NCBI GenBank assembly: GCA_963736855.1
Contig: CAVTQK010000009.1
Coordinates: forward strand, 288,001 to 352,000
Source of the DNA: an uncultured delta proteobacterium
GTDB taxonomy: Bacteria > Desulfobacterota > Desulfobacteria > Desulfobacterales > UBA2156
Reading direction: 5' to 3'
Length of the DNA: 64,000 bases
This document shows, piece by piece, positions 1 through 64,000 of this stretch (positions are counted from its first letter, which is position 1; each line of letters starts with the position of its first letter). A program made the position numbers and the translations under genes. The notes beneath the pieces are model-generated. The model was not told the DNA's origin. It did no database searches and was given only the letters and a program-made list of their open reading frames with translations.

Positions 1-416
1 CCCTGGATGTGACTATCCAAGCCCAGATTCTCGATCTCATGAATACGCTCAAGGCCGAAACCGGCGCTTCCATTCTGTTCATCACCCACGACCTTGGAGT
101 TATTGCGGAAATGGCCCAGCATGTGGCCGTCATGTATGCCGGCCGTCTCATGGAATTTGCCGACGCTAAAGCCCTCTTTGCCGATCCGAAAAACCCGTAC
201 ACCGTGGGGCTCCTCGGATCGATCCCGATTCTGGGAAAAGACAAGGAAGGCCTTTTGAAGACCATACCCGGGGTGGTCCCTTCCCTGCTCAGGCTTCCGG
301 ATGGATGTCTTTTCAGCGACCGGTGCCCGGATGTATTTGAAGATTGTCGACGGATTGCACCCACGATGGTTCAAACGGGTACAAACCATTTTGTGAGGTG
401 TCTCAAGTATGCCTGA
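1..416 (+). CDS. Oligopeptide/dipeptide ABC transporter ATP-binding subunit (OppD/DppD-like), 5'-truncated by window edge
   Basis: [17 protein letters not shown]-loop, C-terminal PYT..GC.F..RC...C oligopeptide-transporter extension. Confidence 0.9.
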
Positions 417-1410
417 CCTTAATTTCGAAAAACAGCCGTTGCTTGAGGCCAGGGATATCGTGAAACATTATCCGATTTACGGAGGCGTCTTCCTGAAGCA
501 AAAGGCAGCGGTAAAGGCTGTTGACGGTGTAAGCCTGACCATCCGAAAAGGCGAGACCGTAGGCCTCGTGGGAGAGTCAGGGTGTGGAAAAACCACATTC
601 GGAAGAGCCATTCTGCGACTGGAAGAACCCACCTCAGGTAGGGTTCTGTTTGAAGGAGAAGACATTCTCGCTTATGACAAGCAGCGGATGCAGTCGTTGC
701 GCCGTAAAATGCAGATTATCTTCCAGGATCCTTTTTCATCTTTGAATCCGAGAAAAACCGTCTCCCAGATCATCGGTGAACCTTTACAGGTTCATGGAGA
801 AAAAAAGCGACAAAAGAGGGATGATAGGGTTCTGGAGCTTTTAGAGGTGGTGGGTCTTCGCAAGGAGCACATGAGACGCTATCCCCATCAGTTTTCAGGG
901 GGACAACGGCAGCGCATCGGCATTGCCCGTGCCCTGGCCTTAAACCCTCAGCTCATCGTCTGTGACGAGGCCGTTTCGGCCCTGGATGTATCGATCCAGG
1001 CTCAGGTCATCAATCTGCTGAAAAAACTTCAGGAAGATTTTGGATTAACGTATCTCTTTATTTCACACGATTTGAGTGTCGTGGAACATGTGAGCGACCG
1101 GATTGCGGTGATGTACCTGGGAAAAATCGTCGAATTGGCGCCTGGAAAAGATTTGTATCGAAATCCATTGCACCCTTACACCCAGGCCTTGCTTTCCGCA
1201 GTACCGATTCCCGACCCTTCCTTTGAAAGGCCCGGGCGCATCATTCTGAAAGGAGATGTCCCCAGCCCCATTGATCCGCCTTCCGGATGCCGCTTCCATC
1301 CCCGCTGTCTTTACATGCAAAAGATTTGCATGGAAAGCGAACCGCTGCTGGAAGAGACTACGAACCGCCATTGGGCGGCCTGCTTTTTTGCCGGAAAAGC
1401 CGGGAAATAA
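409..1410 (+). CDS. Oligopeptide/dipeptide ABC transporter ATP-binding subunit (OppF/DppF-like)
   Basis: Walker A GESGCGKT, signature FSGGQRQR, Walker [19 protein letters not shown] tail; overlaps upstream ATPase. Confidence 0.95.
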
Positions 1411-1443
1411 ACAGAAGCCCCTCTCGGGATCTATTTCGAAGTC

Positions 1444-3885
1444 TCACCGCCAATCCGGAATCATGCTCCCCGAAGTACCCGGACGATAAGGAAGCCACCC
1501 CAGTCCAAAGATCTTCAGATGAATGTCCGTGCCCGCGGGATTCAACCGCATTTCTTCGATTTCCTGAGCGGCCGGGTCGAAAGAAGTTTCAAGGGCGGCA
1601 ATGTCTTCCTGGAGTCTGGTTTCCAATTCTTCGAGTTCCCGCTGAATGGTCTGTGCCGTTTCTGTGGCCCGGGCGACATCCATCTGTTCCTTCCCGATGC
1701 GGCTGGCCGATTTCATGGCCGTACCCACGCGGTACGTAGAGGTGGAGCTGATCGCTTTTCGACCCAGCAGGGCGCCCAGAATCGCAGACCCGAAGGAGAT
1801 CGCCGTTTCTACCTTCTTGCTCTTGGCCTGATCCTTTTCACGTTCTACGGCCTGTTCGGCCCGCAGGGACCGATTTTTCAGTGTGGTGAATTTTGAGGCG
1901 TACTTTTTCCGGATTTTTTCCACCTCAAGGTCTCGCTTCTCCCGCAGTTTTTGGGAGAGCCGAGCCCGGAACTGGCTTTCCGATTCACCAGGCCGGCTTA
2001 TTTCATTGTATGTCCGGGAATGATATAGCACCAAGGGTCGGTTTTGGCGGATCCATTGAATCCACTCTTTGTTCATCCTGCGATAGATCGTCGGGTCTTT
2101 GCCTGGGGAAGGAATATCGGAAAACACGGCTCCGGCAAGGGGTTGATCCTGAAGCCCGGAGGGGTCCAAGGATAGCTCCATGGATTGATTCCAGTCCACA
2201 AGGACAGGACCATCATAAAGTTCGGCAGCCAGAAAAACCGCTTCGTCTGTATAAAGATTATGCTTGGGGCTGGAGTAATGCACTTGCGCATGGCCGATGA
2301 AGGCAGGATGATAAACAAGACCTTGACCGGCACCGGATGCCGGCAGGTAAAAAACCGGTATTTCCGGTGGGAGCACAGGCGGGGCGTTCAAGGCCTGAGG
2401 TTGAGCCGGGGTAGAAGGTGTGAACGAAGCAGGCGACCCAGGCCGGATCTCCGCCGCAGGGGCTTGAGAAGGAAATGCCTCCGGCAGGTTCTGGGTCAAT
2501 GCTTTAATCTGTTGACGGGTCATGGGGCCCCGCAAATATGAAAGGGCCCAGCGGGACTGAAATATAACGGGAGCATTTTCATGGACGTTATGAAGGAGAA
2601 ATACCCGCTGACCCAATCCGGACAGCAGGTTTTCCATTTGACTACGCCCGAAACTGGCTCTGGAAGCACCCTGGAGGCCGTCCAAGACCCGGGCTTTGTC
2701 TTGTTCCGTCTGGAGTCGTCCTAAAAACCAAGTCCCGGTGTTGGAAAGCCCTTTATAATCCAGGTCCACAGGATTTTGAGTCGCCAGGACCACACCCAGG
2801 CCGAAGGCCCGCGCCTGTTTGAGGAGGGTTAAAAGCGGCGCTTTGGAAGGCGGGTTTTTCACCGGGGGAAAATATCCGAAAATCTCATCCATGTATAGGA
2901 TAGCGCGGAGGCTCGGAGTGCCGGGCTGGGTACGCATCCAATTGAGGACTTCATTTAAGAGCATGGAAACAAAAAACATCCGTTCGGTGTCCGACAGGTG
3001 ACTGATGGTGAAAATGGAGGCGCGTGGTTTGCCGGAGGAAGTGTAAAGAAAGCTGCCGATGTCCAGGGGAGCGCCCTCCATCCAGGCTTCAAATCCAGGA
3101 GCTGCGAGAAGGCTGTTCAGCCGCATGGCCAGATTGAAGCGCTCTTTGGAGGGATAGAAGGATTCAAGGTCCATGATGCCGACGCGCTCGAAGGGAGGCG
3201 TCTGGATGGCGTGAATCAAACCGGCGAGATCGACCCCTTTTCCGGAAGCCCAAAGGGCGCTGAATATATTGGATATCAGGATGTGTTCCCGACTTGAGAT
3301 GGGGTCGGCCTCGATATTCAGAAGAGACAGAAGGCTCGTAGCCGTGTTTTGGATCCGTTCCCGGAGAAGATCGGTATCCTGGAGAACAGCAGGGCTCGGG
3401 GGGTTGAAATTCCTCAAGACGCTTACCGGGAATCCGGCATTGCTTCCCGGGGTATAGACTGCAAAATCGGCGCTTTCCCTGAGCTTGGCGATCCGTTCAG
3501 GTGCTTGATGCCAATCTGCCAGCCCTTTTTTCCAGGTTGCGGCCTGTTTTTCGGCGTATTGCTCCGGGGTGAGACCGTTTTTAACCGCATTTTGCTCGTC
3601 GATCCAGGGAAGAAAATCCGCCCCTTTCAGGGAAGGAAAAGTCAAAAGAAGGTTGGGAAGGTCCCCCTTGGGGTCGATGGCGATGACCGGAATGGCATCG
3701 ATGAGGGCTTCTTCGATGAGTCCGATGGCAAGTCCGGTCTTGCCGCTTCCGGTCATGCCGATGATGACGGCGTGGGTGGTCAGGTCTTTGGAATCATAGA
3801 GGACGACCTCATCCGTCAATCGTTTTTCATCCGCATTGTAAACTTTACCCAGATAAAAGGCGCCAAGCTTTTCATAATCGAGCAT
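1444..3885 (-). CDS. HerA/FtsK-superfamily (DUF853-like) P-loop ATPase with Pro-rich linker and coiled-coil C-terminus
   Basis: GMTGSGKT, IDPKGD, ILYMDE, QARAFGLGVVLATQNP motifs; start set at ATG 3885 after AAGGAGGG RBS. Confidence 0.8.
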   Translation of the reverse strand: MLDYEKLGAFYLGKVYNADEKRLTDEVVLYDSKDLTTHAVIIGMTGSGKTGLAIGLIEEALIDAIPVIAIDPKGDLPNLLLTFPSLKGADFLPWIDEQNAVKNGLTPEQYAEKQAATWKKGLADWHQAPERIAKLRESADFAVYTPGSNAGFPVSVLRNFNPPSPAVLQDTDLLRERIQNTATSLLSLLNIEADPISSREHILISNIFSALWASGKGVDLAGLIHAIQTPPFERVGIMDLESFYPSKERFNLAMRLNSLLAAPGFEAWMEGAPLDIGSFLYTSSGKPRASIFTISHLSDTERMFFVSMLLNEVLNWMRTQPGTPSLRAILYMDEIFGYFPPVKNPPSKAPLLTLLKQARAFGLGVVLATQNPVDLDYKGLSNTGTWFLGRLQTEQDKARVLDGLQGASRASFGRSQMENLLSGLGQRVFLLHNVHENAPVIFQSRWALSYLRGPMTRQQIKALTQNLPEAFPSQAPAAEIRPGSPASFTPSTPAQPQALNAPPVLPPEIPVFYLPASGAGQGLVYHPAFIGHAQVHYSSPKHNLYTDEAVFLAAELYDGPVLVDWNQSMELSLDPSGLQDQPLAGAVFSDIPSPGKDPTIYRRMNKEWIQWIRQNRPLVLYHSRTYNEISRPGESESQFRARLSQKLREKRDLEVEKIRKKYASKFTTLKNRSLRAEQAVEREKDQAKSKKVETAISFGSAILGALLGRKAISSTSTYRVGTAMKSASRIGKEQMDVARATETAQTIQRELEELETRLQEDIAALETSFDPAAQEIEEMRLNPAGTDIHLKIFGLGWLPYRPGTSGSMIPDWR

Positions 3886-4132
3886 GTTTCCCTCCTTCTG
3901 GTGCGTTAAGATCGAAACGTACAACAATTGTCGCATATCGGAAGACGGACAGTTCTGTCAAGATCGGTTCATGATTGAGGATATTCGAAACAGTCTGTTT
4001 GTTCTCTACTCACTTATGGTGTAGGAATAAAATTCTCGTTCGTAACGCAGTAGAATCTAAAAAAATCGGATCTCAAAGATAAGGCCGTATGCTTTGTTTT
4101 CCCATCGTACCCTTTTCCCACGGGAGGAAATC

Positions 4133-4975
4133 ATGGATTCTGATTTGAAACACGCGTTGTCTCCATTCCTTCAAATTTTAGGTATGGATGAAGAACCTAT
4201 GGGAATCTATTTTTCTGAAAACAAGGTTCCAGATAGTCTTTCTCCGGGCATTCTGGCCCTTCCCACCCGGGAAAAGGAGATGCAAAACGCCATCGACTGG
4301 CAATCCGTTTTCGGCGGCTTTTCTTGTGTCATGGGGACCCTTTGGAGGGCGCGGAAAAAGAGGGTTCCGGCATGTTTTTCCGCAGAGCAATTCGGTTGTC
4401 CGGGAGGGGCTTTCTGGATGGGTTTCTTAAAGCCCCAGACCGAAACCATCATCCATTATGTGAGCACCGGAGTGCCGGGGCAGATGGAGGGGGAACGTTA
4501 CTGTAATTCACCCGATTCCCTAAGAGCCATGTTCGAATATGTGGACCCCCGACCGGCCCCGAAGCCGTTTTGCGTGATCCAACCCCTATCTCTCTTTCCC
4601 AGCACAGAAGACCCGGAGTTGGTAACCTTTTTTTCCCGGCCGGAATCCCTTTGCGGGCTCCATCAGCTGGCGGCTTTTGTCACCAACGATCCGGAGGTGG
4701 TCTGCTCTCCCTGGAGCGCCGCCTGCGGCAGCCTGGTGGCATGGCCTCTGCATTACCTTGAAAGAGGGAAAAATAAAGCCGTGGTGGGAGGATGGGACCC
4801 ATCGGCGCGCAAATTCTATAAAACTGATGAGCTTTCATTTACGGTTCCTTTTCCCATGTTCATGCATATGATCCGCCAATACGAAGAGTCTTTCCTGAAA
4901 GAAAAAACCTGGCAGACTGTATTAAAAAAAGTGGATAGATCAAAGCGGGCTTGGGGTGAGGCGCCTGCAAAGTGA
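4133..4975 (+). CDS. DUF169-family protein
   Basis: EEPMGI start, CV..GCPGG and SAACGS cysteine motifs, DPSARK; GGAGG RBS before ATG 4133. Confidence 0.7.
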   Translation: MDSDLKHALSPFLQILGMDEEPMGIYFSENKVPDSLSPGILALPTREKEMQNAIDWQSVFGGFSCVMGTLWRARKKRVPACFSAEQFGCPGGAFWMGFLKPQTETIIHYVSTGVPGQMEGERYCNSPDSLRAMFEYVDPRPAPKPFCVIQPLSLFPSTEDPELVTFFSRPESLCGLHQLAAFVTNDPEVVCSPWSAACGSLVAWPLHYLERGKNKAVVGGWDPSARKFYKTDELSFTVPFPMFMHMIRQYEESFLKEKTWQTVLKKVDRSKRAWGEAPAK

Positions 4976-4988
4976 GGTGTTATAAAAA

Positions 4989-6467
4989 CTAACGGATATA
5001 CAACTCGTAGATTTTCCTGAAGTGATGGCCGTAGATGGAGAGGGTGATGGCCAGAGGAAAAAGCCGGGGCCTCCGGAAAAGTGTCCATAGGATGAGATAC
5101 CAGTACTGAAACCGTTCCCTCCCCCAGAAGCCGAGTCTCACCGCCGAGCGGAAAAAAGCAAGAATCCTCTGGAAGTCTAACGGAACACGGACTTCCGGCG
5201 TTTTAAATTCCTTCAGAAAGGTTCGAATTCGCCGGTAAAAGTTGCGGGGAGAATAAATATGACGCATGATGGACCGGTACCCCTGCATAAGCGTTTCCAG
5301 TCCCATTTTGGGAATGATGTTGGTGCTTCCGTCCACGTTGTCGCCTGAAAAGGTTCCGACGACCCGATTTTCCCGGCGGAGCCGATCGAATAGGCGTGTT
5401 CCCGGCGGCGCCTGGAGGAGCCCCACCATTGCCGTGACAATCCCGCTTTTCTGAATAAATTCAATCTGATGCTGAAATGTGGACTGGGTGTCGCTGTCAA
5501 AGCCCACGATGAATCCGCCCTGGACCTGCAGCCCGTACCGCTGTATGGTTCTAACACTCTCCAACAAATCCCGATTCTTGTTTTGGCTTTTTAAACATTC
5601 CGTCAGTGAGTCTTCATCCGGGGATTCGATGCCGATAAACACGGAATCGAAACCGGCTTTGACCATCATCTCCATCAGTTCCGGATCATCGGCCAGGTTG
5701 ATGGAGGCTTCCGTGAAAAAGATGCACCCTTTTTTATCTTTCCGCCATTGTATCAATGCAGGCAGCAATTCGGTCTTCAGGTACTTCTTATTGCCGATGA
5801 AATTGTCGTCGACAAAAAAAATATTGGCGTGCCATCCCGTTTCATAAATGGCATTAAGCTCCGCGATGATCTGTGAAGCGGATTTCACTCGAGGCTTTCG
5901 ACCGAATAAAACCGTGACGTTGCAGAAATCGCAGTTGAAGGGACATCCCCTGGAAAATTGGATGCTCATGGAAGCGTATTTATTGATTTTGGCCAGGCTC
6001 CAGAGGGGAATAGGAGTTTGAGCCAAATTGCAGTAACCGTCGGCCCGGTAGATTTTTTTTGCAGACCCTTTTTCAAGGTCCTGAAGAAACAGAGGCAGTG
6101 TAATTTCGGCTTCGTCGAGAACCAGATGATCCACTTCTTCAAAGGCATCCGGCTCACAGGTGAAAAGCGGGCCGCCGGCGACCACCCTCAGTCTCCTTTC
6201 TTTGCATCGGGTGATAATCTGTTTGGCTGACTTGTGCTGGATCATCATTCCTCCGATGAAGACGATATCCGCCCAATCCAGATCGTCATCGGAAAGCCGT
6301 TCCACATTGAGATCCACCAAGCGCTTGGACCAGGATTTAGGCAACATGGCCGCTATAGTCAATAGGCCGAGAGGCGGATAGGCGGATTTTTTGCGAATAA
6401 AAGTCAGTGCATAGGCGAAACTCCAGAAAGTATTAGGAACAGCGGGATTCAGAAGAAGTGCATTCAT
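4989..6467 (-). CDS. B12-binding radical SAM protein (DUF4070-type)
   Basis: N-terminal PPLGLLTIAAMLP cobalamin-binding domain; SRGCPFNCDFC CxxxCxxC; VDDNF, GIES. Confidence 0.9.
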   Translation of the reverse strand: MNALLLNPAVPNTFWSFAYALTFIRKKSAYPPLGLLTIAAMLPKSWSKRLVDLNVERLSDDDLDWADIVFIGGMMIQHKSAKQIITRCKERRLRVVAGGPLFTCEPDAFEEVDHLVLDEAEITLPLFLQDLEKGSAKKIYRADGYCNLAQTPIPLWSLAKINKYASMSIQFSRGCPFNCDFCNVTVLFGRKPRVKSASQIIAELNAIYETGWHANIFFVDDNFIGNKKYLKTELLPALIQWRKDKKGCIFFTEASINLADDPELMEMMVKAGFDSVFIGIESPDEDSLTECLKSQNKNRDLLESVRTIQRYGLQVQGGFIVGFDSDTQSTFQHQIEFIQKSGIVTAMVGLLQAPPGTRLFDRLRRENRVVGTFSGDNVDGSTNIIPKMGLETLMQGYRSIMRHIYSPRNFYRRIRTFLKEFKTPEVRVPLDFQRILAFFRSAVRLGFWGRERFQYWYLILWTLFRRPRLFPLAITLSIYGHHFRKIYELYIR

Positions 6468-6799
6468 TGGAAAACCAACCCTTTAAAAGGGGTTTCGAAA
6501 TAGATATCAGTCTCACCGGAAAAATACCATAAAAGCACATATCAATCCTATCCGGCCATGTCAATTCAATTCTGAGCATCTTCATATAAACCCTGCTGTT
6601 GCAACTGCAGGGTAAAATCAACCGGAAATGCCGGTTAAAATGAATAACACAGTCACAAGAAATCATCGACACCATATGAAAAAATCATTAAAATGACCGT
6701 TGAAAAAAAAGGGAAAGCGCTTGTATACTGATTGGAAAGGTTGCAAGGGGAAAAACGGTGGCAAATTAAGTAGAATGGTTGTGCAGGGAGGATATCTCG

Positions 6800-8815
6800 A
6801 TGGCCTCGAAACCGACCGATGATGAATTAAAACAAAAGATTAACAAGCTTGAGAAGGAAGCTTCCGAGCTGAAGCAAACGATTGAATCGCTGCGAGGCAG
6901 TGAGAGCAAATTCCACGCTTTTTTCGGGAATAGTCTGGACGCATTGTTCATCACGATGCCGGATGGTCGGATCCTGGAAGCAAATCCCGCAGCCTGCAGG
7001 ATGTTCGGTTACACGGAAGAGGAGCTAATCCAAGGAGGAAGAAATTTAGTGGTGGCCCTGGATGATCCGAGATTGCCCCCTGCTTTGGAAGAAAGACGCC
7101 TGACGGGTAAATTCATCGGGGAACTGACCTTTAAGCGTAAAGACGAGACCAGATTTCCGGCGGAAATCAGCTCTGTGATTTTTAAAAGCAGAGAAGACGA
7201 TGAACGGGTCAGCATCATCATCCGGGATATTCAAAGGCGCAAGGCCACGGAGCAGGCGTTGCGGGAAAGCGAGGAACGGTTTCGTTTTCTGACCGAAACC
7301 GTATCGGATATCATTTGGACGGTGGATCTAAATTTGAGCACCACCTACGTAAGCCCTTCCATCGAGAGGGTCCTGGGTTTCACGCCGGAGGAACGAAAAA
7401 GACAACGGGTGGAGGAGGTTTTGACACCGCGATCCCTGAAGTTGATCCAAGTATTGTTTGCCGAGGAACTTGCAAAAGAGAAAGACAAGTCGGTGGACCC
7501 GGGTCGTTCCATGACCATCGAAGTCGAGTATTATCACAAGGACGGGACGACTGTTTGGCTTGAAAACGCCATGAAATGGATCCGTGATAAAAAAGGCGCC
7601 ATTATCGGGATTCATGGGGTGTCACGGGATATTTCGAAGCGCAAGAAGGCACAGATCGAGCGCGATAAACTGCATGCTCAACTCATACAGGTTCAAAAAA
7701 TGGAATCGGTGGGCAGGCTTGCGGGAGGGGTGGCCCATGATTTCAACAACATGCTGGGGGTCATCCTGGGTCGAGTGGAAATGATGCTCATGGGAATGAA
7801 ACCAGGAGATTCTTCTTTTGAGGATTTGGAGGAGATCCAAAAAGCGGCTCGGCGTTCGGCGGATCTTACCCGACAGCTTCTGGCTTTTGCACGAAGGCAA
7901 GCGATTGCGCCCAAGGTATTGGATCTCAACGATGTGGTGGAGGGGATGCTTAGCATGCTTCGGCGTTTGATCGGAGAGAATATCGACCTCGTATGGCATC
8001 CCGATACCCGGATTTGGCCGGTGAAGATGGACCCGGCCCAGGTGGATCAGATCCTTGTCAATCTGTGTGTGAATTCCAAAGATGCGATTGCCGGGTCAGG
8101 AACCGTCACCATCGAAACGGAAAACGTGATCTTCGATGATGCCTATTGCGAAAAACATGCGGGGTCTAAGCCGGGGCAATACGTCCTGCTGGCGGTCAGC
8201 GACGACGGCTGCGGAATGGATAAAGAAACACAATCGCATCTTTTTGAACCTTTTTTCACCACGAAGGAAGTGGGAAAAGGGACCGGCTTGGGTCTGGCCA
8301 CCGTTTACGGCATTGTCAAGCAGAACAACGGCTATGTCGATTTCCAGAGTGACCGGGGTCAAGGGACCACCTTTCGGATTTATATCCCAAAAAATGAAGG
8401 GGATGTTGTCAAGGAAGCGGCGGCAGGTTCCACGGAAAAGCCCAGGGGTCGTGGAGAGACGATTCTTCTGGTTGAAGACGAACCCGGGATACTGGCCATG
8501 GGAAAGGCGATGCTGGAGCGATTGGGGTATGCCGTTTTTTCGACCTCGGATCCGTATTATGCCCTGGATTTGGCCAAAAAACATTCCGGAAAATTTCATC
8601 TATTGATGACCGATGTCGTGATGCCCAAGATGAGCGGAAAAGACTTGGCCGAACAGGTGAAGGTCCTGAACCCGAAGATTAAGATTTTATTTATGTCCGG
8701 TTATACCGCGGACGTGATCGTCCACCATGGCGCAATCGATGGAGGCACGCGGTTCATCCAGAAGCCTTTTTCGATGAAGGATCTTTCCGCAGCCATTCAG
8801 CAGGCGCTGGGATAA
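6800..8815 (+). CDS. Hybrid PAS-PAS sensor histidine kinase / response regulator
   Basis: Two PAS domains, H-box AGGVAHDFNN, FEPFFTTK/GTGLGL, receiver LLVED...TDVVMP...KPF. Confidence 0.95.
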   Translation: MASKPTDDELKQKINKLEKEASELKQTIESLRGSESKFHAFFGNSLDALFITMPDGRILEANPAACRMFGYTEEELIQGGRNLVVALDDPRLPPALEERRLTGKFIGELTFKRKDETRFPAEISSVIFKSREDDERVSIIIRDIQRRKATEQALRESEERFRFLTETVSDIIWTVDLNLSTTYVSPSIERVLGFTPEERKRQRVEEVLTPRSLKLIQVLFAEELAKEKDKSVDPGRSMTIEVEYYHKDGTTVWLENAMKWIRDKKGAIIGIHGVSRDISKRKKAQIERDKLHAQLIQVQKMESVGRLAGGVAHDFNNMLGVILGRVEMMLMGMKPGDSSFEDLEEIQKAARRSADLTRQLLAFARRQAIAPKVLDLNDVVEGMLSMLRRLIGENIDLVWHPDTRIWPVKMDPAQVDQILVNLCVNSKDAIAGSGTVTIETENVIFDDAYCEKHAGSKPGQYVLLAVSDDGCGMDKETQSHLFEPFFTTKEVGKGTGLGLATVYGIVKQNNGYVDFQSDRGQGTTFRIYIPKNEGDVVKEAAAGSTEKPRGRGETILLVEDEPGILAMGKAMLERLGYAVFSTSDPYYALDLAKKHSGKFHLLMTDVVMPKMSGKDLAEQVKVLNPKIKILFMSGYTADVIVHHGAIDGGTRFIQKPFSMKDLSAAIQQALG

Positions 8816-8954
8816 AAATAACACATTAAAAAAAAGCATCGGTTCGTTAGAAAATTGGTCACGGGGATAGGTTTTGAAATTTCCAGACACTTGCGGACCT
8901 TCAATGCGTCGGATTCCGCCTTTTCGCTTAACACATAAAAGTGGAGAAATCGAA

Positions 8955-10481
8955 GTGAAAAAGATTATCCTTGAAATCCTGTCCATGTGGGTCCTTGTTT
9001 TATGTTTCGGGCTGTCATTTGAGGTCGGCACGGCGGAGAGCGCAGACCAGCAGAAAAATTCAGTCAAACTGATTTTCATTCATCATTCCTGCGGGGAGAA
9101 CTGGCTTGCCGACGAAAACGGAGGGCTTGCGCGAGAACTTGAAAAAAACCATTTTTTCGTCAGCGACACGAACTACGGATGGGGATTGGATTCCATCGGG
9201 GATCGCACGGATATCATCAACTGGCCCGAGTGGTTCGTCGAAGAGCGTTCCGCGAAAATACTGAACGCTCTTTATAAAGAAAGCGGCGTTCACTCGCCAT
9301 ACAGGAGGAAGATCGGCGATCCCGGCGGAGAGAACGAAATCATCATGTTCAAATCCTGCTTTCCGAACTCGAACCTTGAGGGGAATCCGAAAGATCTGCC
9401 GTCGTCGGGGATGGACGGGGAACAGACCGTGGCGAACTCGAAAGGAGTCTACAACCGACTTCTCAAATATTTCGCCGCAAGACCGGACAAACTCTTCATC
9501 GCCGTGACAGCGCCTCCTGTCAGCGATTCCAGACACGCGAAAAACGCTCGCGCCTTCAATCTGTGGCTTGTCCATGACTGGCTGAAAGACTATCCCCTCA
9601 AAAATGTCGCCGTATTCGATTTCTACAACGTTTTGACGGGAAGAGAGAATCACCATCGTGTGAAAAATGGAAAAATCGAGCATGTCTGCATCACCGGAAG
9701 AAACACGCTTCAATATCCCGCAGGACCCGGAGACGACCACCCCTCAGCCGAAGGAAACCGCAAGGCGACTGCGGACTTTGTTTCGTTGCTGAACCACTAT
9801 CATGGGGAATGGAGGGCTTCAAAGCCTGAGCCTCTACGGACCTCACAGTCCCTTCCTGCACCCCAAGCGCAACGTGACACCAGCGAAAAAGCACCTCAAA
9901 AACAAATTATAACACCGGAAGCCGAAACAGAAAAAAAGATCGGGAAAAAAGACGATCCCACACAGGCCGCGGATAGTCTGATCGACAGCTTTGACAAAGA
10001 GCTATCCGGCTGGGAGGTGTTCAAGGATGACGGCAAAAGCGGAACGAACCTTGTTTTCGCACTGAATAAAGGCGATAAGGCGGGCGGGACCGGCTCTTTA
10101 TCCATCCAATATCATCTGCCGCCGCAAAGCTGGGCGACTTGCGCCAAAGTCTTTTCCGAATCACGAAGCTGGAAGTCATGGAACGGCATTTCATTCAAAG
10201 TCAAAGGGGCCGGGGATTTCTGTGTTTTCTTATATGAAAAAGAAAAAAATGGAGATGGGCTTTTGATATTTGAGCGAAAGCTGAGCCACGCCGATCGGAA
10301 ACCCGATGGTTGGACCGAAATCAGGACACCCTGGAAAGACTTCAGACAGCCGGAGTGGCAGGGAGATCCCTCGGTCACTTTCAAACCCGAGGAAGCCAAG
10401 GGGCTCGCTTTTCATTTCACCAGTGCCGCTGAGAGCCAAGAAGGAAAAGTCCATATTGACGATGTGATGTTGTTTAAATGA
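8955..10481 (+). CDS. Secreted hypothetical protein; N-terminal hydrolase-like domain, C-terminal carbohydrate-binding (CBM11-like) domain
   Basis: Signal-peptide-like N-terminus, FIHHSCG..DHPS motifs, Pro/Gln/Lys-rich linker, WNGISF(KVKG)/WTEIRTPWKDF beta-sandwich pattern. Confidence 0.5.
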   Translation: MKKIILEILSMWVLVLCFGLSFEVGTAESADQQKNSVKLIFIHHSCGENWLADENGGLARELEKNHFFVSDTNYGWGLDSIGDRTDIINWPEWFVEERSAKILNALYKESGVHSPYRRKIGDPGGENEIIMFKSCFPNSNLEGNPKDLPSSGMDGEQTVANSKGVYNRLLKYFAARPDKLFIAVTAPPVSDSRHAKNARAFNLWLVHDWLKDYPLKNVAVFDFYNVLTGRENHHRVKNGKIEHVCITGRNTLQYPAGPGDDHPSAEGNRKATADFVSLLNHYHGEWRASKPEPLRTSQSLPAPQAQRDTSEKAPQKQIITPEAETEKKIGKKDDPTQAADSLIDSFDKELSGWEVFKDDGKSGTNLVFALNKGDKAGGTGSLSIQYHLPPQSWATCAKVFSESRSWKSWNGISFKVKGAGDFCVFLYEKEKNGDGLLIFERKLSHADRKPDGWTEIRTPWKDFRQPEWQGDPSVTFKPEEAKGLAFHFTSAAESQEGKVHIDDVMLFK

Positions 10482-10633
10482 GGCATCTAAGGAAGATTCT
10501 CGAAGTACCCTTGGGATTCAAAGAGTTTCTGCCAGCAGGTAACTTTCAGTACCCAAAGCGACCGGCGTTTGTCGGGAAGTCAGAAATCCGATATATTCAA
10601 ACAGTGATCCTTAAATCTGTATAAGGAGGCTTT

Positions 10634-11621
10634 ATGGCATTACAGCCGATCCCCGTCGATATACAGCAACACCTCTTTGCCCAAATGGTCTTGATCCGTC
10701 GGTTTGAAGAAAAGATCATCGACCTCTGTCAGAAGGAAGGCTGCCTGTCTGGTATGCAGATTCTTGCCGTGGGACAGGAAGCCGTTGCCGCGGGAATCGT
10801 TGCCGCGCTCGATCCGGACGATGTCATCGTGAGCAACCACCGCAGCCATGGTCATCTGCTGGCCCGTGGGGCGGATCCTAGTGCGTTAATGGCTGAAATC
10901 ATGGGCAAGGCCGACGGCGTCGGCGCGCGGCAAGGCCGGCACCCTGCATCTGTCCGTACCCGAAGTCAATGCCCTGATGACCTCCACGGTGGTGGGGGCG
11001 GGCCCGCCCATGGCGGCAGGAGCGGCCTTTGCCCAGCAGTACCGTGCCACGGGCGGTGTGACCGTGGTTTTTTTCGGCGACGGGGCCGCGGCCGAGGGGA
11101 GCGTTCATGAAGCCATGAACCTGGCGGGTCTTTGGAAACTGCCGCTGCTGTTCGTCTGTGAGAACAACTGCTGGGCCGGGGCCCAGAAGCCATCCGAGCA
11201 CTGTTCCACCCAGGATATTTCCAAGAGGGGCAATGCTTATGATATGCCGGGAGTCAAAGTCGACGGCAACGATATCGAACAGGTCTATGACTTGGCCAAG
11301 AAAATGGTTGCGCACTGCCGCAGCGGCCGGGGGCCTGCGTTGATCGAAGCCAAAACCTACCGAATGCGCGGCCATGGCGAAAAAGACCGGCAGCATTACG
11401 TGGATCGAAGTGAAATCGAGTACTGGGCAAAACTCTGTCCGGTGGCCAGGTATCGTCAAAAGCTGCTTGACGGAGGCGCCATCAGTGAGGCAAAGCTTTC
11501 GGAAATAGAACGGCAGGCTGTCGAGAGAGTCGAAGCTGCTGTGGCTTTTGCCGAAAAAAGCCCTTACCCCGAACCCGAATCCGCCCTTTCCGATGTCTGG
11601 ACGGCGCCTGAAACCACCTGA
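10634..11621 (+). pseudogene. TPP-dependent 2-oxoacid/acetoin dehydrogenase E1 alpha subunit, interrupted by +1 frameshift near 10922
   Basis: GQEAVA, SNHRSHGH in first frame; RGKAGTLH, GDGA..EG..ENN and TYRMRGH in second; span 988 nt = 3n+1. Confidence 0.85.
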
Positions 11622-11634
11622 AAGGAAACCGAAA

Positions 11635-12618
11635 ATGCCTGAGATGTCCATGGGACAAGCAATAAATGCCGCTTTAACCCTTGCCATGCAGGGGGATGAT
11701 CGGGTTTTTCTGGCCGGAGAGGGGGTGGGAGTTTCCATCCACCAGGATCCCAACATGCCCACCCATGGTCTTCTGGAAAAGTTCGGCCCCCGGCGGGTCA
11801 AGGATACGCCCGTCAGCGAAGCGGCCATTGCCGGACTGGCCGTAGGGGCTTCAGTCATGGGGCTGCACCCGGTGGTTGAAATCATGTTTTTCCCCTTCAT
11901 CACCCTGGCCAGCGATATGCTGGTCAATCATGCCGGAAAGCTGCGCTATATGAGCGGCGGCAAATCCAGCTTTCCCCTGACGGTGCGTGTCAAAGCCGGG
12001 GTCGGCTTCGGCGCCGGCAGTCAGCATTCCCACAACCTGGAGGCCTGGATCGCCCACAGCCCGGGACTGAAGCTGGTCTGGCCGGCAACACCCCACGATG
12101 CCAAGGGGCTCCTGCTCAGCGCCATTTTCGACCCTGACCCGGTGATCCTGGTTGAAGATATGATGTTGTACTGGATAAGAGGCGATGTTCCGGAAGGGGA
12201 TTACCGTATCCCGATCGGTCAAGCCCGGCAGGTAGCCGAGGGAACCGACTGCACCGTGGTCGCTTACGGTGCCGCCCTGTATACGGCATTAAAAGGCGTC
12301 CAGGCTTTGGCCGTCGAGGGCATAACTTGTGACATCATCGATCTGCGCAGCCTAGTGCCCCTGGACAAGGCCTGTCTGTTGCGTTCGGTGCGCAAGACCG
12401 GTCGTCTGGTAGTGGTGCATGAAGCCAATCGGTTCTGTGGCTACGGCGCCGAGCTGTCTGCCATAGCCGCCGAAGAAGCATTCAGGGACCTCAAGGGTCC
12501 CATCCAGCGGGTGGCCGCACCCCAGATCCCGGTACCGTGTTCTCCGCCTCAGGAGCAATTTTACAAGCCGAGCGCCGAGAGTGTGGCGGAAGCGATCCGT
12601 GCTGCCATCCGGGGATGA
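11635..12618 (+). CDS. 2-oxoacid/acetoin dehydrogenase E1 beta subunit
   Basis: FGPRRVKDTPVSE, HPVVEIMF, SQHS, IDLRSLVPLD, KTGRLVVVHE. Confidence 0.93.
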   Translation: MPEMSMGQAINAALTLAMQGDDRVFLAGEGVGVSIHQDPNMPTHGLLEKFGPRRVKDTPVSEAAIAGLAVGASVMGLHPVVEIMFFPFITLASDMLVNHAGKLRYMSGGKSSFPLTVRVKAGVGFGAGSQHSHNLEAWIAHSPGLKLVWPATPHDAKGLLLSAIFDPDPVILVEDMMLYWIRGDVPEGDYRIPIGQARQVAEGTDCTVVAYGAALYTALKGVQALAVEGITCDIIDLRSLVPLDKACLLRSVRKTGRLVVVHEANRFCGYGAELSAIAAEEAFRDLKGPIQRVAAPQIPVPCSPPQEQFYKPSAESVAEAIRAAIRG

Positions 12619-12744
12619 TGCCGGATAGACTCGCTGGATCAGACGCGACCCATTTTTCCGGCGCCGTCACCCGCCTTGCGATGAAGTTCTGCCGGATCGC
12701 TCATTCCTTTTTAATCGACCATGTTATATGCTTCAGTATCAAAG

Positions 12745-12938
12745 TTGAGGTCTTCGTAAAAAGCTTTTGCAAGCGAGATTTGAGCATTTTCGGAAAAAGA
12801 AATGCGAACGGCTGAGCGTTAATAATTTCAAGCTGTTTGAGGCGCTTGCGTCGAGTTCTTGAAGTTTAGAGAAGCCGTGAGCATCTCCCGAAAATGGTCA
12901 CGAAGCGCGCAAAAATAGCTTTTTTACGATTTCGTCAA
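12745..12938. repeat. MITE-like intergenic element with imperfect terminal inverted repeats
   Basis: Left ttgaggtcttcgtaaaaagct, right agcttttttacgatttcgtcaa; ends resemble those of the element at 30740-30865. Confidence 0.6.
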
Positions 12939-12998
12939 AGTTAAAAAACGCTTCGGTGCTGTCAGCATAAGAGCGGTGCCCAAAGCAGCCCTTAACCT

Positions 12999-13226
12999 TT
13001 ACTTCTTGACCAGTTCCACCCGCCGATTTTTAGCGCGGCCCTCTTCGGTCTTGTTGTCGGCGATGGGTCTTTTTTCTCCAAAGCCTGCGGCTGACAATCT
13101 TTGCTGGGCGATGCCCTGGGCTACGATGACCTGCACCACCGCTTCTGCCCTTTGCTTGGAGAGCTTCGGGTTGGCATCGTCGGCGCCCACATCGTCGGTG
13201 TGGCCCTCCCACCAGGATATTCAGAA
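12999..13226 (-). pseudogene. OmpA-like C-terminal peptidoglycan-binding domain remnant
   Basis: (EG)HTDDVG..N.KLS..RA..V..GFGEKRP..N....GRAKNRRVE; no N-terminal part or start; extra G near 13208-13210. Confidence 0.8.
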
Positions 13227-13348
13227 AAAACCCGAATCGGGCGATTCTGCAGCTTTCTTTATAATAATAAAAAACGACGATACGGCCGAAGTGGATCGTA
13301 TCACAGGAATTGCAGAAAAAAAGATGGCTTGATTTGAGGGGGGTCAAA

Positions 13349-13702
13349 CTACTCCCCGGTCAGGCCGTCGACATCGTGACCGGCCTTCCGATAATCCTCG
13401 ATGGCCCGGGCTTTCAATCCGGCATCTTTTGTTTTTTCGGCACAGGTGTCCGCCATTTCGGCCGCATGGCTCCACATGCCGGCTTGTTCATAGTCCCGAA
13501 TTTTTCTTTCGTTTTGTTTAATCGCTTCCGAGGTCTCCATGACAACACCCAGGCATCGAGAAATGAGTTTTTTAACTTCGGTTCCGCATGCCGGACATCG
13601 ACCCAGCGGGCGTTCCTCTATGCCTTGGATGATCTCAAACGCCTTACGGCAATGGGAACAGCCCTTGTCGGGATTAATGGCCTGGTATTCGTAGATCGGC
13701 AC
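13349..13702 (-). CDS. FmdB-family zinc-ribbon protein with C-terminal extension
   Basis: (M)PIYEY..CSHC..FE....CPACG..KKLIS; GTG start after GAGGA. Confidence 0.8.
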   Translation of the reverse strand: MPIYEYQAINPDKGCSHCRKAFEIIQGIEERPLGRCPACGTEVKKLISRCLGVVMETSEAIKQNERKIRDYEQAGMWSHAAEMADTCAEKTKDAGLKARAIEDYRKAGHDVDGLTGE

Positions 13703-13828
13703 AATCGTCTTCCTCGGCATCGTCATTCAAAAAATCGACTCGGCAATGAGACCGGTGATCCGGCAATCCCCAAAAAAATATAGTCCATGAAAATCACGGG
13801 ATCAAGGATCTTTCTACAATCAACATGC

Positions 13829-13857
13829 TTGAAATATCAGACCGCTGTTGCTATGAT
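13829..13857 (+). promoter_or_regulatory. Putative sigma70 promoter for the PPDK-like/GAPDH-like genes
   Basis: TTGAAA-17 nt-TATGAT with extended -10 TG. Confidence 0.5.
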
Positions 13858-13911
13858 TTCGGTCATTGGTGACCTTTAATCGCCTCATTTTTTCCCGATC
13901 CGGAGTTTATT

Positions 13912-16900
13912 ATGGTCCATTCCAAAGCCCTGGAAATCAACCTGGCCGACTATCACGTCGATGTGAAGATGGATCCAAAGTATCAGGTCGTTCAAGAGAT
14001 CATGGAACGATACTATGGGTTGGCTGAAGGACTTAACACTTTTCTCAAAGAAATCTCCCATCCTTACCGAAACTGGCAATTCATCGTCACAGAGGCCAGA
14101 ACATATGCCCTCGACTATTTCCACATCTTCAAAAGCCATCCGAAAGGTGCTGAGGGTGCACACCTTTTCATCGAAATCTTCTTGAATGCCATAACGCAGT
14201 CCAATAATCCCGAAGTTCATCTGGATGCCACGGACAACCTCTTATTATATTTACAAAAGATCATCAAAGATGCCGGACCGGAAATTCCCCGATTTCTTCC
14301 GGTGGTTCAATCGGCCTTCAAAAAAATCAGGGAGCTTGACGACAAGACTTTTTTCCTGTTCGTGAAGAGCTATTACCCTTTAAAAAAACATGGGGAATTT
14401 TTACTTAAATATCCGGAAGAAACGATCGGCGACCCCAGAGAAACCTGCCTACTGTTGCATCGATATTTCGAACAGACCTATGCCTACTGGTTGAGCGAAC
14501 CGGACCCGGAAGCGCTATTTGAAAAAGAACTCCAGGAGGATCAACCCCCGAAAGACTTATCGCATCTTTTTAATGAAGTATCTCATGCCCGCCTCCGGGA
14601 GCTTGCAGACCGGTCGAATACTCTATGTGATCCGAATTCAATAAACTTCAGGGATCAGATAGGTCAACACCTCACCCTTCCGGGATTCAACCAGATCGCC
14701 GAAGCTTACCGCAACATCCCAAGACGCCTCCAGGAGGCCGGTGCTTCCAAGGGATGGGGAAACAGATGGAAATTGATCTTTTTATTCCAGATCATGAACA
14801 TTCCAGGGCTTTCCAACGCCCATGAAGAAACTTTACGGGAAATCAACCAGACTGTCGGGCACCTCATCCAACACGAGAAGGGATGGAATCTCGAAAAGCT
14901 CATCCGTCAGACATTTGCCCTCCTGAAGGACAGCATCGAAAAGTATCCATCGGCCGCCCTTAACGGCATTTTGAACATGGGAAAAGGGGTTTATCAAACC
15001 GACGATCCGGGACTCATCCGATACTTTATCGATTCCGTCATCGACCTTGAATTCCAAACCCCCGGCATTTCAGGGGTTGGAAACGACTGGCAGATTCAAT
15101 CCAACAGCGCTCACCTTCTCAATATCCGAACTTGGCTGGAGCTTATCGAACTCAATCCGAAACGATCGGTCCGGCTCCTTTCCAGCCTGGCGAGCTACCT
15201 GGCCCTTTGCGGAGTCTTCATCAAGGATACGGATCTTTTTTCCCGGGACATTACCCGGCTTTTAAATTCGGACATCCGGCCGGTGTATAATCTGGTTAAA
15301 CAAACAACCCGCCTGATGCCGGTCTTCTTCAATGATATCGGTGCGGAAGGAATCCTCCGCGACATCTCCACGGAGATCGACGAACTGTCCCATAGAAAAG
15401 ACATACTGATTCATTTCTTGAGAAAACAAAGCCATGTGGAAAGCAGCAACCAGGTCATCGAATTCATCAAAGCGGTTTTCCAATTTTGGGCAACCCGGGA
15501 CAAGGAATGCCTGAAGCCGTTTCTCCCGCCCAGCATCTACGAACAGGTCGAAGAAAAAGGGATCTATGTCGATGGATTCCATCGCATCATGACCACCCTT
15601 GAAAAGGAAAAGAATGCTTCTGCTGAAAATCTCCTCTTACTTGAAGATGCGCGGCTGGAAGATGTCCTGAGGCAGGTTCCGCAGGTATCGGATATGGACC
15701 GACGACGATTCCGCCTGGCCATCGATTTTTATCGCCTGCTGATTCAGAAATACAGCTTCAATTTCATCGAATTCGATCGATATTTATCCCGTCTCAATGA
15801 TGAATCGCTTCCGGATATCAACCGGCTTAAAAATGCCCTGACCGAAACCAGTTTGAAGAAAAAGCTTTTTGGACTTTTAGAATACCTCGAATTACTCAAA
15901 GGCGTTATTTTGTCCGGAAAAACTTATGATGCCAAAGAGGACATTTATAAGAAACGCCATTTTACCGTGGACATCCCTTCCACTTACGGCAGCTACAGGG
16001 AACCGAAATTCGATGCTCTAGGCCTTTCTTTCAGGCTGGAAAGCCTGGTGAACACGCTTTTTGAAGAGATTATCCATCAATTCGACTTCAGCCTTATCAC
16101 CAAGGCTACTTTTTACCAGATCTTCGATGTATTGCTCCTTTTAGAAAAAGCCTTGAAACTGGATGGCATCTCTTCCCTGGAAATGGAACGCCATCTGGAC
16201 CTCATTTATCATTCTCTAGAAGTGAAAGGATTCACCTTCACCCAGTACATGGATATCTTTAAAGGCCTTTCCCAGACGGTCTCCAACGTGATTCACGATT
16301 ATTTCAACACGGTTTATGAGCAAAGCCTGAATCGTGTTTTAGCGCGGCTGCCGATGGATCAGATCCTTTCAAAATACCTGGCTGCAGACAAGGATCCAAA
16401 TTTCGAAAATACCAAACACCGGGTTTTTGAAATCTTTTTCCGGGATCGAATCGCGCTCTCTCCGGGTCTCCAGCAACTGGATCTTTTCATCAGCCGCATC
16501 TTGAGCACTCTCTTCCATCAGGCCAATCAGTTGCCTAAAGAAAAATTGCATCAGCTGCTTCTTTATGATCCCGAACGGGCCATGATGTCCATTAATAAGG
16601 CCAAGAGCCGCGTTTTAGGAGTCATATACCTGGGAAATAAAGGCTTCAATCTGGTCAAACTCCATAATCTCGGGTTCCCGGTCCCTCCCGGATTCATCGT
16701 CACCACAGAAGCGTTTCGTTTCAGGGAAGTTGTCAGCGGATTTCCCCCGGCAGCCAAGAATCTGAAAGAACAACTCCGCCTGCACCTGAGGTATTTGCAA
16801 CGACTTGCCGGAAAAACGTTTGGGGACCCCAAAAATCCTCTTCTCCTTTCCGTGAGAAGCGGGTCATCCATTTCCCAGCCCGGGATGATGGACACCTTCC

Positions 16901-18090
16901 TGAATGTGGGAATGAATGAAGAGATCGCCGTAGGAGTCGCGGCAAAAACCGAAAATCCATGGTTTGCCTGGGACAATTATAGACGCTTCCTGCAGTGTTA
17001 CGGCATGTCTTTCGGAATGGACCGGGACGATTTCGATGCCATCATCAACAGCTTCAAGCAATATCTGGGAATCCCTTTTAAACGCAACTTCAGCGGGGAT
17101 CAGATGCGCCTGGTGGCCCTGGCCTATAAAAAAACGATTCTGGATATCGGGATCAAAATTGCCGAAGACCCCTTCGAACAATTACTGGTCACCATCCAGC
17201 GGGTGTTCGATTCGTGGGATTCCCATAAAGCCAAAGCCTATCGCAGGATATTGGGGATTTCGGACGACTGGGGGACCGCCGTCACGATCCAGGCTATGGT
17301 CTTCGGCAACCTGTCCGGCAATTCCGGAACCGGCGTCCTGTTCACTCACAATCCCCGATGGTCCGGGGAAACCCTCGGACTCTGGGGAGACTTCACGACC
17401 CAGAACCAGGGCGAAGATGTGGCCCTGGGATTGGTGAGGACCCTTCCCATATCCATCCGCCAGCAGGATACGGAGCTGCGAGATACCGATATCACCCTGG
17501 AAACCCATTTCCCGAAAATCTATCAAACCCTGGAACACAGCGCCAACGATTTGATCGACAAAAAAGGCTGGGGACCGCAAGAAATCGAATTCACCTTTGA
17601 ATCCCCATCTCCAAAGGATCTGTATCTTCTGCAGGCCAGGGAAATGTTTGTCCGTGAACGGACCGAAGCCTTTTCTTTTAACTTTTCCCAAATTTCAGAA
17701 GATCGATACCTGGGACATGGCCTTGGCGCCGGGGGCGGCGCCATGACCGGCAGAGCGGTGTTCAGCCTGGAAGATATCGATTCCTGGAGACGATCGGAAC
17801 CGGACACCCATCTGATTTTAATCCGATCCGACACGGTTCCCGATGATATCCGCGAAATTCACGCCGCCGACGGTCTGTTGACGGGACGGGGCGGGGTGAG
17901 TTCCCATGCTGCCGTCGTGGCCTATCGTCTCGGAAAGACCTGCGTGGTGGGATGCGACGCCTTGACCTGTTATGAAAAGGAAAAGGAGTGCCGCCTGAAC
18001 CAGAACCTCATCCGGTCCGGAGACTTTATCAGCATCGACGGCCGGGAAGGTTCGGTATATAAAGGGCTGATCCCCGTGATGAAGAATTAG
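13912..18090 (+). CDS. Pyruvate phosphate dikinase-like protein: about 890-aa N-terminal extension, ATP-grasp domain and His-phosphocarrier domain, no C-terminal PEP/pyruvate TIM barrel
   Basis: LGNKG, PVPPGFIVTTE, PLLLSVRSG...PGMMDT, GTAVTIQAMVFGN, QGEDV, LLQAR, RGGVSSHAAVVA; ends shortly after ISIDG. Confidence 0.85.
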   Translation: MVHSKALEINLADYHVDVKMDPKYQVVQEIMERYYGLAEGLNTFLKEISHPYRNWQFIVTEARTYALDYFHIFKSHPKGAEGAHLFIEIFLNAITQSNNPEVHLDATDNLLLYLQKIIKDAGPEIPRFLPVVQSAFKKIRELDDKTFFLFVKSYYPLKKHGEFLLKYPEETIGDPRETCLLLHRYFEQTYAYWLSEPDPEALFEKELQEDQPPKDLSHLFNEVSHARLRELADRSNTLCDPNSINFRDQIGQHLTLPGFNQIAEAYRNIPRRLQEAGASKGWGNRWKLIFLFQIMNIPGLSNAHEETLREINQTVGHLIQHEKGWNLEKLIRQTFALLKDSIEKYPSAALNGILNMGKGVYQTDDPGLIRYFIDSVIDLEFQTPGISGVGNDWQIQSNSAHLLNIRTWLELIELNPKRSVRLLSSLASYLALCGVFIKDTDLFSRDITRLLNSDIRPVYNLVKQTTRLMPVFFNDIGAEGILRDISTEIDELSHRKDILIHFLRKQSHVESSNQVIEFIKAVFQFWATRDKECLKPFLPPSIYEQVEEKGIYVDGFHRIMTTLEKEKNASAENLLLLEDARLEDVLRQVPQVSDMDRRRFRLAIDFYRLLIQKYSFNFIEFDRYLSRLNDESLPDINRLKNALTETSLKKKLFGLLEYLELLKGVILSGKTYDAKEDIYKKRHFTVDIPSTYGSYREPKFDALGLSFRLESLVNTLFEEIIHQFDFSLITKATFYQIFDVLLLLEKALKLDGISSLEMERHLDLIYHSLEVKGFTFTQYMDIFKGLSQTVSNVIHDYFNTVYEQSLNRVLARLPMDQILSKYLAADKDPNFENTKHRVFEIFFRDRIALSPGLQQLDLFISRILSTLFHQANQLPKEKLHQLLLYDPERAMMSINKAKSRVLGVIYLGNKGFNLVKLHNLGFPVPPGFIVTTEAFRFREVVSGFPPAAKNLKEQLRLHLRYLQRLAGKTFGDPKNPLLLSVRSGSSISQPGMMDTFLNVGMNEEIAVGVAAKTENPWFAWDNYRRFLQCYGMSFGMDRDDFDAIINSFKQYLGIPFKRNFSGDQMRLVALAYKKTILDIGIKIAEDPFEQLLVTIQRVFDSWDSHKAKAYRRILGISDDWGTAVTIQAMVFGNLSGNSGTGVLFTHNPRWSGETLGLWGDFTTQNQGEDVALGLVRTLPISIRQQDTELRDTDITLETHFPKIYQTLEHSANDLIDKKGWGPQEIEFTFESPSPKDLYLLQAREMFVRERTEAFSFNFSQISEDRYLGHGLGAGGGAMTGRAVFSLEDIDSWRRSEPDTHLILIRSDTVPDDIREIHAADGLLTGRGGVSSHAAVVAYRLGKTCVVGCDALTCYEKEKECRLNQNLIRSGDFISIDGREGSVYKGLIPVMKN

Positions 18091-18160
18091 CCTTCTTTAA
18101 AAGGACTGGTTTTTTTCATCGGTACTGGGTTTGAAAAACAGAGCAGGAGGAATGACGACA

Positions 18161-19411
18161 ATGCAGGATTCTCAAGTTCTGAAACTCGGCATCAACGGCC
18201 TTGGGAGAATCGGAAAGCTGACCTTGTGGGATCAAATCGGCCGCAAGCACTTTAAAGAGCTGGTCATCAACATCGGGAGGCCGGCTGGTACATCCTTGCA
18301 GGATATCGCCCATTACGTGGAACGGGACTCCACTTACGGTATGTTACACACCCGGCTTTACGGCCGCAACGCCAAATCGCTCATCACACACATCGACGAC
18401 ACTTCGGGGACTTTGCGTATCGATGGCATCCGGATCACTTTCCTTCGAACCCACCGAAATCCGGCCGATATCGATTGGCAAAAGCATGGAGTCCGATTGG
18501 TGGTGGACACCACCGGACAATTCTTGGACCCGTCCCTTACCGACGATCATTCCAAGGGGTCCGTACGCGGGCACCTCCAGGCAGGTGCAGAGAAAGTGAT
18601 CGTTTCCGCTCCTTTCAAGATCAAGGACAAAGGAAAAGGGATGCCGGAAGACAGCGTGACTACGGTCATGGGAATCAACCATCATGCCTATGATCCGAGG
18701 CACCACCGAATCATCTCAAACGCTTCCTGCACTACCACATGCCTGGCCCACATGATCAAACCGATCCTGGATCATTTCGGGCCCAGGAAGCTCTTGTCCG
18801 CCTCAATGGCCACGGTTCATGCAGCCACAGGTTCCCAGGAGGTTCTCGATCGTCTTCCCAAGGCCGAAAAGACGGATCTGCGTAAAAACCGCAGCATTAT
18901 GAACAACATCATCTTAACCACCACCGGGGCCGCCAAGACACTGGGCCTGGTGATTCCGGAGATGCAACGCATCGGCATCATCGCCGAATCGGTGCGCATT
19001 CCCACATCCGCGGGATCTCTGATCATCCTGGTCATGAATCTGCAGGAAGACATCTCCGGAAACGCCATCCGCAAAGAGCGGATCAACAATATCTATCGAC
19101 AGGCCTCAGAATCCGATCCGAAGGGGTATCTTCATTATACGGAAGACCAAAACGTATCCTGCGACATCATCGGCTACCCGACTGCTGCTGCCATCATCGA
19201 GGGACATGAAACTCATACACGAACCGCCGAAGTTGCCATTGATTTAGAGACGGTCCCTGGGCTTGATGCAAAGATCTTCTCCTCCCTCCCGGACCATCAG
19301 ATCCGGATTCCCGTGACCCAGGTCGTGGCGTACGGCTGGTACGATAACGAAATGGGAAGTTACGTCCACATGCTGGGCGACCGGATTATTTCCATAGCAG
19401 AGGATCTATAA
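18161..19411 (+). CDS. Divergent type I glyceraldehyde-3-phosphate dehydrogenase-family protein
   Basis: GINGLGRIG, DSTYG, SNASCTTTCLA catalytic Cys, TVHA, TTGAAK, WYDNE. Confidence 0.9.
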   Translation: MQDSQVLKLGINGLGRIGKLTLWDQIGRKHFKELVINIGRPAGTSLQDIAHYVERDSTYGMLHTRLYGRNAKSLITHIDDTSGTLRIDGIRITFLRTHRNPADIDWQKHGVRLVVDTTGQFLDPSLTDDHSKGSVRGHLQAGAEKVIVSAPFKIKDKGKGMPEDSVTTVMGINHHAYDPRHHRIISNASCTTTCLAHMIKPILDHFGPRKLLSASMATVHAATGSQEVLDRLPKAEKTDLRKNRSIMNNIILTTTGAAKTLGLVIPEMQRIGIIAESVRIPTSAGSLIILVMNLQEDISGNAIRKERINNIYRQASESDPKGYLHYTEDQNVSCDIIGYPTAAAIIEGHETHTRTAEVAIDLETVPGLDAKIFSSLPDHQIRIPVTQVVAYGWYDNEMGSYVHMLGDRIISIAEDL

Positions 19412-19588
19412 TCGAACGTTTTGATTTGTCGAAACATCTTTAAATCCTCAAACCCGGCCAAAAGATAACATCCGGGCCAACGCTCAATTTCACAGGATCG
19501 TGGCAGGGAATCTGCTCTCTCGATTGATGCGATATCCGGGGCAATACATAACTTTAGGAAGCGGAAGCTTTCTTCCCGGAGCACATCC

Positions 19589-20827
19589 ATGACCACCGAA
19601 CCCCATAAAGGAGAAGCCGGTTCCGATACCCTCCGTAAAAATGGAGAAAAGGACTCGACGCTGTCGAGTTCCGTATGGAACCGGGAAATCGTCTTGCTTT
19701 TTGCCGTTGTTTTCCTTGCCTATGCAAATATCTCTGTCTTCTTCAGCTTCTATGAATACCTCCGGACCCTGCCCATCGACCCCAAATGGTTCGGCCTCCT
19801 CATCGGTGCGTACTCGGCCATATCGCTCGTGGTGCGGCCCGTGGTAAGCCCTTTTTTCCATTCCGGCAACGCTCGGCGCTTCCTGTATGCAGGAACGGTC
19901 ATGGCCATGGCCGCTTTGTCTTTCTACAGCCTGACTTCCGGCTTTATCAGCATGCTCCTTGCGAGATGCTTCCATGGAATTGCTTTCGTCGTCATGGGTG
20001 CCGCCCTAACGGCCTTGATGATCGACCATATCCCAAAGGGCAGAAGCGCCCAGGTGTTCGGACTCATGGGCATCGTCACGCTCCTTCCTAATACCGTGGT
20101 CCCTCCCATGCTTCCCTTCCTGGAAAGTCTCCTGGGCGGGTTTCCCCGAGTCCTCCTCTTTTTTGCCGGAGTCACCCTCTTGGTATTCCCTTTCATCCAC
20201 GGGATGTCTCCCTCTTTGCCGAGTAAGGGGACATCTTCTGTTCGAAGTTCCCTGAAAGCAAGAGACATCCGCGAGGACCTTGGCAACCCCGCCGTTTTGC
20301 TCCTTCTTGGGGCCATGCTATTTTTCTATTGCAGTCAGGCCCTGATCTTCTTCTTCCTCGATCCCTTTGGTAGCAGTGTGGGGATAAGAAGCACGGGCCT
20401 CTTTCTGACCCTTGCTACAGCGGGTGAGATCGGGATTCGGATTGCGGCGGGAAATCTCTTTGATCGAGCGGACAAGGTGCGTCTGGTGGCATGGACCACG
20501 GCAGGGCTTGCCGCAGCCTGTGTCCTTCTGGGTCATGCGCGAAACGAGGTGGGCTTCTTTGCCCTGGGTGTGGCCTTCGGCCTGGGATGGGGGATCGCCA
20601 TGCCGGTCTTCGGCAGCCTCATGTTCGACCTGTCCCCGGCCCGGTTCCGAGCTTTCAACACAAACCTGGGGATGCAGATGTTCCAGGCCGGATATTTCCT
20701 GGGGCCATTCATGGGTGCTTCGGTGATTGCCCGTTGGGGCTTTGTCGCCTTGTTCTACTTCTGCGCGGTGTTCAGTTTAGCATCCTCCTGTTTGGCCTTC
20801 CTTTTGGAATGGAGGATGCGCAGATGA
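19589..20827 (+). CDS. MFS transporter
   Basis: About 12 hydrophobic segments, ARCFHG, GNLFDRADK motif-A-like, FLGPFMG. Confidence 0.85.
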   Translation: MTTEPHKGEAGSDTLRKNGEKDSTLSSSVWNREIVLLFAVVFLAYANISVFFSFYEYLRTLPIDPKWFGLLIGAYSAISLVVRPVVSPFFHSGNARRFLYAGTVMAMAALSFYSLTSGFISMLLARCFHGIAFVVMGAALTALMIDHIPKGRSAQVFGLMGIVTLLPNTVVPPMLPFLESLLGGFPRVLLFFAGVTLLVFPFIHGMSPSLPSKGTSSVRSSLKARDIREDLGNPAVLLLLGAMLFFYCSQALIFFFLDPFGSSVGIRSTGLFLTLATAGEIGIRIAAGNLFDRADKVRLVAWTTAGLAAACVLLGHARNEVGFFALGVAFGLGWGIAMPVFGSLMFDLSPARFRAFNTNLGMQMFQAGYFLGPFMGASVIARWGFVALFYFCAVFSLASSCLAFLLEWRMRR

Positions 20828-20835
20828 ATCACCCG

Positions 20836-22368
20836 TCAGAGGCGCTGTAAAAATGCGCTGCGCGTCATCCCAGCTCCCACGCTGTCGCTTAAAATCGTTT
20901 TGGCATGTTTGAGTTTTTCCAGATTTCGATTGATGGGAAACCGCTGGATCGTATCCGGCTGCAGAACCCCTCTTTGAAGGTCGTAAGGAAGACGCTGCAT
21001 GCAGACCACGGAGCAATTGCCGCGGGTATGGATGTTGGTTACCATTTTATTGGCGACAAAATCTGCCACGGTCTGTTTTAAATCGACCGGGCCGCCGTTG
21101 AACACCTGCTCAAGGGTCAAAGGGATGATGGCGAAATTGGCCTGATGTTCGATCAAAAGATCCATATCGGCGAGCGTGAGTCCATGAGGGCTAAGCAGGC
21201 TCGACAGGTGGCCCGGGGCGCTCCGGGTGGCATAGAGAAAGACCCCCTTTCCATCCATCTTCCCGAAAACGCCGTCGGCCTCCTCTGAAATATGGATGTA
21301 GTCTGCAAAGCATCCGTGGGTCCGGGTCAGAGTGTCCACGATCCCTTTTGTCGGCGGTCGAAATACGTATCCCATTCCTTCGTGAACGGCGATTGTGACG
21401 TGGAGGTCTGTGGAGAGAAATACAGAGGCCACACGCCGGTACTTCCCGGATTGGACATATGCCTTGGCGATCTCTTCGACGATATGAGATCTTTGATCCA
21501 GCGTCATAATATCAAAGGCAAAAAATGAGGTATAACGGTCATAAAAGTCTAGGGCATCTTTGAATCTTAAGAATTGTCCTTGATCGGCCGCCTCCGGATG
21601 CAGACGTTCCATCAGGGCATGCTGAACCCTGGCCGCTGTGGCCGGAAGGCGATGGACGAGCGTTCCCAAATGATTGTCCAAAATCAGGCCGTCCAGGGGC
21701 CGGTCTCCGACAAGAGGCAACAAATGCTCCGCGATCTCAATCACCGGATCTTTCCTTATGGTAAAATCGGAGATCTTCTTCGACTCGAACGTTCCCTGCG
21801 AATCCAGCGCGCCCCTGGTCTCCAGGGCCGTGGCCATGGCATCATCTCCGAAAATGATATGGGACGTATCATCCGGTCGAAATGCCTGGGCCCGGTGAAT
21901 GTTCTCGGCCCCAACGATCACGGTGATATCGCCCTGTGAAAGACGACCGCTCAAAGAGAGCATGAAAGCCAGTTCCACCGCCACGTTGTAGCCGGGACAA
22001 CCGGCATAAAGGTCAAAGACCAGAGCATCGGGACAGTCGCCTTTCAAGATTTCATACGGATACCGGATCAAGGGTCCACGGTCGTATTTATCTTCCCCCA
22101 CGTTTGTGGCGCCGATGACCACCTTGATCCTTTTCGGATCTACAAAGCCGTTTTCAAGCAGGTTTTTCAGGGCCGCCACCCCGATCCGCTCATCAGGATG
22201 AGCAGCCACCCGGGTGCGGACACCGATCCGATCCTCGATGGTCTGATTGTTGACGGGAATATTCCCCTTGAAAAACATGTTCTTGTTTTCAAATATGGAA
22301 TTGTCCACAACGGTCCCGCCGTTCCACTCACCCTGGGCAATCACCGTTAAAATCGTATCGCGTGCCAA
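20836..22368 (-). CDS. Enlarged 3-oxoacyl-ACP synthase III (FabH)-like condensing enzyme
   Basis: RIGVRTR, FDLYAGC (Cys), IFGD, MDGKGVF, EHQAN (His), RGNCS (Asn), VGAGMT. Confidence 0.75.
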   Translation of the reverse strand: MARDTILTVIAQGEWNGGTVVDNSIFENKNMFFKGNIPVNNQTIEDRIGVRTRVAAHPDERIGVAALKNLLENGFVDPKRIKVVIGATNVGEDKYDRGPLIRYPYEILKGDCPDALVFDLYAGCPGYNVAVELAFMLSLSGRLSQGDITVIVGAENIHRAQAFRPDDTSHIIFGDDAMATALETRGALDSQGTFESKKISDFTIRKDPVIEIAEHLLPLVGDRPLDGLILDNHLGTLVHRLPATAARVQHALMERLHPEAADQGQFLRFKDALDFYDRYTSFFAFDIMTLDQRSHIVEEIAKAYVQSGKYRRVASVFLSTDLHVTIAVHEGMGYVFRPPTKGIVDTLTRTHGCFADYIHISEEADGVFGKMDGKGVFLYATRSAPGHLSSLLSPHGLTLADMDLLIEHQANFAIIPLTLEQVFNGGPVDLKQTVADFVANKMVTNIHTRGNCSVVCMQRLPYDLQRGVLQPDTIQRFPINRNLEKLKHAKTILSDSVGAGMTRSAFLQRL

Positions 22369-22410
22369 AAGGATCTCCTTTTCGGTAGTATTTACTCTTT
22401 TCTAAATCCG

Positions 22411-23724
22411 CTAAAGACGCCAGTAGCGCATCTTCTTCCGTTTGTCATCGGTGGGATTAAAACCGCCCTTGACATCCACAACCAAAGGCGTGGCGTTGGC
22501 ACACAGGCCGGCGATCTTTTCAATGCCCATCTGTCTATAATAAGTATGGATGACCGCCACAATAACCGCGTCCACACCGGATAAAGATTCCAGCTTTTCC
22601 AGCTGTATCCCAAGGTATGCCAGGGATTCCCGCGCATCCGCCAGAGGATCATGGATCCGCACCCGTACGCCGTAATCTTTAAGCTCATGAATAATGTCCA
22701 CCACCCGGGTATTGCGGATATCCGGGACATCTTCCTTGAAAGTGACCCCGAGTATCGCCACCGACGAGCCCCGGACCTGACGTCCCTCCTCGATGAGGAG
22801 TTTGACGGTGCGCTCGGCGATGTATTTTCCCATATTGTCGTTGATGCGACGTCCGGCAAGGATCATTTCCGGGTGATACCCCAAAGATTCGGCCTTGAAG
22901 GTCAGGTAATAGGGATCCACACCGATACAGTGTCCACCCACAAGGCCCGGTGTGAAGCGCAAGAAATTCCATTTGGTTCCTGATGCTTCCAGTACCTCTC
23001 GGGTATCGATGTGCATTCGGTCAAAAATCATGGACAGCTCATTCATCAGCGCAATATTTAAATCTCTTTGGGTGTTCTCAATGACCTTGGCCGCCTCCGC
23101 GACTTTGATGGAGGATACCGGATGAATCCCCGCAGTGACAACCTGTCCGTAGACCCGGGACAACAGATGGGTTGTTTCCGCGTTGCTTCCGGAGACGATC
23201 TTGACGATGCTTTCAAGCCGGTGCTGCCGATCCCCCGGATTGATCCGCTCCGGCGAATACCCCACCGTGAAATCGCGCCCCATCAAAAGGCCGGATTCCT
23301 TTTCCAAAATCGGGATGCAAACCTCTTCGGTTGCACCCGGATAGACCGTCGATTCGTACACCACGCAGCTTCCCTTGCTCAAGTGTCTTCCCACCGTTTG
23401 CGATGCGCTTTTCAGGGGGTTGAGATCCGGTATCCGGTATTGATCGATGGGGGTGGGCACCGCCACGATGAGGAATCGACAGGAATCGAGATCCTCGGGA
23501 TTGCTTGTGTACTGCAGCTTCACTTGAGCCAACTCCTCCCGGGTAACTTCTAGGGTCCGATCCAATCCGGACTGCAGCTCGGCGATGCGATCGACCTTTA
23601 AATCGTATCCCACTACATCGAAATGACGCGACATCGCCACGGCGAGCGGCAATCCGACATAGCCCAATCCGACTACGGCAAGACGGTCCTTGCGATGGAT
23701 CAAAGACTCATAAGTGACCAACAA
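22411..23724 (-). CDS. UDP-N-acetylhexosamine (GlcNAc/GalNAc) dehydrogenase, WbpO/TviB-like
   Basis: GLGYVG, VAVPTP, ESTVYPG, SPERINPG, AAKVIENTQRD, GGHCIGVDPYY. Confidence 0.93.
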   Translation of the reverse strand: MLVTYESLIHRKDRLAVVGLGYVGLPLAVAMSRHFDVVGYDLKVDRIAELQSGLDRTLEVTREELAQVKLQYTSNPEDLDSCRFLIVAVPTPIDQYRIPDLNPLKSASQTVGRHLSKGSCVVYESTVYPGATEEVCIPILEKESGLLMGRDFTVGYSPERINPGDRQHRLESIVKIVSGSNAETTHLLSRVYGQVVTAGIHPVSSIKVAEAAKVIENTQRDLNIALMNELSMIFDRMHIDTREVLEASGTKWNFLRFTPGLVGGHCIGVDPYYLTFKAESLGYHPEMILAGRRINDNMGKYIAERTVKLLIEEGRQVRGSSVAILGVTFKEDVPDIRNTRVVDIIHELKDYGVRVRIHDPLADARESLAYLGIQLEKLESLSGVDAVIVAVIHTYYRQMGIEKIAGLCANATPLVVDVKGGFNPTDDKRKKMRYWRL

Positions 23725-23733
23725 ACACCTCCG

Positions 23734-24567
23734 TCAATTCGATTGAGTATTCCTATTCAAAGCCGTCGGCTTGTTGCGCCGCGGTTTCCTTTGATCTCGC
23801 CGTTTTTCATCCAACGACGGCCCATGCCCAAAGGCGGTTTTGGAGTGTGCCCGGACCTTGGACAGCCGGATCGGTTCCTTCAAGCGCCGGATCTCCCGAG
23901 GCGTCAGGAAGCGCCATTTCCCCTCGGGAAGGCCTCCCAGGCCTATGCCGGCAAACCGGATCCGTTTGAGATTCCTCACTCGGGTTCCCAGTTTCTCGAC
24001 CATTCGTCGGATCTGCCGATTTTTCCCTTCCTTGAGCACGATGCGAAAGCATGAAGGCGAAATCCGTTTGACGCGTGCCGGCCGGGTAATCTCCCCCATT
24101 AGAGGCATGCCGGATTCCATCCTGGAAAGCGCATCGTTATCCACATCTAAAGACGTGGTCACTTCGTATTCTTTTTCATGATCAAAAGACGGATGTAATA
24201 ATCGATGGTGAAGGCTCCCGTCGTTGGTTAAAATCAGGAGTCCCGTGGAATCCTTGTCGAGACGCCCCACCGGAAAAAGACGTGTTTCAAGTTCCACCAG
24301 GTCAAGGACGAGCCGCTCCCCCCGCTGCCTACAACTGCTGACCACCCCTTTGGGTTTGTTTAACGCGATATACACCCGGGAACCTACAATATCCACAGGT
24401 TTTCCGTCCACTTTCACCCGATCTTTTGACGGATCCACCGGGATACCCATCACCGTAACTGTCTTTCCATTGACCGCCACCCGACCGTTCCGGATCAGGG
24501 CCTCTCCTGTCCGCCTGGAGCATACCCCGGCTTTGGATAAAAACTTCTGAAGGCGCATCAAGGGCAT
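23734..24567 (-). CDS. rRNA pseudouridine synthase (RsuA/RluB family)
   Basis: S4 domain RLQKFLS..GVCSRR; NKPKG; VGRLDKDSTG; EGKNRQIRRM. Confidence 0.93.
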   Translation of the reverse strand: MPLMRLQKFLSKAGVCSRRTGEALIRNGRVAVNGKTVTVMGIPVDPSKDRVKVDGKPVDIVGSRVYIALNKPKGVVSSCRQRGERLVLDLVELETRLFPVGRLDKDSTGLLILTNDGSLHHRLLHPSFDHEKEYEVTTSLDVDNDALSRMESGMPLMGEITRPARVKRISPSCFRIVLKEGKNRQIRRMVEKLGTRVRNLKRIRFAGIGLGGLPEGKWRFLTPREIRRLKEPIRLSKVRAHSKTAFGHGPSLDEKRRDQRKPRRNKPTALNRNTQSN

Positions 24568-24623
24568 TTTGAATTTTTCTCTTTGAAATTAAATAATCAA
24601 GAAGATTCCGGGGCGATGACAGG

Positions 24624-25808
24624 CTAACTCCGGTAATGAGCGTTGATCTTCACGTAGTCGATGGAAAAATCGCAAGTCAACATGGAGGCGGTGCCGGATC
24701 CGACCCCCAGCTTGATCTTCAGGCAAAATTCCGGTTTTTGCAAAATCCGCGTCGCCTCGGCCTCGGCAGCCTTTCCGCATCCGGCGCCGCCTTGCACCAA
24801 AAGGATATCATCAAAAGAAACATCGATCGTTTCCGGCTCTATCGGTACTCCGGACCTTCCGACAGCAGCCAGTATCCGGCCCCAGTTGGCATCTTCTCCG
24901 AACAGGGCGGTTTTGATCAGACTCGATGTGGCAACCGTTTCTGCGACCCGGCGTGCCGCTTCGGGTGACGATGCGCCCTCTACCACAATTTCCACCAGTT
25001 TTGTGGCTCCTTCCCCGTCCTTGACAATGATCCGGGCAAGGGTCATCAGGACATCCTCTAAAATATGACCAAAAGCGTTAAGGGATGCTGGGTCGGTGAC
25101 GACGGCACCGGATACGCCGTTGGCGAAAAGCAAGACCGTGTCATTGGTGCTCATATCGCCGTCGATGCTGATCCGATTCAAAGACCCCTCCACCGACCTC
25201 GCCAGCGCCCTGTTTAAATGATCCGGCGTCGCCTGCAAGTCGGTGCACACAAAGCACAGCAGCGTAGCCATGTGCGGGTGGATCATCCCGGCCCCCTTTG
25301 CAATTCCTGTGACCGTGTATTCAGCCCTCCCCAACATGCCTTTTCTGGAGACCACTTTCGGTACCGTATCCGTGGTGAGAATCGCTTCGGCGAAATCCAT
25401 CAAGCCCTCGGATTTTAATCCCTTAACCAGTTCCGGTATTGCCGCTTCAATCCTTTGAATCGGAAGCGGTTCTCCGATGACACCCGTGGAAGCCACCAGG
25501 ACCTGTTCCTCATCAACCCCTAATATCAAAGCGGCAAAACGGGCCATCGCCTCGGCGTCTTCGAGCCCCTTTTTACCGGTACAGCAATTGGCATTTCCAC
25601 TGTTGACGATAACAGAGCGGCATCGTCCGGACCGGATCCGCCGCCGATCCAATAAAACCGGTGCGGCTTGTACCCTGTTGGTGGTGAACACCCCGGCGAC
25701 ATAGGCGGGCACGTCGGTGTACAGCAGACCGAGATCCTTTTTCCCCACACCTTTGATTCCGGCACATATACCCGATGCGCGAAAACCTTTGGGCAGCATC
25801 TGTTCCAT
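24624..25808 (-). CDS. argJ: Bifunctional ornithine acetyltransferase / N-acetylglutamate synthase
   Basis: NSGNAN, STGVIG, ILTTDT, KGAGMIHPHMATLL, DGDMSTND, DGEGATK, DANWGR. Confidence 0.97.
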   Translation of the reverse strand: MEQMLPKGFRASGICAGIKGVGKKDLGLLYTDVPAYVAGVFTTNRVQAAPVLLDRRRIRSGRCRSVIVNSGNANCCTGKKGLEDAEAMARFAALILGVDEEQVLVASTGVIGEPLPIQRIEAAIPELVKGLKSEGLMDFAEAILTTDTVPKVVSRKGMLGRAEYTVTGIAKGAGMIHPHMATLLCFVCTDLQATPDHLNRALARSVEGSLNRISIDGDMSTNDTVLLFANGVSGAVVTDPASLNAFGHILEDVLMTLARIIVKDGEGATKLVEIVVEGASSPEAARRVAETVATSSLIKTALFGEDANWGRILAAVGRSGVPIEPETIDVSFDDILLVQGGAGCGKAAEAEATRILQKPEFCLKIKLGVGSGTASMLTCDFSIDYVKINAHYRS

Positions 25809-25978
25809 ATTCTTCCCTTTTTTGATATACTTTATCAAAAAAGCCGATATTGTCAAATATGGTCGGGCTCAAAGGGCGGCTCGCCCGAAATCACTAAAAA
25901 GAAGCTTGATTTCAAACCATAAATCGCTCAGGATGAGGCGACGATCAAAACGATCGAAACGCGTGCGAGGAAAAGAGA

Positions 25979-26161
25979 ATGGAGAATCCCGGAGCAAAAT
26001 GCCCTTCATGCGATAAGGAAATGCTGCTCCAGAAAACGTGAAGGCGGGTATTTTTTCTTTGCAGGTCCTGCAATCAGATTTATCCTATCGATATGTTTAT
26101 CCATTCCTTGGACGATGCCCTGGAATACGATTTAGGCAACATCCGGTGCGACCGTCTTTAG
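25979..26161 (+). CDS. Small dual-CxxC selenoprotein (60 aa, Sec21 encoded by TGA 26039-26041)
   Basis: Read-through translation MENPGAKCPSCDKEMLLQKT-U-RRVFFLCRSCNQIYPIDMFIHSLDDALEYDLGNIRCDRL*; GAGGA RBS; SECIS-like hairpin downstream; absent from ORF track. Confidence 0.85.
26059..26073 (+). promoter_or_regulatory. SECIS-like hairpin of small selenoprotein
   Basis: TTGCAG-GTC-CTGCAA perfect 6-bp stem 17 nt after TGA; closely resembles the E. coli fdhF SECIS apex (UUGCAGGUCUGCA). Confidence 0.8.
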
Positions 26162-26230
26162 CGCTGGGCGTTACAGGCCCTTTCTTTAGAAGCAACCTGG
26201 GACATTAACCCTATCAATCGTTCATCGAAG

Positions 26231-26968
26231 ATGCCGAACTTCAAGCTTTTCATTGAGTATGACGGCACTGCCTACCATGGATGGCAACGACAAAAAGCGC
26301 GCCCTACCGTCCAGGGCGAGATCGAAAAAGTCGTCCAGATCATGGCCGGCAAGGCGGTCACCGTCATCGGCTCCGGAAGAACCGACGCCGGTGTCCATGC
26401 ACTGGGCCAGGTAGCCCATTTTCATTGCGAAACGCGCCTTTCTCCGGAAACACTTCTCTCCGGGCTCAACAGCCTGCTCCCCAAAGACATCGTCATCCAT
26501 CGGATCGTCAAGACCAAAAGGGACTTCCACGCCCGTTACAACGCCAGAACCAAGACCTATCAATATCGCATTCTGAACCGACCGATCCGTAAAGCCGTCG
26601 GTCGCTTTTATACCTGGCATGTTCGAAAGCCCCTGGATCTTCCCGCCATGCGTTCGGCCGCCGGATATCTTACGGGAACCCACGATTTTAAATCGTTTGA
26701 AGGCGCTGGAAGCCCCCGCTCTCATACCCTGCGGACGGTGACAAAAGCAGCTCTGTCCAAATCAGCCGGCGGAATCATCCTGTTTGAGATCCAGGCCGAC
26801 GGGTTTCTCAAAGCCATGGTCCGAAACATCGTGGGAACCCTGATCTATGTGGGCCTCGGAAAAATCCGCCCGGAAGAAATGGAAGAGATCCTTCGTTTGA
26901 AGGACCGTCGGAAGGCCGGACCCACCGCCCCTTCCTCCGGCTTGTTCCTGAAGAAAGTTACTTATTGA
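26231..26968 (+). CDS. truA: tRNA pseudouridine(38-40) synthase
   Basis: EYDGTAYHGWQ, GRTDAGVHA, GTHDF.SF, FLKAMVRNIVG, TAP..GLFL. Confidence 0.97.
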   Translation: MPNFKLFIEYDGTAYHGWQRQKARPTVQGEIEKVVQIMAGKAVTVIGSGRTDAGVHALGQVAHFHCETRLSPETLLSGLNSLLPKDIVIHRIVKTKRDFHARYNARTKTYQYRILNRPIRKAVGRFYTWHVRKPLDLPAMRSAAGYLTGTHDFKSFEGAGSPRSHTLRTVTKAALSKSAGGIILFEIQADGFLKAMVRNIVGTLIYVGLGKIRPEEMEEILRLKDRRKAGPTAPSSGLFLKKVTY

Positions 26969-28778
26969 CCGCCGACCGGCCTTTCATTTCCTTAATGCGT
27001 TCATTATAAAATGCGATGACATCCCGCCGGTTCAACATGCCGATCAACTTGTGGGGATCGTCTTCTTCCACCACCGGCAGGCTGTCGATATTCTTTTGGG
27101 TGAACTTTTGAAGGACGGAATTCAGATCATCGGAGACGGTTGTTGAGATGATGTCTGAAGTACCGATATCTCCCATCACCACCAAATCCTCGATCTCCTG
27201 GGAGAACAGAACACTCCGTATATCGTTGCTGGAAAAGATTTCAATGAATCGCCCTCTATGATCCGTCACCGGGAAATAGTGCTGTTGAGTGGTTGAAAAA
27301 AAGCGCTTGAATTCGGAAAAAGGCATGCTTTCCGGGACCACCTGAACCTTCTTGACCCGTTGTATAAGATCCTTGACCCGGAATGCTTGAAGGATATCGA
27401 CAAAAAAATCCCCCCTATGCGCGGGCGAGTCGATGCGGCTTTTGACCTGTTTTTCATAAATGGTCCAGCGTTTAGAAACCAGGTATGCGACCGAGCAGAC
27501 CAGCAGACTGGGTAGAAGAAGATGGTAGGAGTTGGTCATTTCACTGACCATGATGATTGTGGAAATGGGGGTATTGGAAACCGAAGTGAAGAAACCGGCC
27601 ATCCCCACCACTACGAACGCACCGGGTTCCGTAACGACGCCCGGCATGATCCCATGGAACAGCCTCCCCACAACACCCCCCATCGCTCCGCCGATGACGA
27701 TGGAAGGCCCGAAGACTCCGCCGCTTCCTCCGGACCCGATGGAAAAAGATGTGGTGAAGATCTTACCGATTGCCAATGCCAGAAGAAACAGCAACGGCAA
27801 TTCATTGTTGAGTGCCTGCTGAGCGAATCCATATCCGAAGGACAGGGTCTGGGGAAGAAAATAACCGATGACGCCTGTACAAAGACCCCCGATGGCCGGT
27901 TTAAAGTGTTTGGGAAGGGGAAGTTTCTTAAAAGATCGGGTGATGCCGTAAAAGGATTTGACATACAATGCACCCATGGCCGACAAAACAAAAGCGAGCA
28001 CCAAATAGGGACCGAGTTCCAGGGGATTTTGAAACATGAAATAGGGAGACTCAAAGAGCGTTCCCCATCCAAAAACCAGGCAGAAGAGGCAATACGCGAC
28101 AACGGACGCGATACCCGATGGAATGATCACCTCGTATTCGAATTCCGGATCCCGATAAAGCACTTCAGCGGCGAAAAGTGCACCGGCAAGGGGGGCCCTG
28201 AAAATACTACCAACGCCGGCACCGATCCCGGCGGCCATCATTATTCGGCGCTCCCGTTCTGAAACCTTTAAAATCGTGCCTAAGAAAGAGCCGAAGCCGG
28301 CGCCGATTTGGGCGATGGGTCCTTCCCTTCCGCCGGATCCGCCGCTGGTCAGCGTAATGGCCGATGCAATGGTCTTGATGATGGGAACGCGTCCCCGGAT
28401 GTATCCGGCCTTATTATGGTATGCGTCTATGGCGGCATCGGTCCCATGCCCCTCCGCTTCAGGAGCAAAGGTATAAACCAGGATTCCGCTCAGGATTCCT
28501 CCCAGTGCCGGCACCAGCAATAAGATGTATCGATTGAAAAAACTGTTGGTGGGCAAAAAGAGAGAGTGTTCCCCTGCAGGAGCCGGCGGCCGATACCCGG
28601 CCATTAAATCCAGGAAAACGTGGGTGCCGATCTGGCAGAGAAAGTGAAAGGTGATAGCACCCAGGCCCGCGATGATCCCGATCAGGACGTAGTACGCTGT
28701 CCACTTCCCGGCTCGGGTGATGTCCAGGGAACGCGCCTTACTGAAGCTGAGTTTCAAAGTGTTTAAGCTGTCTATCAA
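26958..28778 (-). CDS. ClC-family chloride channel / H+:Cl- antiporter with tandem CBS domains
   Basis: GHGTD, GGSGGREGP, FRAPLAG, GGVFGP, C-terminal CBS pair. Confidence 0.93.
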   Translation of the reverse strand: MIDSLNTLKLSFSKARSLDITRAGKWTAYYVLIGIIAGLGAITFHFLCQIGTHVFLDLMAGYRPPAPAGEHSLFLPTNSFFNRYILLLVPALGGILSGILVYTFAPEAEGHGTDAAIDAYHNKAGYIRGRVPIIKTIASAITLTSGGSGGREGPIAQIGAGFGSFLGTILKVSERERRIMMAAGIGAGVGSIFRAPLAGALFAAEVLYRDPEFEYEVIIPSGIASVVAYCLFCLVFGWGTLFESPYFMFQNPLELGPYLVLAFVLSAMGALYVKSFYGITRSFKKLPLPKHFKPAIGGLCTGVIGYFLPQTLSFGYGFAQQALNNELPLLFLLALAIGKIFTTSFSIGSGGSGGVFGPSIVIGGAMGGVVGRLFHGIMPGVVTEPGAFVVVGMAGFFTSVSNTPISTIIMVSEMTNSYHLLLPSLLVCSVAYLVSKRWTIYEKQVKSRIDSPAHRGDFFVDILQAFRVKDLIQRVKKVQVVPESMPFSEFKRFFSTTQQHYFPVTDHRGRFIEIFSSNDIRSVLFSQEIEDLVVMGDIGTSDIISTTVSDDLNSVLQKFTQKNIDSLPVVEEDDPHKLIGMLNRRDVIAFYNERIKEMKGRSAVNK

Positions 28779-28792
28779 AACCGCCGCCGGGT

Positions 28793-30103
28793 CTATCCCG
28801 AAGTCAGATCCCGGACGCCGGAAAGAATTAAATCGAAAAGACCGGGAATTTCATTTTCCTCCAGGCAGGAAAAGGCCACCCGAAGATCCGTATTACCGAT
28901 GGAGATCAGGCCGACACCATATTTTTCCAAAAGGTAAACCCGAAGCTTCTCCGCATCCACGGATTTGAGCCGAAGGCACATGAAATATCCGGAATTGAAA
29001 GGATAAACATCCCAGGCGTCTTGATACCGTTCGGCCTTTAGTACCTCCCGCACGCGTTGAGCCCTTTGTTTCAGGATTTCATACTTTTCATTTTTTTCCC
29101 GGGCATATCGTTCATCGGCCATGGATTTCAAGATGAGGGTTTGGCTCAAGTGGGATGCATTGGAAATCGTTCCCCGGATACATCCCGCGGTTTTTTTCTC
29201 CAGTGCCTCGTACACCTGATCGATATTCCCATCGGCCCAGCATCCGTAAGTAATAAAGCCGACGCGAAGCCCCCAAACGAAATTTTCCTTGGTGGCGCCG
29301 TCGAGTTTCACCGCCAAGAGCCTGGGATGGCTTTGGCTAAGTTTCGCAAAAAGGGATTCCGTGAGCACGGCATTGTCATAGAACAGGCCGAAATACGCAT
29401 CGTCGAAAGCCGCGATGACCCGTGTCTCCTCCCGGGCCAAGCGCGTCAGAACATCGACGATCGCCTCTCCTTCCGCCCGGGTAGGGGAATAGCCCGTTGG
29501 GTTGTTCGGAAAGTTGAGGATTGTGATTACTTTTCCGGATTTCGCCTCCTGCCGGAGCGCTTCTTCAAAGGCTTTGAGGTTGAATCCCCCTCGCTCGGAA
29601 AAAAAGGGGAATTGAACGATTTTCGCCCCTTTTTTGACGTTCAGGATCATGGTGTAGTTACCCCATATTTTGTCCGGCAAAACCACAGTATCCTCCGGAT
29701 CCACCCACATGTCCGCAAATGTACTGACAGCATGAGTCACACCACAGGTCACGACAGGAAGGCTGATCCTTTTGCCGGCAAGGGACGGGTTTTTTGAATA
29801 AAGCTCCGTCTGCCATGCTTTTCTCAGTGCAGGAATTCCAAAGGAAGGCGCATAGGTCAGGGATTCCTCGGGAGAAATGTCCTTCACCCGATCCATGAGG
29901 GACCGAAAATGCATGGTCTTATGATCTTCCATGGCGATTCCGATGGTGGCGTTGGTCTTAAATGCCTTTTCCTTAGCCTCAGCGCTTTGAGTCAGTATCC
30001 CCTTGGGAAAGAAAAGGCGCTTCCCCATATGGGACAACATCTCGAAAAGATGAGGGTTTCCTTGTGATAAATTTTCGTTGAGCTCATGGGCTAAGGGGTT
30101 CAT
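28793..30103 (-). CDS. Class I/II PLP-dependent aminotransferase
   Basis: NFPNNPTG, DDAY, DGATKE..WGLRVG, NSGYF. Confidence 0.9.
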   Translation of the reverse strand: MNPLAHELNENLSQGNPHLFEMLSHMGKRLFFPKGILTQSAEAKEKAFKTNATIGIAMEDHKTMHFRSLMDRVKDISPEESLTYAPSFGIPALRKAWQTELYSKNPSLAGKRISLPVVTCGVTHAVSTFADMWVDPEDTVVLPDKIWGNYTMILNVKKGAKIVQFPFFSERGGFNLKAFEEALRQEAKSGKVITILNFPNNPTGYSPTRAEGEAIVDVLTRLAREETRVIAAFDDAYFGLFYDNAVLTESLFAKLSQSHPRLLAVKLDGATKENFVWGLRVGFITYGCWADGNIDQVYEALEKKTAGCIRGTISNASHLSQTLILKSMADERYAREKNEKYEILKQRAQRVREVLKAERYQDAWDVYPFNSGYFMCLRLKSVDAEKLRVYLLEKYGVGLISIGNTDLRVAFSCLEENEIPGLFDLILSGVRDLTSG

Positions 30104-30223
30104 CGATTTCTCCTGGTTATGTTTTTGCAGTTTTCGGACTCAATGAAGTATCCCGATTCAATTGGGCAGTCTTATAGTTTGATAAAAGAGAAAGTCAAGG
30201 AAAAACGGGAGGTAAGACGTATG

Positions 30224-30255
30224 AAAAAACCCCGCCTGAAAACCAGGCGGGGTTT
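30224..30255 (-). terminator. Rho-independent terminator after the PxxKW gene
   Basis: aaaccccgcctg-aaaac-caggcggggttt hairpin with T-run on the minus strand. Confidence 0.85.
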
Positions 30256-30275
30256 ACCTTAAGATCGTAAAAAGG

Positions 30276-30557
30276 CTACTTTGCTGCGCGTTTGGATGCT
30301 TTGAGCGGATTCACCTTGATCTTGGACTCCGGCGCGGCAGCCTTCACCACGTGGCTGGCCAGGTTGCAATTTCCGGTTTTCCATTTCTGGGAAGGATCCG
30401 GATATGCCGTGCAATACCATCTGGAGGAAAATCCGATCTTGCGGTTGCACCCCTCACATTTCTCCACGATCTCATGGCAAATCCCGCCATTGAAAGAACA
30501 CCCTTTCTTGCTCATAAACGGGCAGTCCTTTCCGTTTCGAACCGTTAAACAAACCAA
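30276..30557 (-). CDS. PxxKW-family small cysteine-rich protein
   Basis: Eight Cys, C.FM...GCSFNGG.C, PSQKW, CNLASH, KVNPLKASKR tail; probable TTG start. Confidence 0.85.
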   Translation of the reverse strand: MVCLTVRNGKDCPFMSKKGCSFNGGICHEIVEKCEGCNRKIGFSSRWYCTAYPDPSQKWKTGNCNLASHVVKAAAPESKIKVNPLKASKRAAK

Positions 30558-30657
30558 CTGAATCACCCCCTTTCCTCTTTACTATTGATGAAAAACCCAC
30601 AATAAAAAACCGGGCGGTACTGATCCCGGCATATAACCCTTTTTTATTAAAGAGATT

Positions 30658-30686
30658 AATATAATTTCTTATCTTGCGCATGTCAA
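30658..30686 (-). promoter_or_regulatory. Putative sigma70 promoter of the PxxKW gene
   Basis: Minus strand TTGACA-17 nt-TATATT. Confidence 0.6.
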
Positions 30687-30739
30687 GGCATTTTTCATGA
30701 TTGGCGAATTGTGATGAAATCGTAAATACTCAAAATTAG

Positions 30740-30865
30740 GATGGCAAAGTAAAAAGCTTCAGATGCAAGGCGCGCAAATCCTGAGGAATGAGGCGTACAT
30801 ATGGGTACGCCGCAATGACGAAGGATGCAGTGCAACGCAGCAGATGGACTTTTTACGAAGCCATC
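30740..30865. repeat. MITE/REP-like intergenic element (126 bp)
   Basis: Imperfect TIRs gatggcaaagtaaaaag / ctttttacgaagccatc; central hairpin ggcgtac-atatgg-gtacgcc; right 44 nt recur at 58526-58569 with 2 mismatches. Confidence 0.75.
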
Positions 30866-30938
30866 AATTGTTATTGATCTATCTGGGCACCTGCGGTAAG
30901 ATATCCAAAATTAAAATTGGTCAGATTCACCCATAAAT

Positions 30939-31955
30939 ATGAAATCGCCCATGACTCGAAAAAATTCTTCAACCCTCCTTATCGAACAGGCAAAAGAAGT
31001 TCTTAGGATCGAAGCGGAGGGTATTTTAAGCCTTACTGAAAGGATTGATGATCGGTTTGCGGAGATGGTGAATGCGATCTTTCAGTGCTCCGGCAGGCTC
31101 ATCATCTCTGGAATCGGTAAATCAGGCACCGTAGGCCGAAAGATCGTGGGAACGCTCAACAGCACCGGCACCCGTGCCCTATTTTTGCACCCAGTGGAAG
31201 CCATGCATGGAGACCTGGGCATGGTGAGCAAGGATGATATTTTTTTGGCCCTTTCCAACAGCGGGGAGACGGATGAACTCAATATCCTGATCCCCAGCAT
31301 CCGAAAGATCGGATGCAAAATCATTACCATGACCGGAAATATTTATTCCACGATGGCTAAAAACAGTGACATCGTCATCGACGTCAGTGTACCTAGGGAA
31401 GCCTGTCCTATGGGTCTGGCCCCCACGGCCAGCACCACAGCCCTGCTGGCCGCCGGAGACGCCTTGGCCGTGGTCCTGATCAACAAGAAGCGATTTAAAT
31501 CCAGCGACTTTGCCCGCATTCACCCGGGGGGCAAACTCGGCCAAAGGCTGGCCTGCAATGTGAGACAATTCATGCTCACTGGGGACTCGATTCCCTGTGT
31601 GACCAAGGGGGTGACCATGAAAACGGCCATCGATGAGATCAACCGTCTCCAGCTCGGAGTTGCTCTGGTGGTGCAATCCGACGGGAAAACGCTGGCCGGG
31701 ATCATCACAGACGGAGATATTCGGCGCCGGATTACAAGGGAGGATCGACTTTTGGAGCTTCCCGTGGAAGCGGTCATGACCCAGAACCCCCGAACCGTCG
31801 ATCCCGAATCCCCGGCCTATAGCGCCTTGAATTTAATGGAAAAACACCAGATCACCGTCCTTCCCGTTGTCGACTCGAAAGATCGGATTTTTGGAATCCT
31901 GCACCTCCACGATATCCTGGGCAAGGGTGCCTTTAAATTCAACGACGTCCAATGA
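30939..31955 (+). CDS. kdsD: Arabinose-5-phosphate isomerase, KpsF/GutQ family (SIS + CBS)
   Basis: GIGKSG, EAMHGDLG, SNSGET, EACPMGLAPTAST, HPGG.LG, CBS pair. Confidence 0.92.
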   Translation: MKSPMTRKNSSTLLIEQAKEVLRIEAEGILSLTERIDDRFAEMVNAIFQCSGRLIISGIGKSGTVGRKIVGTLNSTGTRALFLHPVEAMHGDLGMVSKDDIFLALSNSGETDELNILIPSIRKIGCKIITMTGNIYSTMAKNSDIVIDVSVPREACPMGLAPTASTTALLAAGDALAVVLINKKRFKSSDFARIHPGGKLGQRLACNVRQFMLTGDSIPCVTKGVTMKTAIDEINRLQLGVALVVQSDGKTLAGIITDGDIRRRITREDRLLELPVEAVMTQNPRTVDPESPAYSALNLMEKHQITVLPVVDSKDRIFGILHLHDILGKGAFKFNDVQ

Positions 31956-33307
31956 ACGAAAAAGAGAACAACTGCCTCGAAGATCTCGACGATTACCCGG
32001 AAACGGCCATTCCTTTTTTAGGTCCTTGCCGGATCCCTTCTCCCGCACACCGGATGAAAAGAGAACCTTTCAGGAAATGTTTCGTCACGGATTACGACCG
32101 GGTCCTCCTCGACGTCAGTCTAATCCGCGTGGAGACCTTATTCAAAACAGGAGAGCCCCTGGCCGCCTTCGAAATGGCCGGACCGCGTGAGCAGATCTAT
32201 TTCGACCCATCCAAGCTCAAATGTGCCCTGGTGACCTGCGGCGGACTCTGCCCTGGACTCAATGATGTCATTCGGTCCATCGTCCTGGAGCTGTATCACG
32301 GATATGGTGTGGACAACATCTTCGGCATCCGATACGGATTGCGTGGCTTCATCTCCCGCTACGGTCACGACTTGATGCATCTGAATCCTGAGGCCGTAAG
32401 GGGTATCCTGGACACCGGGGGTTCGATTTTGGGCTCATCCCGAGGCCCCCAGCCCATTGACGAGATCGTAGACTGCCTGGAGCGTCTGAACATCGGGATT
32501 CTTTTTATGATCGGCGGAGATGGAACCCTGCTGGCCGCTGCAAAGATTGCGGATACCATTGCCGGGAGAGGACTGAAGATCGCTGTCGTGGGAATCCCCA
32601 AGACCATCGACAATGATATTTTTCTCGTCTCCCGTTCCTTCGGCTTCGACACCGCCGTGGATGTGGCCACTCAAGCAATTCGCGGCGCCCATAAGGAATC
32701 GGAAGGGTATCCCAACGGGATCGGCCTCATCAAGCTGATGGGCCGCTATTCCGGTTTTATCGCGGCCACCGCCACCTTAGCCCAGCAGGAAGTCAACTTC
32801 GCCCTCATCCCGGAAGTGGACTTCGACCTGGAAGGCCGCAGCGGACTCCTCCAATCGCTGGAAGCCCGCCTGAACTCACGTGCCCATGCGGTGATCGTGG
32901 TCGCCGAAGGGGCCGGCCAGAAGTTTTTTGAAGACACTCAAATAGACCAGGATGCTTCCGGAAATATCAAGTTGAAGGATATTGGGCTGTTCTTGAAAGA
33001 AAAGATTTCTGAATATTTTGTTTCCAGAGGAATCGATATTTCGCTAAAATATATCGACCCCAGCTATATGATCCGCAGCCTTCCGCCAAACACCAACGAT
33101 CGGATTTTTTGCAGCGCGCTGGCACGAAATGCCGTCCATGCAGGGATATCCGGAAAAACTCGAATGATGGTGGGGTATTGGAATGATCGGTTTGTCCACA
33201 TTCCCATGAAAGCATCGGCAGGACGTCGAAAGCAGGTTAATCCCCGAGGAGGGCTCTGGCAAAATGTCCTAGATGTCACCGGCCAGGGATCCCTCAAAAA
33301 CCATTGA
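31952..33307 (+). CDS. pfkA: 6-phosphofructokinase (long type, probably ATP-dependent)
   Basis: TCGGLCPGLN, GGSILGSSRG, GGDGT, PKTIDND, KLMGRYSGFIA, IDPSYMIRS. Confidence 0.92.
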   Translation: MNEKENNCLEDLDDYPETAIPFLGPCRIPSPAHRMKREPFRKCFVTDYDRVLLDVSLIRVETLFKTGEPLAAFEMAGPREQIYFDPSKLKCALVTCGGLCPGLNDVIRSIVLELYHGYGVDNIFGIRYGLRGFISRYGHDLMHLNPEAVRGILDTGGSILGSSRGPQPIDEIVDCLERLNIGILFMIGGDGTLLAAAKIADTIAGRGLKIAVVGIPKTIDNDIFLVSRSFGFDTAVDVATQAIRGAHKESEGYPNGIGLIKLMGRYSGFIAATATLAQQEVNFALIPEVDFDLEGRSGLLQSLEARLNSRAHAVIVVAEGAGQKFFEDTQIDQDASGNIKLKDIGLFLKEKISEYFVSRGIDISLKYIDPSYMIRSLPPNTNDRIFCSALARNAVHAGISGKTRMMVGYWNDRFVHIPMKASAGRRKQVNPRGGLWQNVLDVTGQGSLKNH

Positions 33308-33501
33308 ACTATTGCAGCGATCGTACAATTCAAGCTGTCGACTTGAGTCGCCAGTAAAACGCGGCTTCTTCTTAGAAGGAAAATAGGGGCAAACGAATCG
33401 TACGGCTTGAAAAACGACGTCCTCTTTGAAGGCATTGTCATAAGCAGAGCGTTTTGTTATATTTCGAAACTCAAAAAAATAATTAATTAAGAGGATAACA
33501 A

Positions 33502-33897
33502 ATGATGTGGAAAAAATTGAAATGGATAAAATATCTGCCTCTAGTCTTATTACTAGTCCTTTTCTGGTCACTATTAAGAGTCAACAATGTGGTGGACTTT
33601 TCCGGAGGAATCGCGGCTTCGATACTCACTTTGGTCTGCTTTGTGGTTATTGCCATTGAATTTTCAAAGAGCGGGGATATCACTCTTGGTTTTTTCATTT
33701 GGGAAGTCATAACCTCTGTAGCAGCCACCATTGTGGGAACTGCAACCTTTACCTTAATATTTTCCCACAACAGCAGTTTTTACCTGCAGGATGTTTTTAT
33801 GGGTCTTCTGATCCTGTTTGACGCTGTATTCAGTGTCGTAAACTCATTCAGGACCGCCTTAAGGAACTGGGCAGCGTCGATAGGCCCTGGAGCATGA
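33502..33897 (+). CDS. Hypothetical 4-TM membrane protein
   Basis: Four hydrophobic segments; GAGGA RBS; AT-rich. Confidence 0.65.
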   Translation: MMWKKLKWIKYLPLVLLLVLFWSLLRVNNVVDFSGGIAASILTLVCFVVIAIEFSKSGDITLGFFIWEVITSVAATIVGTATFTLIFSHNSSFYLQDVFMGLLILFDAVFSVVNSFRTALRNWAASIGPGA

Positions 33898-34019
33898 CAT
33901 CATTTGAGATAGTCAGAGGCCGTGCGTATTGAGTGTCTAGAGTCCGGGTCGGATTGTAGCGCGTTGCTACAGTCAAAAGGATCCGTTTTTGTGCATACAT
34001 TATCAGCAAGGAGATTCAA

Positions 34020-35096
34020 ATGAAAAAATGGATTTGCATTCTGTTAGTTGCACTGTTCGGGATCGCTCTGCCGGCTATCGCCGCGGATCCTGCTAAGTCT
34101 CCAACCATTCAAGGAAAGATCAAGATCAAGTACAACACTCGGACCCAAATCGATGACGCCGGCGCCCCAAAAGTCGGGGTAAAAGATGTTTACACCATTG
34201 ATATGGCTGTTACCGATACCTTGCTGTACCAGGGTTCCGTGGAATTTCTCCCGCTTATACCGGGGACTCTATCGGCGAAGCAGCCGGCGACCCTTACATA
34301 CAATCTAAATATGCTGGTGCGTAACCCTGCGAATCTTAGTGAAACCCGCTCCGTAGGGAAGTTGGTCGGTGGAGTTCCTATTACCGCCAAAGGAGTTTAC
34401 GAGTATGAATCCGGTACGTTAAGAACGGCTGTGGAATCCATGGGTAAATCGGTTGGTTTTTCCAGCTCTTTCAAGGGAAGTGCCGAAGGGCGTCCCCTGG
34501 GTGAAGCCGGGTTGCTCGAGCGGGCCAAAAATAAGCTTCAAACCATTAAAAAACAAGTTAAGGGAAAAACAATCACCCTGACTTTGACCAACTATGATTT
34601 GATGACTTATAATAGTTTGATACTTGCAGCCGGCCCTTTGAAGAGCTATCCCGATACGACTGTGAACGGACAAATGTTTTATGATCCGGAACGCGGTGTG
34701 TGGTTCTTTAACGGTGTGACTTTGGCCTACGTAGCTGAAGGCAAGAACATCACGGACAAACTCTCCGGTAACATCCGATGGGTGGAAGACCCCCAAAGAA
34801 AAACAAACGGCCTTGGAGAATATCAATTTGATGTCAGATTCAACGAACCGGAAGTGAAAACCACTGAATCGGAGGTTTTTGCAAAGGCAGATGATGAGGC
34901 CGCGTTCTTCTCCACGGACACGAGTTTGGCATGCATGACCGGTACCGCTAAGTATAAAGATACGATGCTCCGGGACACGGTAACGGCTTCTGAAATCGAT
35001 ATTTCTCTCGTCGGCAACAACCTCAACAAGCAACAAGTCGTCAATGCTTTCAAGCTGATTTGGCTGGTCAATATTGTGCCGATGAACGCGGAGTAA
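34020..35096 (+). CDS. Hypothetical secreted beta-rich protein
   Basis: Signal peptide MKKWICILLVALFGIALPAIA; AAGGAG RBS; 358-aa open frame. Confidence 0.7.
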   Translation: MKKWICILLVALFGIALPAIAADPAKSPTIQGKIKIKYNTRTQIDDAGAPKVGVKDVYTIDMAVTDTLLYQGSVEFLPLIPGTLSAKQPATLTYNLNMLVRNPANLSETRSVGKLVGGVPITAKGVYEYESGTLRTAVESMGKSVGFSSSFKGSAEGRPLGEAGLLERAKNKLQTIKKQVKGKTITLTLTNYDLMTYNSLILAAGPLKSYPDTTVNGQMFYDPERGVWFFNGVTLAYVAEGKNITDKLSGNIRWVEDPQRKTNGLGEYQFDVRFNEPEVKTTESEVFAKADDEAAFFSTDTSLACMTGTAKYKDTMLRDTVTASEIDISLVGNNLNKQQVVNAFKLIWLVNIVPMNAE

Positions 35097-35334
35097 TCCG
35101 TTTTATTGTAAGGACCCATCAGGTACTTTAGAGGTTGTTAAGGAGAGGCTCTTAACTTGCTGTTTATGCGGAAGGGCGGAGCCTCTCCAAAAATCGACCG
35201 GGTCGGCATGTCCCTTTATATTCACTTTCATACTCCTTCTCCCTCAGAATATAGCAGCTTATATGCACCTTAACCCTCTTTTCAGTTCTTCTGGAGCATT
35301 ATTAACCCAACCCGGAATAAAGGAGATGTCAACA

Positions 35335-35925
35335 ATGCAGCGATTTCCAACGACACCGACGCGTTTCATCAGCTACCTGAAACGATACGCCGATTTCGGG
35401 TTGTTGATACCCTGGGTTGCTCTGATCCTGCTGGTAGGATTCGGTGCCGTTCCGGCACACGCCCAAGTCTCCCGGACCCCGGATCCGGTGAATGCCTGTT
35501 CTCTTTTGGTTGCTTCGGAGGTTGAAGCGATAATCGGCGGACCTGTCGGCGAACCGAAAAAAACGCATAAGGAACAAAAATCATCCGGCTTCTGGATGTC
35601 CATGTGCCAGTACTATAGCGAAAAAAAAGAGATCAGCGTGGGCATCACCGTTAAACCCCATGGCAAAAAGGTTGACGGTGCGCAAGCATTTACCCAACAT
35701 GAAGCCGATCTCAGGAAAGCACTCGGCAATAATTACAAGATGGAAATCGTGCCGGAAATCGGCGATCGCGCAGGATGGGAAGCAAGCACCAAACAATTGA
35801 CCATCTTTCAAGGTCCTTTAATGGTTATTGTCGGAATTGTCAGCCCAAAACTCGGGGGAAAGGAGGCCTTGGATATGAGCAGCCGTTTTGCTGAAAAGGT
35901 AGTGGTAAAGCTTCCCCGCCAATGA
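35335..35925 (+). CDS. Hypothetical exported protein (ACSLL / C.Y / IGD.A pattern)
   Basis: Hydrophobic N-terminus ending AHA; NACSLL, MCQY, EIGDRAGW. Confidence 0.55.
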   Translation: MQRFPTTPTRFISYLKRYADFGLLIPWVALILLVGFGAVPAHAQVSRTPDPVNACSLLVASEVEAIIGGPVGEPKKTHKEQKSSGFWMSMCQYYSEKKEISVGITVKPHGKKVDGAQAFTQHEADLRKALGNNYKMEIVPEIGDRAGWEASTKQLTIFQGPLMVIVGIVSPKLGGKEALDMSSRFAEKVVVKLPRQ

Positions 35926-36108
35926 TCCCGACATAGACGCCATGACGGTCTGAAAGAGGCAGGCATTTTCTAAAACCCGCCTATGCCCCCAGACATATCC
36001 AGAAAGAAGGATCTCTCTCTGAGACTTCAGCTAAGCAAGGGAGGCCCCTGATAACCTCCAAAATCGGGTCGTCTGAAAAAACCAGATCGTGAACAAGGGG
36101 TCGAAGGT

Positions 36109-37173
36109 ATGAATAACGATACAACCGAAAGATATGATATCGAACCCGGCCAGGATTGGGAAGTGGGCCTCTTCCGGCCGGAGGATGCGGAAGGCGTTGT
36201 ACGCATCTTTCGCTCGGTTTACGGAGATGGGTATCCCGTCAGGACCTATGTTGATTCACAACTATTAACCAAAGAGAATGCCGCCCGCACGATCATATCG
36301 AGTGTAGCCAGGACCCCGCGAGGGGACGTGGTCGGCCACAACGCTTTGTTCAACAGCGCCGCACACCCGGGGACTTACGAGGTCGGGGCAGGGGTGGTGC
36401 ATGCGGCCTACCGCGGAGGAAAAGGGATTTTCACACGGATGGTGGACCACGGCCTGGAAGTGGCAACAACCTTTCCCCAAGTAAACGCCGTATTCGGCGA
36501 ACCGGTCTGCAACCATATTTACAGCCAAAAACTGGTGGACAGGGCGGGTTTTGTTCTTCGGGCGCTGGAGGTGGACCTGATGCCTGCTGCAGCTTTTGAA
36601 AAAGAGGCCAGCGCCGCAGGCCGTGTGGCTGCTTTTCTAGCCTTTAGGACATATCGGCCCAAGCCCCACATGGTCTATCTGCCGGCTGTATATTTAGATA
36701 TTCTCCGTTTCCTCTATGACAATCTGGACGATGACCGGGATTTCCGCTTATCCGAAGATGCGGTCCCTCCCGGTACCGTTTCCGATATCAGGCCTCGGGT
36801 CTTCGACTTTGCCGGTGTGGCACGGGTTGCGGTCCATAAACCAGGGGTGGATTTTTCATCCGAGATGGACGGATTGGAAAGGGAACTCCGGGAAAGACAC
36901 GTTCAGGTGATCCAGATATGGCTGAACCTGGCATATCCCTGGGTGGGAGAGTCGGTCGAGACCTTGAGAAGACGCGGCTATTTCCTCGGAGGCGCGCTTC
37001 CCCGCTGGTTTGACAGCGATGGTCTATTGATGCAAAAAATTCTCAAGAGGCCGGACTGGGAACAAATCTGCTTATACGGTGACCGTGCCGCGGAGATCCT
37101 GAAACAGGTTCTCGCAGACTGGAAACGCAGCATCCAAGAAGAAAATAAACCCTGCAGTTGCATAAAAACATGA
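36109..37173 (+). CDS. GNAT-like acetyltransferase-fold protein
   Basis: VGHNAL, EVGAGVVHAAYRGGKGIF motif-A-like, GYFLGG.LP. Confidence 0.6.
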   Translation: MNNDTTERYDIEPGQDWEVGLFRPEDAEGVVRIFRSVYGDGYPVRTYVDSQLLTKENAARTIISSVARTPRGDVVGHNALFNSAAHPGTYEVGAGVVHAAYRGGKGIFTRMVDHGLEVATTFPQVNAVFGEPVCNHIYSQKLVDRAGFVLRALEVDLMPAAAFEKEASAAGRVAAFLAFRTYRPKPHMVYLPAVYLDILRFLYDNLDDDRDFRLSEDAVPPGTVSDIRPRVFDFAGVARVAVHKPGVDFSSEMDGLERELRERHVQVIQIWLNLAYPWVGESVETLRRRGYFLGGALPRWFDSDGLLMQKILKRPDWEQICLYGDRAAEILKQVLADWKRSIQEENKPCSCIKT

Positions 37174-37294
37174 CAAGGAATAGAAAAAAAGAATGATAAC
37201 AGGGCACTTGGATACGTTTAGGCATGGTTCGCAAATAAACTTTTGGTAACTTCTACAACAAATTAAAAATTTGTCATGTTTTTTACCCGGAGGG

Positions 37295-37393
37295 AAAGCC
37301 GAAAATGCCCCATCTCCTGCGTTGCCAAGGGCTCGCAGTAAAATACTACGGCTTCGCCCTTGGACGCCTTGGATCTGGGACATCCTCGGCTTT
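37295..37393. repeat. REP-like long imperfect palindrome between convergent genes
   Basis: aaagccga/tcggcttt outer stem, ccaagggc/gcccttgg inner stem, gta-aaa-tac apex. Confidence 0.55.
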
Positions 37394-37412
37394 TGCAACA
37401 GCAGGGTAAAGA

Positions 37413-37907
37413 TTACGATCCGTTATTAATATGATTGCACAGGTTTTGTATCCATTCTCCTGCCCAGTGGGTGAGCAGAATCACTATAACACCGATGAAA
37501 AGGTGTTCGCCGATAATTTTCCAGGCAGGCTCATTCTGTGATTTGGCGATCCTGTAGCTTAAAATCGTGAGAATCAGCATGCCCCAAACCAAGCTGATGA
37601 CAATGGCTGTAGAAAGGGGAAAAAAGAACACCGGGACGACAAAAGTCATGGCGAATAAAAATTTGGCTAAAAAAGTCGCCACGGTGGCCGCCCAGACCTG
37701 AACGGGGGTATGCACGTTCTCCGCTTCTTCCGAAACGTGGATTCCCAGAGCATCGGAAAAGGCGTCGGCGATGGCAATCGTTAAGATGCCGGCTAAAACT
37801 ACGACCTTGGAGTGGGTTCCGGAATGAAGCCCCACCATCAGGCCGAGAGTGGTGATGACCGCCGACGTCAGCCCGAATGTAATTCCCTTTCGTAATGAAT
37901 CCTTCAT
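37413..37907 (-). CDS. VIT1/CCC1-family membrane protein
   Basis: FGLTSAVITTLGL, IAIADAFSDALGIHVSEE; about 5 TM. Confidence 0.75.
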   Translation of the reverse strand: MKDSLRKGITFGLTSAVITTLGLMVGLHSGTHSKVVVLAGILTIAIADAFSDALGIHVSEEAENVHTPVQVWAATVATFLAKFLFAMTFVVPVFFFPLSTAIVISLVWGMLILTILSYRIAKSQNEPAWKIIGEHLFIGVIVILLTHWAGEWIQNLCNHINNGS

Positions 37908-37968
37908 GGCGTTTTCCCGGCTTATTAAACCTGCTGCCGCAAGGGATTTCGGTTAAAACGGTGCCGTT

Positions 37969-38244
37969 TCATCCAATCTTCTTTTCCTTGTTGAGGCGGG
38001 CCCTGATGTATGGCCAATGCAGAAAAAGATGGATTCCGATGATGAAAATAAATGCCAGCGCCGTCCACTCATGGACTCCCATCAGGAAATGCCGCAAGGA
38101 AAAGAGAAATCCTCCTTCGCCCCGAAAGCCCCTCGGAAGCAGGAAGGCGTTGATCAGGCCGGTTGTTGCTAAAATTGAGAATAGAACAAAAGACACGATG
38201 TTGACCTGCCAGAGTTTTGCGGCCCTGTTTTTCATATTTTCCAT
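37969..38244 (-). CDS. Small membrane protein, DUF4405-like (cytochrome b-like His pattern)
   Basis: TTGL, VHEW, IHLFLHWPYI. Confidence 0.7.
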   Translation of the reverse strand: MENMKNRAAKLWQVNIVSFVLFSILATTGLINAFLLPRGFRGEGGFLFSLRHFLMGVHEWTALAFIFIIGIHLFLHWPYIRARLNKEKKIG

Positions 38245-38291
38245 TCTCTCATGTTCCTTTCCATATCTTCACGGCAGCGGCTATAGGTCGT

Positions 38292-39656
38292 TCATCCCTT
38301 TTCCTGAAGCCTAACCTCTCCTCCACACCTCTTTCTTCCATTTTTACTCAACAGATTCCGGATGACATCGGCATGCCTTCTGGCGGCTCCCCTGTTCAGG
38401 GCCAGAGATTGACCGGCACGGCAACCCATGGCGCGGGCCTGGTCAGGATGCCGCAACAGGTGAAGCGCTTTTACGGCCAGTTCGTCGATATCCTTGACCT
38501 GGATACCACCGCCGGTTTGATCCAGAATCTCTTTGGCATCCAGGAAATCCTCCATGGAGGGCCCATATAGGATCGGCTTTCCCCACACCGCCGCCTCCAA
38601 TACGTTCTGTCCTCCCGTCGGAACGAGGCTTCCACCGCAAAAGACCACGTCCGCAATACCGTAAACCGACTGAAGCTCGCCGATCGTATCCAGAATCACA
38701 ACCTGGGCCCTTCGCGGAAATCCGCTTCCGAAAAGTTCGGTCCTGAGTTGACATGAAAACCCCCGGGCCCTGACCCTTTGTGCGATATGCCGGACCCGTT
38801 CGATGTGCCGTGGAGCTAAAATGAGCACAGTATTTGGGACCTCACGCACGATTCGGGCATAGGCGCTCAAGACCATGGCATCCTCTTCGCCTCGGATGCT
38901 CCCTGCAATGAATACCGGAGTCTCCTCGGAAATTCCATACAGGGTTCGCATGCGGTTTTTTCCCGAATCAAGGGCATATTCTGTCGGGATATCGAATTTG
39001 GCATTGCCGTGGATCTCAATACGATCCGCCGGGGCTCCCATCAGGGAGATCCGCCGGGCGTCGGACTCCCGGATCATGCTGAAGGCATCCATCCGGGCTA
39101 AAAGGTCTTGCATCAAGGGCCGAATCTTCAGGTATCTATCGATGGACCGGATCGAAATCCGGCCGTTGACCAGTGCTGTTCTGATCCCCATTCGGCAGGC
39201 CTCCATCAGCCAGTTGGGCCACAATTCCGTCTCTACGCACGCCAAGACATCCGGCTGCAGGGAGGCCAGAGCCCGGCGTGTGGTCAATACCAGATCGATG
39301 GGGGCAAATACGCAGGTGGTCCGCGCTTTTAAAGAAGTGCCGGCAATCCGGTTTTCGGCATATCTGCGGCCATGCTCTGTGATGGTGGAAAGAATCAGTC
39401 TGCATCCGGGAACAAGATCCTGAAGGACATGTAAAATGGAAAAGGCAACGCTGACCTCACCCACGGACGCTGCATGGATCCAGATCCTCGGTGCGACGTC
39501 CCCCCGACGATGCAGGTTTTCCGGGTAGTGTCCGAAGCGCTCACTCATCCCGTCGCGATATCGACCGCTCATCCTGGAATAGATCCAAAATGGGGGGAAC
39601 AGGGCAAGGAACAGTCCGGATGTAATCCCGTTATAGGCCATGTGATAGGGATTCAT
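38292..39656 (-). CDS. waaA: 3-deoxy-D-manno-octulosonic acid (Kdo) transferase
   Basis: WIHAASVGE, ETELWPN, NGRIS, GNAKFD, APRHIER, DTIGEL, GGSL..GGQN.LE. Confidence 0.95.
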   Translation of the reverse strand: MNPYHMAYNGITSGLFLALFPPFWIYSRMSGRYRDGMSERFGHYPENLHRRGDVAPRIWIHAASVGEVSVAFSILHVLQDLVPGCRLILSTITEHGRRYAENRIAGTSLKARTTCVFAPIDLVLTTRRALASLQPDVLACVETELWPNWLMEACRMGIRTALVNGRISIRSIDRYLKIRPLMQDLLARMDAFSMIRESDARRISLMGAPADRIEIHGNAKFDIPTEYALDSGKNRMRTLYGISEETPVFIAGSIRGEEDAMVLSAYARIVREVPNTVLILAPRHIERVRHIAQRVRARGFSCQLRTELFGSGFPRRAQVVILDTIGELQSVYGIADVVFCGGSLVPTGGQNVLEAAVWGKPILYGPSMEDFLDAKEILDQTGGGIQVKDIDELAVKALHLLRHPDQARAMGCRAGQSLALNRGAARRHADVIRNLLSKNGRKRCGGEVRLQEKG

Positions 39657-39671
39657 ACATTCTCTTCGTTC

Positions 39672-41672
39672 TCAATGGACTTCGACGAACCGGTCTCCTT
39701 TCACACGGAATGGAAAAAGTCTCTTTATGGCTTCACCCTCGGAGTCGAAAGACGTGGGACCGGTCAAACCCTGGAACCCCGAAAGCCTGAGGATTTCGCC
39801 TTTCAACTGGCTTCGGGAACGGATATGCGGCTTCATGGCTGCTTCGAGAATGATCCGGGTGGTGTCGTAGGCCACGGCTTCCATAAATCCCGGTTTTTCT
39901 CCGTACACGGCCTCAAAGCGTTCCACAAAGGACTTCGTCGGTTCGGAAATGCTGTGCACATTGAAGCCGTCCGTCATCATGGCACCCTGGGCGTACTTCT
40001 GAGCCATATCGAGAAGTTTTTGGGAATGCCAAAGGTTGGTTCCCAAAAGATAAACTTCCCGGATTTCATTGTAGGTAAGCTGTGGCAAAATGAGCCCTGC
40101 TTTATCGGGTGCATCCGGAATGAACAGGGCTTGGAAATCGATGTAGGGAGCACCCTTTTTTCTGAAGCGGACCATCGGAGATGCATGAACCGTCCCGGTT
40201 TCTCCTTGCATCTCCCCTGTTTCAGCATCCACTTGCGGCTTTAATTCCCATTCAGGCACCGCGGTCCGCTCTATTTCATCCGGTACATGGTAATAAAGCC
40301 CTACCAGCTTCTTAATGGGATCCGAGAAATCCGTCTGATCCGCAGAATAGGATTCCACTCCCACCATCGTGCCGCCGTGAGTGATGACTGCATCCCAAAA
40401 AAGGTTCATGAGGGTATCCCCGTAACTTTCTTCGGGGTACAAGACGGCAAACCGGGTCAGTCCCAATTTTTTAGCACAATAGCCCACCAGGGTTTCCACC
40501 TGCATTCTAGGGGTCATGAAGTTCCGGAAAACATAATCCCCGGATTTGGGAATATTCTCTTTTTGCGTCAGCGTGATGATCGGGATCTTCAGCTTCTGGG
40601 CCTCAGCGGCGGCTGATTCAGCCTCGGCGATGGGGCCGATGACTGCGGCTACCCCGGCCTGTACTAACTCTCGAATTCCGGTTTTGGCGCTCTCCGGATC
40701 GGAACGGGTATCCTTAACGATCAATTTCATCTGCGGATGTCCAGGGCCGGTGGAACAGTCGGCCAGGGCCATTTCAATGCCCCTCAAGGCCTTTTTACCA
40801 TAGGTCTGGTAAGACCCGCTGAGGGGCAGGAGACAACCCACCGAATGTCGATCAAAGGCGATGGTTGAAGTCAGCTTCTCCATAAGCACCCGGGCTTTTC
40901 CATCCGGATCGTGCCCAGGATTTCGATCCAGGAAATCCTTGAGGGCATCTACGGCCTCCTCAGAGTTTTCCGAAGCCTCGGCATTTATCCCAAACGCAAC
41001 CACGAGTCGACTCTTCAGGACCGGATCATCGGTGCGCCGCATGAGAATTCGGATGGCATCATTGTCCATCTTTCCAATGGCCTCTTCCATGCGGGAAAGG
41101 ATCTTATCCCGGTCAGACCCGATGGCGGCGGCGTGAAATCCCATCAGGTAATATCCGACGGCGTCGAAAAACAATCCTGAAACAAGATACGTATCTCCTA
41201 AAAGTGTGAAAAGCCGCCTTTGCATTGAATCCGGCAGGTCCTTTAGCAGCAGAGCAGGGGCTTCCCGGATCACCCGATCATAGTTTCCCTTTTGATAATC
41301 GGACTCCAGGACCTCCACCCGGGCCTCCGAAATGAAACGGCTTTCCGGATACGTCTGAATCAGTTTTTCATACGCCAGGCGCGCGGCGTCGGAATCCCCG
41401 AGCATCTTTCTTATTGTCCCGATTCTCATCAAGGCTGTATCCGCATCCGGTTCCCGGGGAAAGCGTTTCATGTAGGATTCAAAGGCCACCAGTGATTCCG
41501 GATAGGATCCGGATTCAAACAGATTTTCGGCTTTCTGGAATAGGTTGTGCCCGGTCCCTTCAGCCGGCGGAGTTCTTTTGGCCGGTTCGACCGGAATCAC
41601 CACTTTTTGCATGCAACCCGAAAGCAAAAATGCCAAAAAAAGGATCCCCCAGGTCAGCCGTCCAAAAATCAT
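39672..41672 (-). CDS. TPR-containing lipoprotein with periplasmic-binding-protein type 1 domain (LpoA/LppC-like)
   Basis: Lipobox LLSGC, TPR repeats, GCLLPLSG, IGPI, FQALFIPD, GLTG. Confidence 0.8.
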   Translation of the reverse strand: MIFGRLTWGILFLAFLLSGCMQKVVIPVEPAKRTPPAEGTGHNLFQKAENLFESGSYPESLVAFESYMKRFPREPDADTALMRIGTIRKMLGDSDAARLAYEKLIQTYPESRFISEARVEVLESDYQKGNYDRVIREAPALLLKDLPDSMQRRLFTLLGDTYLVSGLFFDAVGYYLMGFHAAAIGSDRDKILSRMEEAIGKMDNDAIRILMRRTDDPVLKSRLVVAFGINAEASENSEEAVDALKDFLDRNPGHDPDGKARVLMEKLTSTIAFDRHSVGCLLPLSGSYQTYGKKALRGIEMALADCSTGPGHPQMKLIVKDTRSDPESAKTGIRELVQAGVAAVIGPIAEAESAAAEAQKLKIPIITLTQKENIPKSGDYVFRNFMTPRMQVETLVGYCAKKLGLTRFAVLYPEESYGDTLMNLFWDAVITHGGTMVGVESYSADQTDFSDPIKKLVGLYYHVPDEIERTAVPEWELKPQVDAETGEMQGETGTVHASPMVRFRKKGAPYIDFQALFIPDAPDKAGLILPQLTYNEIREVYLLGTNLWHSQKLLDMAQKYAQGAMMTDGFNVHSISEPTKSFVERFEAVYGEKPGFMEAVAYDTTRIILEAAMKPHIRSRSQLKGEILRLSGFQGLTGPTSFDSEGEAIKRLFPFRVKGDRFVEVH

Positions 41673-41694
41673 TTCCTTTTCGTTTCGAAGCCGG

Positions 41695-43377
41695 CTAAAC
41701 AAGGTGGCTCCGGTACAACGCCTCCTGTTCATCCAGAACGGCGTTTAAGGTATCGAGAGTTGTCATGGGATTCATGATGACGCAACGCAATACCACCCGC
41801 TCTTCTCCGTAAGAATCCATCCCTCCCAGGGTGGTTCTGGATACAAAGCTTCTCCCGGCCTCTCGCTGTAACCGCTGGAGGGCGATGTTGATTTCGTTGA
41901 CGGTTCGGGCGGTGCGTCTTGCTTCTTTTACATCGCCTCCTTGGAGTTTTTCACGCAGCTCCGGGGGGCAAAGCCGATAGGTCAAGATATTGAGGGTCGG
42001 TGGTGTGACCAGTTCAAACAGGGACCTTTTCGATATCTCCTGGGCAAAGGCCCCGGCGGTTTCGATGCCGTGTTCGATGAGAAGGGCGTATCCTTTGGAC
42101 CCCATGATCTTCAAGGCGCTGTGCAAAACCAGGGAATTGGCCTCCCGGGATCCGGATATGGATTTGATGCCCAGGTCCACCGAGCCGGGGCGGTTCACAT
42201 ACCGGGCATAATAGGCAACGGCGTCCAGTGCAGACGGGTCCTTGAAAAAGACCATACCGCAGGTCATGGGCATATAAAACTGCTTGTGGCCGTCGATGGT
42301 CACGGAGTCGGCCTGTGCGATCCCATCAAGGAGATATCGGTATTTCTCAGACATCAGCGTGGGGCCTCCCCATGCCGCATCCACGTGGAAGTGAATCCCA
42401 TTTTTACGACAGATGTCCGCCATCCGGTCCAGAGGGTCGACGGCTCCGGTTTCCGTTGTCCCTGCAATCCCCACCACGGCCATCACCCGGGTGCTTTTTC
42501 CGGATTCCTGTAAGACCCGAATCATCCGATCAAGGGCTTCAGGATCCATTCTTCCCTTCGCATCCGTATCCACGGCGATGACGTTTTCGTTCCCGATCCC
42601 TAAGAGTCCGGCGGCTTTATTGAGGGAAAAATGACCGAACCGCGTAGCCAGGATCACACAGCGATCGATCCCATAGGACCTCAGGGCCGCTCCCACTCCG
42701 GATTGTTCCACGCCGGCAAAGTCGCCCTTGGGTTTCAGCAATTGGTTTCGGGCCACCCAGAGGGCGGTATAGTTGGCCAGGGTCCCGTCTTCCACAAAAC
42801 AGCCTAGTGCGGTTTCGGCGTTTTGAACATGTTCCCGATAAAATGCGTCGTCGCTATTGAAAATCAAGCGGTGAATCTTGGCCAGGACCTGCTTTTCCAC
42901 TATGGAGACCAGTTTGGAGGTTTCGATCTTCACCACGTTCTGATTCAACGCCGCTACGATGGTTTTCAAATGAACCATAAAATAAGGAATGGCGGAAGTC
43001 ATATGACCGACAAAGAAAGGGGATGCTACATTGACGGCGTGGGGAGCGATCCCTTTGATGAGGTCGACAATGACATGCTCGAGCTTTTTTTCAGGGTGAT
43101 CCGAAATCCGAGTGTCCGTGAAGCGTTCGGACAATTCCTTGAGGCTGATTTCTTCGGTGATCCCCACATGCGTCTTCAGAAAATCATGGAGTCCGAAGAG
43201 GATCTGCTCCATATACTTAATCAGGGCCGGCCGGCCGGTGTCACTTTCCGGACGGATAAACGTCCGCATCAACGCCTGCCAATCCGCAACCAGTCGGGTT
43301 CCGGCAGGATTGGTATCTTTTATGTGTATAATCGATGTGTTGCCCATTTGGTGGTCTTGCATTCGGCTTTGCTTCAT
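41695..43377 (-). CDS. panP: Group II PLP-dependent decarboxylase, putative aspartate 1-decarboxylase PanP
   Basis: FVGHMTSA, LNQNVVKIETSK, GTTETGAVD, HVDAAWGG, DSVTIDGHKQ, SFVSRT. Confidence 0.8.
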   Translation of the reverse strand: MKQSRMQDHQMGNTSIIHIKDTNPAGTRLVADWQALMRTFIRPESDTGRPALIKYMEQILFGLHDFLKTHVGITEEISLKELSERFTDTRISDHPEKKLEHVIVDLIKGIAPHAVNVASPFFVGHMTSAIPYFMVHLKTIVAALNQNVVKIETSKLVSIVEKQVLAKIHRLIFNSDDAFYREHVQNAETALGCFVEDGTLANYTALWVARNQLLKPKGDFAGVEQSGVGAALRSYGIDRCVILATRFGHFSLNKAAGLLGIGNENVIAVDTDAKGRMDPEALDRMIRVLQESGKSTRVMAVVGIAGTTETGAVDPLDRMADICRKNGIHFHVDAAWGGPTLMSEKYRYLLDGIAQADSVTIDGHKQFYMPMTCGMVFFKDPSALDAVAYYARYVNRPGSVDLGIKSISGSREANSLVLHSALKIMGSKGYALLIEHGIETAGAFAQEISKRSLFELVTPPTLNILTYRLCPPELREKLQGGDVKEARRTARTVNEINIALQRLQREAGRSFVSRTTLGGMDSYGEERVVLRCVIMNPMTTLDTLNAVLDEQEALYRSHLV

Positions 43378-43550
43378 TCCGGCTTTAAGCGTATCTGCAA
43401 ACCGGGCGATCCGTCAAGGAGATTCATCGGCGATCCTCCTGACAGATGCTTTACAAATCACCCCTGTTTGGGATAAAGAAGCAAGGATCAAAGGCGATTC
43501 TCCCAAAGGACCCTTTGCCGACTGCACAAGGGCCCAATTTGACGGGTACG

Positions 43551-45263
43551 ATGCTCACCGAACTTTTCATTAAAAATTTTGCCATCATCGACGATCTGCA
43601 CATCCGTTTTGCAGATGGACTCACTATTCTGACCGGCGAAACAGGGGCCGGAAAATCAATCATTATACAGGCCTTCAACTTGATCCTCGGCGACCGGGCC
43701 ACCTCGAAAATGATCCGCTCCGGCGAGGAGACCGCCGAACTCGAGGCGCTGTTTCATATCCAGCTCAACAGCGAGCCGGCAAACCGGGTTAAGGCTTCCG
43801 GATACGATGTGTCCGAAAATCTTTTGGTTAAACGGGTGATTTCCCAAAATGATCGGCATCGTACTTACGTGAACGGTCACATCGCCACGATCCAGGTTCT
43901 GTCCTCTATCACCGAGCATCTGGCCAACATTTCCGGCCAGTTCGCTAGTCAGGGGCTGTTAAAAGAAGACCAGCAGCTTTGCGCCCTCGATCAGTTCGGA
44001 GGCCTGACGGCCTTGAGGCAACAGGTCGGTGCAGAGTACCATGAAATCCTTCCCCTCATCGAGCATCTCAAGGACCTGGAGAAAAAGAAGGTTCACCAGG
44101 CCGAACGCACCGAGTTGCTGCGGTTTCAGAAATCAGAGATCGCCGGGGCGTCCATCATTCCCGGCGAAGACGCCGCATTGGAACTGGAAAAAATCCGGCT
44201 GAAAAATGCCGAATCCCTTTATCAGGCGATTTACGATGGAGTCGAATCACTGTATGGAGCTCCGGGCGCGGTGATTGAGCGCCTCACCGAAATCCATAAA
44301 GGGCTGGAGCGGGCCTGCCGCATCGACCCGTCGCTCAAAGATCGTATCCAGGGAATCGTCGACGCCGCCCTTCGACTGGAAGATACGATTTCCGCGATGA
44401 GGGGTTACCTAAAGGGGATCCAGATGGATGAAGGCAGGCTGGAAACGGTGGAATCCCGGCTGGACGTCTTGAATAAATTGAAACGAAAATACGGGCCGGA
44501 TCTTAACGCTGTTGTTTCCCATCTTGGTGCCGTCGAAAAAGAACTTTCCGGGATCGAGGATATCCCCCTTAAGATCGAACGCACAAAAAAATCCCTTCTA
44601 AACCGGCATGAATCCCTGGCAAAAGCCGCCAGGAACCTGTCCGAAAAAAGGCTTCAAGCCGCCGGAAGCCTCTCCAGAGCCATGGAAAAGGAGCTGGCCG
44701 GACTCAAGATGGGAAAGACCCGCTTCGATGTCACGTTTTCCAGGCTTCCGGCAGGACGTGATGTCAGTCCTTACCTGACGGCGGACGAAGCCGGTATCCA
44801 GGAGACCGGAATCGACCGCATCACCTTCATGATCGCCCCGAATGTGGGGGAGCGGTTGAAACCGTTGGCTCAAATCGCTTCAGGGGGCGAGCTTTCCCGC
44901 GTCGTCCTCGCGCTAAAGGCGATACTGGCCAAAACCGATTCGGTAGAAACCCTTGTGTTTGATGAAGTGGATGCCGGAATCGGAGGCGGAGTCGCCGAAG
45001 TGGTGGGGAAAAAACTGGCTGATCTTTCCCGGTACCACCAAGTCATTTGCATCACCCATCTGCCGCAAATCGCCGTTCATGGAGAACACCATTTCAGAAT
45101 CGAAAAAACCGTTTTCGGCGGCAGAACCCGAACAGCCATCACCCCCCTTGGGACAAAGGAACGCATCGAGGAAATCGCCAGGATGCTGGGCGGCGAAGAA
45201 ATCACTTCGACCGCCCTGGACCATGCCCGGGAGTTGTTGAAAAAGGGCTCCACAGTAGGATGA
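43551..45263 (+). CDS. recN: DNA repair protein RecN
   Basis: NFAIID, TGETGAGKS, ASGGELSR, FDEVDAGIGG, ITHLPQIA, EIARMLGG. Confidence 0.97.
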   Translation: MLTELFIKNFAIIDDLHIRFADGLTILTGETGAGKSIIIQAFNLILGDRATSKMIRSGEETAELEALFHIQLNSEPANRVKASGYDVSENLLVKRVISQNDRHRTYVNGHIATIQVLSSITEHLANISGQFASQGLLKEDQQLCALDQFGGLTALRQQVGAEYHEILPLIEHLKDLEKKKVHQAERTELLRFQKSEIAGASIIPGEDAALELEKIRLKNAESLYQAIYDGVESLYGAPGAVIERLTEIHKGLERACRIDPSLKDRIQGIVDAALRLEDTISAMRGYLKGIQMDEGRLETVESRLDVLNKLKRKYGPDLNAVVSHLGAVEKELSGIEDIPLKIERTKKSLLNRHESLAKAARNLSEKRLQAAGSLSRAMEKELAGLKMGKTRFDVTFSRLPAGRDVSPYLTADEAGIQETGIDRITFMIAPNVGERLKPLAQIASGGELSRVVLALKAILAKTDSVETLVFDEVDAGIGGGVAEVVGKKLADLSRYHQVICITHLPQIAVHGEHHFRIEKTVFGGRTRTAITPLGTKERIEEIARMLGGEEITSTALDHARELLKKGSTVG

Positions 45264-45450
45264 AATCCATTAACCGGCATGATAGGCGACAGAAACCCTC
45301 CTCGCATCACACCGCCGCTTCATTGAAATCCGATCCATTCTTGACAGAACAAAAAAATCCATAATAAAATATAAGGTTCTAAATAAAGATTATGTTCGAA
45401 ACATTCCATAGCCGTTATTTCGGCTGAAAAAACAAAGGAGCGCGATTTTT

Positions 45451-45696
45451 ATGCCGATCTATGAATTCAAGTGTCGCACATGCGGCGAACTCGTGGAATT
45501 CTTATTTAAAAACCCAGAAGAATCCGTCGCACTGAAATGCCCCAAATGCGGTGGTGAAGAACTGGAACGGGTTTTAAGCACGACCCATTATGCCATGGGC
45601 TCGGATTACCCGAAGGACGCCGGCGCCACTTCTCAAACCCGGACCTGCCCCGGCGGCAGTTGCACGACCTATGATGTCCCGGGGCCGACCCGGTAA
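45451..45696 (+). CDS. FmdB-family zinc-ribbon protein
   Basis: MPIYEFKCRTCG..CPKCG..LERVLS; AAGGAG RBS. Confidence 0.85.
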   Translation: MPIYEFKCRTCGELVEFLFKNPEESVALKCPKCGGEELERVLSTTHYAMGSDYPKDAGATSQTRTCPGGSCTTYDVPGPTR

Positions 45697-45833
45697 GTAA
45701 CCGGGTGATCGGGTCGCTTTTCTCCCTTTGGGTTTGAATACGATACCCCGGATGCTCTTCTTAGGGATTGCATTCCAGCCTTGAACAAGCGAAAATTTCG
45801 ACTTTGTCCGATGATTTGCTTTGGAAAACATCT

Positions 45834-46517
45834 ATGAAACAGATCCACAACCAGGAACAGGAACAGTTTAAGAAGCTCTTCCAGTCCGAAAATGTCGATC
45901 GCTTCGAAGACCGGCTCAAGGTTCTCGAGGTTTTTTTAAGCATGGAAACCCATATCACGGCAGATGACATGGTAACACTCCTGGAAAAAAAGGGACATCG
46001 ATTCGATCTGGAATTCGTGAAATCGACCCTTCACCTGATGTCCCGATATGGATTTGCCCGCGTCAACCGGTTTGACAACGGACGCCTTCTCTATGAACAT
46101 CGACACTTGGGGCACCACCACGACCACATGATCTGCACCAAGTGTAAAAAGATCATCGAGTTTGAAAACCCCTCATTGGAGGACCAGCAGATCCAGGTCG
46201 CCAAGGCCCACGGGTTTCATTTGCTCCAGCACAAGATGGAGCTTTACGGGATCTGTGCCGAATGCCTCAAGGAACGCCAGGCGCTCTTGCCGCTTTCTAT
46301 AGCCAAGCAAGGAGAACGGTTGATCATCCGGGAAGTTCACGGAGGCGGCACCGCCCGGGCCCGAATCCTTTCCATGGGGCTTCGGATAGGTGACGAGATC
46401 GAAGTGCTTTCCAACCAGGGTCAGGGCCAGATGGTCATCGCTGTGGACGTCAAACGCTTTATCATAGGCCGGGGAATGGCGGAAAAGATCATTTGCGAGC
46501 CTGTCCGCAAGAATTAA
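45834..46517 (+). CDS. Fur-family regulator fused to a C-terminal FeoA domain
   Basis: HHHDHMICTKC and YGICAEC Fur motifs; RILSMGLRIGDEIEV..IGRGMA FeoA motif. Confidence 0.9.
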   Translation: MKQIHNQEQEQFKKLFQSENVDRFEDRLKVLEVFLSMETHITADDMVTLLEKKGHRFDLEFVKSTLHLMSRYGFARVNRFDNGRLLYEHRHLGHHHDHMICTKCKKIIEFENPSLEDQQIQVAKAHGFHLLQHKMELYGICAECLKERQALLPLSIAKQGERLIIREVHGGGTARARILSMGLRIGDEIEVLSNQGQGQMVIAVDVKRFIIGRGMAEKIICEPVRKN

Positions 46518-46538
46518 AGAACGAGCCGAGCAGGCAAT

Positions 46539-47486
46539 ATGGCGAACCGGATGCCTTTAAAGAAACCCGATTATATCGAAGCCCATGAAAAGGGCCTTCT
46601 CAAAAAGAAGCGGGAAGATGCCTTCAAACTCTTGAAATCGTGCGTGCTGTGTCCCCGACAATGCAAGGTGGATCGCCTGTCCGGCGAGACGGGAATATGC
46701 AAGACAGGGGCTTCCGCCATGGTTTCCAGCTATGACCCTCATTTCGGGGAAGAACAACCCTTGGTTGGCCGACACGGTTCCGGCACGATATTTTTCACCT
46801 ATTGCAACCTGTTGTGCAATTTTTGCCAGAATTACGACATCAGCCACCAGGGCATTGGGAAAACGGTTTCTGATCGCGAGCTTGCGGCCATGCTGCTGGA
46901 ACTCCAACAGATCGGATGCCATAACATCAATTTCGTGACCCCTACCCACGTGGTTCCCCAGATATTGCGCGCTCTGGAGATCGCCGTTGAAGACGGCCTG
47001 TCCATTCCGCTGGTATACAATTCCGGGGGCTACGACAGCGTCCACACCCTCCGGATCCTGGAAGGGATCATCGATATCTACATGCCGGATTTCAAGTTCT
47101 GGGATTCAGACATCGCAAAAAAAACCTGTGACGCCCCGGATTATCCGGAAGTAGCCCGAGAAGCCATCCTCGAGATGCATCGCCAGGTTGGGGATCTGGT
47201 GATGGACAAAGATGGGATCGCGCGCCGGGGTCTTTTGTTGCGCCATCTGGTCCTTCCCCATGGCCTTGCCGGAACCCGGGAGATCATGCGGTTTATCGCC
47301 ACCCGGATATCCACAAACACCTATGTCAACATCATGGCTCAGTACCGTCCCTGCGGATGCGCCGCGGAAATTCCCGAGCTCGCCGAAGCGCTTTCAACCC
47401 AAGACTTCCAGGCAGCCCTGACCGCCGCCCGGGAAGAAGGGATCCATCGGCTCGACAGCAGAAGGCGCGTTTTCATGTTGAGGTAG
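46539..47486 (+). CDS. Radical SAM protein, PflX-like
   Basis: CVLCPRQC, HFGEE, GSGTIFF.YCNLLCNFCQN, DIYMPDFK, RHLVLP. Confidence 0.9.
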   Translation: MANRMPLKKPDYIEAHEKGLLKKKREDAFKLLKSCVLCPRQCKVDRLSGETGICKTGASAMVSSYDPHFGEEQPLVGRHGSGTIFFTYCNLLCNFCQNYDISHQGIGKTVSDRELAAMLLELQQIGCHNINFVTPTHVVPQILRALEIAVEDGLSIPLVYNSGGYDSVHTLRILEGIIDIYMPDFKFWDSDIAKKTCDAPDYPEVAREAILEMHRQVGDLVMDKDGIARRGLLLRHLVLPHGLAGTREIMRFIATRISTNTYVNIMAQYRPCGCAAEIPELAEALSTQDFQAALTAAREEGIHRLDSRRRVFMLR

Positions 47487-47496
47487 AAATTATTTC

Positions 47497-48132
47497 ATGG
47501 AAAAAATATTCGCCGTGGGCGATATCCACGGAACCCCGGAAAAAGTTATCGCCCTGATGGACAAGATCGACATGGATCGAAAACGGGACCTGTTGATTTT
47601 CATCGGGGACTACGTGGACCGAGGCCCTGGTTCTTACGAAGTGGTCGATTATCTGATCGATCTGAAGCGGCAGGTGGAAAATATCGTATTTTTGAAAGGC
47701 AACCATGAGGACATGCTTTTAAAATACCTCTCCGGTCACGACCGCTTCACTTATTTGATAAACGACGGGCAAATCACCCTGGAAAGCTACATTAAGCGCA
47801 AGAAACCGGGGGATCGACACCTCATCCCCGAGTCACATATGGAATTTTACAACTCCCTGGTTCTGTACCATGAAACCCAGGACTTTTTATTCGTCCACGC
47901 CGGGATCCGGAAAAAAATCCCCATCAAGAAACAGGATATAAACGACCTTCTCTGGATCCGCAGTGAATTCATCGAGTCGGATTACGATTTCGGAAAAAGG
48001 GTGGTTTTCGGACATACTCCGTTTCCTGAACCCCTGGTGATGCCGAATAAAATCGGCATCGACACCGGTGCCGTTTATGGCAACAAACTGACCTGCGTGA
48101 AGCTTCCGGATATGGTCTTTTACCAGGTTTAA
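47497..48132 (+). CDS. Metallophosphoesterase (PPP-family Ser/Thr phosphatase-like)
   Basis: GDIHG, GDYVDRG, GNHE, VHAG, GHTP, IDTG. Confidence 0.93.
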   Translation: MEKIFAVGDIHGTPEKVIALMDKIDMDRKRDLLIFIGDYVDRGPGSYEVVDYLIDLKRQVENIVFLKGNHEDMLLKYLSGHDRFTYLINDGQITLESYIKRKKPGDRHLIPESHMEFYNSLVLYHETQDFLFVHAGIRKKIPIKKQDINDLLWIRSEFIESDYDFGKRVVFGHTPFPEPLVMPNKIGIDTGAVYGNKLTCVKLPDMVFYQV

Positions 48133-48156
48133 ACCGCCACAGAACAAGGAGCAGCA

Positions 48157-48588
48157 ATGAAAAAATGCCTTTTGACGATCCTGGCCCTGCTTTTGGCCGT
48201 CACCGCCCTGGCCGGTCCCCAACGCCTGGCCGTTAAGGTCTCCGCCGCCAATGTACGGAGCGGTCCGGGCGACCAGTACGAGACCATTTGGCAGGTGGGG
48301 ATGTATCACCCCCTGCAGATCACCGAGAAAAAAGGGGAATGGTTACACTTCATTGATTCCGAAAAAGATGAGGGGTGGATTCACCAATCCCTGGTCGCCA
48401 ATATACCATCCGTGGTTACAATCAGCGACAAGTGCAACATCCGGTCAGGTCCGGACGCTCACCAGACCGTGGCCTTCACGGCCGAAAAAGGAGTTCCTTT
48501 TAAGGTCCTGGAGCGGAAAAAGGAGTGGATCCACGTCGAACACCAGGACGGCGAAAAAGGTTGGATTCACCAATCCCTGGTCTGGTAA
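48157..48588 (+). CDS. Exported protein with tandem bacterial SH3 domains
   Basis: Signal peptide; two N.RSGP...W....GWIHQSLV repeats. Confidence 0.88.
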   Translation: MKKCLLTILALLLAVTALAGPQRLAVKVSAANVRSGPGDQYETIWQVGMYHPLQITEKKGEWLHFIDSEKDEGWIHQSLVANIPSVVTISDKCNIRSGPDAHQTVAFTAEKGVPFKVLERKKEWIHVEHQDGEKGWIHQSLVW

Positions 48589-48630
48589 GCACTGACATGC
48601 ATCCTGAAACACATCCATAGTGGAGAAACC

Positions 48631-49569
48631 ATGAATATCTATGTCTCAGGATCCCTGGCCTATGACCGGATCATGGATTTTCCCGGAAGGTTTTCCGATC
48701 ACATCCTGCCTGACAAGATCCATGTCCTCAACGTTTCTTTCAATGTCAACGGTCTTGCTGAAAAATTCGGAGGAACCGCCGGCAACATCGCCTACAACCT
48801 GGCCATGCTGGGAGAAAAACCCCTCATCCTGGCATCCGCGGGGAAAGATTTTTCGCACTACGAGGCGTGGCTGAGGGAAAACGGGCTCTCCCTGGAAGGG
48901 ATCCGGGTCATTCCGGAGGAATTCACGGCAGGCGCCTACATCACGACGGATCGAGGGGACAACCAGATCACCGGATTCAACCCCGGGGCCATGCGTTACC
49001 CATCCGGCTTTTCCATCCCGGATTCAGGTCAAGGCGCCGTCGGTATCCTTTCACCGGGAAACATCGAAGACATGCTGACCTACAGCCGGGAATTCAAGGC
49101 CAAACGCATCCCGTATATTTTCGATCCGGGGCAGACGACATCGGCTATGTCCGGAAGCCAGGTCCTCGATATTTTGACCGAGTGCGATATCTTCATCTCC
49201 AACGACTACGAACTGGAGATGGTTGTGCGGATGACAGGCATGACGAAATCCGATCTTTTGGCCCGGACGAAACGGGCCATCATCACCACCTTGGCGGAAA
49301 GCGGATCCCTGCTGACGACCCATGAAAAAGAGGTGCGGATTCCGGCGGTTCCTCCCCGACAGGTCGTGGATCCCACCGGCGCAGGGGATGCCTACCGTGC
49401 CGGATTGATCAAAGGGATCGTGACGGAAAAACCCCTCGAGGCGGCAGCATGCATGGGAGCCACCTCCGCCAGTTATGCTGTGGAGCACAAGGGAACCCAG
49501 GAGCACCGATTCACCCCGGAGGCTTTCTGGGCCCGTTATCATGCATTTTTTGGTAGAAAGGATTCTTGA
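48631..49569 (+). CDS. PfkB-family carbohydrate/nucleoside kinase (adenosine kinase-like)
   Basis: GSLAYD, GGTAGNIAY, FDPGQ, NDYE, DPTGAGDAYRAG. Confidence 0.9.
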   Translation: MNIYVSGSLAYDRIMDFPGRFSDHILPDKIHVLNVSFNVNGLAEKFGGTAGNIAYNLAMLGEKPLILASAGKDFSHYEAWLRENGLSLEGIRVIPEEFTAGAYITTDRGDNQITGFNPGAMRYPSGFSIPDSGQGAVGILSPGNIEDMLTYSREFKAKRIPYIFDPGQTTSAMSGSQVLDILTECDIFISNDYELEMVVRMTGMTKSDLLARTKRAIITTLAESGSLLTTHEKEVRIPAVPPRQVVDPTGAGDAYRAGLIKGIVTEKPLEAAACMGATSASYAVEHKGTQEHRFTPEAFWARYHAFFGRKDS

Positions 49570-49648
49570 CAACTGCCGAATCCTCCATTATTAAAAGCAT
49601 TTCGAGCGGATCAGGACGAACTTTTCGCCTGACGCGCGTATAAATTGA

Positions 49649-49724
49649 TCCCCGGTAGCTCAATCGGCAGAGCGGGTGGCTGTTAACCACTAGGTTCGAG
49701 GTTCAAGTCCTCGCCGGGGAGCCA
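49649..49724 (+). tRNA. tRNA-Asn (GTT)
   Basis: 76 nt; acceptor TCCCCGG/CCGGGGA, anticodon loop CTGTTAA, T-loop GTTCAAG, encoded 3' CCA. Confidence 0.97.
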
Positions 49725-49762
49725 AAATTCAACCCGCTGATTTCAGCGGTTCTTATTTAACG

Positions 49763-49797
49763 CAAGACCCCGTGGGTTGATCCCCTCGGGGTCTTGT
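49763..49797. terminator. Hairpin downstream of the tRNA (possible terminator)
   Basis: caagaccccg...cggggtcttg stem. Confidence 0.45.
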
Positions 49798-50116
49798 CGT
49801 TTCAGTCGTGTCCACGCCGACTTACGCCTGGCTGCGAACGCCGCCCGGGACGGTGCCATGGATATCGAGCGGTTCAAGGCGCGGCTCCGGCGCTGCCGTG
49901 GGCAGATCACCGCCGTCATCGCCTGCCGGACCGACCCGAGCACCGTCTTTGTGCTCAATTTGAGCTTCGACATAATTGCAGTACGCTTTTTTGGGGGCCG
50001 GACAACCTGTCAGCCAGGCACTCAAGGGTGGAAAACGGCATCTTTGCGGAGGCAAGTTTTATCGGGCTGCTTTTTGAGGCTCGCTGTTAGGATGGCACTT
50101 GAATAGGATAGGCGAT

Positions 50117-50947
50117 TCAGTGCCGGTTGATGGGCACTCGGCCGGGATCACCCACGAACGGAAGGATCAGAAGGCGAGGCAGGGAAAGCTTTTGCGGATC
50201 ACGGAATTGAGACAGACCGATCACCATATCATTGTGCCCCTTGTCGGGCTGGTCTTTGTAGGTACCAAAAAGCCGATCCCACCAGGGCAGGTTGAATCCG
50301 TAGTTGCTGTTGGTCTCGCGGATGATGACAGAGTGGTGGACCCGGTGCATGTCCGGCGTTACCACGAGCAGCCGGAGTATCCGGTCCATTTTTTCTGGGA
50401 TGCGGATGTTGCTGTGATTGAACATGGAGGTTGCGTTGAGGACGACTTCGAATATCAGCACGGCCAGCGGTGGCGCTCCGAGCGCGGCCACGGCCGACAG
50501 CTTGATGGCCATGGACACAATGATTTCGATAGGATGAAACCGCAGCCCAGTGGTCATATCGAAATCCAGATCCGCGTGATGCACCATATGCAGCCGCCAA
50601 AGCGTTGGAATGGCGTGATGCAAAACATGCTGCGCATAAACCGTAAGGTCCAGCGCAATCACACCCGCAACGACCTGCATCCATTCGGACATGGATGTGT
50701 GATTGAGCAACCCCCAGTTCTGTTCGGACGCGATATGAGCCAAACCGATAGGCAGAATGGGAAAAATCAAAACTACCGACAAGGGATTCAAAACCACGAT
50801 GGTCAAATTGGCGAACCATCGTCGGACCTTGGAGGTAAGCAAGCGTCTTCTTGGAGCAAGGATTTCCAAAACAGCGAGTACGACAAAAATAACCATAAAC
50901 GCGCCGAATCGAACCACTGTTTCATTTGTCAGGAAAATACATTCCAT
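50117..50947 (-). CDS. Sterol desaturase / fatty acid hydroxylase superfamily protein
   Basis: His boxes HVLHH, HMVHH, RFHP, FNHSN, HRVHH; NYG..WWDRLFGTY. Confidence 0.9.
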   Translation of the reverse strand: MECIFLTNETVVRFGAFMVIFVVLAVLEILAPRRRLLTSKVRRWFANLTIVVLNPLSVVLIFPILPIGLAHIASEQNWGLLNHTSMSEWMQVVAGVIALDLTVYAQHVLHHAIPTLWRLHMVHHADLDFDMTTGLRFHPIEIIVSMAIKLSAVAALGAPPLAVLIFEVVLNATSMFNHSNIRIPEKMDRILRLLVVTPDMHRVHHSVIIRETNSNYGFNLPWWDRLFGTYKDQPDKGHNDMVIGLSQFRDPQKLSLPRLLILPFVGDPGRVPINRH

Positions 50948-50987
50948 TGCCTTGTCTTCGATAAGAATGGTGTGATTGCTTCTTCGA

Positions 50988-51335
50988 TTAAAAAGCGATG
51001 ACCTTTTCCGCCCTGACCGTAAGATCCGTCAATTCAATCAGAGTGCCGCGCCGCGCGCCCTCGGCGATTTCTTCATCCTTCATTCCCCTCGCGTCCATGC
51101 ACGTGCCGCACAGGATGACCTCGCCCTTGCGAACAATCGGTTTCAACATGCGTTCTATATTGTAGTACCCTTGAGGGGTCTGCTGTCCGGTCTTGGCGCA
51201 TAGAACGGCATCGCCCAGCAAGAAAATGGACAGTTCCACAGTTTCACGAGCAACAAGCTGGTCTGCCAAACGCAAAGCATTGTAGCTGCGCTCACTGCCG
51301 TATGGTGGATCGTTTAGGATGATGAGCATTTTCAT
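50988..51335 (-). CDS. DsrE/DsrF-like (YchN-type) sulfur-relay protein
   Basis: PPYGSE..YNALRLA, FLLGDAV, CGTCMDARG; GGAGG RBS. Confidence 0.88.
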   Translation of the reverse strand: MKMLIILNDPPYGSERSYNALRLADQLVARETVELSIFLLGDAVLCAKTGQQTPQGYYNIERMLKPIVRKGEVILCGTCMDARGMKDEEIAEGARRGTLIELTDLTVRAEKVIAF

Positions 51336-51410
51336 TTTTTGTCCTCCAGAGTCGATAGAGATTTTCAACTTTCACAATCTATGTGGTCTGGCCTTACGCG
51401 AATGTGGTGG

Positions 51411-52109
51411 TTAAACCGTCGCAGTATCTTTTGACACCCGCGACACTTTCAGGAGCTTGGGAATGAAAAAGGAAAATATGAAAAGCGCAAGGGAGAGAAG
51501 GACCTTCCAGCTCAACAGCTCCTCCCAGCGGCCGGCGGCCCATATGTCCTTTATCGTTCCAACGAAAAAGGTAAATATGAAGGTGCCCACCATGATGCCC
51601 AGCGCCGTGCCGGAAAAGTAGTCCCAAAAACGCACCTTGGTCAGCCCCATGCCGAAATTCATTAGAGTAAACGGGAAATAGACCAGCCGCAAGTAAAGGA
51701 CCGTGGCAAAGCCGTTGCGCCCGATGGCGTCATCGTATCGTTTCAACCTGTTGCCGACGATGGAGGCGGCGAAATCCCGGCCCAAGTAACGCCCGATCAG
51801 AAAGGCGAGGCTGGCGCCGATCATGGCCGCAATCCAGACATATAGGAAGCCCCAATAGGGTCCGAAGATGGCGGCGCCCAAAGCCGTCAGAAGCGTGCCG
51901 GGAAGGAAAAGACACACACCGGCCGCGTAGATAAACACGAACGCCAATGGTGCCCATATTCCCGCGGCTTTCAAAAACAGCCCCAGTTGTTCGGCAGTGA
52001 GGTACTGTTTGGCTGGCGAAAAACGGACCAGGTAAATCGCCGCCACAACGAACAGGATCAGGATGGATACCTTCATCAGCGCGCTTTTTCTTTTTTCATC
52101 GGTTTGCAT
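51411..52109 (-). CDS. TVP38/TMEM64 (DedA superfamily) membrane protein
   Basis: LPGT, AIFG, GA.LAFLIGRYLGR, LRLVYFPF..NFG.GLT; start may be 52145. Confidence 0.88.
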   Translation of the reverse strand: MQTDEKRKSALMKVSILILFVVAAIYLVRFSPAKQYLTAEQLGLFLKAAGIWAPLAFVFIYAAGVCLFLPGTLLTALGAAIFGPYWGFLYVWIAAMIGASLAFLIGRYLGRDFAASIVGNRLKRYDDAIGRNGFATVLYLRLVYFPFTLMNFGMGLTKVRFWDYFSGTALGIMVGTFIFTFFVGTIKDIWAAGRWEELLSWKVLLSLALFIFSFFIPKLLKVSRVSKDTATV

Positions 52110-52232
52110 GACGAAACCTTGTTGACACACCTTCCGGATGTCCACGGTCTATTGGATTATTTGTAAGCTCTTCGTCCATGCCTCGGATATATCTATGTAT
52201 TATCGTATTTGCTGCAAATGATCGTTTCAGGA

Positions 52233-52502
52233 TCAGCTTATTGCCACATGGCGACGGATCGCGGCCTCGAAAGCTTCCCCGCTGATCGGACAGCCCTGGA
52301 TGATAATCTCATCGGCAAGCATCAAGGCCGGTGCGGCAGGCAGACCGGATGCAATGAATTCCGTCGTGCTGTAGTATTCCCTGGGCTTTGACAGTGTCTC
52401 GATTTCCAAAGCGTATTTTTTTCCCAACCTGGGAAGCATCTCCATGAAGCCGCCTCAGGTTTTACCCATCGGCTCGTTTAAAAAGACGCGCAGCTTAACC
52501 AT
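52233..52502 (-). CDS. tsoC: NEPxGxxU-motif selenoprotein, copy 2 (89 aa, Sec16 = TGA 52455-52457)
   Basis: MVKLRVFLNEPMGKT-U-GGFMEMLPRLGKKY...LPAAPAL; joins two ORF-track fragments in frame; SECIS-like TTCCCA-GGT-TGGGAA at 52421-52435. Confidence 0.85.
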
Positions 52503-52524
52503 TTTATTTCTCCGATCAGACGCA

Positions 52525-52845
52525 TTAAGGTTTCTTGAAAAGACGCCCCAAGATTCCTTTATGCGGTGGCTCGGGCTCGGCCAGACCCAACTGGCGGCAA
52601 ATGTGAACCTCCACCTCATGTTCGGACACATCGGCTCCTTCGACGACAACTTCATCGCCCACCATGACCGCCGGTGCCACGGGCAAATCTAGCTCGAAGT
52701 ACGCGTCGGTCTGATATTCCGCCTTGGCTTTTGAGGTGACGTCGATGTCGATGGCGTATTTTGCGCCCAACCTGGGCATCATTTGCTTGAAATGCTTTCA
52801 GGGTTTGCCGTTGGGCTCGTTAAGAAAAAACCGGACTTTGAGCAT
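52525..52845 (-). CDS. tsoC: NEPxGxxU-motif selenoprotein, copy 1 (106 aa, Sec16 = TGA 52798-52800)
   Basis: MLKVRFFLNEPNGKP-U-KHFKQMMPRLGAKY...LPVAPAV; GAGGAG RBS; SECIS-like TGCCCA-GGT-TGGGCG at 52764-52778. Confidence 0.88.
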
Positions 52846-52878
52846 GATCATCTCCTCTATTGTTTGGTTTCTCATGGA

Positions 52879-54648
52879 TCACTGTGCGGAAACGGACCTC
52901 TTTAATTCGGCCATGCGGCTCAGGAAGGGTTCGGGAGGCAAAAAATCCACCAGGCGCAGCTCGGTGCGTTCTTCACCCCGCGCATCCAGAAATACGATGG
53001 TGGGGACTCCCTTGACACCGTATTGCCTCAACAGTTCCTCATGAAATGGGTTTCCTCCCTGGGTCACATTGATTTTAACCATTATAAAATCCTTTTGCCG
53101 CGCTTGCCGGACTACCTCGGGGTGATGAAAGGTCACATTTTCAAGCTCCCGGCACGGCGTGCACCAGTCGGCGTAAAAGTCGATGATGACCGGTTTCTTC
53201 TGCGCGGCCGCCTGCCGCAGGGTTTGTTCCGAATAGGTGTGCCACTCGATGCTTGGTCCGCGCATGGCCCAGGTGGTCACCCAAAAAGTGGCCAGCACAA
53301 TGCAGGCTGTTCCCACGAAGGTCTTGAGCCAGGGAAAGGCCCTGAAACTCGCCTGGTTTTTATCGAGCCAGCCCAGGTGTAACCCGGCGGCGAAGGCGAC
53401 CAAAACCGGCACAACAATTTTAAGCGCCTGGGGCAGGATCGGCCGAATGAAGTATGCCGCCATGCCAACCAAGACCCAACCCATGAGTTTTCGCACCCAA
53501 ATCATCCATCCGCCGGCCCGTGGTAGTCGCTGTAATTGACCGGAAAAGATCGCCAGCACGAAAAGGGGAAGGCCCAATCCCAGGCTTAGGACGAAAAAAA
53601 TCAAAAAACCAAGCCACGGGTTTCCCATCCCGGCCACCCAGGTAAGGAGGCCCAGCACGAAGGGGCCGATGCAGGGCGCGGCCACAACGCCAAGGGTGAG
53701 ACCCATGAACAGACTGCCGAAGTACCCGGTGTAGGATTTGCCGGCGGCCTGGGTCAGGACGCCGGGTAGGCGCAGTTCCCAAAGGCCAAAAAGGCTGGTG
53801 GCGAATAGGACCAGGATGCCGGCCACCAAGGTCAACACGATGGGATTCTGCAGCATGGCCCCCATCAACCCACCAGTTAGTGCGGCCACCACCCCCAAGG
53901 TTGAGTTTGTCAGAGCTAAACCCATCAGGTAGCAAATCCCATGCAAAACAAGTTTGACTTGGCCGGGCCTGTCTTGGGCTGTGCGGCCTCCAAAAAAAGA
54001 GACCGTGATCGGAATCATCGGATAAACGCAAGGAGTCATGTTCAGGGCCAGTCCGCCGGCGAAAATGGCCAAAAGGGTCCAAAGCATGGACCAACCCTGG
54101 AGGGAGCGGTCGCCCATAGGTTCATTTGACGCTTCGCCAAGCGATGTTAGTCCCGCCGGACTACTCGCGATTGGTAAACCCTGTTCCTGCCATTTTGGGA
54201 ATCCGTAGGGGTCGCGGTACACATTTTTATAACCAAGCGATGCGGCCACCCGGGCCGCCGAGTCGCTGCGGACTCATGTCAGCCCCGCTCAGTAAAAGAC
54301 AAGTACGCGCTCCTTGTCCGGGCCTAAAAATGTATTCAGTTCCCCGGCCTTGCGCCAACGCGCCCACCAAGTAGGCTCCATTGAAAAATTGAGCGCCCCC
54401 TTGATATGCCCTGTGCGATATTCCCACTCCTGGCGGGTGTCGATCAGCAGCAGTTCGGAGGGCTTTTTTTCATATCTTTCGGATAGCGCTTCGGTGGTGA
54501 TGATCTTGTACCCGCCGGCGTCAGCCTCGGCCATAACATCTTCCCATGTGGCCTGCCCGGGTGCGATGGGGCGTTGCGCGTACCAGACAATACCAATGGT
54601 GAACAATACGGCCGCCAGCGCGAGAAAATATGATCTTTTTATTTTCAT
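52879..54648 (-). CDS. tsoB: Rhodanese / DsbD-membrane / thioredoxin fusion selenoprotein (589 aa, Sec120 and Sec125)
   Basis: ORF-track pieces 54289-54648 and 52879-54249 are in one frame through VFY-U-AGLT-U-VRS (TGA 54289-54291 and 54274-54276); IDTR..EY..GHIKGA; TPCVYP and APCIGP; WCTPC; SECIS-like hairpin 54236-54267. Confidence 0.9.
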
Positions 54649-54973
54649 GTCCGATCCCTGATCCCGCTACATTTTGCCAGATAGAAATGTATCCATTTGA
54701 GTTTTGTCGATAGCCACAATGCGAAAGGTGGCTTTTAACCGTCTCTTCTGAAAAGGAGTATTGATACTGATGGCAGTAATCCATGATCGTTCGGTACGCC
54801 GAAACAATCTTGCGGGTCATTTCAGCGCATGACTCCCTATCCTCGACGCATTTGTCCGGATGCCATTTGGTCACCAGTCTCCTGTATCTTGATTTGATCG
54901 ATGCCATGGTGGCGGTTTCCGGAAGCTCCAAAATTCTTTTTGCATCGATGATTTCCTGATATTTATGATCCAT
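54521..54973 (-). CDS. Small J-domain (DnaJ-like) protein; 3' end uncertain
   Basis: ILEL...IKSRYRRLVTKWHPDK...AY; frame runs 128 nt into tsoB. Confidence 0.8.
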   Translation of the reverse strand: MDHKYQEIIDAKRILELPETATMASIKSRYRRLVTKWHPDKCVEDRESCAEMTRKIVSAYRTIMDYCHQYQYSFSEETVKSHLSHCGYRQNSNGYISIWQNVAGSGIGHENKKIIFSRAGGRIVHHWYCLVRATPHRTRAGHMGRCYGRG

Positions 54974-55430
54974 CCTCGGCGATTCGTTTCCCTTCTCTCA
55001 AGAGTTTCGTGAGCAAAAATTTGGCCCCTCTGCGCGATAAACCAAGCCGTTCCGCCAATTCTTTATCGTTCAGAGTCCCATGCGTTTTTAAAAGCGTACG
55101 CACTTCCGCTTCCAGTTCCTCCAGCCAATCCTCAAACAGCACCAGCAGATCAGGATCGGCTATAGCCATTAGTTGTTTGGACTGCGCGACCTTGTCCACC
55201 AGGCTTTGGCACATCTGCGTTGGGTCGACACCTTCGCCCATGCACTCGGCCAGTCACAAGTGCACCATGCTGGACACCTTATCCCCCTCGGACTGATTGA
55301 TCAGGTTCAGAAGAAAACGCTCGCGGGCATTATCATCCAGGTCCGCAAGAAGACTTCCCGTGACAGTCGTGATTTTTGACAAGGCCTCTTCCGGAACCAT
55401 GCGGGCAATAATTTCAAAAAGCTCATCCAT
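54963..55430 (-). CDS. tsoA: LULAxC-motif selenoprotein (155 aa, Sec59 = TGA 55254-55256) with C-terminal HTH-like segment
   Basis: MDELFEIIAR...SSMVHL-U-LAECMGEGVDPTQMC...LAERLGLSRRGA; AGGAGG RBS; SECIS-like TGGG-CGA-AGGTG-TCG-A-CCCA at 55221-55240. Confidence 0.88.
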
Positions 55431-55453
55431 AGGAATTGGTTGCCTCCTATTGA

Positions 55454-55819
55454 TTAAAAAGTTCTTCGTGTGGATAAAAGGTCCGTCGCCACATCGTTTA
55501 AGATTTTCAAGACATTCAGAATTCTTTCATCTGCCAATTCATAATAAATGAATGGTCCCTCGCGTTCCACCTTGACCAGCAGAGAGTGCTTCAATTCCTT
55601 CAAATGGTGGGATACCAGCGGTTGGGACAGATCCAATTCCTCGACAATGGCGGATACTGACTTCTTGCTTCCGCTGATGAGCACCAAAATTCTTAGGCGG
55701 TTGCAGTCCGACAGACTCTTGGCCAGAAAGGCTGCTCTTTGAAGCTGGGCAATATCCGACTGGCATCGAGTCAGAAACCCTTCGTTTAGATCCGCTGAAT
55801 TCCGCATGTCTTTGTCCAT
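55454..55819 (-). CDS. ArsR/SmtB-family transcriptional regulator
   Basis: KSLSDCNRLRIL, LSQPLVSHHLKELK, VEREG..IYY; TAATG overlap with trxB. Confidence 0.92.
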   Translation of the reverse strand: MDKDMRNSADLNEGFLTRCQSDIAQLQRAAFLAKSLSDCNRLRILVLISGSKKSVSAIVEELDLSQPLVSHHLKELKHSLLVKVEREGPFIYYELADERILNVLKILNDVATDLLSTRRTF

Positions 55820-56781
55820 TATTCAACGACACTTCGGCATGTCTGATCACCTTTGCGGGTTTCAACATAGTGCGCGGCCGCCAAGGCCGCCGTACAACCA
55901 TCCGCGGCGGCAAGGACAATCTGGTTGGCGTATTTTTGCCGGAGGTCGCCCACGGCAAAAATGCCGGAAATGTCGGTTTCGCATTTTTCATCCGTGATGA
56001 CATATCCAGTACTGTTGACCTTGATCCCTGCGGGAACCAGTTGATTGTTCGGCGCAAAGCCGACAAAAATGAAAACGCCTTCGGTATCAAGATCCCGCTG
56101 ATCGCCGGTTTGCGTGTTTTTCAAGGAGATGTCACGGACGCCGTTGTCATCGCCATTGATTGTGGTGACGACCGTATTGTATATGATTTCAATCCGATGC
56201 TCGGCGAAAACGCGCTGCTGAAGGATGCGGCTGCCTCGAAAGGCCTCCCGTCGGTGAATGAGGTAAACCTTACGGGTGATTTTTGAAAGGTAAAGGGCAT
56301 CTTCCAGAGCTGTATCGCCGCCACCTACGACAGCAACGACTTTATCGCGGAAGAAGAAACCGTCGCAGGTCGCGCAATAAGAAACCCCCTTGCCGAAATT
56401 CTCGTTTTCGCCTGGTATGTTCAACTTTCGGGCGGTGCCGCCGGCTGCCAGAATGATCGCGTGGGCTTTTAAAAGAGTGCCGTCGGCAAGACGCACGGAA
56501 TGGTATTCAATTCCAGGTTCTGTCGCGATGGCCTCCTTTTCCAAAATCTCAAGGTTATACCGTTTGGCATGCTGCAGAAATTTATCGCAAAGATCGAAGC
56601 CGCCGATTTCAATAAAACCAGGATAATTCTCCACTTCCTTGGTGATCGCCACTTGCCCGCCAAAAACACCCCTTTCAATCAGCACGGTCTTCAGCGCCGC
56701 GCGCATGGCATAAATCCCAGCGGTTAAACCCGCGGGGCCTCCACCGACAATGATCAAATCGTAAAGCTGATTATCCGGCAT
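55819..56781 (-). CDS. trxB: Thioredoxin-disulfide reductase
   Basis: GGGPAG, VENYPG, GVSYCATCDG, GGGDTA, HRR..FR, FAVGD. Confidence 0.95.
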   Translation of the reverse strand: MPDNQLYDLIIVGGGPAGLTAGIYAMRAALKTVLIERGVFGGQVAITKEVENYPGFIEIGGFDLCDKFLQHAKRYNLEILEKEAIATEPGIEYHSVRLADGTLLKAHAIILAAGGTARKLNIPGENENFGKGVSYCATCDGFFFRDKVVAVVGGGDTALEDALYLSKITRKVYLIHRREAFRGSRILQQRVFAEHRIEIIYNTVVTTINGDDNGVRDISLKNTQTGDQRDLDTEGVFIFVGFAPNNQLVPAGIKVNSTGYVITDEKCETDISGIFAVGDLRQKYANQIVLAAADGCTAALAAAHYVETRKGDQTCRSVVE

Positions 56782-56830
56782 ATCGTCCTTCCTGTGCTTG
56801 ACCAATAAGAGGTGAACTGAATCAGTTAGC

Positions 56831-56877
56831 AAACAGCATATAGATATTTATTTATATGTTGTTTTAAATTTTGTCAA
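56831..56877 (-). promoter_or_regulatory. Promoter/operator of the selenoprotein operon: 16-2-16 inverted repeat plus -35 TTGACA
   Basis: aaacagcatatagata-tt-tatttatatgttgttt (2 mismatches) at 56831-56864; minus-strand TTGACA at 56872-56877. Confidence 0.7.
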
Positions 56878-57078
56878 TATTTTTCCGGATTCTGGTCGAC
56901 CCAGCTCGTAGGAAGCATGAAGAAGGTCTGCTTTTACAACAGCTCATTGAAAAGAACCACACGACGGTTGACATCCTTTCATTTGGCCGAAGACCTGGCT
57001 ACGGCCTGGTATCGCGACTATATCAAAACGCCGGTGAAGTGATTTGTACGCGTCTTGCCCGGATCAGCGCATTGGGGG

Positions 57079-58264
57079 CTATCCCTCGGAAGGGGCGGTC
57101 AGGGTCTCCCAGATATCTTCGACAAGGAGCGGATTGAAAATGCGGACGCCTCGGACGTTGAACCGCTGCTCGCCGTTATAGAGGACCGCGCCGGCCGTGA
57201 CCCGTTTGATTTCCAACGTCTGAAAACGCTCCAGTCCCTTGATGAAATCCACGGAAAACGTGCTGGCGGACTTGATCTCGACCGGCGTGAGCGCGCCCTT
57301 TTCCCTGATGAGCAGATCGACCTCGTTGCCGTGGGAGTCGCGGAAGAAATAGATCTCCGGCCTGATCCCCTTGTTGAGAGCGCCCTTCACGATGTCCGCA
57401 ATGATGAGGTTCTCATACAGATTGCCGCGCAAGGGATCGCGGGATGCCTGTTCCTGCCGTGTGGATGCCCAGCAGAAAGGCGGCGAGACCCACATCCGTG
57501 AAAAATATCTTGGGGGACTTGATCACCCGCTTTCGGACGTTCTCGAAAAACGGGGGCAGTTCGAACACGACATACGAGGCTTTCAGCACGGAGAGCCAGT
57601 TTCTGATCGTCGTGCTGGAAGCGCCCACGTCGTTGCCGAGCGAAGCGAGGTTGACGACCTGTCCCACCCGGCCGGCCAACAGGGTGAGGAATTTCTGAAA
57701 CTGCGACAGATCGCGCAACTGGATCAAGGCGCGCACATCGCGTTCGACGTAGGTTTGCAGGTAGCCGTTGAAAAACCTGCGCGGTTCGAGACCCTCTTCG
57801 TGAAGCCGCGGAAAACATCCGCGGCCGATCAGGTCGAAGGGGTCCCGTGCCGACTCATAACGGCGAAGTTCATGAAGGGAGAAAGGCCACAGGGTCAGCA
57901 TGGCGGTCCGGCCCGCCAGCGACTGGCTGATCGCCTCATGCAGTTGCGGCTGATGGCTGCCGGTCAGGATAAACCGCCCGCGTCTTCTGTTCTTGTCGAC
58001 CATTCCCTGGATGTAGGAAAGCAGAGCCGGGAGACGTTGCACCTCGTCCAGGATGCCGCCGCCTTCCATCTGGCCGAGGAATCCCCGCGGATCGGCTTCG
58101 GCCGCCATGCGGACATCCGGGTCTTCCAGGGAAAAGTACGGTTTGTCCGGAAACGTCATCCGGGCCAGCGTGGTCTTGCCCGATTGGCGGGGACCCAGGA
58201 TGGTCACCACGGGATACTCCGCGGCGGACCGGACCAGTTCTTCTGTGATGTCTCGAGTGATCAT
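57079..58264 (-). pseudogene. AAA+ ATPase with DUF4143 / PD-(D/E)xK-like C-terminus, +1 frameshift near 57453
   Basis: GPRQSGKTT, LDEVQ, LTGS, SLAGR, TYVERD, KIFFTDVG; second frame LYEN...FRD..EVD..PVEIK; span 1186 nt = 3n+1. Confidence 0.85.
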
Positions 58265-58525
58265 GGTGTGATGATAACGTATGTTTGTGCAAAAAGCAAG
58301 TTAAAATTCTGATTTGCACAATTTTTCTTTCATGGTTTGGCCTCCGTCGTTCTCGAGGGACGAAACTGACGGGACACAAGGAGACGCGTCATGTTTTTAA
58401 AGTTCCTTGTTTAACGGGGTGGTGGCAATGGGGGTAAACTGAATCTATATCTTAAAGCCAAATTCCCCGGTGTGAATCAAGTCATCGTCGCAAACCTGAG
58501 CAGCAGCCAGATCGTTTATGATTCT

Positions 58526-58569
58526 GATGCGGTGCAACGCAGCAGATGGACTTTTTACGAAGCCGTCAA
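58526..58569. repeat. Partial copy (right end) of the 30740-30865 element
   Basis: gatgcggtgcaacgcagcagatggactttttacgaagccgtcaa versus 30824-30867: 2 mismatches in 44 nt. Confidence 0.8.
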
Positions 58570-58788
58570 CTTTAAAGCGTTGTGGCTCTATCCTGATTCC
58601 TGCCGTACTCTCCATTCTCCTGAAAACTCACTTTTTCGTATAACTTATTGAATTCGTGGCTATAAAATGGCTTTTTGACCACGGAGCGGACTCCGAATTC
58701 TGCCGTTCTCCATTTTTAGAGCCGCCTTGTTTAATGCAGCCAGTGGTGGGATTGCATTCAGGTGCCCGTTTGATGGTCCGAAAATCGA

Positions 58789-58830
58789 TTGACAATAGAA
58801 TGATTTGACGTATGATAGATCATCTGATCA
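58789..58830 (+). promoter_or_regulatory. Putative sigma70 promoter and overlapping near-palindromic operator for the XRE-hsd locus
   Basis: TTGACA-16 nt-TATGAT; tgatagatcatctgatca overlaps the -10/+1 region. Confidence 0.55.
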
Positions 58831-58884
58831 ATCGCGTGATATGAAATCTGTTTATTCCAGATCTTAATCAACTTAATAAGGAGC

Positions 58885-59127
58885 GTGCCATTGAATGCCC
58901 AGGCAGACATACCTCGCTTAGTCCGCAGGCTTCGGGAACGAACCGGGCTCACCCAGGAAAAGTTTGCGGCCAAACTTGGCGTGACGTTCCCCACCATCAA
59001 CCGCTGGGAAAACGGCCGGGCCAAACCGTCGCCGCTGGCGTTGAGGCAGATTGAGAAATTGCTCCGGAGCTTGGGCGACCAGGGCAAGGATCTCTTGGAG
59101 GAGTTTTTCCCCGGAGAGAAGAGCTGA
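58885..59127 (+). CDS. XRE-family helix-turn-helix regulator
   Basis: LRERTGLTQEKFAAKLGVTFPTINRWENG..KPS. Confidence 0.9.
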   Translation: MPLNAQADIPRLVRRLRERTGLTQEKFAAKLGVTFPTINRWENGRAKPSPLALRQIEKLLRSLGDQGKDLLEEFFPGEKS

Positions 59128-59202
59128 TATGGCCAAGGAAAACAGTGAGCTGCCGGCGCCCAGGGATGGTGAGGCGGCGCGGCTTGAGCTCAGACAGGTG
59201 GT

Positions 59203-61332
59203 ATGCGCATGAATAGTGACACCTTCAAGGACATCGAGAAGCTCGAATCCGACCTCTGGGAGGCTGCCGACAACCTGCGGGCCAACTCCAAACTGACCTC
59301 CAGCGATTACTTCATGCCGGTGCTTGGTGTGATCTTTTTACGTCATGCGACCAATCGTTTCGACGCAGCCCACCGACAGATCAAGGCCGACCAGACCGGC
59401 GGCAAGATGCCCAAGCGAAAGGTCCTGCCGGCCGACTACATCGCGCGTCGAGCACTTTACCTTCCTGAACCGTCGCGCTACGACTGGATCATGCAGCAGG
59501 CCGCCGTCAGCGGCGTCGACCTACCCCGGATAGTCACCGAGGCCATGACCGCCATCGAGGCGTCGTTCGAGCCGCTCGTGGGAATCTTGCCCAAGGATTA
59601 CGGCATCTTCGAGCCCAAGGTGCTCGAAGACCTTATGCGCCTATTCAACAGCGAACGCATCCGGCAGGCCAACGGCGATGTCTTTGGCCGTATCTACGAA
59701 TACTTTCTGGCGAAGTTCTCGATCCAGAAGGCCCACGACAACGGCGAGTTCTTCACGCCGTCCTCGCTCGTGCAGACCATCGTCAACGTGATCGAGCCCG
59801 ACCATGGTACCGTGTTCGATCCGGCCTGTGGTTCGGGCGGAATGTTCGTACAGTCGAGCCACTTCATCGAGCACGAGGGCGGCGACACGGCCAAGAAGGT
59901 CGTCTTCTACGGCCAGGAGAAGAACCGTGACACCATCCGCATCGCCAAGATGAACCTCGCGGTGCATGGGCTGGAAGGCAAGATCGCCGAGGCCATCACC
60001 TACTACCAGGACGAGCACAACCTCGCGGGCCAGTGCGACTTCGTGATGGCCAACCCGCCCTTCAACGTGGATCTGGTGGACGCCGAGCGCATCAAGGGCG
60101 ACCCGCGCCTGCCCTTCGGCCTGCCGGGCGTGAACAAGCAGAAGAAGGTCGGAAACGGCAACTACCTCTGGATCTCCTATTTCTGGGGCTACCTCTCCCC
60201 AAAGGGCCGCGCCGGCTTTGTCATGTCCTCCCAGGCCTCCAGTGCCGGACATGGCGAAAAGGAGGTGCGCCGCAAGATCGTGGAGACGGGCGACGTGGAT
60301 GTGATGATCTCCATCCGCTCCAACTTCTTCTACACGCGGACGGTTCCGTGTGAGTTGTGGCACTTCGACCGGGCCAAGCCGCCCGAGCGCAGGGACAAGG
60401 TGCTGATGCTCGACGCTCGCAATGTCTTTCGCAAGGTCACGCGCAAGATCTACGATTTTTCGCCCGAACAAATGCACAACCTCGCGGCGATTGTCTGGCT
60501 CTATCGAGGGCAGCAGCAGCGCTTTCTCTCTCTGGTGAAGGATTACCTCAGCCGGGTCTGCGCCGAGAGCGCCGTCATCCCTGGGACTCTGACATCCTTC
60601 CAAAACACGCTCGCGGATTTACGCGACAGCTTCGATGCGCTGGCCAAGGCGACGGCGAAACACGCCGAGCTCGATGACGCGAAAAAACAGGCGCTCGCCG
60701 ATGCCGTGGCGGAACTGCGCGAAGCCGACGCACTATACAAGACCGACGCGCAAAAACTCCTCGTGAGTTTCGCAGCATTCGGCCGCAAGCATATCAAGAC
60801 GCTGCCCGGGAATAACGACGCCCAGCACGCGGCACGCAAAGCCTTCGACCCGCATGCCGAGGCGATTCGTGGCCTCGCCAAGCAGGTGGACCTGCTCTAC
60901 AAGCTCGCCGCGCGCGTGGCGGACCTGGGCGCGGAACTGGCAGCGGAAGATACGATCTCCGCCGTTTACGACCGGCGCGCCACGGGGCGGCTGGTCAAGC
61001 AGCTCGACTCGGAGCGGAAGGCCACGGTCGAGCAGTTGAAGCGTGCCGTCTATTTCCACCGGCAGGTGGTGTGGTTGCAGGACCGTTTCCCCAAGACCGA
61101 GCTGCAAGCCGTGCCCGGGCTGGTGAAACTGGTGGACCGCGCGGAGATTGAAGCCGCCGACTGGAGCCTTACCCCCGGCCGCTACGTGGGCGTGGCTCCG
61201 CCCGAGGAGGACGAGGACTTCGACTTCGAGCAGACCATCCGCGACATCCACACCGAGCTGGCAGAGCACAACAAGGAGGCGGCGGAATTAGCGGCGAAAA
61301 TCCAGGCAAACTTCGAGGGGTTGGGGATATGA
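59203..61332 (+). CDS. hsdM: Type I restriction-modification methyltransferase subunit
   Basis: LWEAADNLR, GRIYEYFL, GEFFTP, DPACGSGGMF, ANPPFN, WSLTPGRYVG. Confidence 0.93.
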   Translation: MRMNSDTFKDIEKLESDLWEAADNLRANSKLTSSDYFMPVLGVIFLRHATNRFDAAHRQIKADQTGGKMPKRKVLPADYIARRALYLPEPSRYDWIMQQAAVSGVDLPRIVTEAMTAIEASFEPLVGILPKDYGIFEPKVLEDLMRLFNSERIRQANGDVFGRIYEYFLAKFSIQKAHDNGEFFTPSSLVQTIVNVIEPDHGTVFDPACGSGGMFVQSSHFIEHEGGDTAKKVVFYGQEKNRDTIRIAKMNLAVHGLEGKIAEAITYYQDEHNLAGQCDFVMANPPFNVDLVDAERIKGDPRLPFGLPGVNKQKKVGNGNYLWISYFWGYLSPKGRAGFVMSSQASSAGHGEKEVRRKIVETGDVDVMISIRSNFFYTRTVPCELWHFDRAKPPERRDKVLMLDARNVFRKVTRKIYDFSPEQMHNLAAIVWLYRGQQQRFLSLVKDYLSRVCAESAVIPGTLTSFQNTLADLRDSFDALAKATAKHAELDDAKKQALADAVAELREADALYKTDAQKLLVSFAAFGRKHIKTLPGNNDAQHAARKAFDPHAEAIRGLAKQVDLLYKLAARVADLGAELAAEDTISAVYDRRATGRLVKQLDSERKATVEQLKRAVYFHRQVVWLQDRFPKTELQAVPGLVKLVDRAEIEAADWSLTPGRYVGVAPPEEDEDFDFEQTIRDIHTELAEHNKEAAELAAKIQANFEGLGI

Positions 61333-62474
61333 CAAAACCAAAGAATAGTGGATCAGACACCTCCGATGCACGCATGTCGCGTGGACGCATCCGCAATGGC
61401 GCATCTTTCCCTGCGCCGCCTTCCCGCGCGGGATTACCTGCGGGTTACGCTGCATTGCTGGAAAAGATCAAAGAGCGTATCAGCACTGAGCGGCTCAAGG
61501 CGGTCATGGCCGCCAACTCCGCCATGGTGCTGCTTTACTGGGACATCGGAAACATGATTCTGGACCGGCAACAAAAGGAAGGCTGGGGCGCGAAGGTGAT
61601 AGACCGCCTTTCCGCAGACCTTCGCCGGGCGTTTCCGGACATGACCGGCCTGTCGCCCCGGAATCTCAAGTACATGCGGAGCTTTGCCGCTGCCTGGCCG
61701 GATGCGGCAATTGTGCAAGAGGCGCTTGCACAAATCACCTGGTATCATAATCTGGCGTTGATGGAGAAACTGGATACTCCTGAAGATCGCCTTTGGTATG
61801 CTGCAAAGACGATCGAAAATGGCTGGTCCCGTAACATCCTCGCTTTGCAGATTGAATCCCGCGCTCACGAACGCCACGGAAAGGCCGTGAACAACTTTGC
61901 CGTCACCCTGCCGCCCGCCGATTCCGACATGGCCGCCCAGGTTTTCAAGGACCCATACCTCTTCGACTTTCTCGGCACCGCCGATCCGCGCCGCGAGCGG
62001 GAGGTCGAGCAGGCCCTGGTGGACCACATCCAGCGATTTTTGCTGGAACTCGGGGCGGGATTTGCCTTCGTCGGACGGCAAGTCCATCTGGAGATCGGCG
62101 ACCACGATTTCTACGTTGATCTGCTGTTCTACCACCTGAAGTTGCGCCGCTATGTAGTGGTGGAACTTAAAGCAGTGCCCTTTGACCCGGGCTTTGTCGG
62201 AAAACTGAACATGTATCTTTCCGCTGTGGACGATCTGTTGAAGCATCCGGATGACCAACCGGCCATCGGCCTGCTCCTCTGCCGCTCCAAGAATAAGCTC
62301 ATCGTCGAGTATGCCCTGCGCGGCTTCACCCGACCCATCGGCGTGGCCGAATGGGAGACCCGCCTGACCAAGAGCCTCCCCAAGGAACTCAGAGGCAGCC
62401 TGCCGACCGTGAAGGAGATCGAGGCGGAATTGGCGGTGAAAATTCAGGAGAACGTCGAGGAGTTTGGAGCATGA
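61329..62474 (+). CDS. YhcG / DUF1016 family PD-(D/E)xK nuclease-domain protein
   Basis: LYWDIG, GWGAKVIDRLS.DL, FKDPY.FDFL, LLELG.GFAFVGRQ, DLLFYH, VVVELK. Confidence 0.92.
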   Translation: MTKPKNSGSDTSDARMSRGRIRNGASFPAPPSRAGLPAGYAALLEKIKERISTERLKAVMAANSAMVLLYWDIGNMILDRQQKEGWGAKVIDRLSADLRRAFPDMTGLSPRNLKYMRSFAAAWPDAAIVQEALAQITWYHNLALMEKLDTPEDRLWYAAKTIENGWSRNILALQIESRAHERHGKAVNNFAVTLPPADSDMAAQVFKDPYLFDFLGTADPRREREVEQALVDHIQRFLLELGAGFAFVGRQVHLEIGDHDFYVDLLFYHLKLRRYVVVELKAVPFDPGFVGKLNMYLSAVDDLLKHPDDQPAIGLLLCRSKNKLIVEYALRGFTRPIGVAEWETRLTKSLPKELRGSLPTVKEIEAELAVKIQENVEEFGA

Positions 62475-63605
62475 GATGGCAACTTCATCAGTTGCAGGAC
62501 CTTTGTGCCGAAATGACATCTGGAGGCACTCCGTCTACCTCGCAGTCTCAATACTACGGAGGGGATATCCCGTGGCTACGAACGCAGGAGGTCAATTTCA
62601 ATCGAGTTACCGACACAGAGATCACGATCACCGAGGACGGCCTAATCAACTCAACCGCGAAGTGGATTCCAGAGAACAGCGTAATCATTGCGATGTATGG
62701 GAATTCTGCAGGGAGAGTGGCCACCAACCAGATTCCACTGACTACGAACCAGGCGTGCTGTAACTTGATCGTTGACCCTCGAAAGGCCGACTACCGGTTC
62801 ATCTATTATCGGTTAATGCTCGACTATGACGTCCTGCATCAAATGGCAAAAGGCTCGGCTCAGAACAACCTCAATGCAGGCCAGATCAAGGCTTACGCAA
62901 TCCAGACGCCGACAGTCGAAGTGCAAGAGCGCATCGCCGACATCCTCTCCGCCTACGACGACCTGATCGAGAACAACCGGCGGCGGATGGCGCTGTTGGA
63001 GGAGGCGGCGCGGCAGCTCTACCGCGAGTGGTTCGTCCGCCTGCGCTTCCCCGGCCACGAGCACACCCGCATCACCAACGGTGTGCCGGAGGGGTGGGAG
63101 CGACAGCCCTTCGAAACAGCTCTCGTCCTTCAGCGTGGTTTCGACCTGCCTATTCAAGAATAGAGAAGATGGCGATGTGCCGATTTATGGCTCAACCGGC
63201 ATTAACGGATTCCACAGCAAGGCAAAAGTTACAGGTCCAGGTGTGGTGACGGGACGAAGTGGCACGTTGGGTGAGGTGCATTACATACCGCGTGACTTTT
63301 GGCCCTTGAACACAGCACTGTGGGTTAAAGAGTTTAAGCGTGTCACACCGCTTTTCGCTATGTTTTTGATGCGTGAGATGGACCTTAGGCAGTATAATGG
63401 TGGGGTTTCGGTTCCGACTCTCGATCGAAAAACGGTGCATAAGGCGGAAGTGTTGATACCTTCGAAGCGGCTGGTGATATCCTTCGAGGAGTTTGCCTCG
63501 CCACTTTTTCATCAGATCGGTACATTGACCGCGCAAACCGAGAAACTCCGCGCGGCCCGCGATCTCTTGTTGCCGCGCCTGATGAGCGGGGAGATCGCCG
63601 TATGA
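62471..63605 (+). pseudogene. hsdS: Type I R-M specificity subunit, +1 frameshift near 63156 (in-frame TAG at 63161-63163)
   Basis: SGGTPS, NQAC, Q.RIADILSAYDDLIENNRRR, VPEGWE; second frame VPIYGSTG...RDLLLPRLMSGEI; span 1135 nt = 3n+1. Confidence 0.88.
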
Positions 63606-63621
63606 TGGGAGCCACAGCGCC

Positions 63622-64000
63622 ATGATCACCGATATCAACAGCGAAGACCGCCTTGTCCAGCAGACCTTTGCGGACCACCTCCGCGACCGGCTCGGCTGGG
63701 AAAGCGTTTATGCTTACAACGCCGAGACCTTCGGGCCGCAGGGCACTTTGGGGCGGGCCTCCGAGCGCGAGGCGGTACTGGTGCGCGATCTGCGTGCGGC
63801 CCTTGGGCACCTGAATCCGGGCCTGCCCGAATCTGCCCGAGAACAGGCTGTCGAAAAGCTGGCTCGCATCGATTTTTCCCGTTCGCTCGTCCAGCATAAC
63901 CGCGAATATTACGGCTTCATTCGTGGCGGGGTGCCGGTGGAGTGGCGGGATGCAAAGGGCGAAACCCGGCACGCCCGGGCGCAGGTGATCGACTTTCGCA
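63622..64000 (+). CDS. hsdR: Type I R-M restriction subunit, N-terminal part (runs off window)
   Basis: MITDINSEDRLVQQTFA..LGWE...LGR....LNP.LP...N...GVPVE...VIDF; follows hsdS. Confidence 0.85.
   Translation, partial: MITDINSEDRLVQQTFADHLRDRLGWESVYAYNAETFGPQGTLGRASEREAVLVRDLRAALGHLNPGLPESAREQAVEKLARIDFSRSLVQHNREYYGFIRGGVPVEWRDAKGETRHARAQVIDFR

Follow-up and report, generated by a model that had tools for sequence, protein, structure and literature searches.

Ten closely spaced genes lie on the minus strand between 50117 and 56877 of the window (the whole 64,000-nucleotide stretch that we analysed, from an uncultured delta proteobacterium), and four of them are split by in-frame TGA codons. 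Are these genes selenoprotein genes, and what would their products do together? All ten ORFs called in the original prediction were found in their positions and in one orientation when the ORFs of the window were checked. From the promoter, their order is trxB-tsoR-tsoA-J-tsoB-tsoC-tsoC'-VTT-dsrE-FAH, with intergenic gaps of -128 to +87 nt, and no strong minus-strand terminator was found inside the ten-gene cluster.

The locus does belong to the published Tso system of sulfate-reducing bacteria, of which it is an unusually large local form. Five of its products score above the curated cut-offs of the NCBIfam models, as the family assignments made at the outset for TsoA, TsoB and TsoC had implied: the ArsR/SmtB-type regulator TsoR (55454-55819; NF045707, 155.6 bits, cut-off 115; also matching HTH_5), the LULAxC selenoprotein TsoA (54963-55430; 155 aa; TsoA model, 215 bits, cut-off 170), TsoB (52879-54648; NF045694, 987.4 bits, cut-off 805; also matching DsbD_TM, Thioredoxin_7 and Rhodanese), the NEPxGxxU selenoprotein TsoC (52525-52875, with a likely start at the ATG at 52845, MLKVRFF...; NF045708, 150.7 bits, cut-off 45) and its second paralog TsoC' (52233-52502; 89 aa; NF045708, 119.1 bits, cut-off 45). 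Tso stands for 'three selenoprotein operon'; the NCBIfam models are named in the table and text of a 2026 review, which attributes the system to Haft & Tolstoy 2025 and, where it names the models, gives no function for it. Since Tso is thus already published and catalogued, the selenoproteins are not 'hidden', as they had been called.

Five in-frame TGA codons are spread over the four genes, all on the minus strand: Sec59 of TsoA (55254-55256), Sec120 and Sec125 of TsoB (54289-54291 and 54274-54276), Sec26 of TsoC (52798-52800) and Sec16 of TsoC' (52455-52457). Checks proposed along with the original prediction included a search of the genome for the Sec machinery and a comparison of the TGA positions with homologs. 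The genome encodes selA (617 bits, cut-off 268), selB (381 bits, cut-off 242), selD (374 bits, cut-off 125) and a tRNA-Sec with anticodon TCA (75.8 bits, cut-off 47). For the comparison we used 80 related loci and a separate sample of 401 genomes from the phylum, counting only HSPs or loci that cover the site, or matches over the cut-off. Nearly every full match retains TGA. Among the related loci, TGA is found at the TsoA site in 60 out of 60 covering HSPs, at the TsoB U120 site in 78 out of 78 covering loci and at the TsoC site in 89 out of 89 covering HSPs, and the alignment columns of TsoB U125 (columns 16-18, TGA) are invariant in 79/79 sequences. In the phylum sample, 34/34 over-cut-off matches of TsoA and 40/42 of TsoC have TGA, and 30/30 of TsoB have both. 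No Cys form was seen at the Tso Sec sites in either set.

Each of the four genes has a GGU-loop hairpin 3' of its TGA(s), in agreement with the original prediction, and the hairpins are conserved in relatives. The SECIS-like hairpin of tsoA (55221-55240, minus strand, or +17 to +36 counted from the first base of UGA; 7 bp plus a bulged A, loop AGGUG) was recovered by RNAalifold from 56 sequences; it lies in a stretch that is nearly invariant among relatives at the nucleotide level, and its entropy at third codon positions amounts to 0.36 bits where columns are paired versus 0.77 bits where they are not. Two hairpins are found in tsoB, both on the minus strand. The 5' arm of the first (54260-54275; 5 bp, loop CGCAGY) reaches into the second UGA, covering its G and A; 98.7% of its cells are paired in 79 sequences, and RNAalifold independently recovers four of its five pairs. 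The second, SECIS-like hairpin (54242-54258; 6 bp, loop CGKGU, which is CGGGU in the window) begins at +34 from the first UGA and +19 from the second, so that one GGU hairpin lies downstream of both TGAs; it was also found by RNAalifold, and its pair 36-48 varies among relatives (GC 68, GU 3, CG 1, UA 1, UG 1). Third-position entropy in tsoB is 0.25 bits for paired columns versus 1.25 bits for unpaired columns. Synonymous changes are restricted to the positions that do not pair. In tsoC the SECIS-like hairpin (52764-52778, minus strand; 5 bp, loop AGGUU, +23 to +37) has 94.8% of cells paired in 89 sequences, with compensatory changes at the second pair (GC 65, CG 8, UA 7, GU 3); that of tsoC' (52421-52435, minus strand) reads UUCCC-AGGUU-GGGAA. 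Of the window's 2185 TGA trinucleotides, 43 (2.0%) are followed by a strict hairpin with no bulge, versus four out of five candidate Sec codons, and the hairpins at these TGAs therefore go beyond chance.

Could the TGAs be ordinary stops, and the split ORFs pseudogene fragments or small separate genes? Minimum free energy folds of the 60-70 nt 3' of each TGA are not better than those of shuffled sequences (z from -0.1 to -1.0), and an Rfam search returned no family at threshold, SECIS families included; both results count in favour of ordinary stops. However, the frame and the protein similarity run on across every TGA in all relatives, the curated full-length models exceed their cut-offs only when the TGAs are read through, the Sec machinery is present and the hairpins are conserved. 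The comparative data effectively refute this reading, and we give it almost no credence. With high probability the five UGAs are read as selenocysteine, as originally proposed, judging from the complete Sec machinery, the conserved SECIS-like hairpins and the retention of TGA in relatives.

The ten genes do not form a conserved unit, as they had been taken to do. Neighbourhood counts out of 52 or 60 refer to related loci with enough flank, and none of 52 such loci has all ten genes together. Only tsoR-tsoA-tsoB-tsoC make up the conserved core: tsoC, the tightest-linked partner of tsoB, follows it in 70/74 loci, and tsoA precedes tsoB in 57/71. The remaining genes (all on the minus strand) are variable, each being present in 2-38% of related loci. 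The thioredoxin-disulfide reductase gene trxB (55819-56782; TIGR01292, 359.2 bits, cut-off 343.45; Pyr_redox_2 match; CATC redox motif), whose stop codon runs into the start of tsoR, accompanies tso in 9/52 loci. Its ORF is open to 56832, a longest-ORF start that falls within the promoter region, and the ATG at 56782, after AGGAAGGA, is the probable start. A second tsoC is present in 15/60 loci, a gene for a VTT/DedA (TVP38) family membrane protein (51411-52145; PF09335, 88.6 bits) lies downstream of tsoC in 23/60, and FAH, encoding a membrane protein of the fatty-acid hydroxylase/sterol desaturase superfamily (50117-50947; PF04116, 98.4 bits), is present in 21/60. The J-domain ORF (54521-54973; HPD motif; PF00226, 43.7 bits) shares 11 nt with tsoA and 128 nt with tsoB; it has true relatives only in L020, L025 and L029 and a partial one in L077 (3-4 loci), which diverge from it past about residue 82, that of L020 seemingly ending some 40 residues sooner. 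The gene for the DsrE/DsrF-like protein, a Cys form (ILCGTCM; 50988-51368; PF02635, 72.3 bits), is linked to tso in 1/60 loci, or 3/80 without the flank filter. This protein is 31% identical to a Sec-containing DsrE paralog encoded elsewhere in the genome, where the paralog adjoins TsoX.

Upstream of trxB, a -35-like TTGACA (56872-56877, minus strand), read from the sequence, lies 15-17 nt upstream of TATAAA/TAAATA; a consensus scan missed this putative promoter because its -10 has no T at position 6. The -10 lies inside a 22-bp palindrome, CATATAAAT-N4-ATcTATATG (56837-56858, minus strand), which is the sole match in the window at up to three mismatches (0/100 shuffles gave a match) and has two sites in the whole genome, against none for the reversed control pattern. 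A site of this type is found within 1600 nt upstream of tsoR in 44 out of 58 related loci; where trxB precedes tsoR, as here and in L020, L046, L047 and L085, it is upstream of trxB. The palindrome over the -10 of this sigma-70-like promoter is probably the TsoR operator.

An ArsR/SmtB-family regulator would suit a module for defence against, or transformation of, metalloids (As/Se/Te), in which a rhodanese-fold domain reduces arsenate or selenite under the control of that repressor. Acr2/Cdc25-type arsenate reductases share the rhodanese fold, and in eight related loci tsoC is followed by a gene for the N-terminal portion of an ArsM-type selenoprotein (NF041536, 311 bits; NF041537, 293 bits; NF047649, 256 bits). 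But TsoR has no conserved Cys/His ligand set (C19 in 9/22 relatives, C39 in 0/59), no arsB, acr3 or arsC is among the recurrent neighbours of related loci, no ArsM-like gene lies near the cluster in the window, and the TsoB loop is U-x6-R versus C-x5-R in Acr2. We regard this function as unlikely. Because the TsoR cysteines are not conserved, thiol-based sensing of sulfane sulfur or metal, the task originally assigned to the ArsR protein, is doubtful as well.

TsoC has a thioredoxin fold according to its predicted model (pLDDT 85.4, pTM 0.75), for which thioredoxins are the top hits. In the alignment it has a single redox residue, the Sec of GxxU, with no CxxC-type pair; its C-terminal tail is basic and conserved, and TsoC' has no such tail. 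With one redox residue TsoC is no plain substitute for a thioredoxin, and two-electron transfer to a membrane disulfide of TsoB would need a second partner; the thioredoxin-like fold originally attributed to TsoC thus holds, but the plain thioredoxin role does not. This bears on the proposal of one fixed ten-gene pathway from NADPH through TrxB and TsoC/TsoC' to TsoB, in which DsrE would carry sulfur and ArsR would be the sensor. The shared orientation, the short gaps and overlaps, the putative operator upstream of trxB and the lack of a strong internal terminator all fit such a pathway; set against the single redox residue of TsoC, the unconserved TsoR cysteines and the scattered occurrence of the accessory genes, never all ten together, they leave it quite improbable. 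TsoA, a helical protein whose tail is HTH-like, has invariant U59, C63 and C74 (U59-x3-C63 plus C74). It occurs without TsoB in some genomes (e.g. G278, G329 and G220), so it may function independently of TsoB.

TsoB consists of a signal/anchor helix, a rhodanese domain (U120-x4-U125), a DsbD transmembrane domain (C207 and C326) and a thioredoxin-like WCTPC domain (C496 and C499). All 68 sequences compared keep these six redox residues unchanged, which bears out the DsbD membrane Cys pair and WCTPC domain named in the original prediction. By analogy with DsbD, and given the N-terminal hydrophobic helix, the rhodanese and WCTPC domains would be periplasmic. Our best overall explanation, which we favour without regarding it as settled, is that the enlarged operon encodes a membrane-spanning electron relay ending in an extramembrane Sec domain, transcribed from the sigma-70-like promoter under TsoR repression at the palindrome. 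The architecture argues strongly for its central steps: like DsbD, TsoB would take reducing equivalents from the cytoplasm at C207/C326 and hand them to the periplasmic WCTPC domain, which would reduce the N-terminal rhodanese, whose active-site loop U120-x4-U125 would act as a diselenide/diselenol couple. More tentatively, the cytoplasmic selenoproteins TsoC and TsoA may feed or gate the relay, the operon of this genome may have recruited NADPH-dependent TrxB, and the reduced Sec-rhodanese may have as its periplasmic target either oxidised proteins or a chalcogen or metalloid compound, such as polysulfide/sulfane sulfur, selenite or an arsenic species.

Rhodanese domains are well known as carriers of persulfides, and the Sec-rhodanese might instead carry sulfane sulfur or selenium, as perselenide or selenotrisulfide, with TsoC, TsoA and DsrE as cytoplasmic carriers and VTT/DedA moving selenium species across the membrane. 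The DsrE protein in the window, the Sec-containing DsrE paralog beside TsoX and the recurrence of VTT/DedA downstream of tsoC point this way, as does a review passage linking DedA to selenite transport. The rarity of DsrE linkage speaks against such trafficking, and the invariant DsbD-type Cys pairs of TsoB are the hallmark of electron transfer rather than atom transfer. We consider it a lesser possibility, if a real one; it is also compatible with the electron relay, since the relay could keep the carrier reduced.

To the published Tso system this analysis adds the architecture of TsoB, the single-Sec thioredoxin fold of TsoC, the helical TsoA with its HTH-like tail and a likely TsoR operator. 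Compared with thioredoxin, TsoC has its Sec where the second Cys of CxxC would be. Compared with DsbD, whose model NF001419 aligns to TsoB only from profile position 163 onward, TsoB has the α domain swapped for a U-x4-U rhodanese.

We confirmed ten co-oriented ORFs between positions 50117 and 56877 of the window (minus strand), four of which become continuous when TGA is read as selenocysteine (Sec), and all ten products could be named by profile searches. In gene order they are TrxB (TIGR01292; 359.2 bits, cut-off 343.45), the ArsR-type regulator TsoR (NF045707; 155.6 bits, cut-off 115), TsoA (NF045695; 215 bits, cut-off 170), a J-domain protein (PF00226; 43.7 bits, cut-off 27.8), TsoB (NF045694; 987.4 bits, cut-off 805), TsoC (NF045708; 150.7 bits, cut-off 45), a second TsoC paralog, TsoC' (NF045708; 119.1 bits, cut-off 45), a VTT/DedA protein (PF09335; 88.6 bits, cut-off 33.9), a DsrE protein (PF02635; 72.3 bits, cut-off 22.7) and a fatty-acid hydroxylase (FA_hydroxylase, PF04116; 98.4 bits, cut-off 31). 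Each core family exceeds its curated cut-off, and the original prediction, which had named TsoA, TsoB and TsoC as NCBIfam families, was therefore correct on this point. With TGA read through, TsoA has 155 aa (U59), TsoB 589 aa (U120 and U125), TsoC 116 aa (U26) and the second TsoC 89 aa (U16). The family motifs are present: LULAxC with Sec in TsoA (HL-U-LAEC), the UxxxxU loop in the rhodanese/DsbD fusion TsoB (Y-U-AGLT-U) and NEPxGxxU in both TsoC copies (NEPNGKPU and NEPMGKTU). tsoR lies 23 nt upstream of tsoA. Where annotation does not model Sec, five TGA codons fragment four genes here.

According to an excerpt of a 2026 review (PMC13188914), the Tso ('three selenoprotein operon') families NF045707, NF045695, NF045694 and NF045708 are credited to Haft & Tolstoy 2025 (mSystems 10:e0141724); the excerpt lists TsoA, TsoB, TsoC, TsoX and TsoY with NCBIfam accessions. 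Literature searches for the Tso names, the motifs and rhodanese/DsbD selenoproteins found nothing beyond this review, and a search for the Desulfomicrobium locus tags Dbac_1934-1938 found nothing. The system is thus already catalogued, and the window locus adds a new, enlarged member to it. TsoX (NF045809; 143.6 bits, cut-off 52) is encoded at 1495-1752 of L014, a locus in the window's own genome (G000:C21, about 764.3-764.9 kb), with one in-frame TGA in the motif HSGNPNU-MSC. Directly after it is a DsrE-like ORF (L014 1752-2072), also with an in-frame TGA (YVUGVCM); the DsrE protein of the window, 31% identical to it (E 1e-13), has Cys at the aligned position (ILCGTCM). TsoY (NF047643) was not found in this genome, in a weak search whose control was also without any match.

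129 confirmed TsoB relatives were collected by scanning one genome per prokaryote species, and the best 80 of these 129 loci were retained, almost all of them from Desulfobacterales, Desulfobulbales and Syntrophobacterales. To read the codon opposite each Sec, the ten proteins of the window were compared by tblastn with these best 80 of 129 loci. Homologs had been expected to carry TGA or Cys opposite TGA, and we observed TGA opposite every covered Sec site in TsoA, TsoB and TsoC: in 60 out of 60 covering HSPs for TsoA, in 78 out of 78 covering loci for the first Sec codon of TsoB (two loci do not cover the site), in 79 out of 79 aligned sequences for its second TGA and in 89 out of 89 covering HSPs for TsoC. 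A second sample of 401 genomes, evenly drawn from the phylum, gave the same picture. TsoB is over the cut-off in 26 genomes (two TGA codons in all 30 matches), TsoA in 30 (one TGA in all 34 matches) and TsoC in 31 (one TGA in 40 out of 42 matches, the other two being adjacent pieces in one genome, G161). The three occur together in 21 of the 401 genomes; among the 26 with TsoB, 23 have TsoA and 22 have TsoC, and TsoA is also found in genomes without TsoB (e.g. G278, G329 and G220).

With TsoA as query, 1492 relatives were obtained from a protein database. Among the best 120 of these, 14 are near full-length (P0007-P0037, JGI metagenome), and in all 14 the residue at the Sec position is W; most of the others are fragments of 85-94 aa that hold only the part after the TGA. 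We considered the full-length 'non-Sec' proteins as possible Cys forms and rejected them as such: all carry W, the TGA having been called as Trp, apparently by a gene caller that translated short contigs with a TGA=Trp code. No Cys form of TsoA, TsoB or TsoC was seen among the 80 loci, the 401 genomes and the best 120 TsoA proteins. The norm, as given in the excerpt of the review, is different: nearly all selenoenzymes have Cys homologs in greater abundance (PMC13188914). Against that norm, the absence of a Cys version suggests a chemistry out of cysteine's reach. Tso is also among the very few systems that encode three or four selenoproteins together. Two genes in the samples are interrupted in other ways, and are possibly pseudogenes or assembly errors: a tsoA with an in-frame TAA soon after the SECIS region (L042, 9990-10433, minus strand) and a tsoB in two overlapping pieces (G360:C14:444866-446519).

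For the 60-70 nt 3' of each TGA, the z-scores from minimum free energy folding lay between -0.1 and -1.0 and are uninformative for hairpins so short; comparative analysis was used instead. An Rfam scan of 49500-57500 at E <= 10 found no SECIS family (only tRNA-Asn and chance matches), with models that cover short bacterial SECIS poorly. In the comparative analysis, the predicted GGU-loop hairpins proved to be conserved among homologs, shortly 3' of the UGA. The tsoC hairpin has a 5-bp stem and an AGGUU loop (+23 to +37); in 89 sequences, 94.8% of cells are paired, and there is covariation at the second pair (GC 65, CG 8, UA 7, GU 3). In tsoB there are two adjacent hairpins, with 98.7% of cells paired in 79 sequences, which were largely predicted independently by RNAalifold: the first, counted from the first UGA, spans +17 to +32, and its 5' arm takes in two bases (G and A) of the second UGA, and the second spans +34 to +50, with a CGKGU loop. 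The two stand in tandem at 54242-54275 of the window, and the two UGA codons are 15 nt apart. The tsoA hairpin (7-bp stem with a bulged A, loop AGGUG, +17 to +36) is almost invariant. Synonymous variation lies mostly outside the stems: the mean third-position entropy in paired versus unpaired columns is 0.25 versus 1.25 bits for tsoB, 0.36 versus 0.77 for tsoA and 0.59 versus 1.18 for tsoC. By a strict definition, a GGT-loop hairpin follows 43 of the 2185 TGA trinucleotides in the window (2.0%) and four of the five Sec codons; the tsoA hairpin falls outside this definition only because of its bulge. The UGA codons of the tso genes are thus accompanied by SECIS-like hairpins, which are candidate Sec insertion signals.

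The machinery for Sec decoding is found in the window's own assembly (25 contigs, 3.91 Mb, rated 100% complete), where selA, selB, selC and selD are all above their cut-offs: selB with 381 bits (cut-off 242), selA with 617 bits (cut-off 268), selD with 374 bits (cut-off 125) and a tRNA-Sec gene with 75.8 bits (cut-off 47) and anticodon TCA. The selD gene (G000:C15:107386-108306, locus L010) has one in-frame TGA, so the selenophosphate synthetase is itself probably a selenoprotein in this genome.

The gene neighborhoods separate a core from local additions. Counting only loci with enough flank among the best 80 of 129, tsoR is upstream of tsoB in 60 out of 71 loci, tsoA is upstream of tsoB in 57 out of 71 and at least one tsoC is downstream of tsoB in 70 out of 74. 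Other genes are less frequent: a second tsoC in 15 out of 60 loci, VTT/DedA in 23 out of 60, the fatty-acid hydroxylase in 21 out of 60, trxB (on either side) in nine out of 52 and DsrE in one out of 60 (three out of 80 without the flank filter). All ten genes together are found in none of 52 loci. The proposed ten-gene operon is thus not a conserved unit, and these counts point to a core of four genes, of which the ten-gene arrangement is a local elaboration. When the ORFs of all 80 loci were clustered, no further conserved partner emerged; the only other neighbors were sporadic: ArsM-type genes, NrfA/NrfH, histidine kinases, ABC ATPases and sigma-54 regulators. In eight of the 80 loci the N-terminal part of ArsM-type selenoproteins (NF041536, NF041537 and NF047649, 256-312 bits) is encoded directly after tsoC, and standard ORF calling cuts these genes at a TGA (L076:12221-12829 and seven other loci).

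J-domain HSPs were found in six of 63 loci, and only those in L020, L025 and L029 and a partial match in L077 are real; the others were rejected as off-frame echoes of the tsoB 5' end. In the window, the J-domain ORF overlaps tsoB by 128 nt in another frame (54521-54648). A ...EEWWFDRFGDDPLW tail common to its relatives is absent from the window copy, and the relative in L020 appears to end earlier; the C-terminal extension of the window's ORF may not be real.

The cluster has a GC content of 0.49-0.57, not distinct from its flanks, so there is no compositional evidence for recent transfer. It is located in a variable-looking region, between a type I restriction-modification cluster (59203-63163, plus strand: HsdM at 59203-61332, a DUF1016/YhcG PDDEXK nuclease at 61329-62474 and HsdS at 62351-63163) and, on the other side, a tRNA-Asn gene (49649-49724). 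Directly upstream of the tso promoter is an AAA_14/DUF4143 ATPase gene (57079-58264, minus strand), which consists of two overlapping ORFs (57413-58264 and 57079-57495) and is probably a frameshifted pseudogene. Elsewhere in the window, an ORF at 45768-46517 (plus strand) encodes a single protein with both a Fur and a FeoA domain.

TsoR has the winged HTH of the ArsR family (PF01022, 41.6 bits; NF033788, 72.4 bits). No conserved Cys/His ligand or redox-sensing residues were found in it: C19 is kept in nine out of 22 relatives and C39 in none of 59, and its only conserved His residues are in the recognition helix. The idea of an ArsR-type thiol or metal sensor is therefore doubtful, as the cysteines are not kept and no ligand set stands out. 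Upstream of trxB there is a TTGACA (56877-56872), and 15-17 nt further on an A/T-rich -10 element (56849-56856), which overlaps the palindrome CATATAAATAAATATCTATATG (56858-56837, minus strand) and lies inside it. The pattern CATATAAAT-N4-ATTTATATG, allowing up to three mismatches, has a single site in the window, and none of 100 shuffles has any. In the whole genome it has two sites, against zero for the reversed control pattern; the second (C21:288294-288315, three mismatches) was judged unrelated, as it lies in AT-rich DNA by a broken transposase and a methyltransferase-like gene. Among 58 related loci, 44 have a site of this type within 1600 nt upstream of tsoR, usually at 50-350 nt, and these 44 are nearly all of the 49 plus-strand matches in the locus sequences, which total 1.28 Mb. 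In the loci with trxB before tsoR (L020, L046, L047 and L085), the site is found ∼1120-1230 nt upstream of tsoR, that is, upstream of trxB. From this pattern we infer that the 22-bp palindrome is the putative TsoR operator and that trxB here probably lies within the TsoR-controlled unit. The gaps between the cluster genes are -128 to +87 nt; on the minus strand only one terminator-like site, a weak one within tsoB, is found inside the cluster, and the next is 368 nt beyond the last gene, by the tRNA-Asn.

TsoB starts with a hydrophobic helix preceded by K/R residues, and profile searches divide it into a rhodanese domain (52-155; PF00581, 50.8 bits), a DsbD transmembrane domain (189-405; PF02683, 140.7 bits) and a thioredoxin-like domain (468-575; PF13899, 69 bits); there is also a weak match to NF041203, 'LYCAU' (E 1e-7). 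U120, U125, C207, C326, C496 and C499 are invariant in 68 out of 68 full-length TsoB sequences. The proposed DsbD membrane Cys pair and WCTPC motif are thereby upheld: the two transmembrane cysteines typical of the DsbD family (C207 and C326) and the C-terminal CxxC, as WCTPC, are each kept in all 68. TsoB has neither a DsbD alpha domain with its Cys pair nor a full-length DsbD match above the cut-off. Since the DsbD model NF001419 reaches only 258.6 bits (cut-off 330) and is aligned only over profile positions 163-572, TsoB is a DsbD with the alpha domain replaced by a rhodanese: DsbD-like in its predicted working, yet not a DsbD equivalog. Stand-alone rhodanese ORFs of ∼160 aa with two to three TGA codons, matching the TsoB model in its N-terminal part only, were also observed (G051:C23:38466-38939, G373:C26:13491-14006, G397:C53:6958-7428 and G325:C208:89-547), and thus the double-Sec rhodanese exists unfused too.

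For TsoC, a structure was predicted confidently from a 75-sequence alignment (pLDDT 85.4, pTM 0.75), with the order beta1-alpha1-beta2-beta3-beta4-alpha3, which is a thioredoxin fold. Invariant in the 75 sequences are F17, N19, P21, G23, U26, P65, A67, P68, A69, M71 and G80. As G23-K-P-U26 is at the start of helix 1 in the model, it probably takes the place of the thioredoxin CxxC, with Sec second, and A67-P68-A69 is probably the cis-proline loop. A CxxC, CxxU or UxxC redox motif is absent from the 75 sequences: G23-x-x-U26 is invariant and there is no second invariant Cys. With this single invariant redox residue, TsoC therefore cannot alone deliver two electrons as thioredoxin does. By sequence family TsoC is not a thioredoxin either: it belongs to neither the Pfam nor the NCBIfam thioredoxin models, a Pfam scan gave no family at E <= 0.01, and nothing relevant was found when the alignments of TsoA and TsoC were used for sequence-profile searches of the PDB. 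The fold agrees with the 'thioredoxin-like' TsoC proposed originally. The first TsoC paralog has a conserved basic C-terminal tail (…PEPE..KKG.L.RLF.K), which the second has not; this tail could be a membrane- or TsoB-docking element.

The TsoA model is all-helical and of moderate confidence (pLDDT 76, pTM 0.41), is poorly defined around the invariant U59, C63 and C74, and has no whole-fold match. Pfam HTH models score just under threshold at its C-terminus, and some of the TsoA database fragments are automatically annotated as HTH or MarR proteins; the HTH-like C-terminus is a lead, not a finding.

The best mechanistic reading, by analogy, is a DsbD-type relay that would end in a periplasmic diselenol rhodanese. 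In DsbD, electrons flow from the cytoplasm through a membrane Cys pair to periplasmic domains. If TsoB shares this topology, its rhodanese and WCTPC would be periplasmic, and electrons would pass from the cytoplasm to the TsoB membrane pair, on to WCTPC and finally to the Sec pair. On the cytoplasmic side, TsoC and probably also TsoA would serve as dedicated components; TrxB, recruited locally, would provide the link to NADPH, and TsoR would act as a repressor at the 22-bp palindrome. Sulfur/selenium trafficking and metalloid handling are rival explanations of the locus, and these bear on the substrate more than on the relay, with which they are compatible.

A farther-reaching proposal, which we regard as improbable with all its parts taken jointly, is that Tso is a dedicated, obligately selenium-based transmembrane redox system whose donor is not ordinary thioredoxin. 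Here the mono-selenol TsoC and a helical selenenylsulfide TsoA would form a two-electron donor couple for the DsbD-like conduit. Driven by this conduit, a diselenol rhodanese in the periplasm would reduce or mobilise its substrate, a chalcogen or metalloid. The HTH-like tail of TsoA would report redox or selenium state to TsoR, an otherwise sensor-less repressor, and the tandem tsoB hairpins would be a specialised SECIS for two Sec insertions 15 nt apart. If true, a selenoprotein, TsoA, would form part of a transcriptional switch. The architecture of the DsbD-type relay, with its diselenol rhodanese, single-Sec thioredoxin-fold partner and defined 22-bp putative operator, is directly testable, and cultivable carriers exist: Desulfoprunum benzoelyticum DSM 28570 (L063), Desulforhopalus sp. 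IMCC35007 (L092) and Desulfobulbus sp. Tol-SR (L049).

Compared with the published Tso system, the window locus has the same four core families, the same LULAxC, UxxxxU and NEPxGxxU motifs, the order tsoR-tsoA-tsoB-tsoC and TGA at every Sec site. It differs in having ten genes: trxB separates tsoR from the promoter/operator, a J-domain gene lies between tsoA and tsoB, and a second tsoC is added, followed by VTT/DedA, DsrE and fatty-acid hydroxylase genes; the published component TsoX is present in the genome but unlinked, on another contig. Like bacterial SECIS elements of the fdhF type, the tso hairpins lie within the coding sequence shortly 3' of the UGA with GGU in the apical loop; tsoB, however, has two UGA codons before one GGU/GUGU-loop hairpin, plus a conserved hairpin overlapping the second UGA. 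Unlike thioredoxin and SelW-like (Rdx) proteins, TsoC has a G-x-x-U motif with a single redox residue instead of CxxC or CxxU. TsoB shares the rhodanese domain (PF00581) with periplasmic rhodaneses (PspE and Sud) and rhodanese-type selenoproteins (NF041203), but its rhodanese is fused to a DsbD-like relay and has two Sec residues in the active-site loop. With E. coli-type DsbD (DipZ), TsoB has in common two conserved transmembrane cysteines, a C-terminal thioredoxin-like CxxC and three redox pairs per polypeptide; the alpha domain of DsbD is immunoglobulin-like, whereas TsoB has a rhodanese with a pair of selenocysteines.

Follow-up and report, generated by a model that had tools for sequence, protein, structure and literature searches.

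Results

A complete tso operon in an uncultured Desulfobacterota genome

The window, that is, the whole stretch of 64,000 nucleotides that was analysed, contains a complete tsoR-tsoA-tsoB-tsoC operon, as judged by profile matches above the respective cut-offs. The genes of this operon and those adjoining it are arranged as follows.

55819..56832, minus strand: trxB, thioredoxin-disulfide reductase, directly upstream of tsoR (TIGR01292, 359.2 bits, cut-off 343.45)
55454..55819, minus strand: tsoR, ArsR/SmtB-type regulator (NF045707, 155.6 bits, cut-off 115)
54963..55430, minus strand: tsoA, LULAxC-motif selenoprotein (NF045695, 215 bits when read through, cut-off 170)
52879..54648, minus strand: tsoB, 589 codons and a terminal TGA, interrupted in frame by two UGA codons (Sec)
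54289..54291, minus strand: UGA-1 of tsoB (U120), at the site of the canonical rhodanese catalytic Cys according to the alignment with solved rhodaneses
54274..54276, minus strand: UGA-2 of tsoB (U125), at the second Cys site of the C-x4-C rhodanese subfamily, the nearest relatives
52525..52845, minus strand: tsoC copy 1, NEPxGxxU selenoprotein, UGA at 52798-52800 (NF045708, 151.1 bits, cut-off 45)
52233..52502, minus strand: tsoC copy 2, NEPxGxxU selenoprotein, UGA at 52455-52457 (NF045708, 119.1 bits, cut-off 45)
51411..52145, minus strand: VTT/DedA-family membrane protein, downstream of tsoC (PF09335, E 5.7e-25)

The in-frame UGA of tsoA (55254-55256) lies within the motif HL-U-LAEC, and the second-best named match of TsoR is the sulfite sensor BigR. 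The expression of the tso genes is probably under the control of the ArsR/SmtB-type TsoR. An ORF encoding a J-domain protein is located between tsoA and tsoB; it was present in none of the 25 and in 5 of the 62 other loci. The VTT/DedA gene adjoins tsoB in 12 of these 25 and 23 of these 62. The link of trxB to TsoB is weak, because the gene was found near tsoB in just 4 of the 62 other loci.

The Sec machinery of the genome is complete: selA (617.5 bits), selB (381.4 bits) and selD (373.9 bits) each scored above their own cut-off, and tRNA-SeC (tca) was detected with ARAGORN. In addition, elsewhere in the genome a membrane-anchored C-x4-C rhodanese adjoins a CcdA-like DsbD-core gene; this is the TsoB pairing in the form of two Cys-based genes, and it lends support to the combination.

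Two UGA codons interrupt a single 589-codon frame

The sequence-only reading of this DNA had proposed that two TGA triplets join a 119-aa and a 456-aa ORF into one frame of 589 residues, and our analysis confirmed this. Both ORFs (54648..54289 and 54249..52879, minus strand) are in the same frame, the TGA triplets at 54291-54289 and 54276-54274, separated by 15 nt, are its sole interruptions, and reading through them yields a 589-residue protein with the loop VFY-U-AGLT-U-VRS. This observation is far beyond chance expectation. The joined protein matched the NF045694 profile from end to end with 987.4 bits (cut-off 805; residues 7-582 on profile positions 3-571 of 572), and the six-frame search of the genome with the same profile gave 975.3 bits. 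In the available part of the 2026 review PMC13188914 the TsoB family is given as UxxxxU with two Sec residues, citing Haft & Tolstoy 2025 (mSystems 10:e0141724), and the rhodanese loop of the protein studied here contains exactly this arrangement of two Sec codons. Judging from these sequence matches, the gene is almost certainly tsoB, the rhodanese/DsbD-fusion selenoprotein gene of the "three selenoprotein operon", with both UGA codons decoded as Sec.

A different genetic code for TGA was rejected: TGA also terminates tsoB itself, as it does 10 orthologues out of 26, and translation with table 11 gives the adjacent genes their usual lengths. The letters at both sites were also compared with public assembly contigs (not raw reads). 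The contig from X1, which may be the source sample, covered all 701 bases with nine differences, none of them at either TGA; contigs from X2 and X3 also span both triplets and show no alternative letter there, with X2, X3 and X5 leaving parts of the stretch uncovered. TGC or TGT, which would have spoken against the two-Sec reading, did not occur in any of these contigs at either site.

The UGA pair is conserved, with Cys counterparts in unfused rhodaneses

NF045694 matches above the cut-off were found in 26 of the 401 genomes of the phylum, at 30 places, each with two internal TGA triplets. The motif FY-U-AGL[T/A]-U-VRS was present in all 26 loci with both TGA kept, and U-x4-U was encoded as TGA/TGA in all 62 full-length loci, Nitrospirota included; these two sets of loci overlap. 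When 88 other copies and that of the window were reduced to 84 distinct 90-nt stretches, the TGA pair was retained in every one, and among all copies examined the UGA sites were TGA and never TAA or TAG.

Rhodanese active loops have the form VFYC-x4-(C)xRS, and both TGA triplets had previously been placed at Cys positions on this basis. This assignment was valid for the nearest Cys-bearing rhodanese domains, which have Cys at both U sites in 119 of 168 domain alignments (94 of the 150 top-ranking representatives). In comparison with the four best solved rhodaneses (6mxv, 2hhg, 3d1p and 1qxn), it held for the first U only: U120 aligns to the catalytic Cys, whereas U125 falls at a two-residue insertion, the TsoB loop being two residues longer. 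The homologues had U/U in all full-length loci of the two sets and C/C in most of the unfused rhodanese alignments; neither combination occurs in two fused homologues, P0004 (899.5 bits; G and R at the U sites) and P0106 (802.9 bits; G and C). Since P0004 and P0106 lack both Sec and the first Cys, the scaffold can be maintained in the absence of the Sec pair. Among the homologues examined, none of the fused ones carried Cys at both sites.

RNA hairpins follow the UGA codons

Comparison of the 84 distinct sequences revealed two hairpins, which in the window fold side by side with -18.8 kcal/mol.

54260..54275, minus strand: hairpin A, GAGUC-CGCAGC-GACUC, candidate SECIS for UGA-1
54242..54258, minus strand: hairpin B, GCGGCC-CGGGU-GGCCGC, SECIS-like element

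Hairpin B consists of a 6-bp stem and a 5-nt loop, CGGGU (-10.9 kcal/mol), and the loop starts 21 nt past UGA-2 and 36 nt past UGA-1. Its stem was paired in 99.6% of 504 cells of the alignment and showed covariation at synonymous sites, with compensatory changes at the pairs 45:57 (GC in 63 sequences, AU in 15 and CG in 4) and 48:54 (CG in 78, UA in 5 and UG in 1). In hairpin A, the 5' arm of which includes the GA of UGA-2, the loop starts 18 nt past UGA-1 and 96.2% of the cells were paired. The compensatory change was here limited to a single pair (30:37, CG in 78 sequences and GC in 3) and confined to three related sequences, and the stem encodes conserved residues. At the same time, the synonymous third positions of the hairpin A stem were nearly fixed (entropy 0.48 for Val at column 30 and 0.0 for Asp at column 39), whereas the synonymous sites of its loop varied freely (1.42 at column 33 and 0.89 at column 36), and other Asp, Tyr and Phe synonymous sites of the alignment had entropies of about 0.9-1.2. 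Low synonymous variation was observed in the stems of both hairpins. The loop of hairpin A reads C-G-N-A-G-Y across the loci, the G being followed mostly by C rather than by G/U. The pattern of substitutions across the loci indicates that RNA hairpins downstream of the tsoB UGA codons are under selection.

Hairpins A and B came out only through the cross-locus comparison. The Rfam scan of positions 50000-57500 at E ≤ 5 returned no SECIS family and just two chance snoRNA-like matches, and whole-region minimum free energy folding of a 101-nt stretch was not better than that of shuffles (z 0.29). The outer helix suggested by RNAalifold (columns 14-17 with 64-67) was rejected, the pair 15:66 being unpaired in 28 of the 84 sequences, and a lower stem around hairpin B (AGCGA/UCGCU) was specific to the window and not kept in other loci.

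Two arrangements could account for these elements. The bSECIS model, as it appears in the available part of PMC13188914, allows a spacing of 16-37 nt from the UGA, which is a range across genes and not a demonstrated tolerance of one element; within the constraints given there, hairpin B fits both UGA codons (21 and 36 nt) and hairpin A fits UGA-1 (18 nt). Hairpin A could serve UGA-1 (+18) and hairpin B UGA-2 (+21), and this tandem arrangement may well be real, falling just a little short of what we would call probable. It is favoured by the adjacent folding of the two hairpins, by the suppressed synonymous variation in both stems, by the agreement of both with the loop, stem and spacing constraints given there, and by Nitrospirota loci which, with changed amino acids, retain hairpin B as well as a hairpin over UGA-2. 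However, hairpin A has only 5 bp and comes close to the energy limit set by the model, protein and codon-usage constraints may explain part of its conservation, and, because UGA-2 is inside its stem, it must melt to expose UGA-2 before this codon enters the A site. Alternatively, hairpin B alone could recruit SelB for both codons and hairpin A could be a by-product of the coding of U-V-R-S-D-S, a possibility to be taken seriously, to which we would assign slightly less than an even chance. The strong covariation in hairpin B and its two spacings, both within the published range, are in line with this, as are the single compensatory pair of hairpin A in one lineage and the C that mostly follows the G in its loop. 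The near-fixed third positions in the stem of hairpin A next to its free loop sites are harder to reconcile with a by-product, and a spread of spacings across genes does not demonstrate that one element tolerates both distances.

Domain organisation and predicted topology of TsoB

The sequence-only reading had described the product as a membrane-anchored fusion of rhodanese, DsbD and thioredoxin modules, and profile searches bore out this architecture.

54577..54633, minus strand: hydrophobic helix at the N-terminus (residues 6-24, preceded by MKIKR), either a signal anchor or a signal peptide
54184..54495, minus strand: rhodanese domain, residues 52-155 (PF00581, 50.8 bits, cut-off 22.2)
53434..54084, minus strand: DsbD transmembrane core, residues 189-405 (PF02683, E 5.4e-41)
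52981..53247, minus strand: thioredoxin-like, DsbD-gamma-like domain, residues 468-556, with W-C496-T-P-C499 (PF13899, E 3.8e-19)

The N-terminal helix has a hydropathy of 1.91 and corresponds to helix 3-25 of the structure model. The whole-protein model was mediocre (mean pLDDT 67.9, pTM 0.47, membrane core 44-55), so that it carries no information on contacts between the domains and was used only for per-domain fold matches. The rhodanese domain was modelled with a pLDDT of about 80-93 and matched rhodaneses in the PDB, and a nucleophile occupies the catalytic-loop position of its fold. For the gamma-like domain the top fold match was DsbD gamma (1uc7_A, E 1.5e-7, TM 0.80 on target). C207 and C326 of the core and C496 and C499 of the gamma-like domain were invariant in 27 sequences. 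The charges of the loops fit an N-in orientation, the predicted outside loops 257-269 and 336-337 being free of K/R and the inside loops 289-316 and 427-443 having two and three, respectively.

DsbD ordinarily begins with an Ig-like alpha domain. The PRK00293 profile of DsbD matched TsoB with 258.6 bits, below the cut-off of 330, and its match begins only at profile position 163 of 574; the rhodanese domain thus occupies the place of the DsbD alpha domain, as had been supposed. The suggestion that the protein is probably periplasmic follows from the topology predicted in our transmembrane analysis together with knowledge of DsbD.

Discussion

TsoB in relation to known systems

The protein resembles the curated TsoB family (NCBIfam NF045694) in its full-length match above the cut-off, in UxxxxU with two Sec, in an operon with TsoR, TsoA and TsoC, and in lineage, its closest relatives being from Desulfobacterota MAGs; it differs in local detail only (the J-domain ORF between tsoA and tsoB, two tandem tsoC copies and trxB directly upstream). 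Full-length copies also occur in Desulfacinum infernum DSM 9756 and Desulforhopalus sp. IMCC35007, both of them cultured. With DsbD of E. coli and relatives (PRK00293; 1uc7, 2fwg, 1vrs) it shares the two-Cys transmembrane core, the C-terminal CxxC thioredoxin-like domain and the presumed electron route from cytoplasmic thioredoxin outward, but a Sec-x4-Sec rhodanese stands where DsbD has the Ig-like alpha domain. The C-x4-C rhodaneses, of the FYCGGxxCxLSH type and mostly from metagenomic multi-rhodanese proteins, have a loop of equal length with Cys at the Sec sites of TsoB; they contain Cys instead of Sec, and none of those seen is fused to a thioredoxin domain and a DsbD core. Sec at the rhodanese catalytic position is likewise present in other selenoproteins with this domain (forms 1-4 in the available part of PMC13188914), but these consist of a single domain or have a different build, carry UxxS, UxxG, CxU or UxU motifs and possess no DsbD module. 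The UxU rhodanese of the Olavius symbiont study is a precedent for two close Sec residues in a bacterial rhodanese (PMC1976440). With Sud, the periplasmic polysulfide-sulfur transferase of Wolinella (1qxn; weak sequence match to the rhodanese part, E 3.1e-4), TsoB would share a rhodanese located outside the cytoplasm and acting on sulfane sulfur; Sud differs in being soluble, in its single Cys and its loop shorter by two residues, and in lacking an attached reductase module. TsoB may thus be analogous to Sud in function.

A possible mechanism

In the mechanism that we propose, SelB and Sec-tRNA would be recruited by the hairpin or hairpins after the UGA codons, and TsoB would insert N-in, with one anchor and eight core helices, placing the rhodanese and thioredoxin-like domains outside the cytoplasm. 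Electrons could pass from cytoplasmic thioredoxin through C207/C326 and C496/C499 to U120/U125 of the rhodanese loop, as in DsbD; this path, proposed by analogy, seems to us rather probable. At the head of the tso cluster lies trxB, which can be set beside the thioredoxin step of the path. The reduced diselenol would attack extracytoplasmic chalcogen or metalloid species and either reduce or transfer them, close to a diselenide and then be recharged. It is reasonable to suppose that such a diselenide forms and that the DsbD module would recharge it. As for the substrate, we would place sulfane sulfur/polysulfide and selenium species first, although no one substrate taken singly is likely. A two-Sec TsoB is very likely the best overall explanation. 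That its UGA codons would be decoded through an unusual, compact recoding module of two abutting mini-hairpins, with an own SECIS for each Sec, and that it would act as a DsbD-recharged extracytoplasmic diselenide reductase for S/Se species is a more tentative picture, and we regard this full combination as doubtful.

TsoB could also have an ordinary DsbD function, that is, reduce envelope partner proteins, for example in cytochrome c maturation or disulfide isomerisation. The transmembrane core and the gamma-like domain are DsbD-like, and DsbD-family proteins with swapped N-terminal domains serve various envelope reductases (ScsB, CcdA), which counts in favour of such a role. Nevertheless, we consider it improbable: a rhodanese takes the part of the acceptor domain, and this fold bears small chalcogen adducts; the genes conserved around tsoB encode the selenoproteins TsoA and TsoC and an ArsR/SmtB regulator instead of cytochrome maturation or Dsb proteins; and the next-best named match of TsoR is a sulfite sensor.

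Finally, the reading that the UGA codons are true stops, leaving a separate 119-aa rhodanese fragment and a 456-aa DsbD-like protein or a pseudogene, agrees with the gene calls in a large protein collection. Most of the 93 matches there cover only the C-terminal part, with a length of about 450-460 aa, and often bear the name DsbD or thioredoxin family protein; numerous N-terminal pieces of about 119 aa stop exactly ahead of the first UGA. The reading is exceedingly improbable, as the 119-aa piece would be devoid of the entire active-site loop, protein conservation is continuous across both codons, every copy examined has TGA and never another stop at both sites, relatives have Cys there, the genome encodes the full Sec machinery, and the curated profile is matched as a single protein. 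Separate rhodanese and DsbD proteins with true stops had been named beforehand as the observation that would overturn the two-Sec reading, and the present results already contradict both the separate-gene and the pseudogene version: all 26 and all 62 loci of the two overlapping sets keep TGA/TGA, and one profile spans both codons.

Implications

The TsoB family, its two-Sec motif and the operon have already been curated and published (2025); the gene described here is a known thing, and as a discovery it carries little weight. Most public gene calls still split tsoB, and pieces of about 450-460 aa named DsbD dominate the matches in the protein collection. The annotation of this genome should hold one selenoprotein of 589 residues in addition to TsoA and two TsoC selenoproteins. 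The conserved pair of hairpins past two near UGA codons would provide a compact system for the handling of neighbouring Sec codons by SelB.

Reading frame and genomic context of tsoB

One minus-strand frame contains an ORF of 119 aa (54648..54289) and an ORF of 456 aa (54249..52879). When 54648..52879 was translated with TGA as U, 589 residues were obtained, and the only internal stops were two TGA codons, at 54291-54289 (UGA-1, U120) and 54276-54274 (UGA-2, U125), both located in the loop VFY-U-AGLT-U-VRS; the terminal stop is also TGA. The sequence-only reading had joined the two ORFs through both TGA codons into one 589-aa frame, and its coordinates and description are correct. It had named TGC or TGT in reads at these codons as a refutation; contigs of public runs over 54000-54700 gave no alternative letter at either UGA, in a comparison made with contigs only, one set of which (X1) may be the source itself.

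That reading of the gene was essentially right. The family is already known, having been described in 2025, and this tsoB is an ordinary member of it. The review PMC13188914 lists the family as UxxxxU with 2 Sec and describes the Tso 'three selenoprotein operon', crediting both to Haft & Tolstoy 2025, mSystems 10:e0141724. Rhodanese selenoproteins, one form of which has a UxU motif, had been reported earlier in a study of Olavius symbionts (PMC1976440). In our species-representative scan, 'Olavius sp. associated proteobacterium Delta 1' was the source of one full-length tsoB locus.

The genes that complete the named Tso system flank tsoB on its own strand.

Genes around tsoB
56832..55819, minus strand: trxB, upstream flank
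55819..55454, minus strand: TsoR
55430..54963, minus strand: TsoA, in-frame UGA in HL-U-LAEC (215 bits, cut-off 170)
52845..52525, minus strand: TsoC copy 1, NEPxGxxU, UGA 52798-52800
52502..52233, minus strand: TsoC copy 2, NEPxGxxU, UGA 52455-52457
Downstream flank of the tso genes: VTT/DedA-family membrane protein and DsrE-like protein

The 1.5-kb flanks of 25 other loci contained TsoR in 21 cases (plus one weak match), TsoA in 21, TsoC in 21 and VTT in 12. In flanks of up to 6 kb around 62 loci, many of them cut by contig ends, we found TsoC 52 times, TsoR 39 times (7 of these merely 26-30% identical), TsoA 33, VTT 23, TrxB 4 and DsrE 3 times. TsoC is the tightest partner of tsoB. A J-domain ORF of 150 codons (PF00226, HPD motif) with a putative 3' end lies between tsoA and tsoB (54521-54973, minus strand), sharing 11 nt with the end of tsoA and, in another frame, 128 nt with the start of tsoB; since a J-domain occurred at 0 of the 25 and 5 of the 62 other loci, this ORF is an occasional associate.

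The tandem tsoC copies (52233-52845) share about 42% identity, and two copies are likewise present in loci L015, L018, L022 and L032. The ATG of tsoC copy 1 lies 33 nt beyond the TGA stop of tsoB and in the same frame (52843-52881, minus strand), so that read-through of this stop would yield a TsoB-TsoC fusion; this frame match is probably due to chance, because 16 of 26 orthologues terminate with TAA or TAG. Elsewhere in the window, an AAA_14/DUF4143 ATPase gene (57079-58264, minus strand) appears to be split into a pair of overlapping ORFs, which carry DUF4143 positions 1-96 and 96-159, respectively. It adjoins a type I restriction-modification cluster (59203-63163, plus strand), where a YhcG/DUF1016 nuclease gene is located between the HsdM and HsdS genes.

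Domains, predicted topology and possible function of TsoB

Features of the TsoB protein
Residues 6-24, after MKIKR: N-terminal hydrophobic helix (hydropathy and model helices)
Residues 52-155: Rhodanese (Pfam, 50.8 bits)
Residues 189-405: DsbD_TM (Pfam, E 5.4e-41)
Residues 468-556: Thioredoxin_7 (Pfam, E 3.8e-19)

The proposal that a rhodanese domain occupies the place of the DsbD alpha domain was borne out, as the DsbD profile PRK00293 (258.6 bits, cut-off 330) matched TsoB only from profile position 163. C207 and C326 of the membrane core and C496/C499 (WCTPC) were invariant in 27 sequences. The top fold match of the C-terminal domain of the predicted model was DsbD gamma (1uc7_A, E 1.5e-7, TM 0.80 on target), followed by rhodanese structures for the TsoB model; the whole model is mediocre and uninformative on interdomain contacts. 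Besides the N-terminal helix, hydropathy and the model indicated eight helices between residues ~186 and ~463, with no K/R in the short predicted-outside loops and 2-3 in the predicted-inside loops. The rhodanese and thioredoxin-like domains are predicted to lie on the same side of the membrane, because the number of helices between them is even. The topology of DsbD is established, and by homology this side would be the periplasm.

Electrons would pass from cytoplasmic thioredoxin via C207/C326 and C496/C499 to U120/U125, with the rhodanese domain standing in for DsbD alpha in both position and role. Once reduced, the Sec pair would attack a substrate outside the cytoplasm and form a diselenide. 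Sulfur, selenium or another metalloid is suggested by the rhodanese fold, by the ArsR/SmtB-type regulator TsoR (with the sulfite sensor BigR as its next named match) and by the DsrE-like and DedA-family genes, and the results favour none of these over the others; that TsoB is a general DsbD-like reductant of envelope proteins appears rather improbable.

The same two modules are paired independently, in a Cys-based form, at G000 C23:123681-124969 of the source genome (locus L003 1522-2831, minus strand), where the gene of a membrane-anchored rhodanese (167 aa), whose loop is of the C-x4-C type (YCDGENCELS), adjoins a CcdA-like DsbD-core gene. This supports a functional link of such rhodanese loops to a DsbD-type electron conduit. 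The TGA near the end of the CcdA-like protein looks like a true stop.

Conservation of the UGA codons and Cys/Sec pairs

The source genome (3.91 Mb, 25 contigs) carries selB (381 bits), selA (618 bits) and selD (374 bits), each above its cut-off, and tRNA-SeC. Its selD (G000 C15:107386-108306) has one in-frame TGA, so SelD is itself a selenoprotein.

Within the phylum, a match over the TsoB cut-off was obtained in 26 of 401 genomes, at 30 places with exactly two TGA codons in each, and sub-cut-off matches covered the DsbD part only. The motif FY-U-AGL[T/A]-U-VRSD[S/A]AARVA was found in 26 of 26 loci, counted one per genome with four second copies left out. Two tsoB copies each occur in genomes G051, G121, G148 and G169, and in G360 (C14:444866-446519) a copy is divided between two overlapping matches. 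From species-representative genomes 80 loci were kept; 18 matched the DsbD part alone, and all 62 full-length loci (63 copies) had TGA at both sites, including those of one Gemmatimonadota MAG and of Thermodesulfovibrionales/Nitrospirota MAGs at 47-49% identity. In the Gemmatimonadota copy (L097 766-2211) a conserved Trp is replaced by an extra in-frame stop (RQA*EH), perhaps through an error or because the copy is a pseudogene; locus L068 has two tsoB copies (4025-4114, 8407-8496). The two sets overlap in genomes of the same species, and their 89 copies represent 84 distinct 90-nt stretches.

Homologues were also aligned for U/C combinations, as the sequence-only reading had suggested. The rhodanese part, searched exhaustively against 1.84 billion representatives, had 2918 matches at E <= 0.001. 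Among the best 150 of these, 94 proteins (168 domain alignments) covered the loop; the remaining 56 did not, and many were ~119-aa fragments stopping just before UGA-1. The two positions were C/C in 119 of the 168 alignments (FYCGGxxCxLSH type), C/G in 10 and mixed in the others, so C-x4-C holds for the closest rhodanese subfamily. In four alignments with solved rhodaneses (FYC-GG--FRS, FYC-AG--LRS), U120 was opposite the catalytic Cys, and the TsoB loop was two residues longer, with no Cys counterpart to U125. The claim that both TGA codons sit at Cys positions therefore stands with respect to the nearest subfamily but fails for U125 against these four solved structures. None of the fused homologues examined had Cys at both sites. 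The Sec-less fused homologues P0004 (587 aa, VFY-G-HGLA-R-VRS, 899.5 bits) and P0106 (591 aa, FY-G-ADLS-C-DRS, 802.9 bits, slightly below the TsoB cut-off) may combine an intact DsbD module with rhodanese loops that are inactive or have been re-purposed. That the TGA codons are true stops, or tsoB a pseudogene, is contradicted by the UGA conservation, the Sec machinery and the Cys/Sec pairs, and was rejected.

RNA hairpins following the UGA codons

Hairpins in the tsoB transcript
54275..54260, minus strand: hairpin A, GAGUC-CGCAGC-GACUC, directly upstream of hairpin B
54258..54242, minus strand: hairpin B, GCGGCC-CGGGU-GGCCGC, 6 bp and 5-nt loop

In the alignment of the 89 copies, hairpin B (-10.9 kcal/mol) was paired in 99.6% of 504 cells; 0 of 500 shuffles scored as high, and sliding the 3' partner by 1-3 columns left 24-76% paired. 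Pairs 45:57 (GC 63, AU 15, CG 4, unpaired 2) and 48:54 (CG 78, UA 5, UG 1) were compensatory, the changes falling on the third base of Ala and Val codons. The residues differ in Nitrospirota (AARVA to AASLA), but the stem is kept. The loop starts 21 nt past UGA-2 and 36 nt past UGA-1. Hairpin A, which includes the GA of UGA-2 and whose loop starts 18 nt past UGA-1, showed pairing in 96.2% of cells and a single compensatory pair (CG 78, GC 3). Third-position entropy at stem columns 30, 39, 48 and 54 was 0.48, 0.0, 0.37 and 0.33, compared with 0.9-1.8 where this stretch is unpaired. A single hairpin for both UGA codons, which are spaced by 15 nt, and a separate hairpin for each are two readings with about equal odds.

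Directly before UGA-1 (column 9 of alignment A3; 54292), 78 of the 84 distinct sequences had C (Tyr UAC), with an entropy of 0.37 versus ~1.0 at other Tyr/Phe codons, which may reflect a context effect on Sec decoding.
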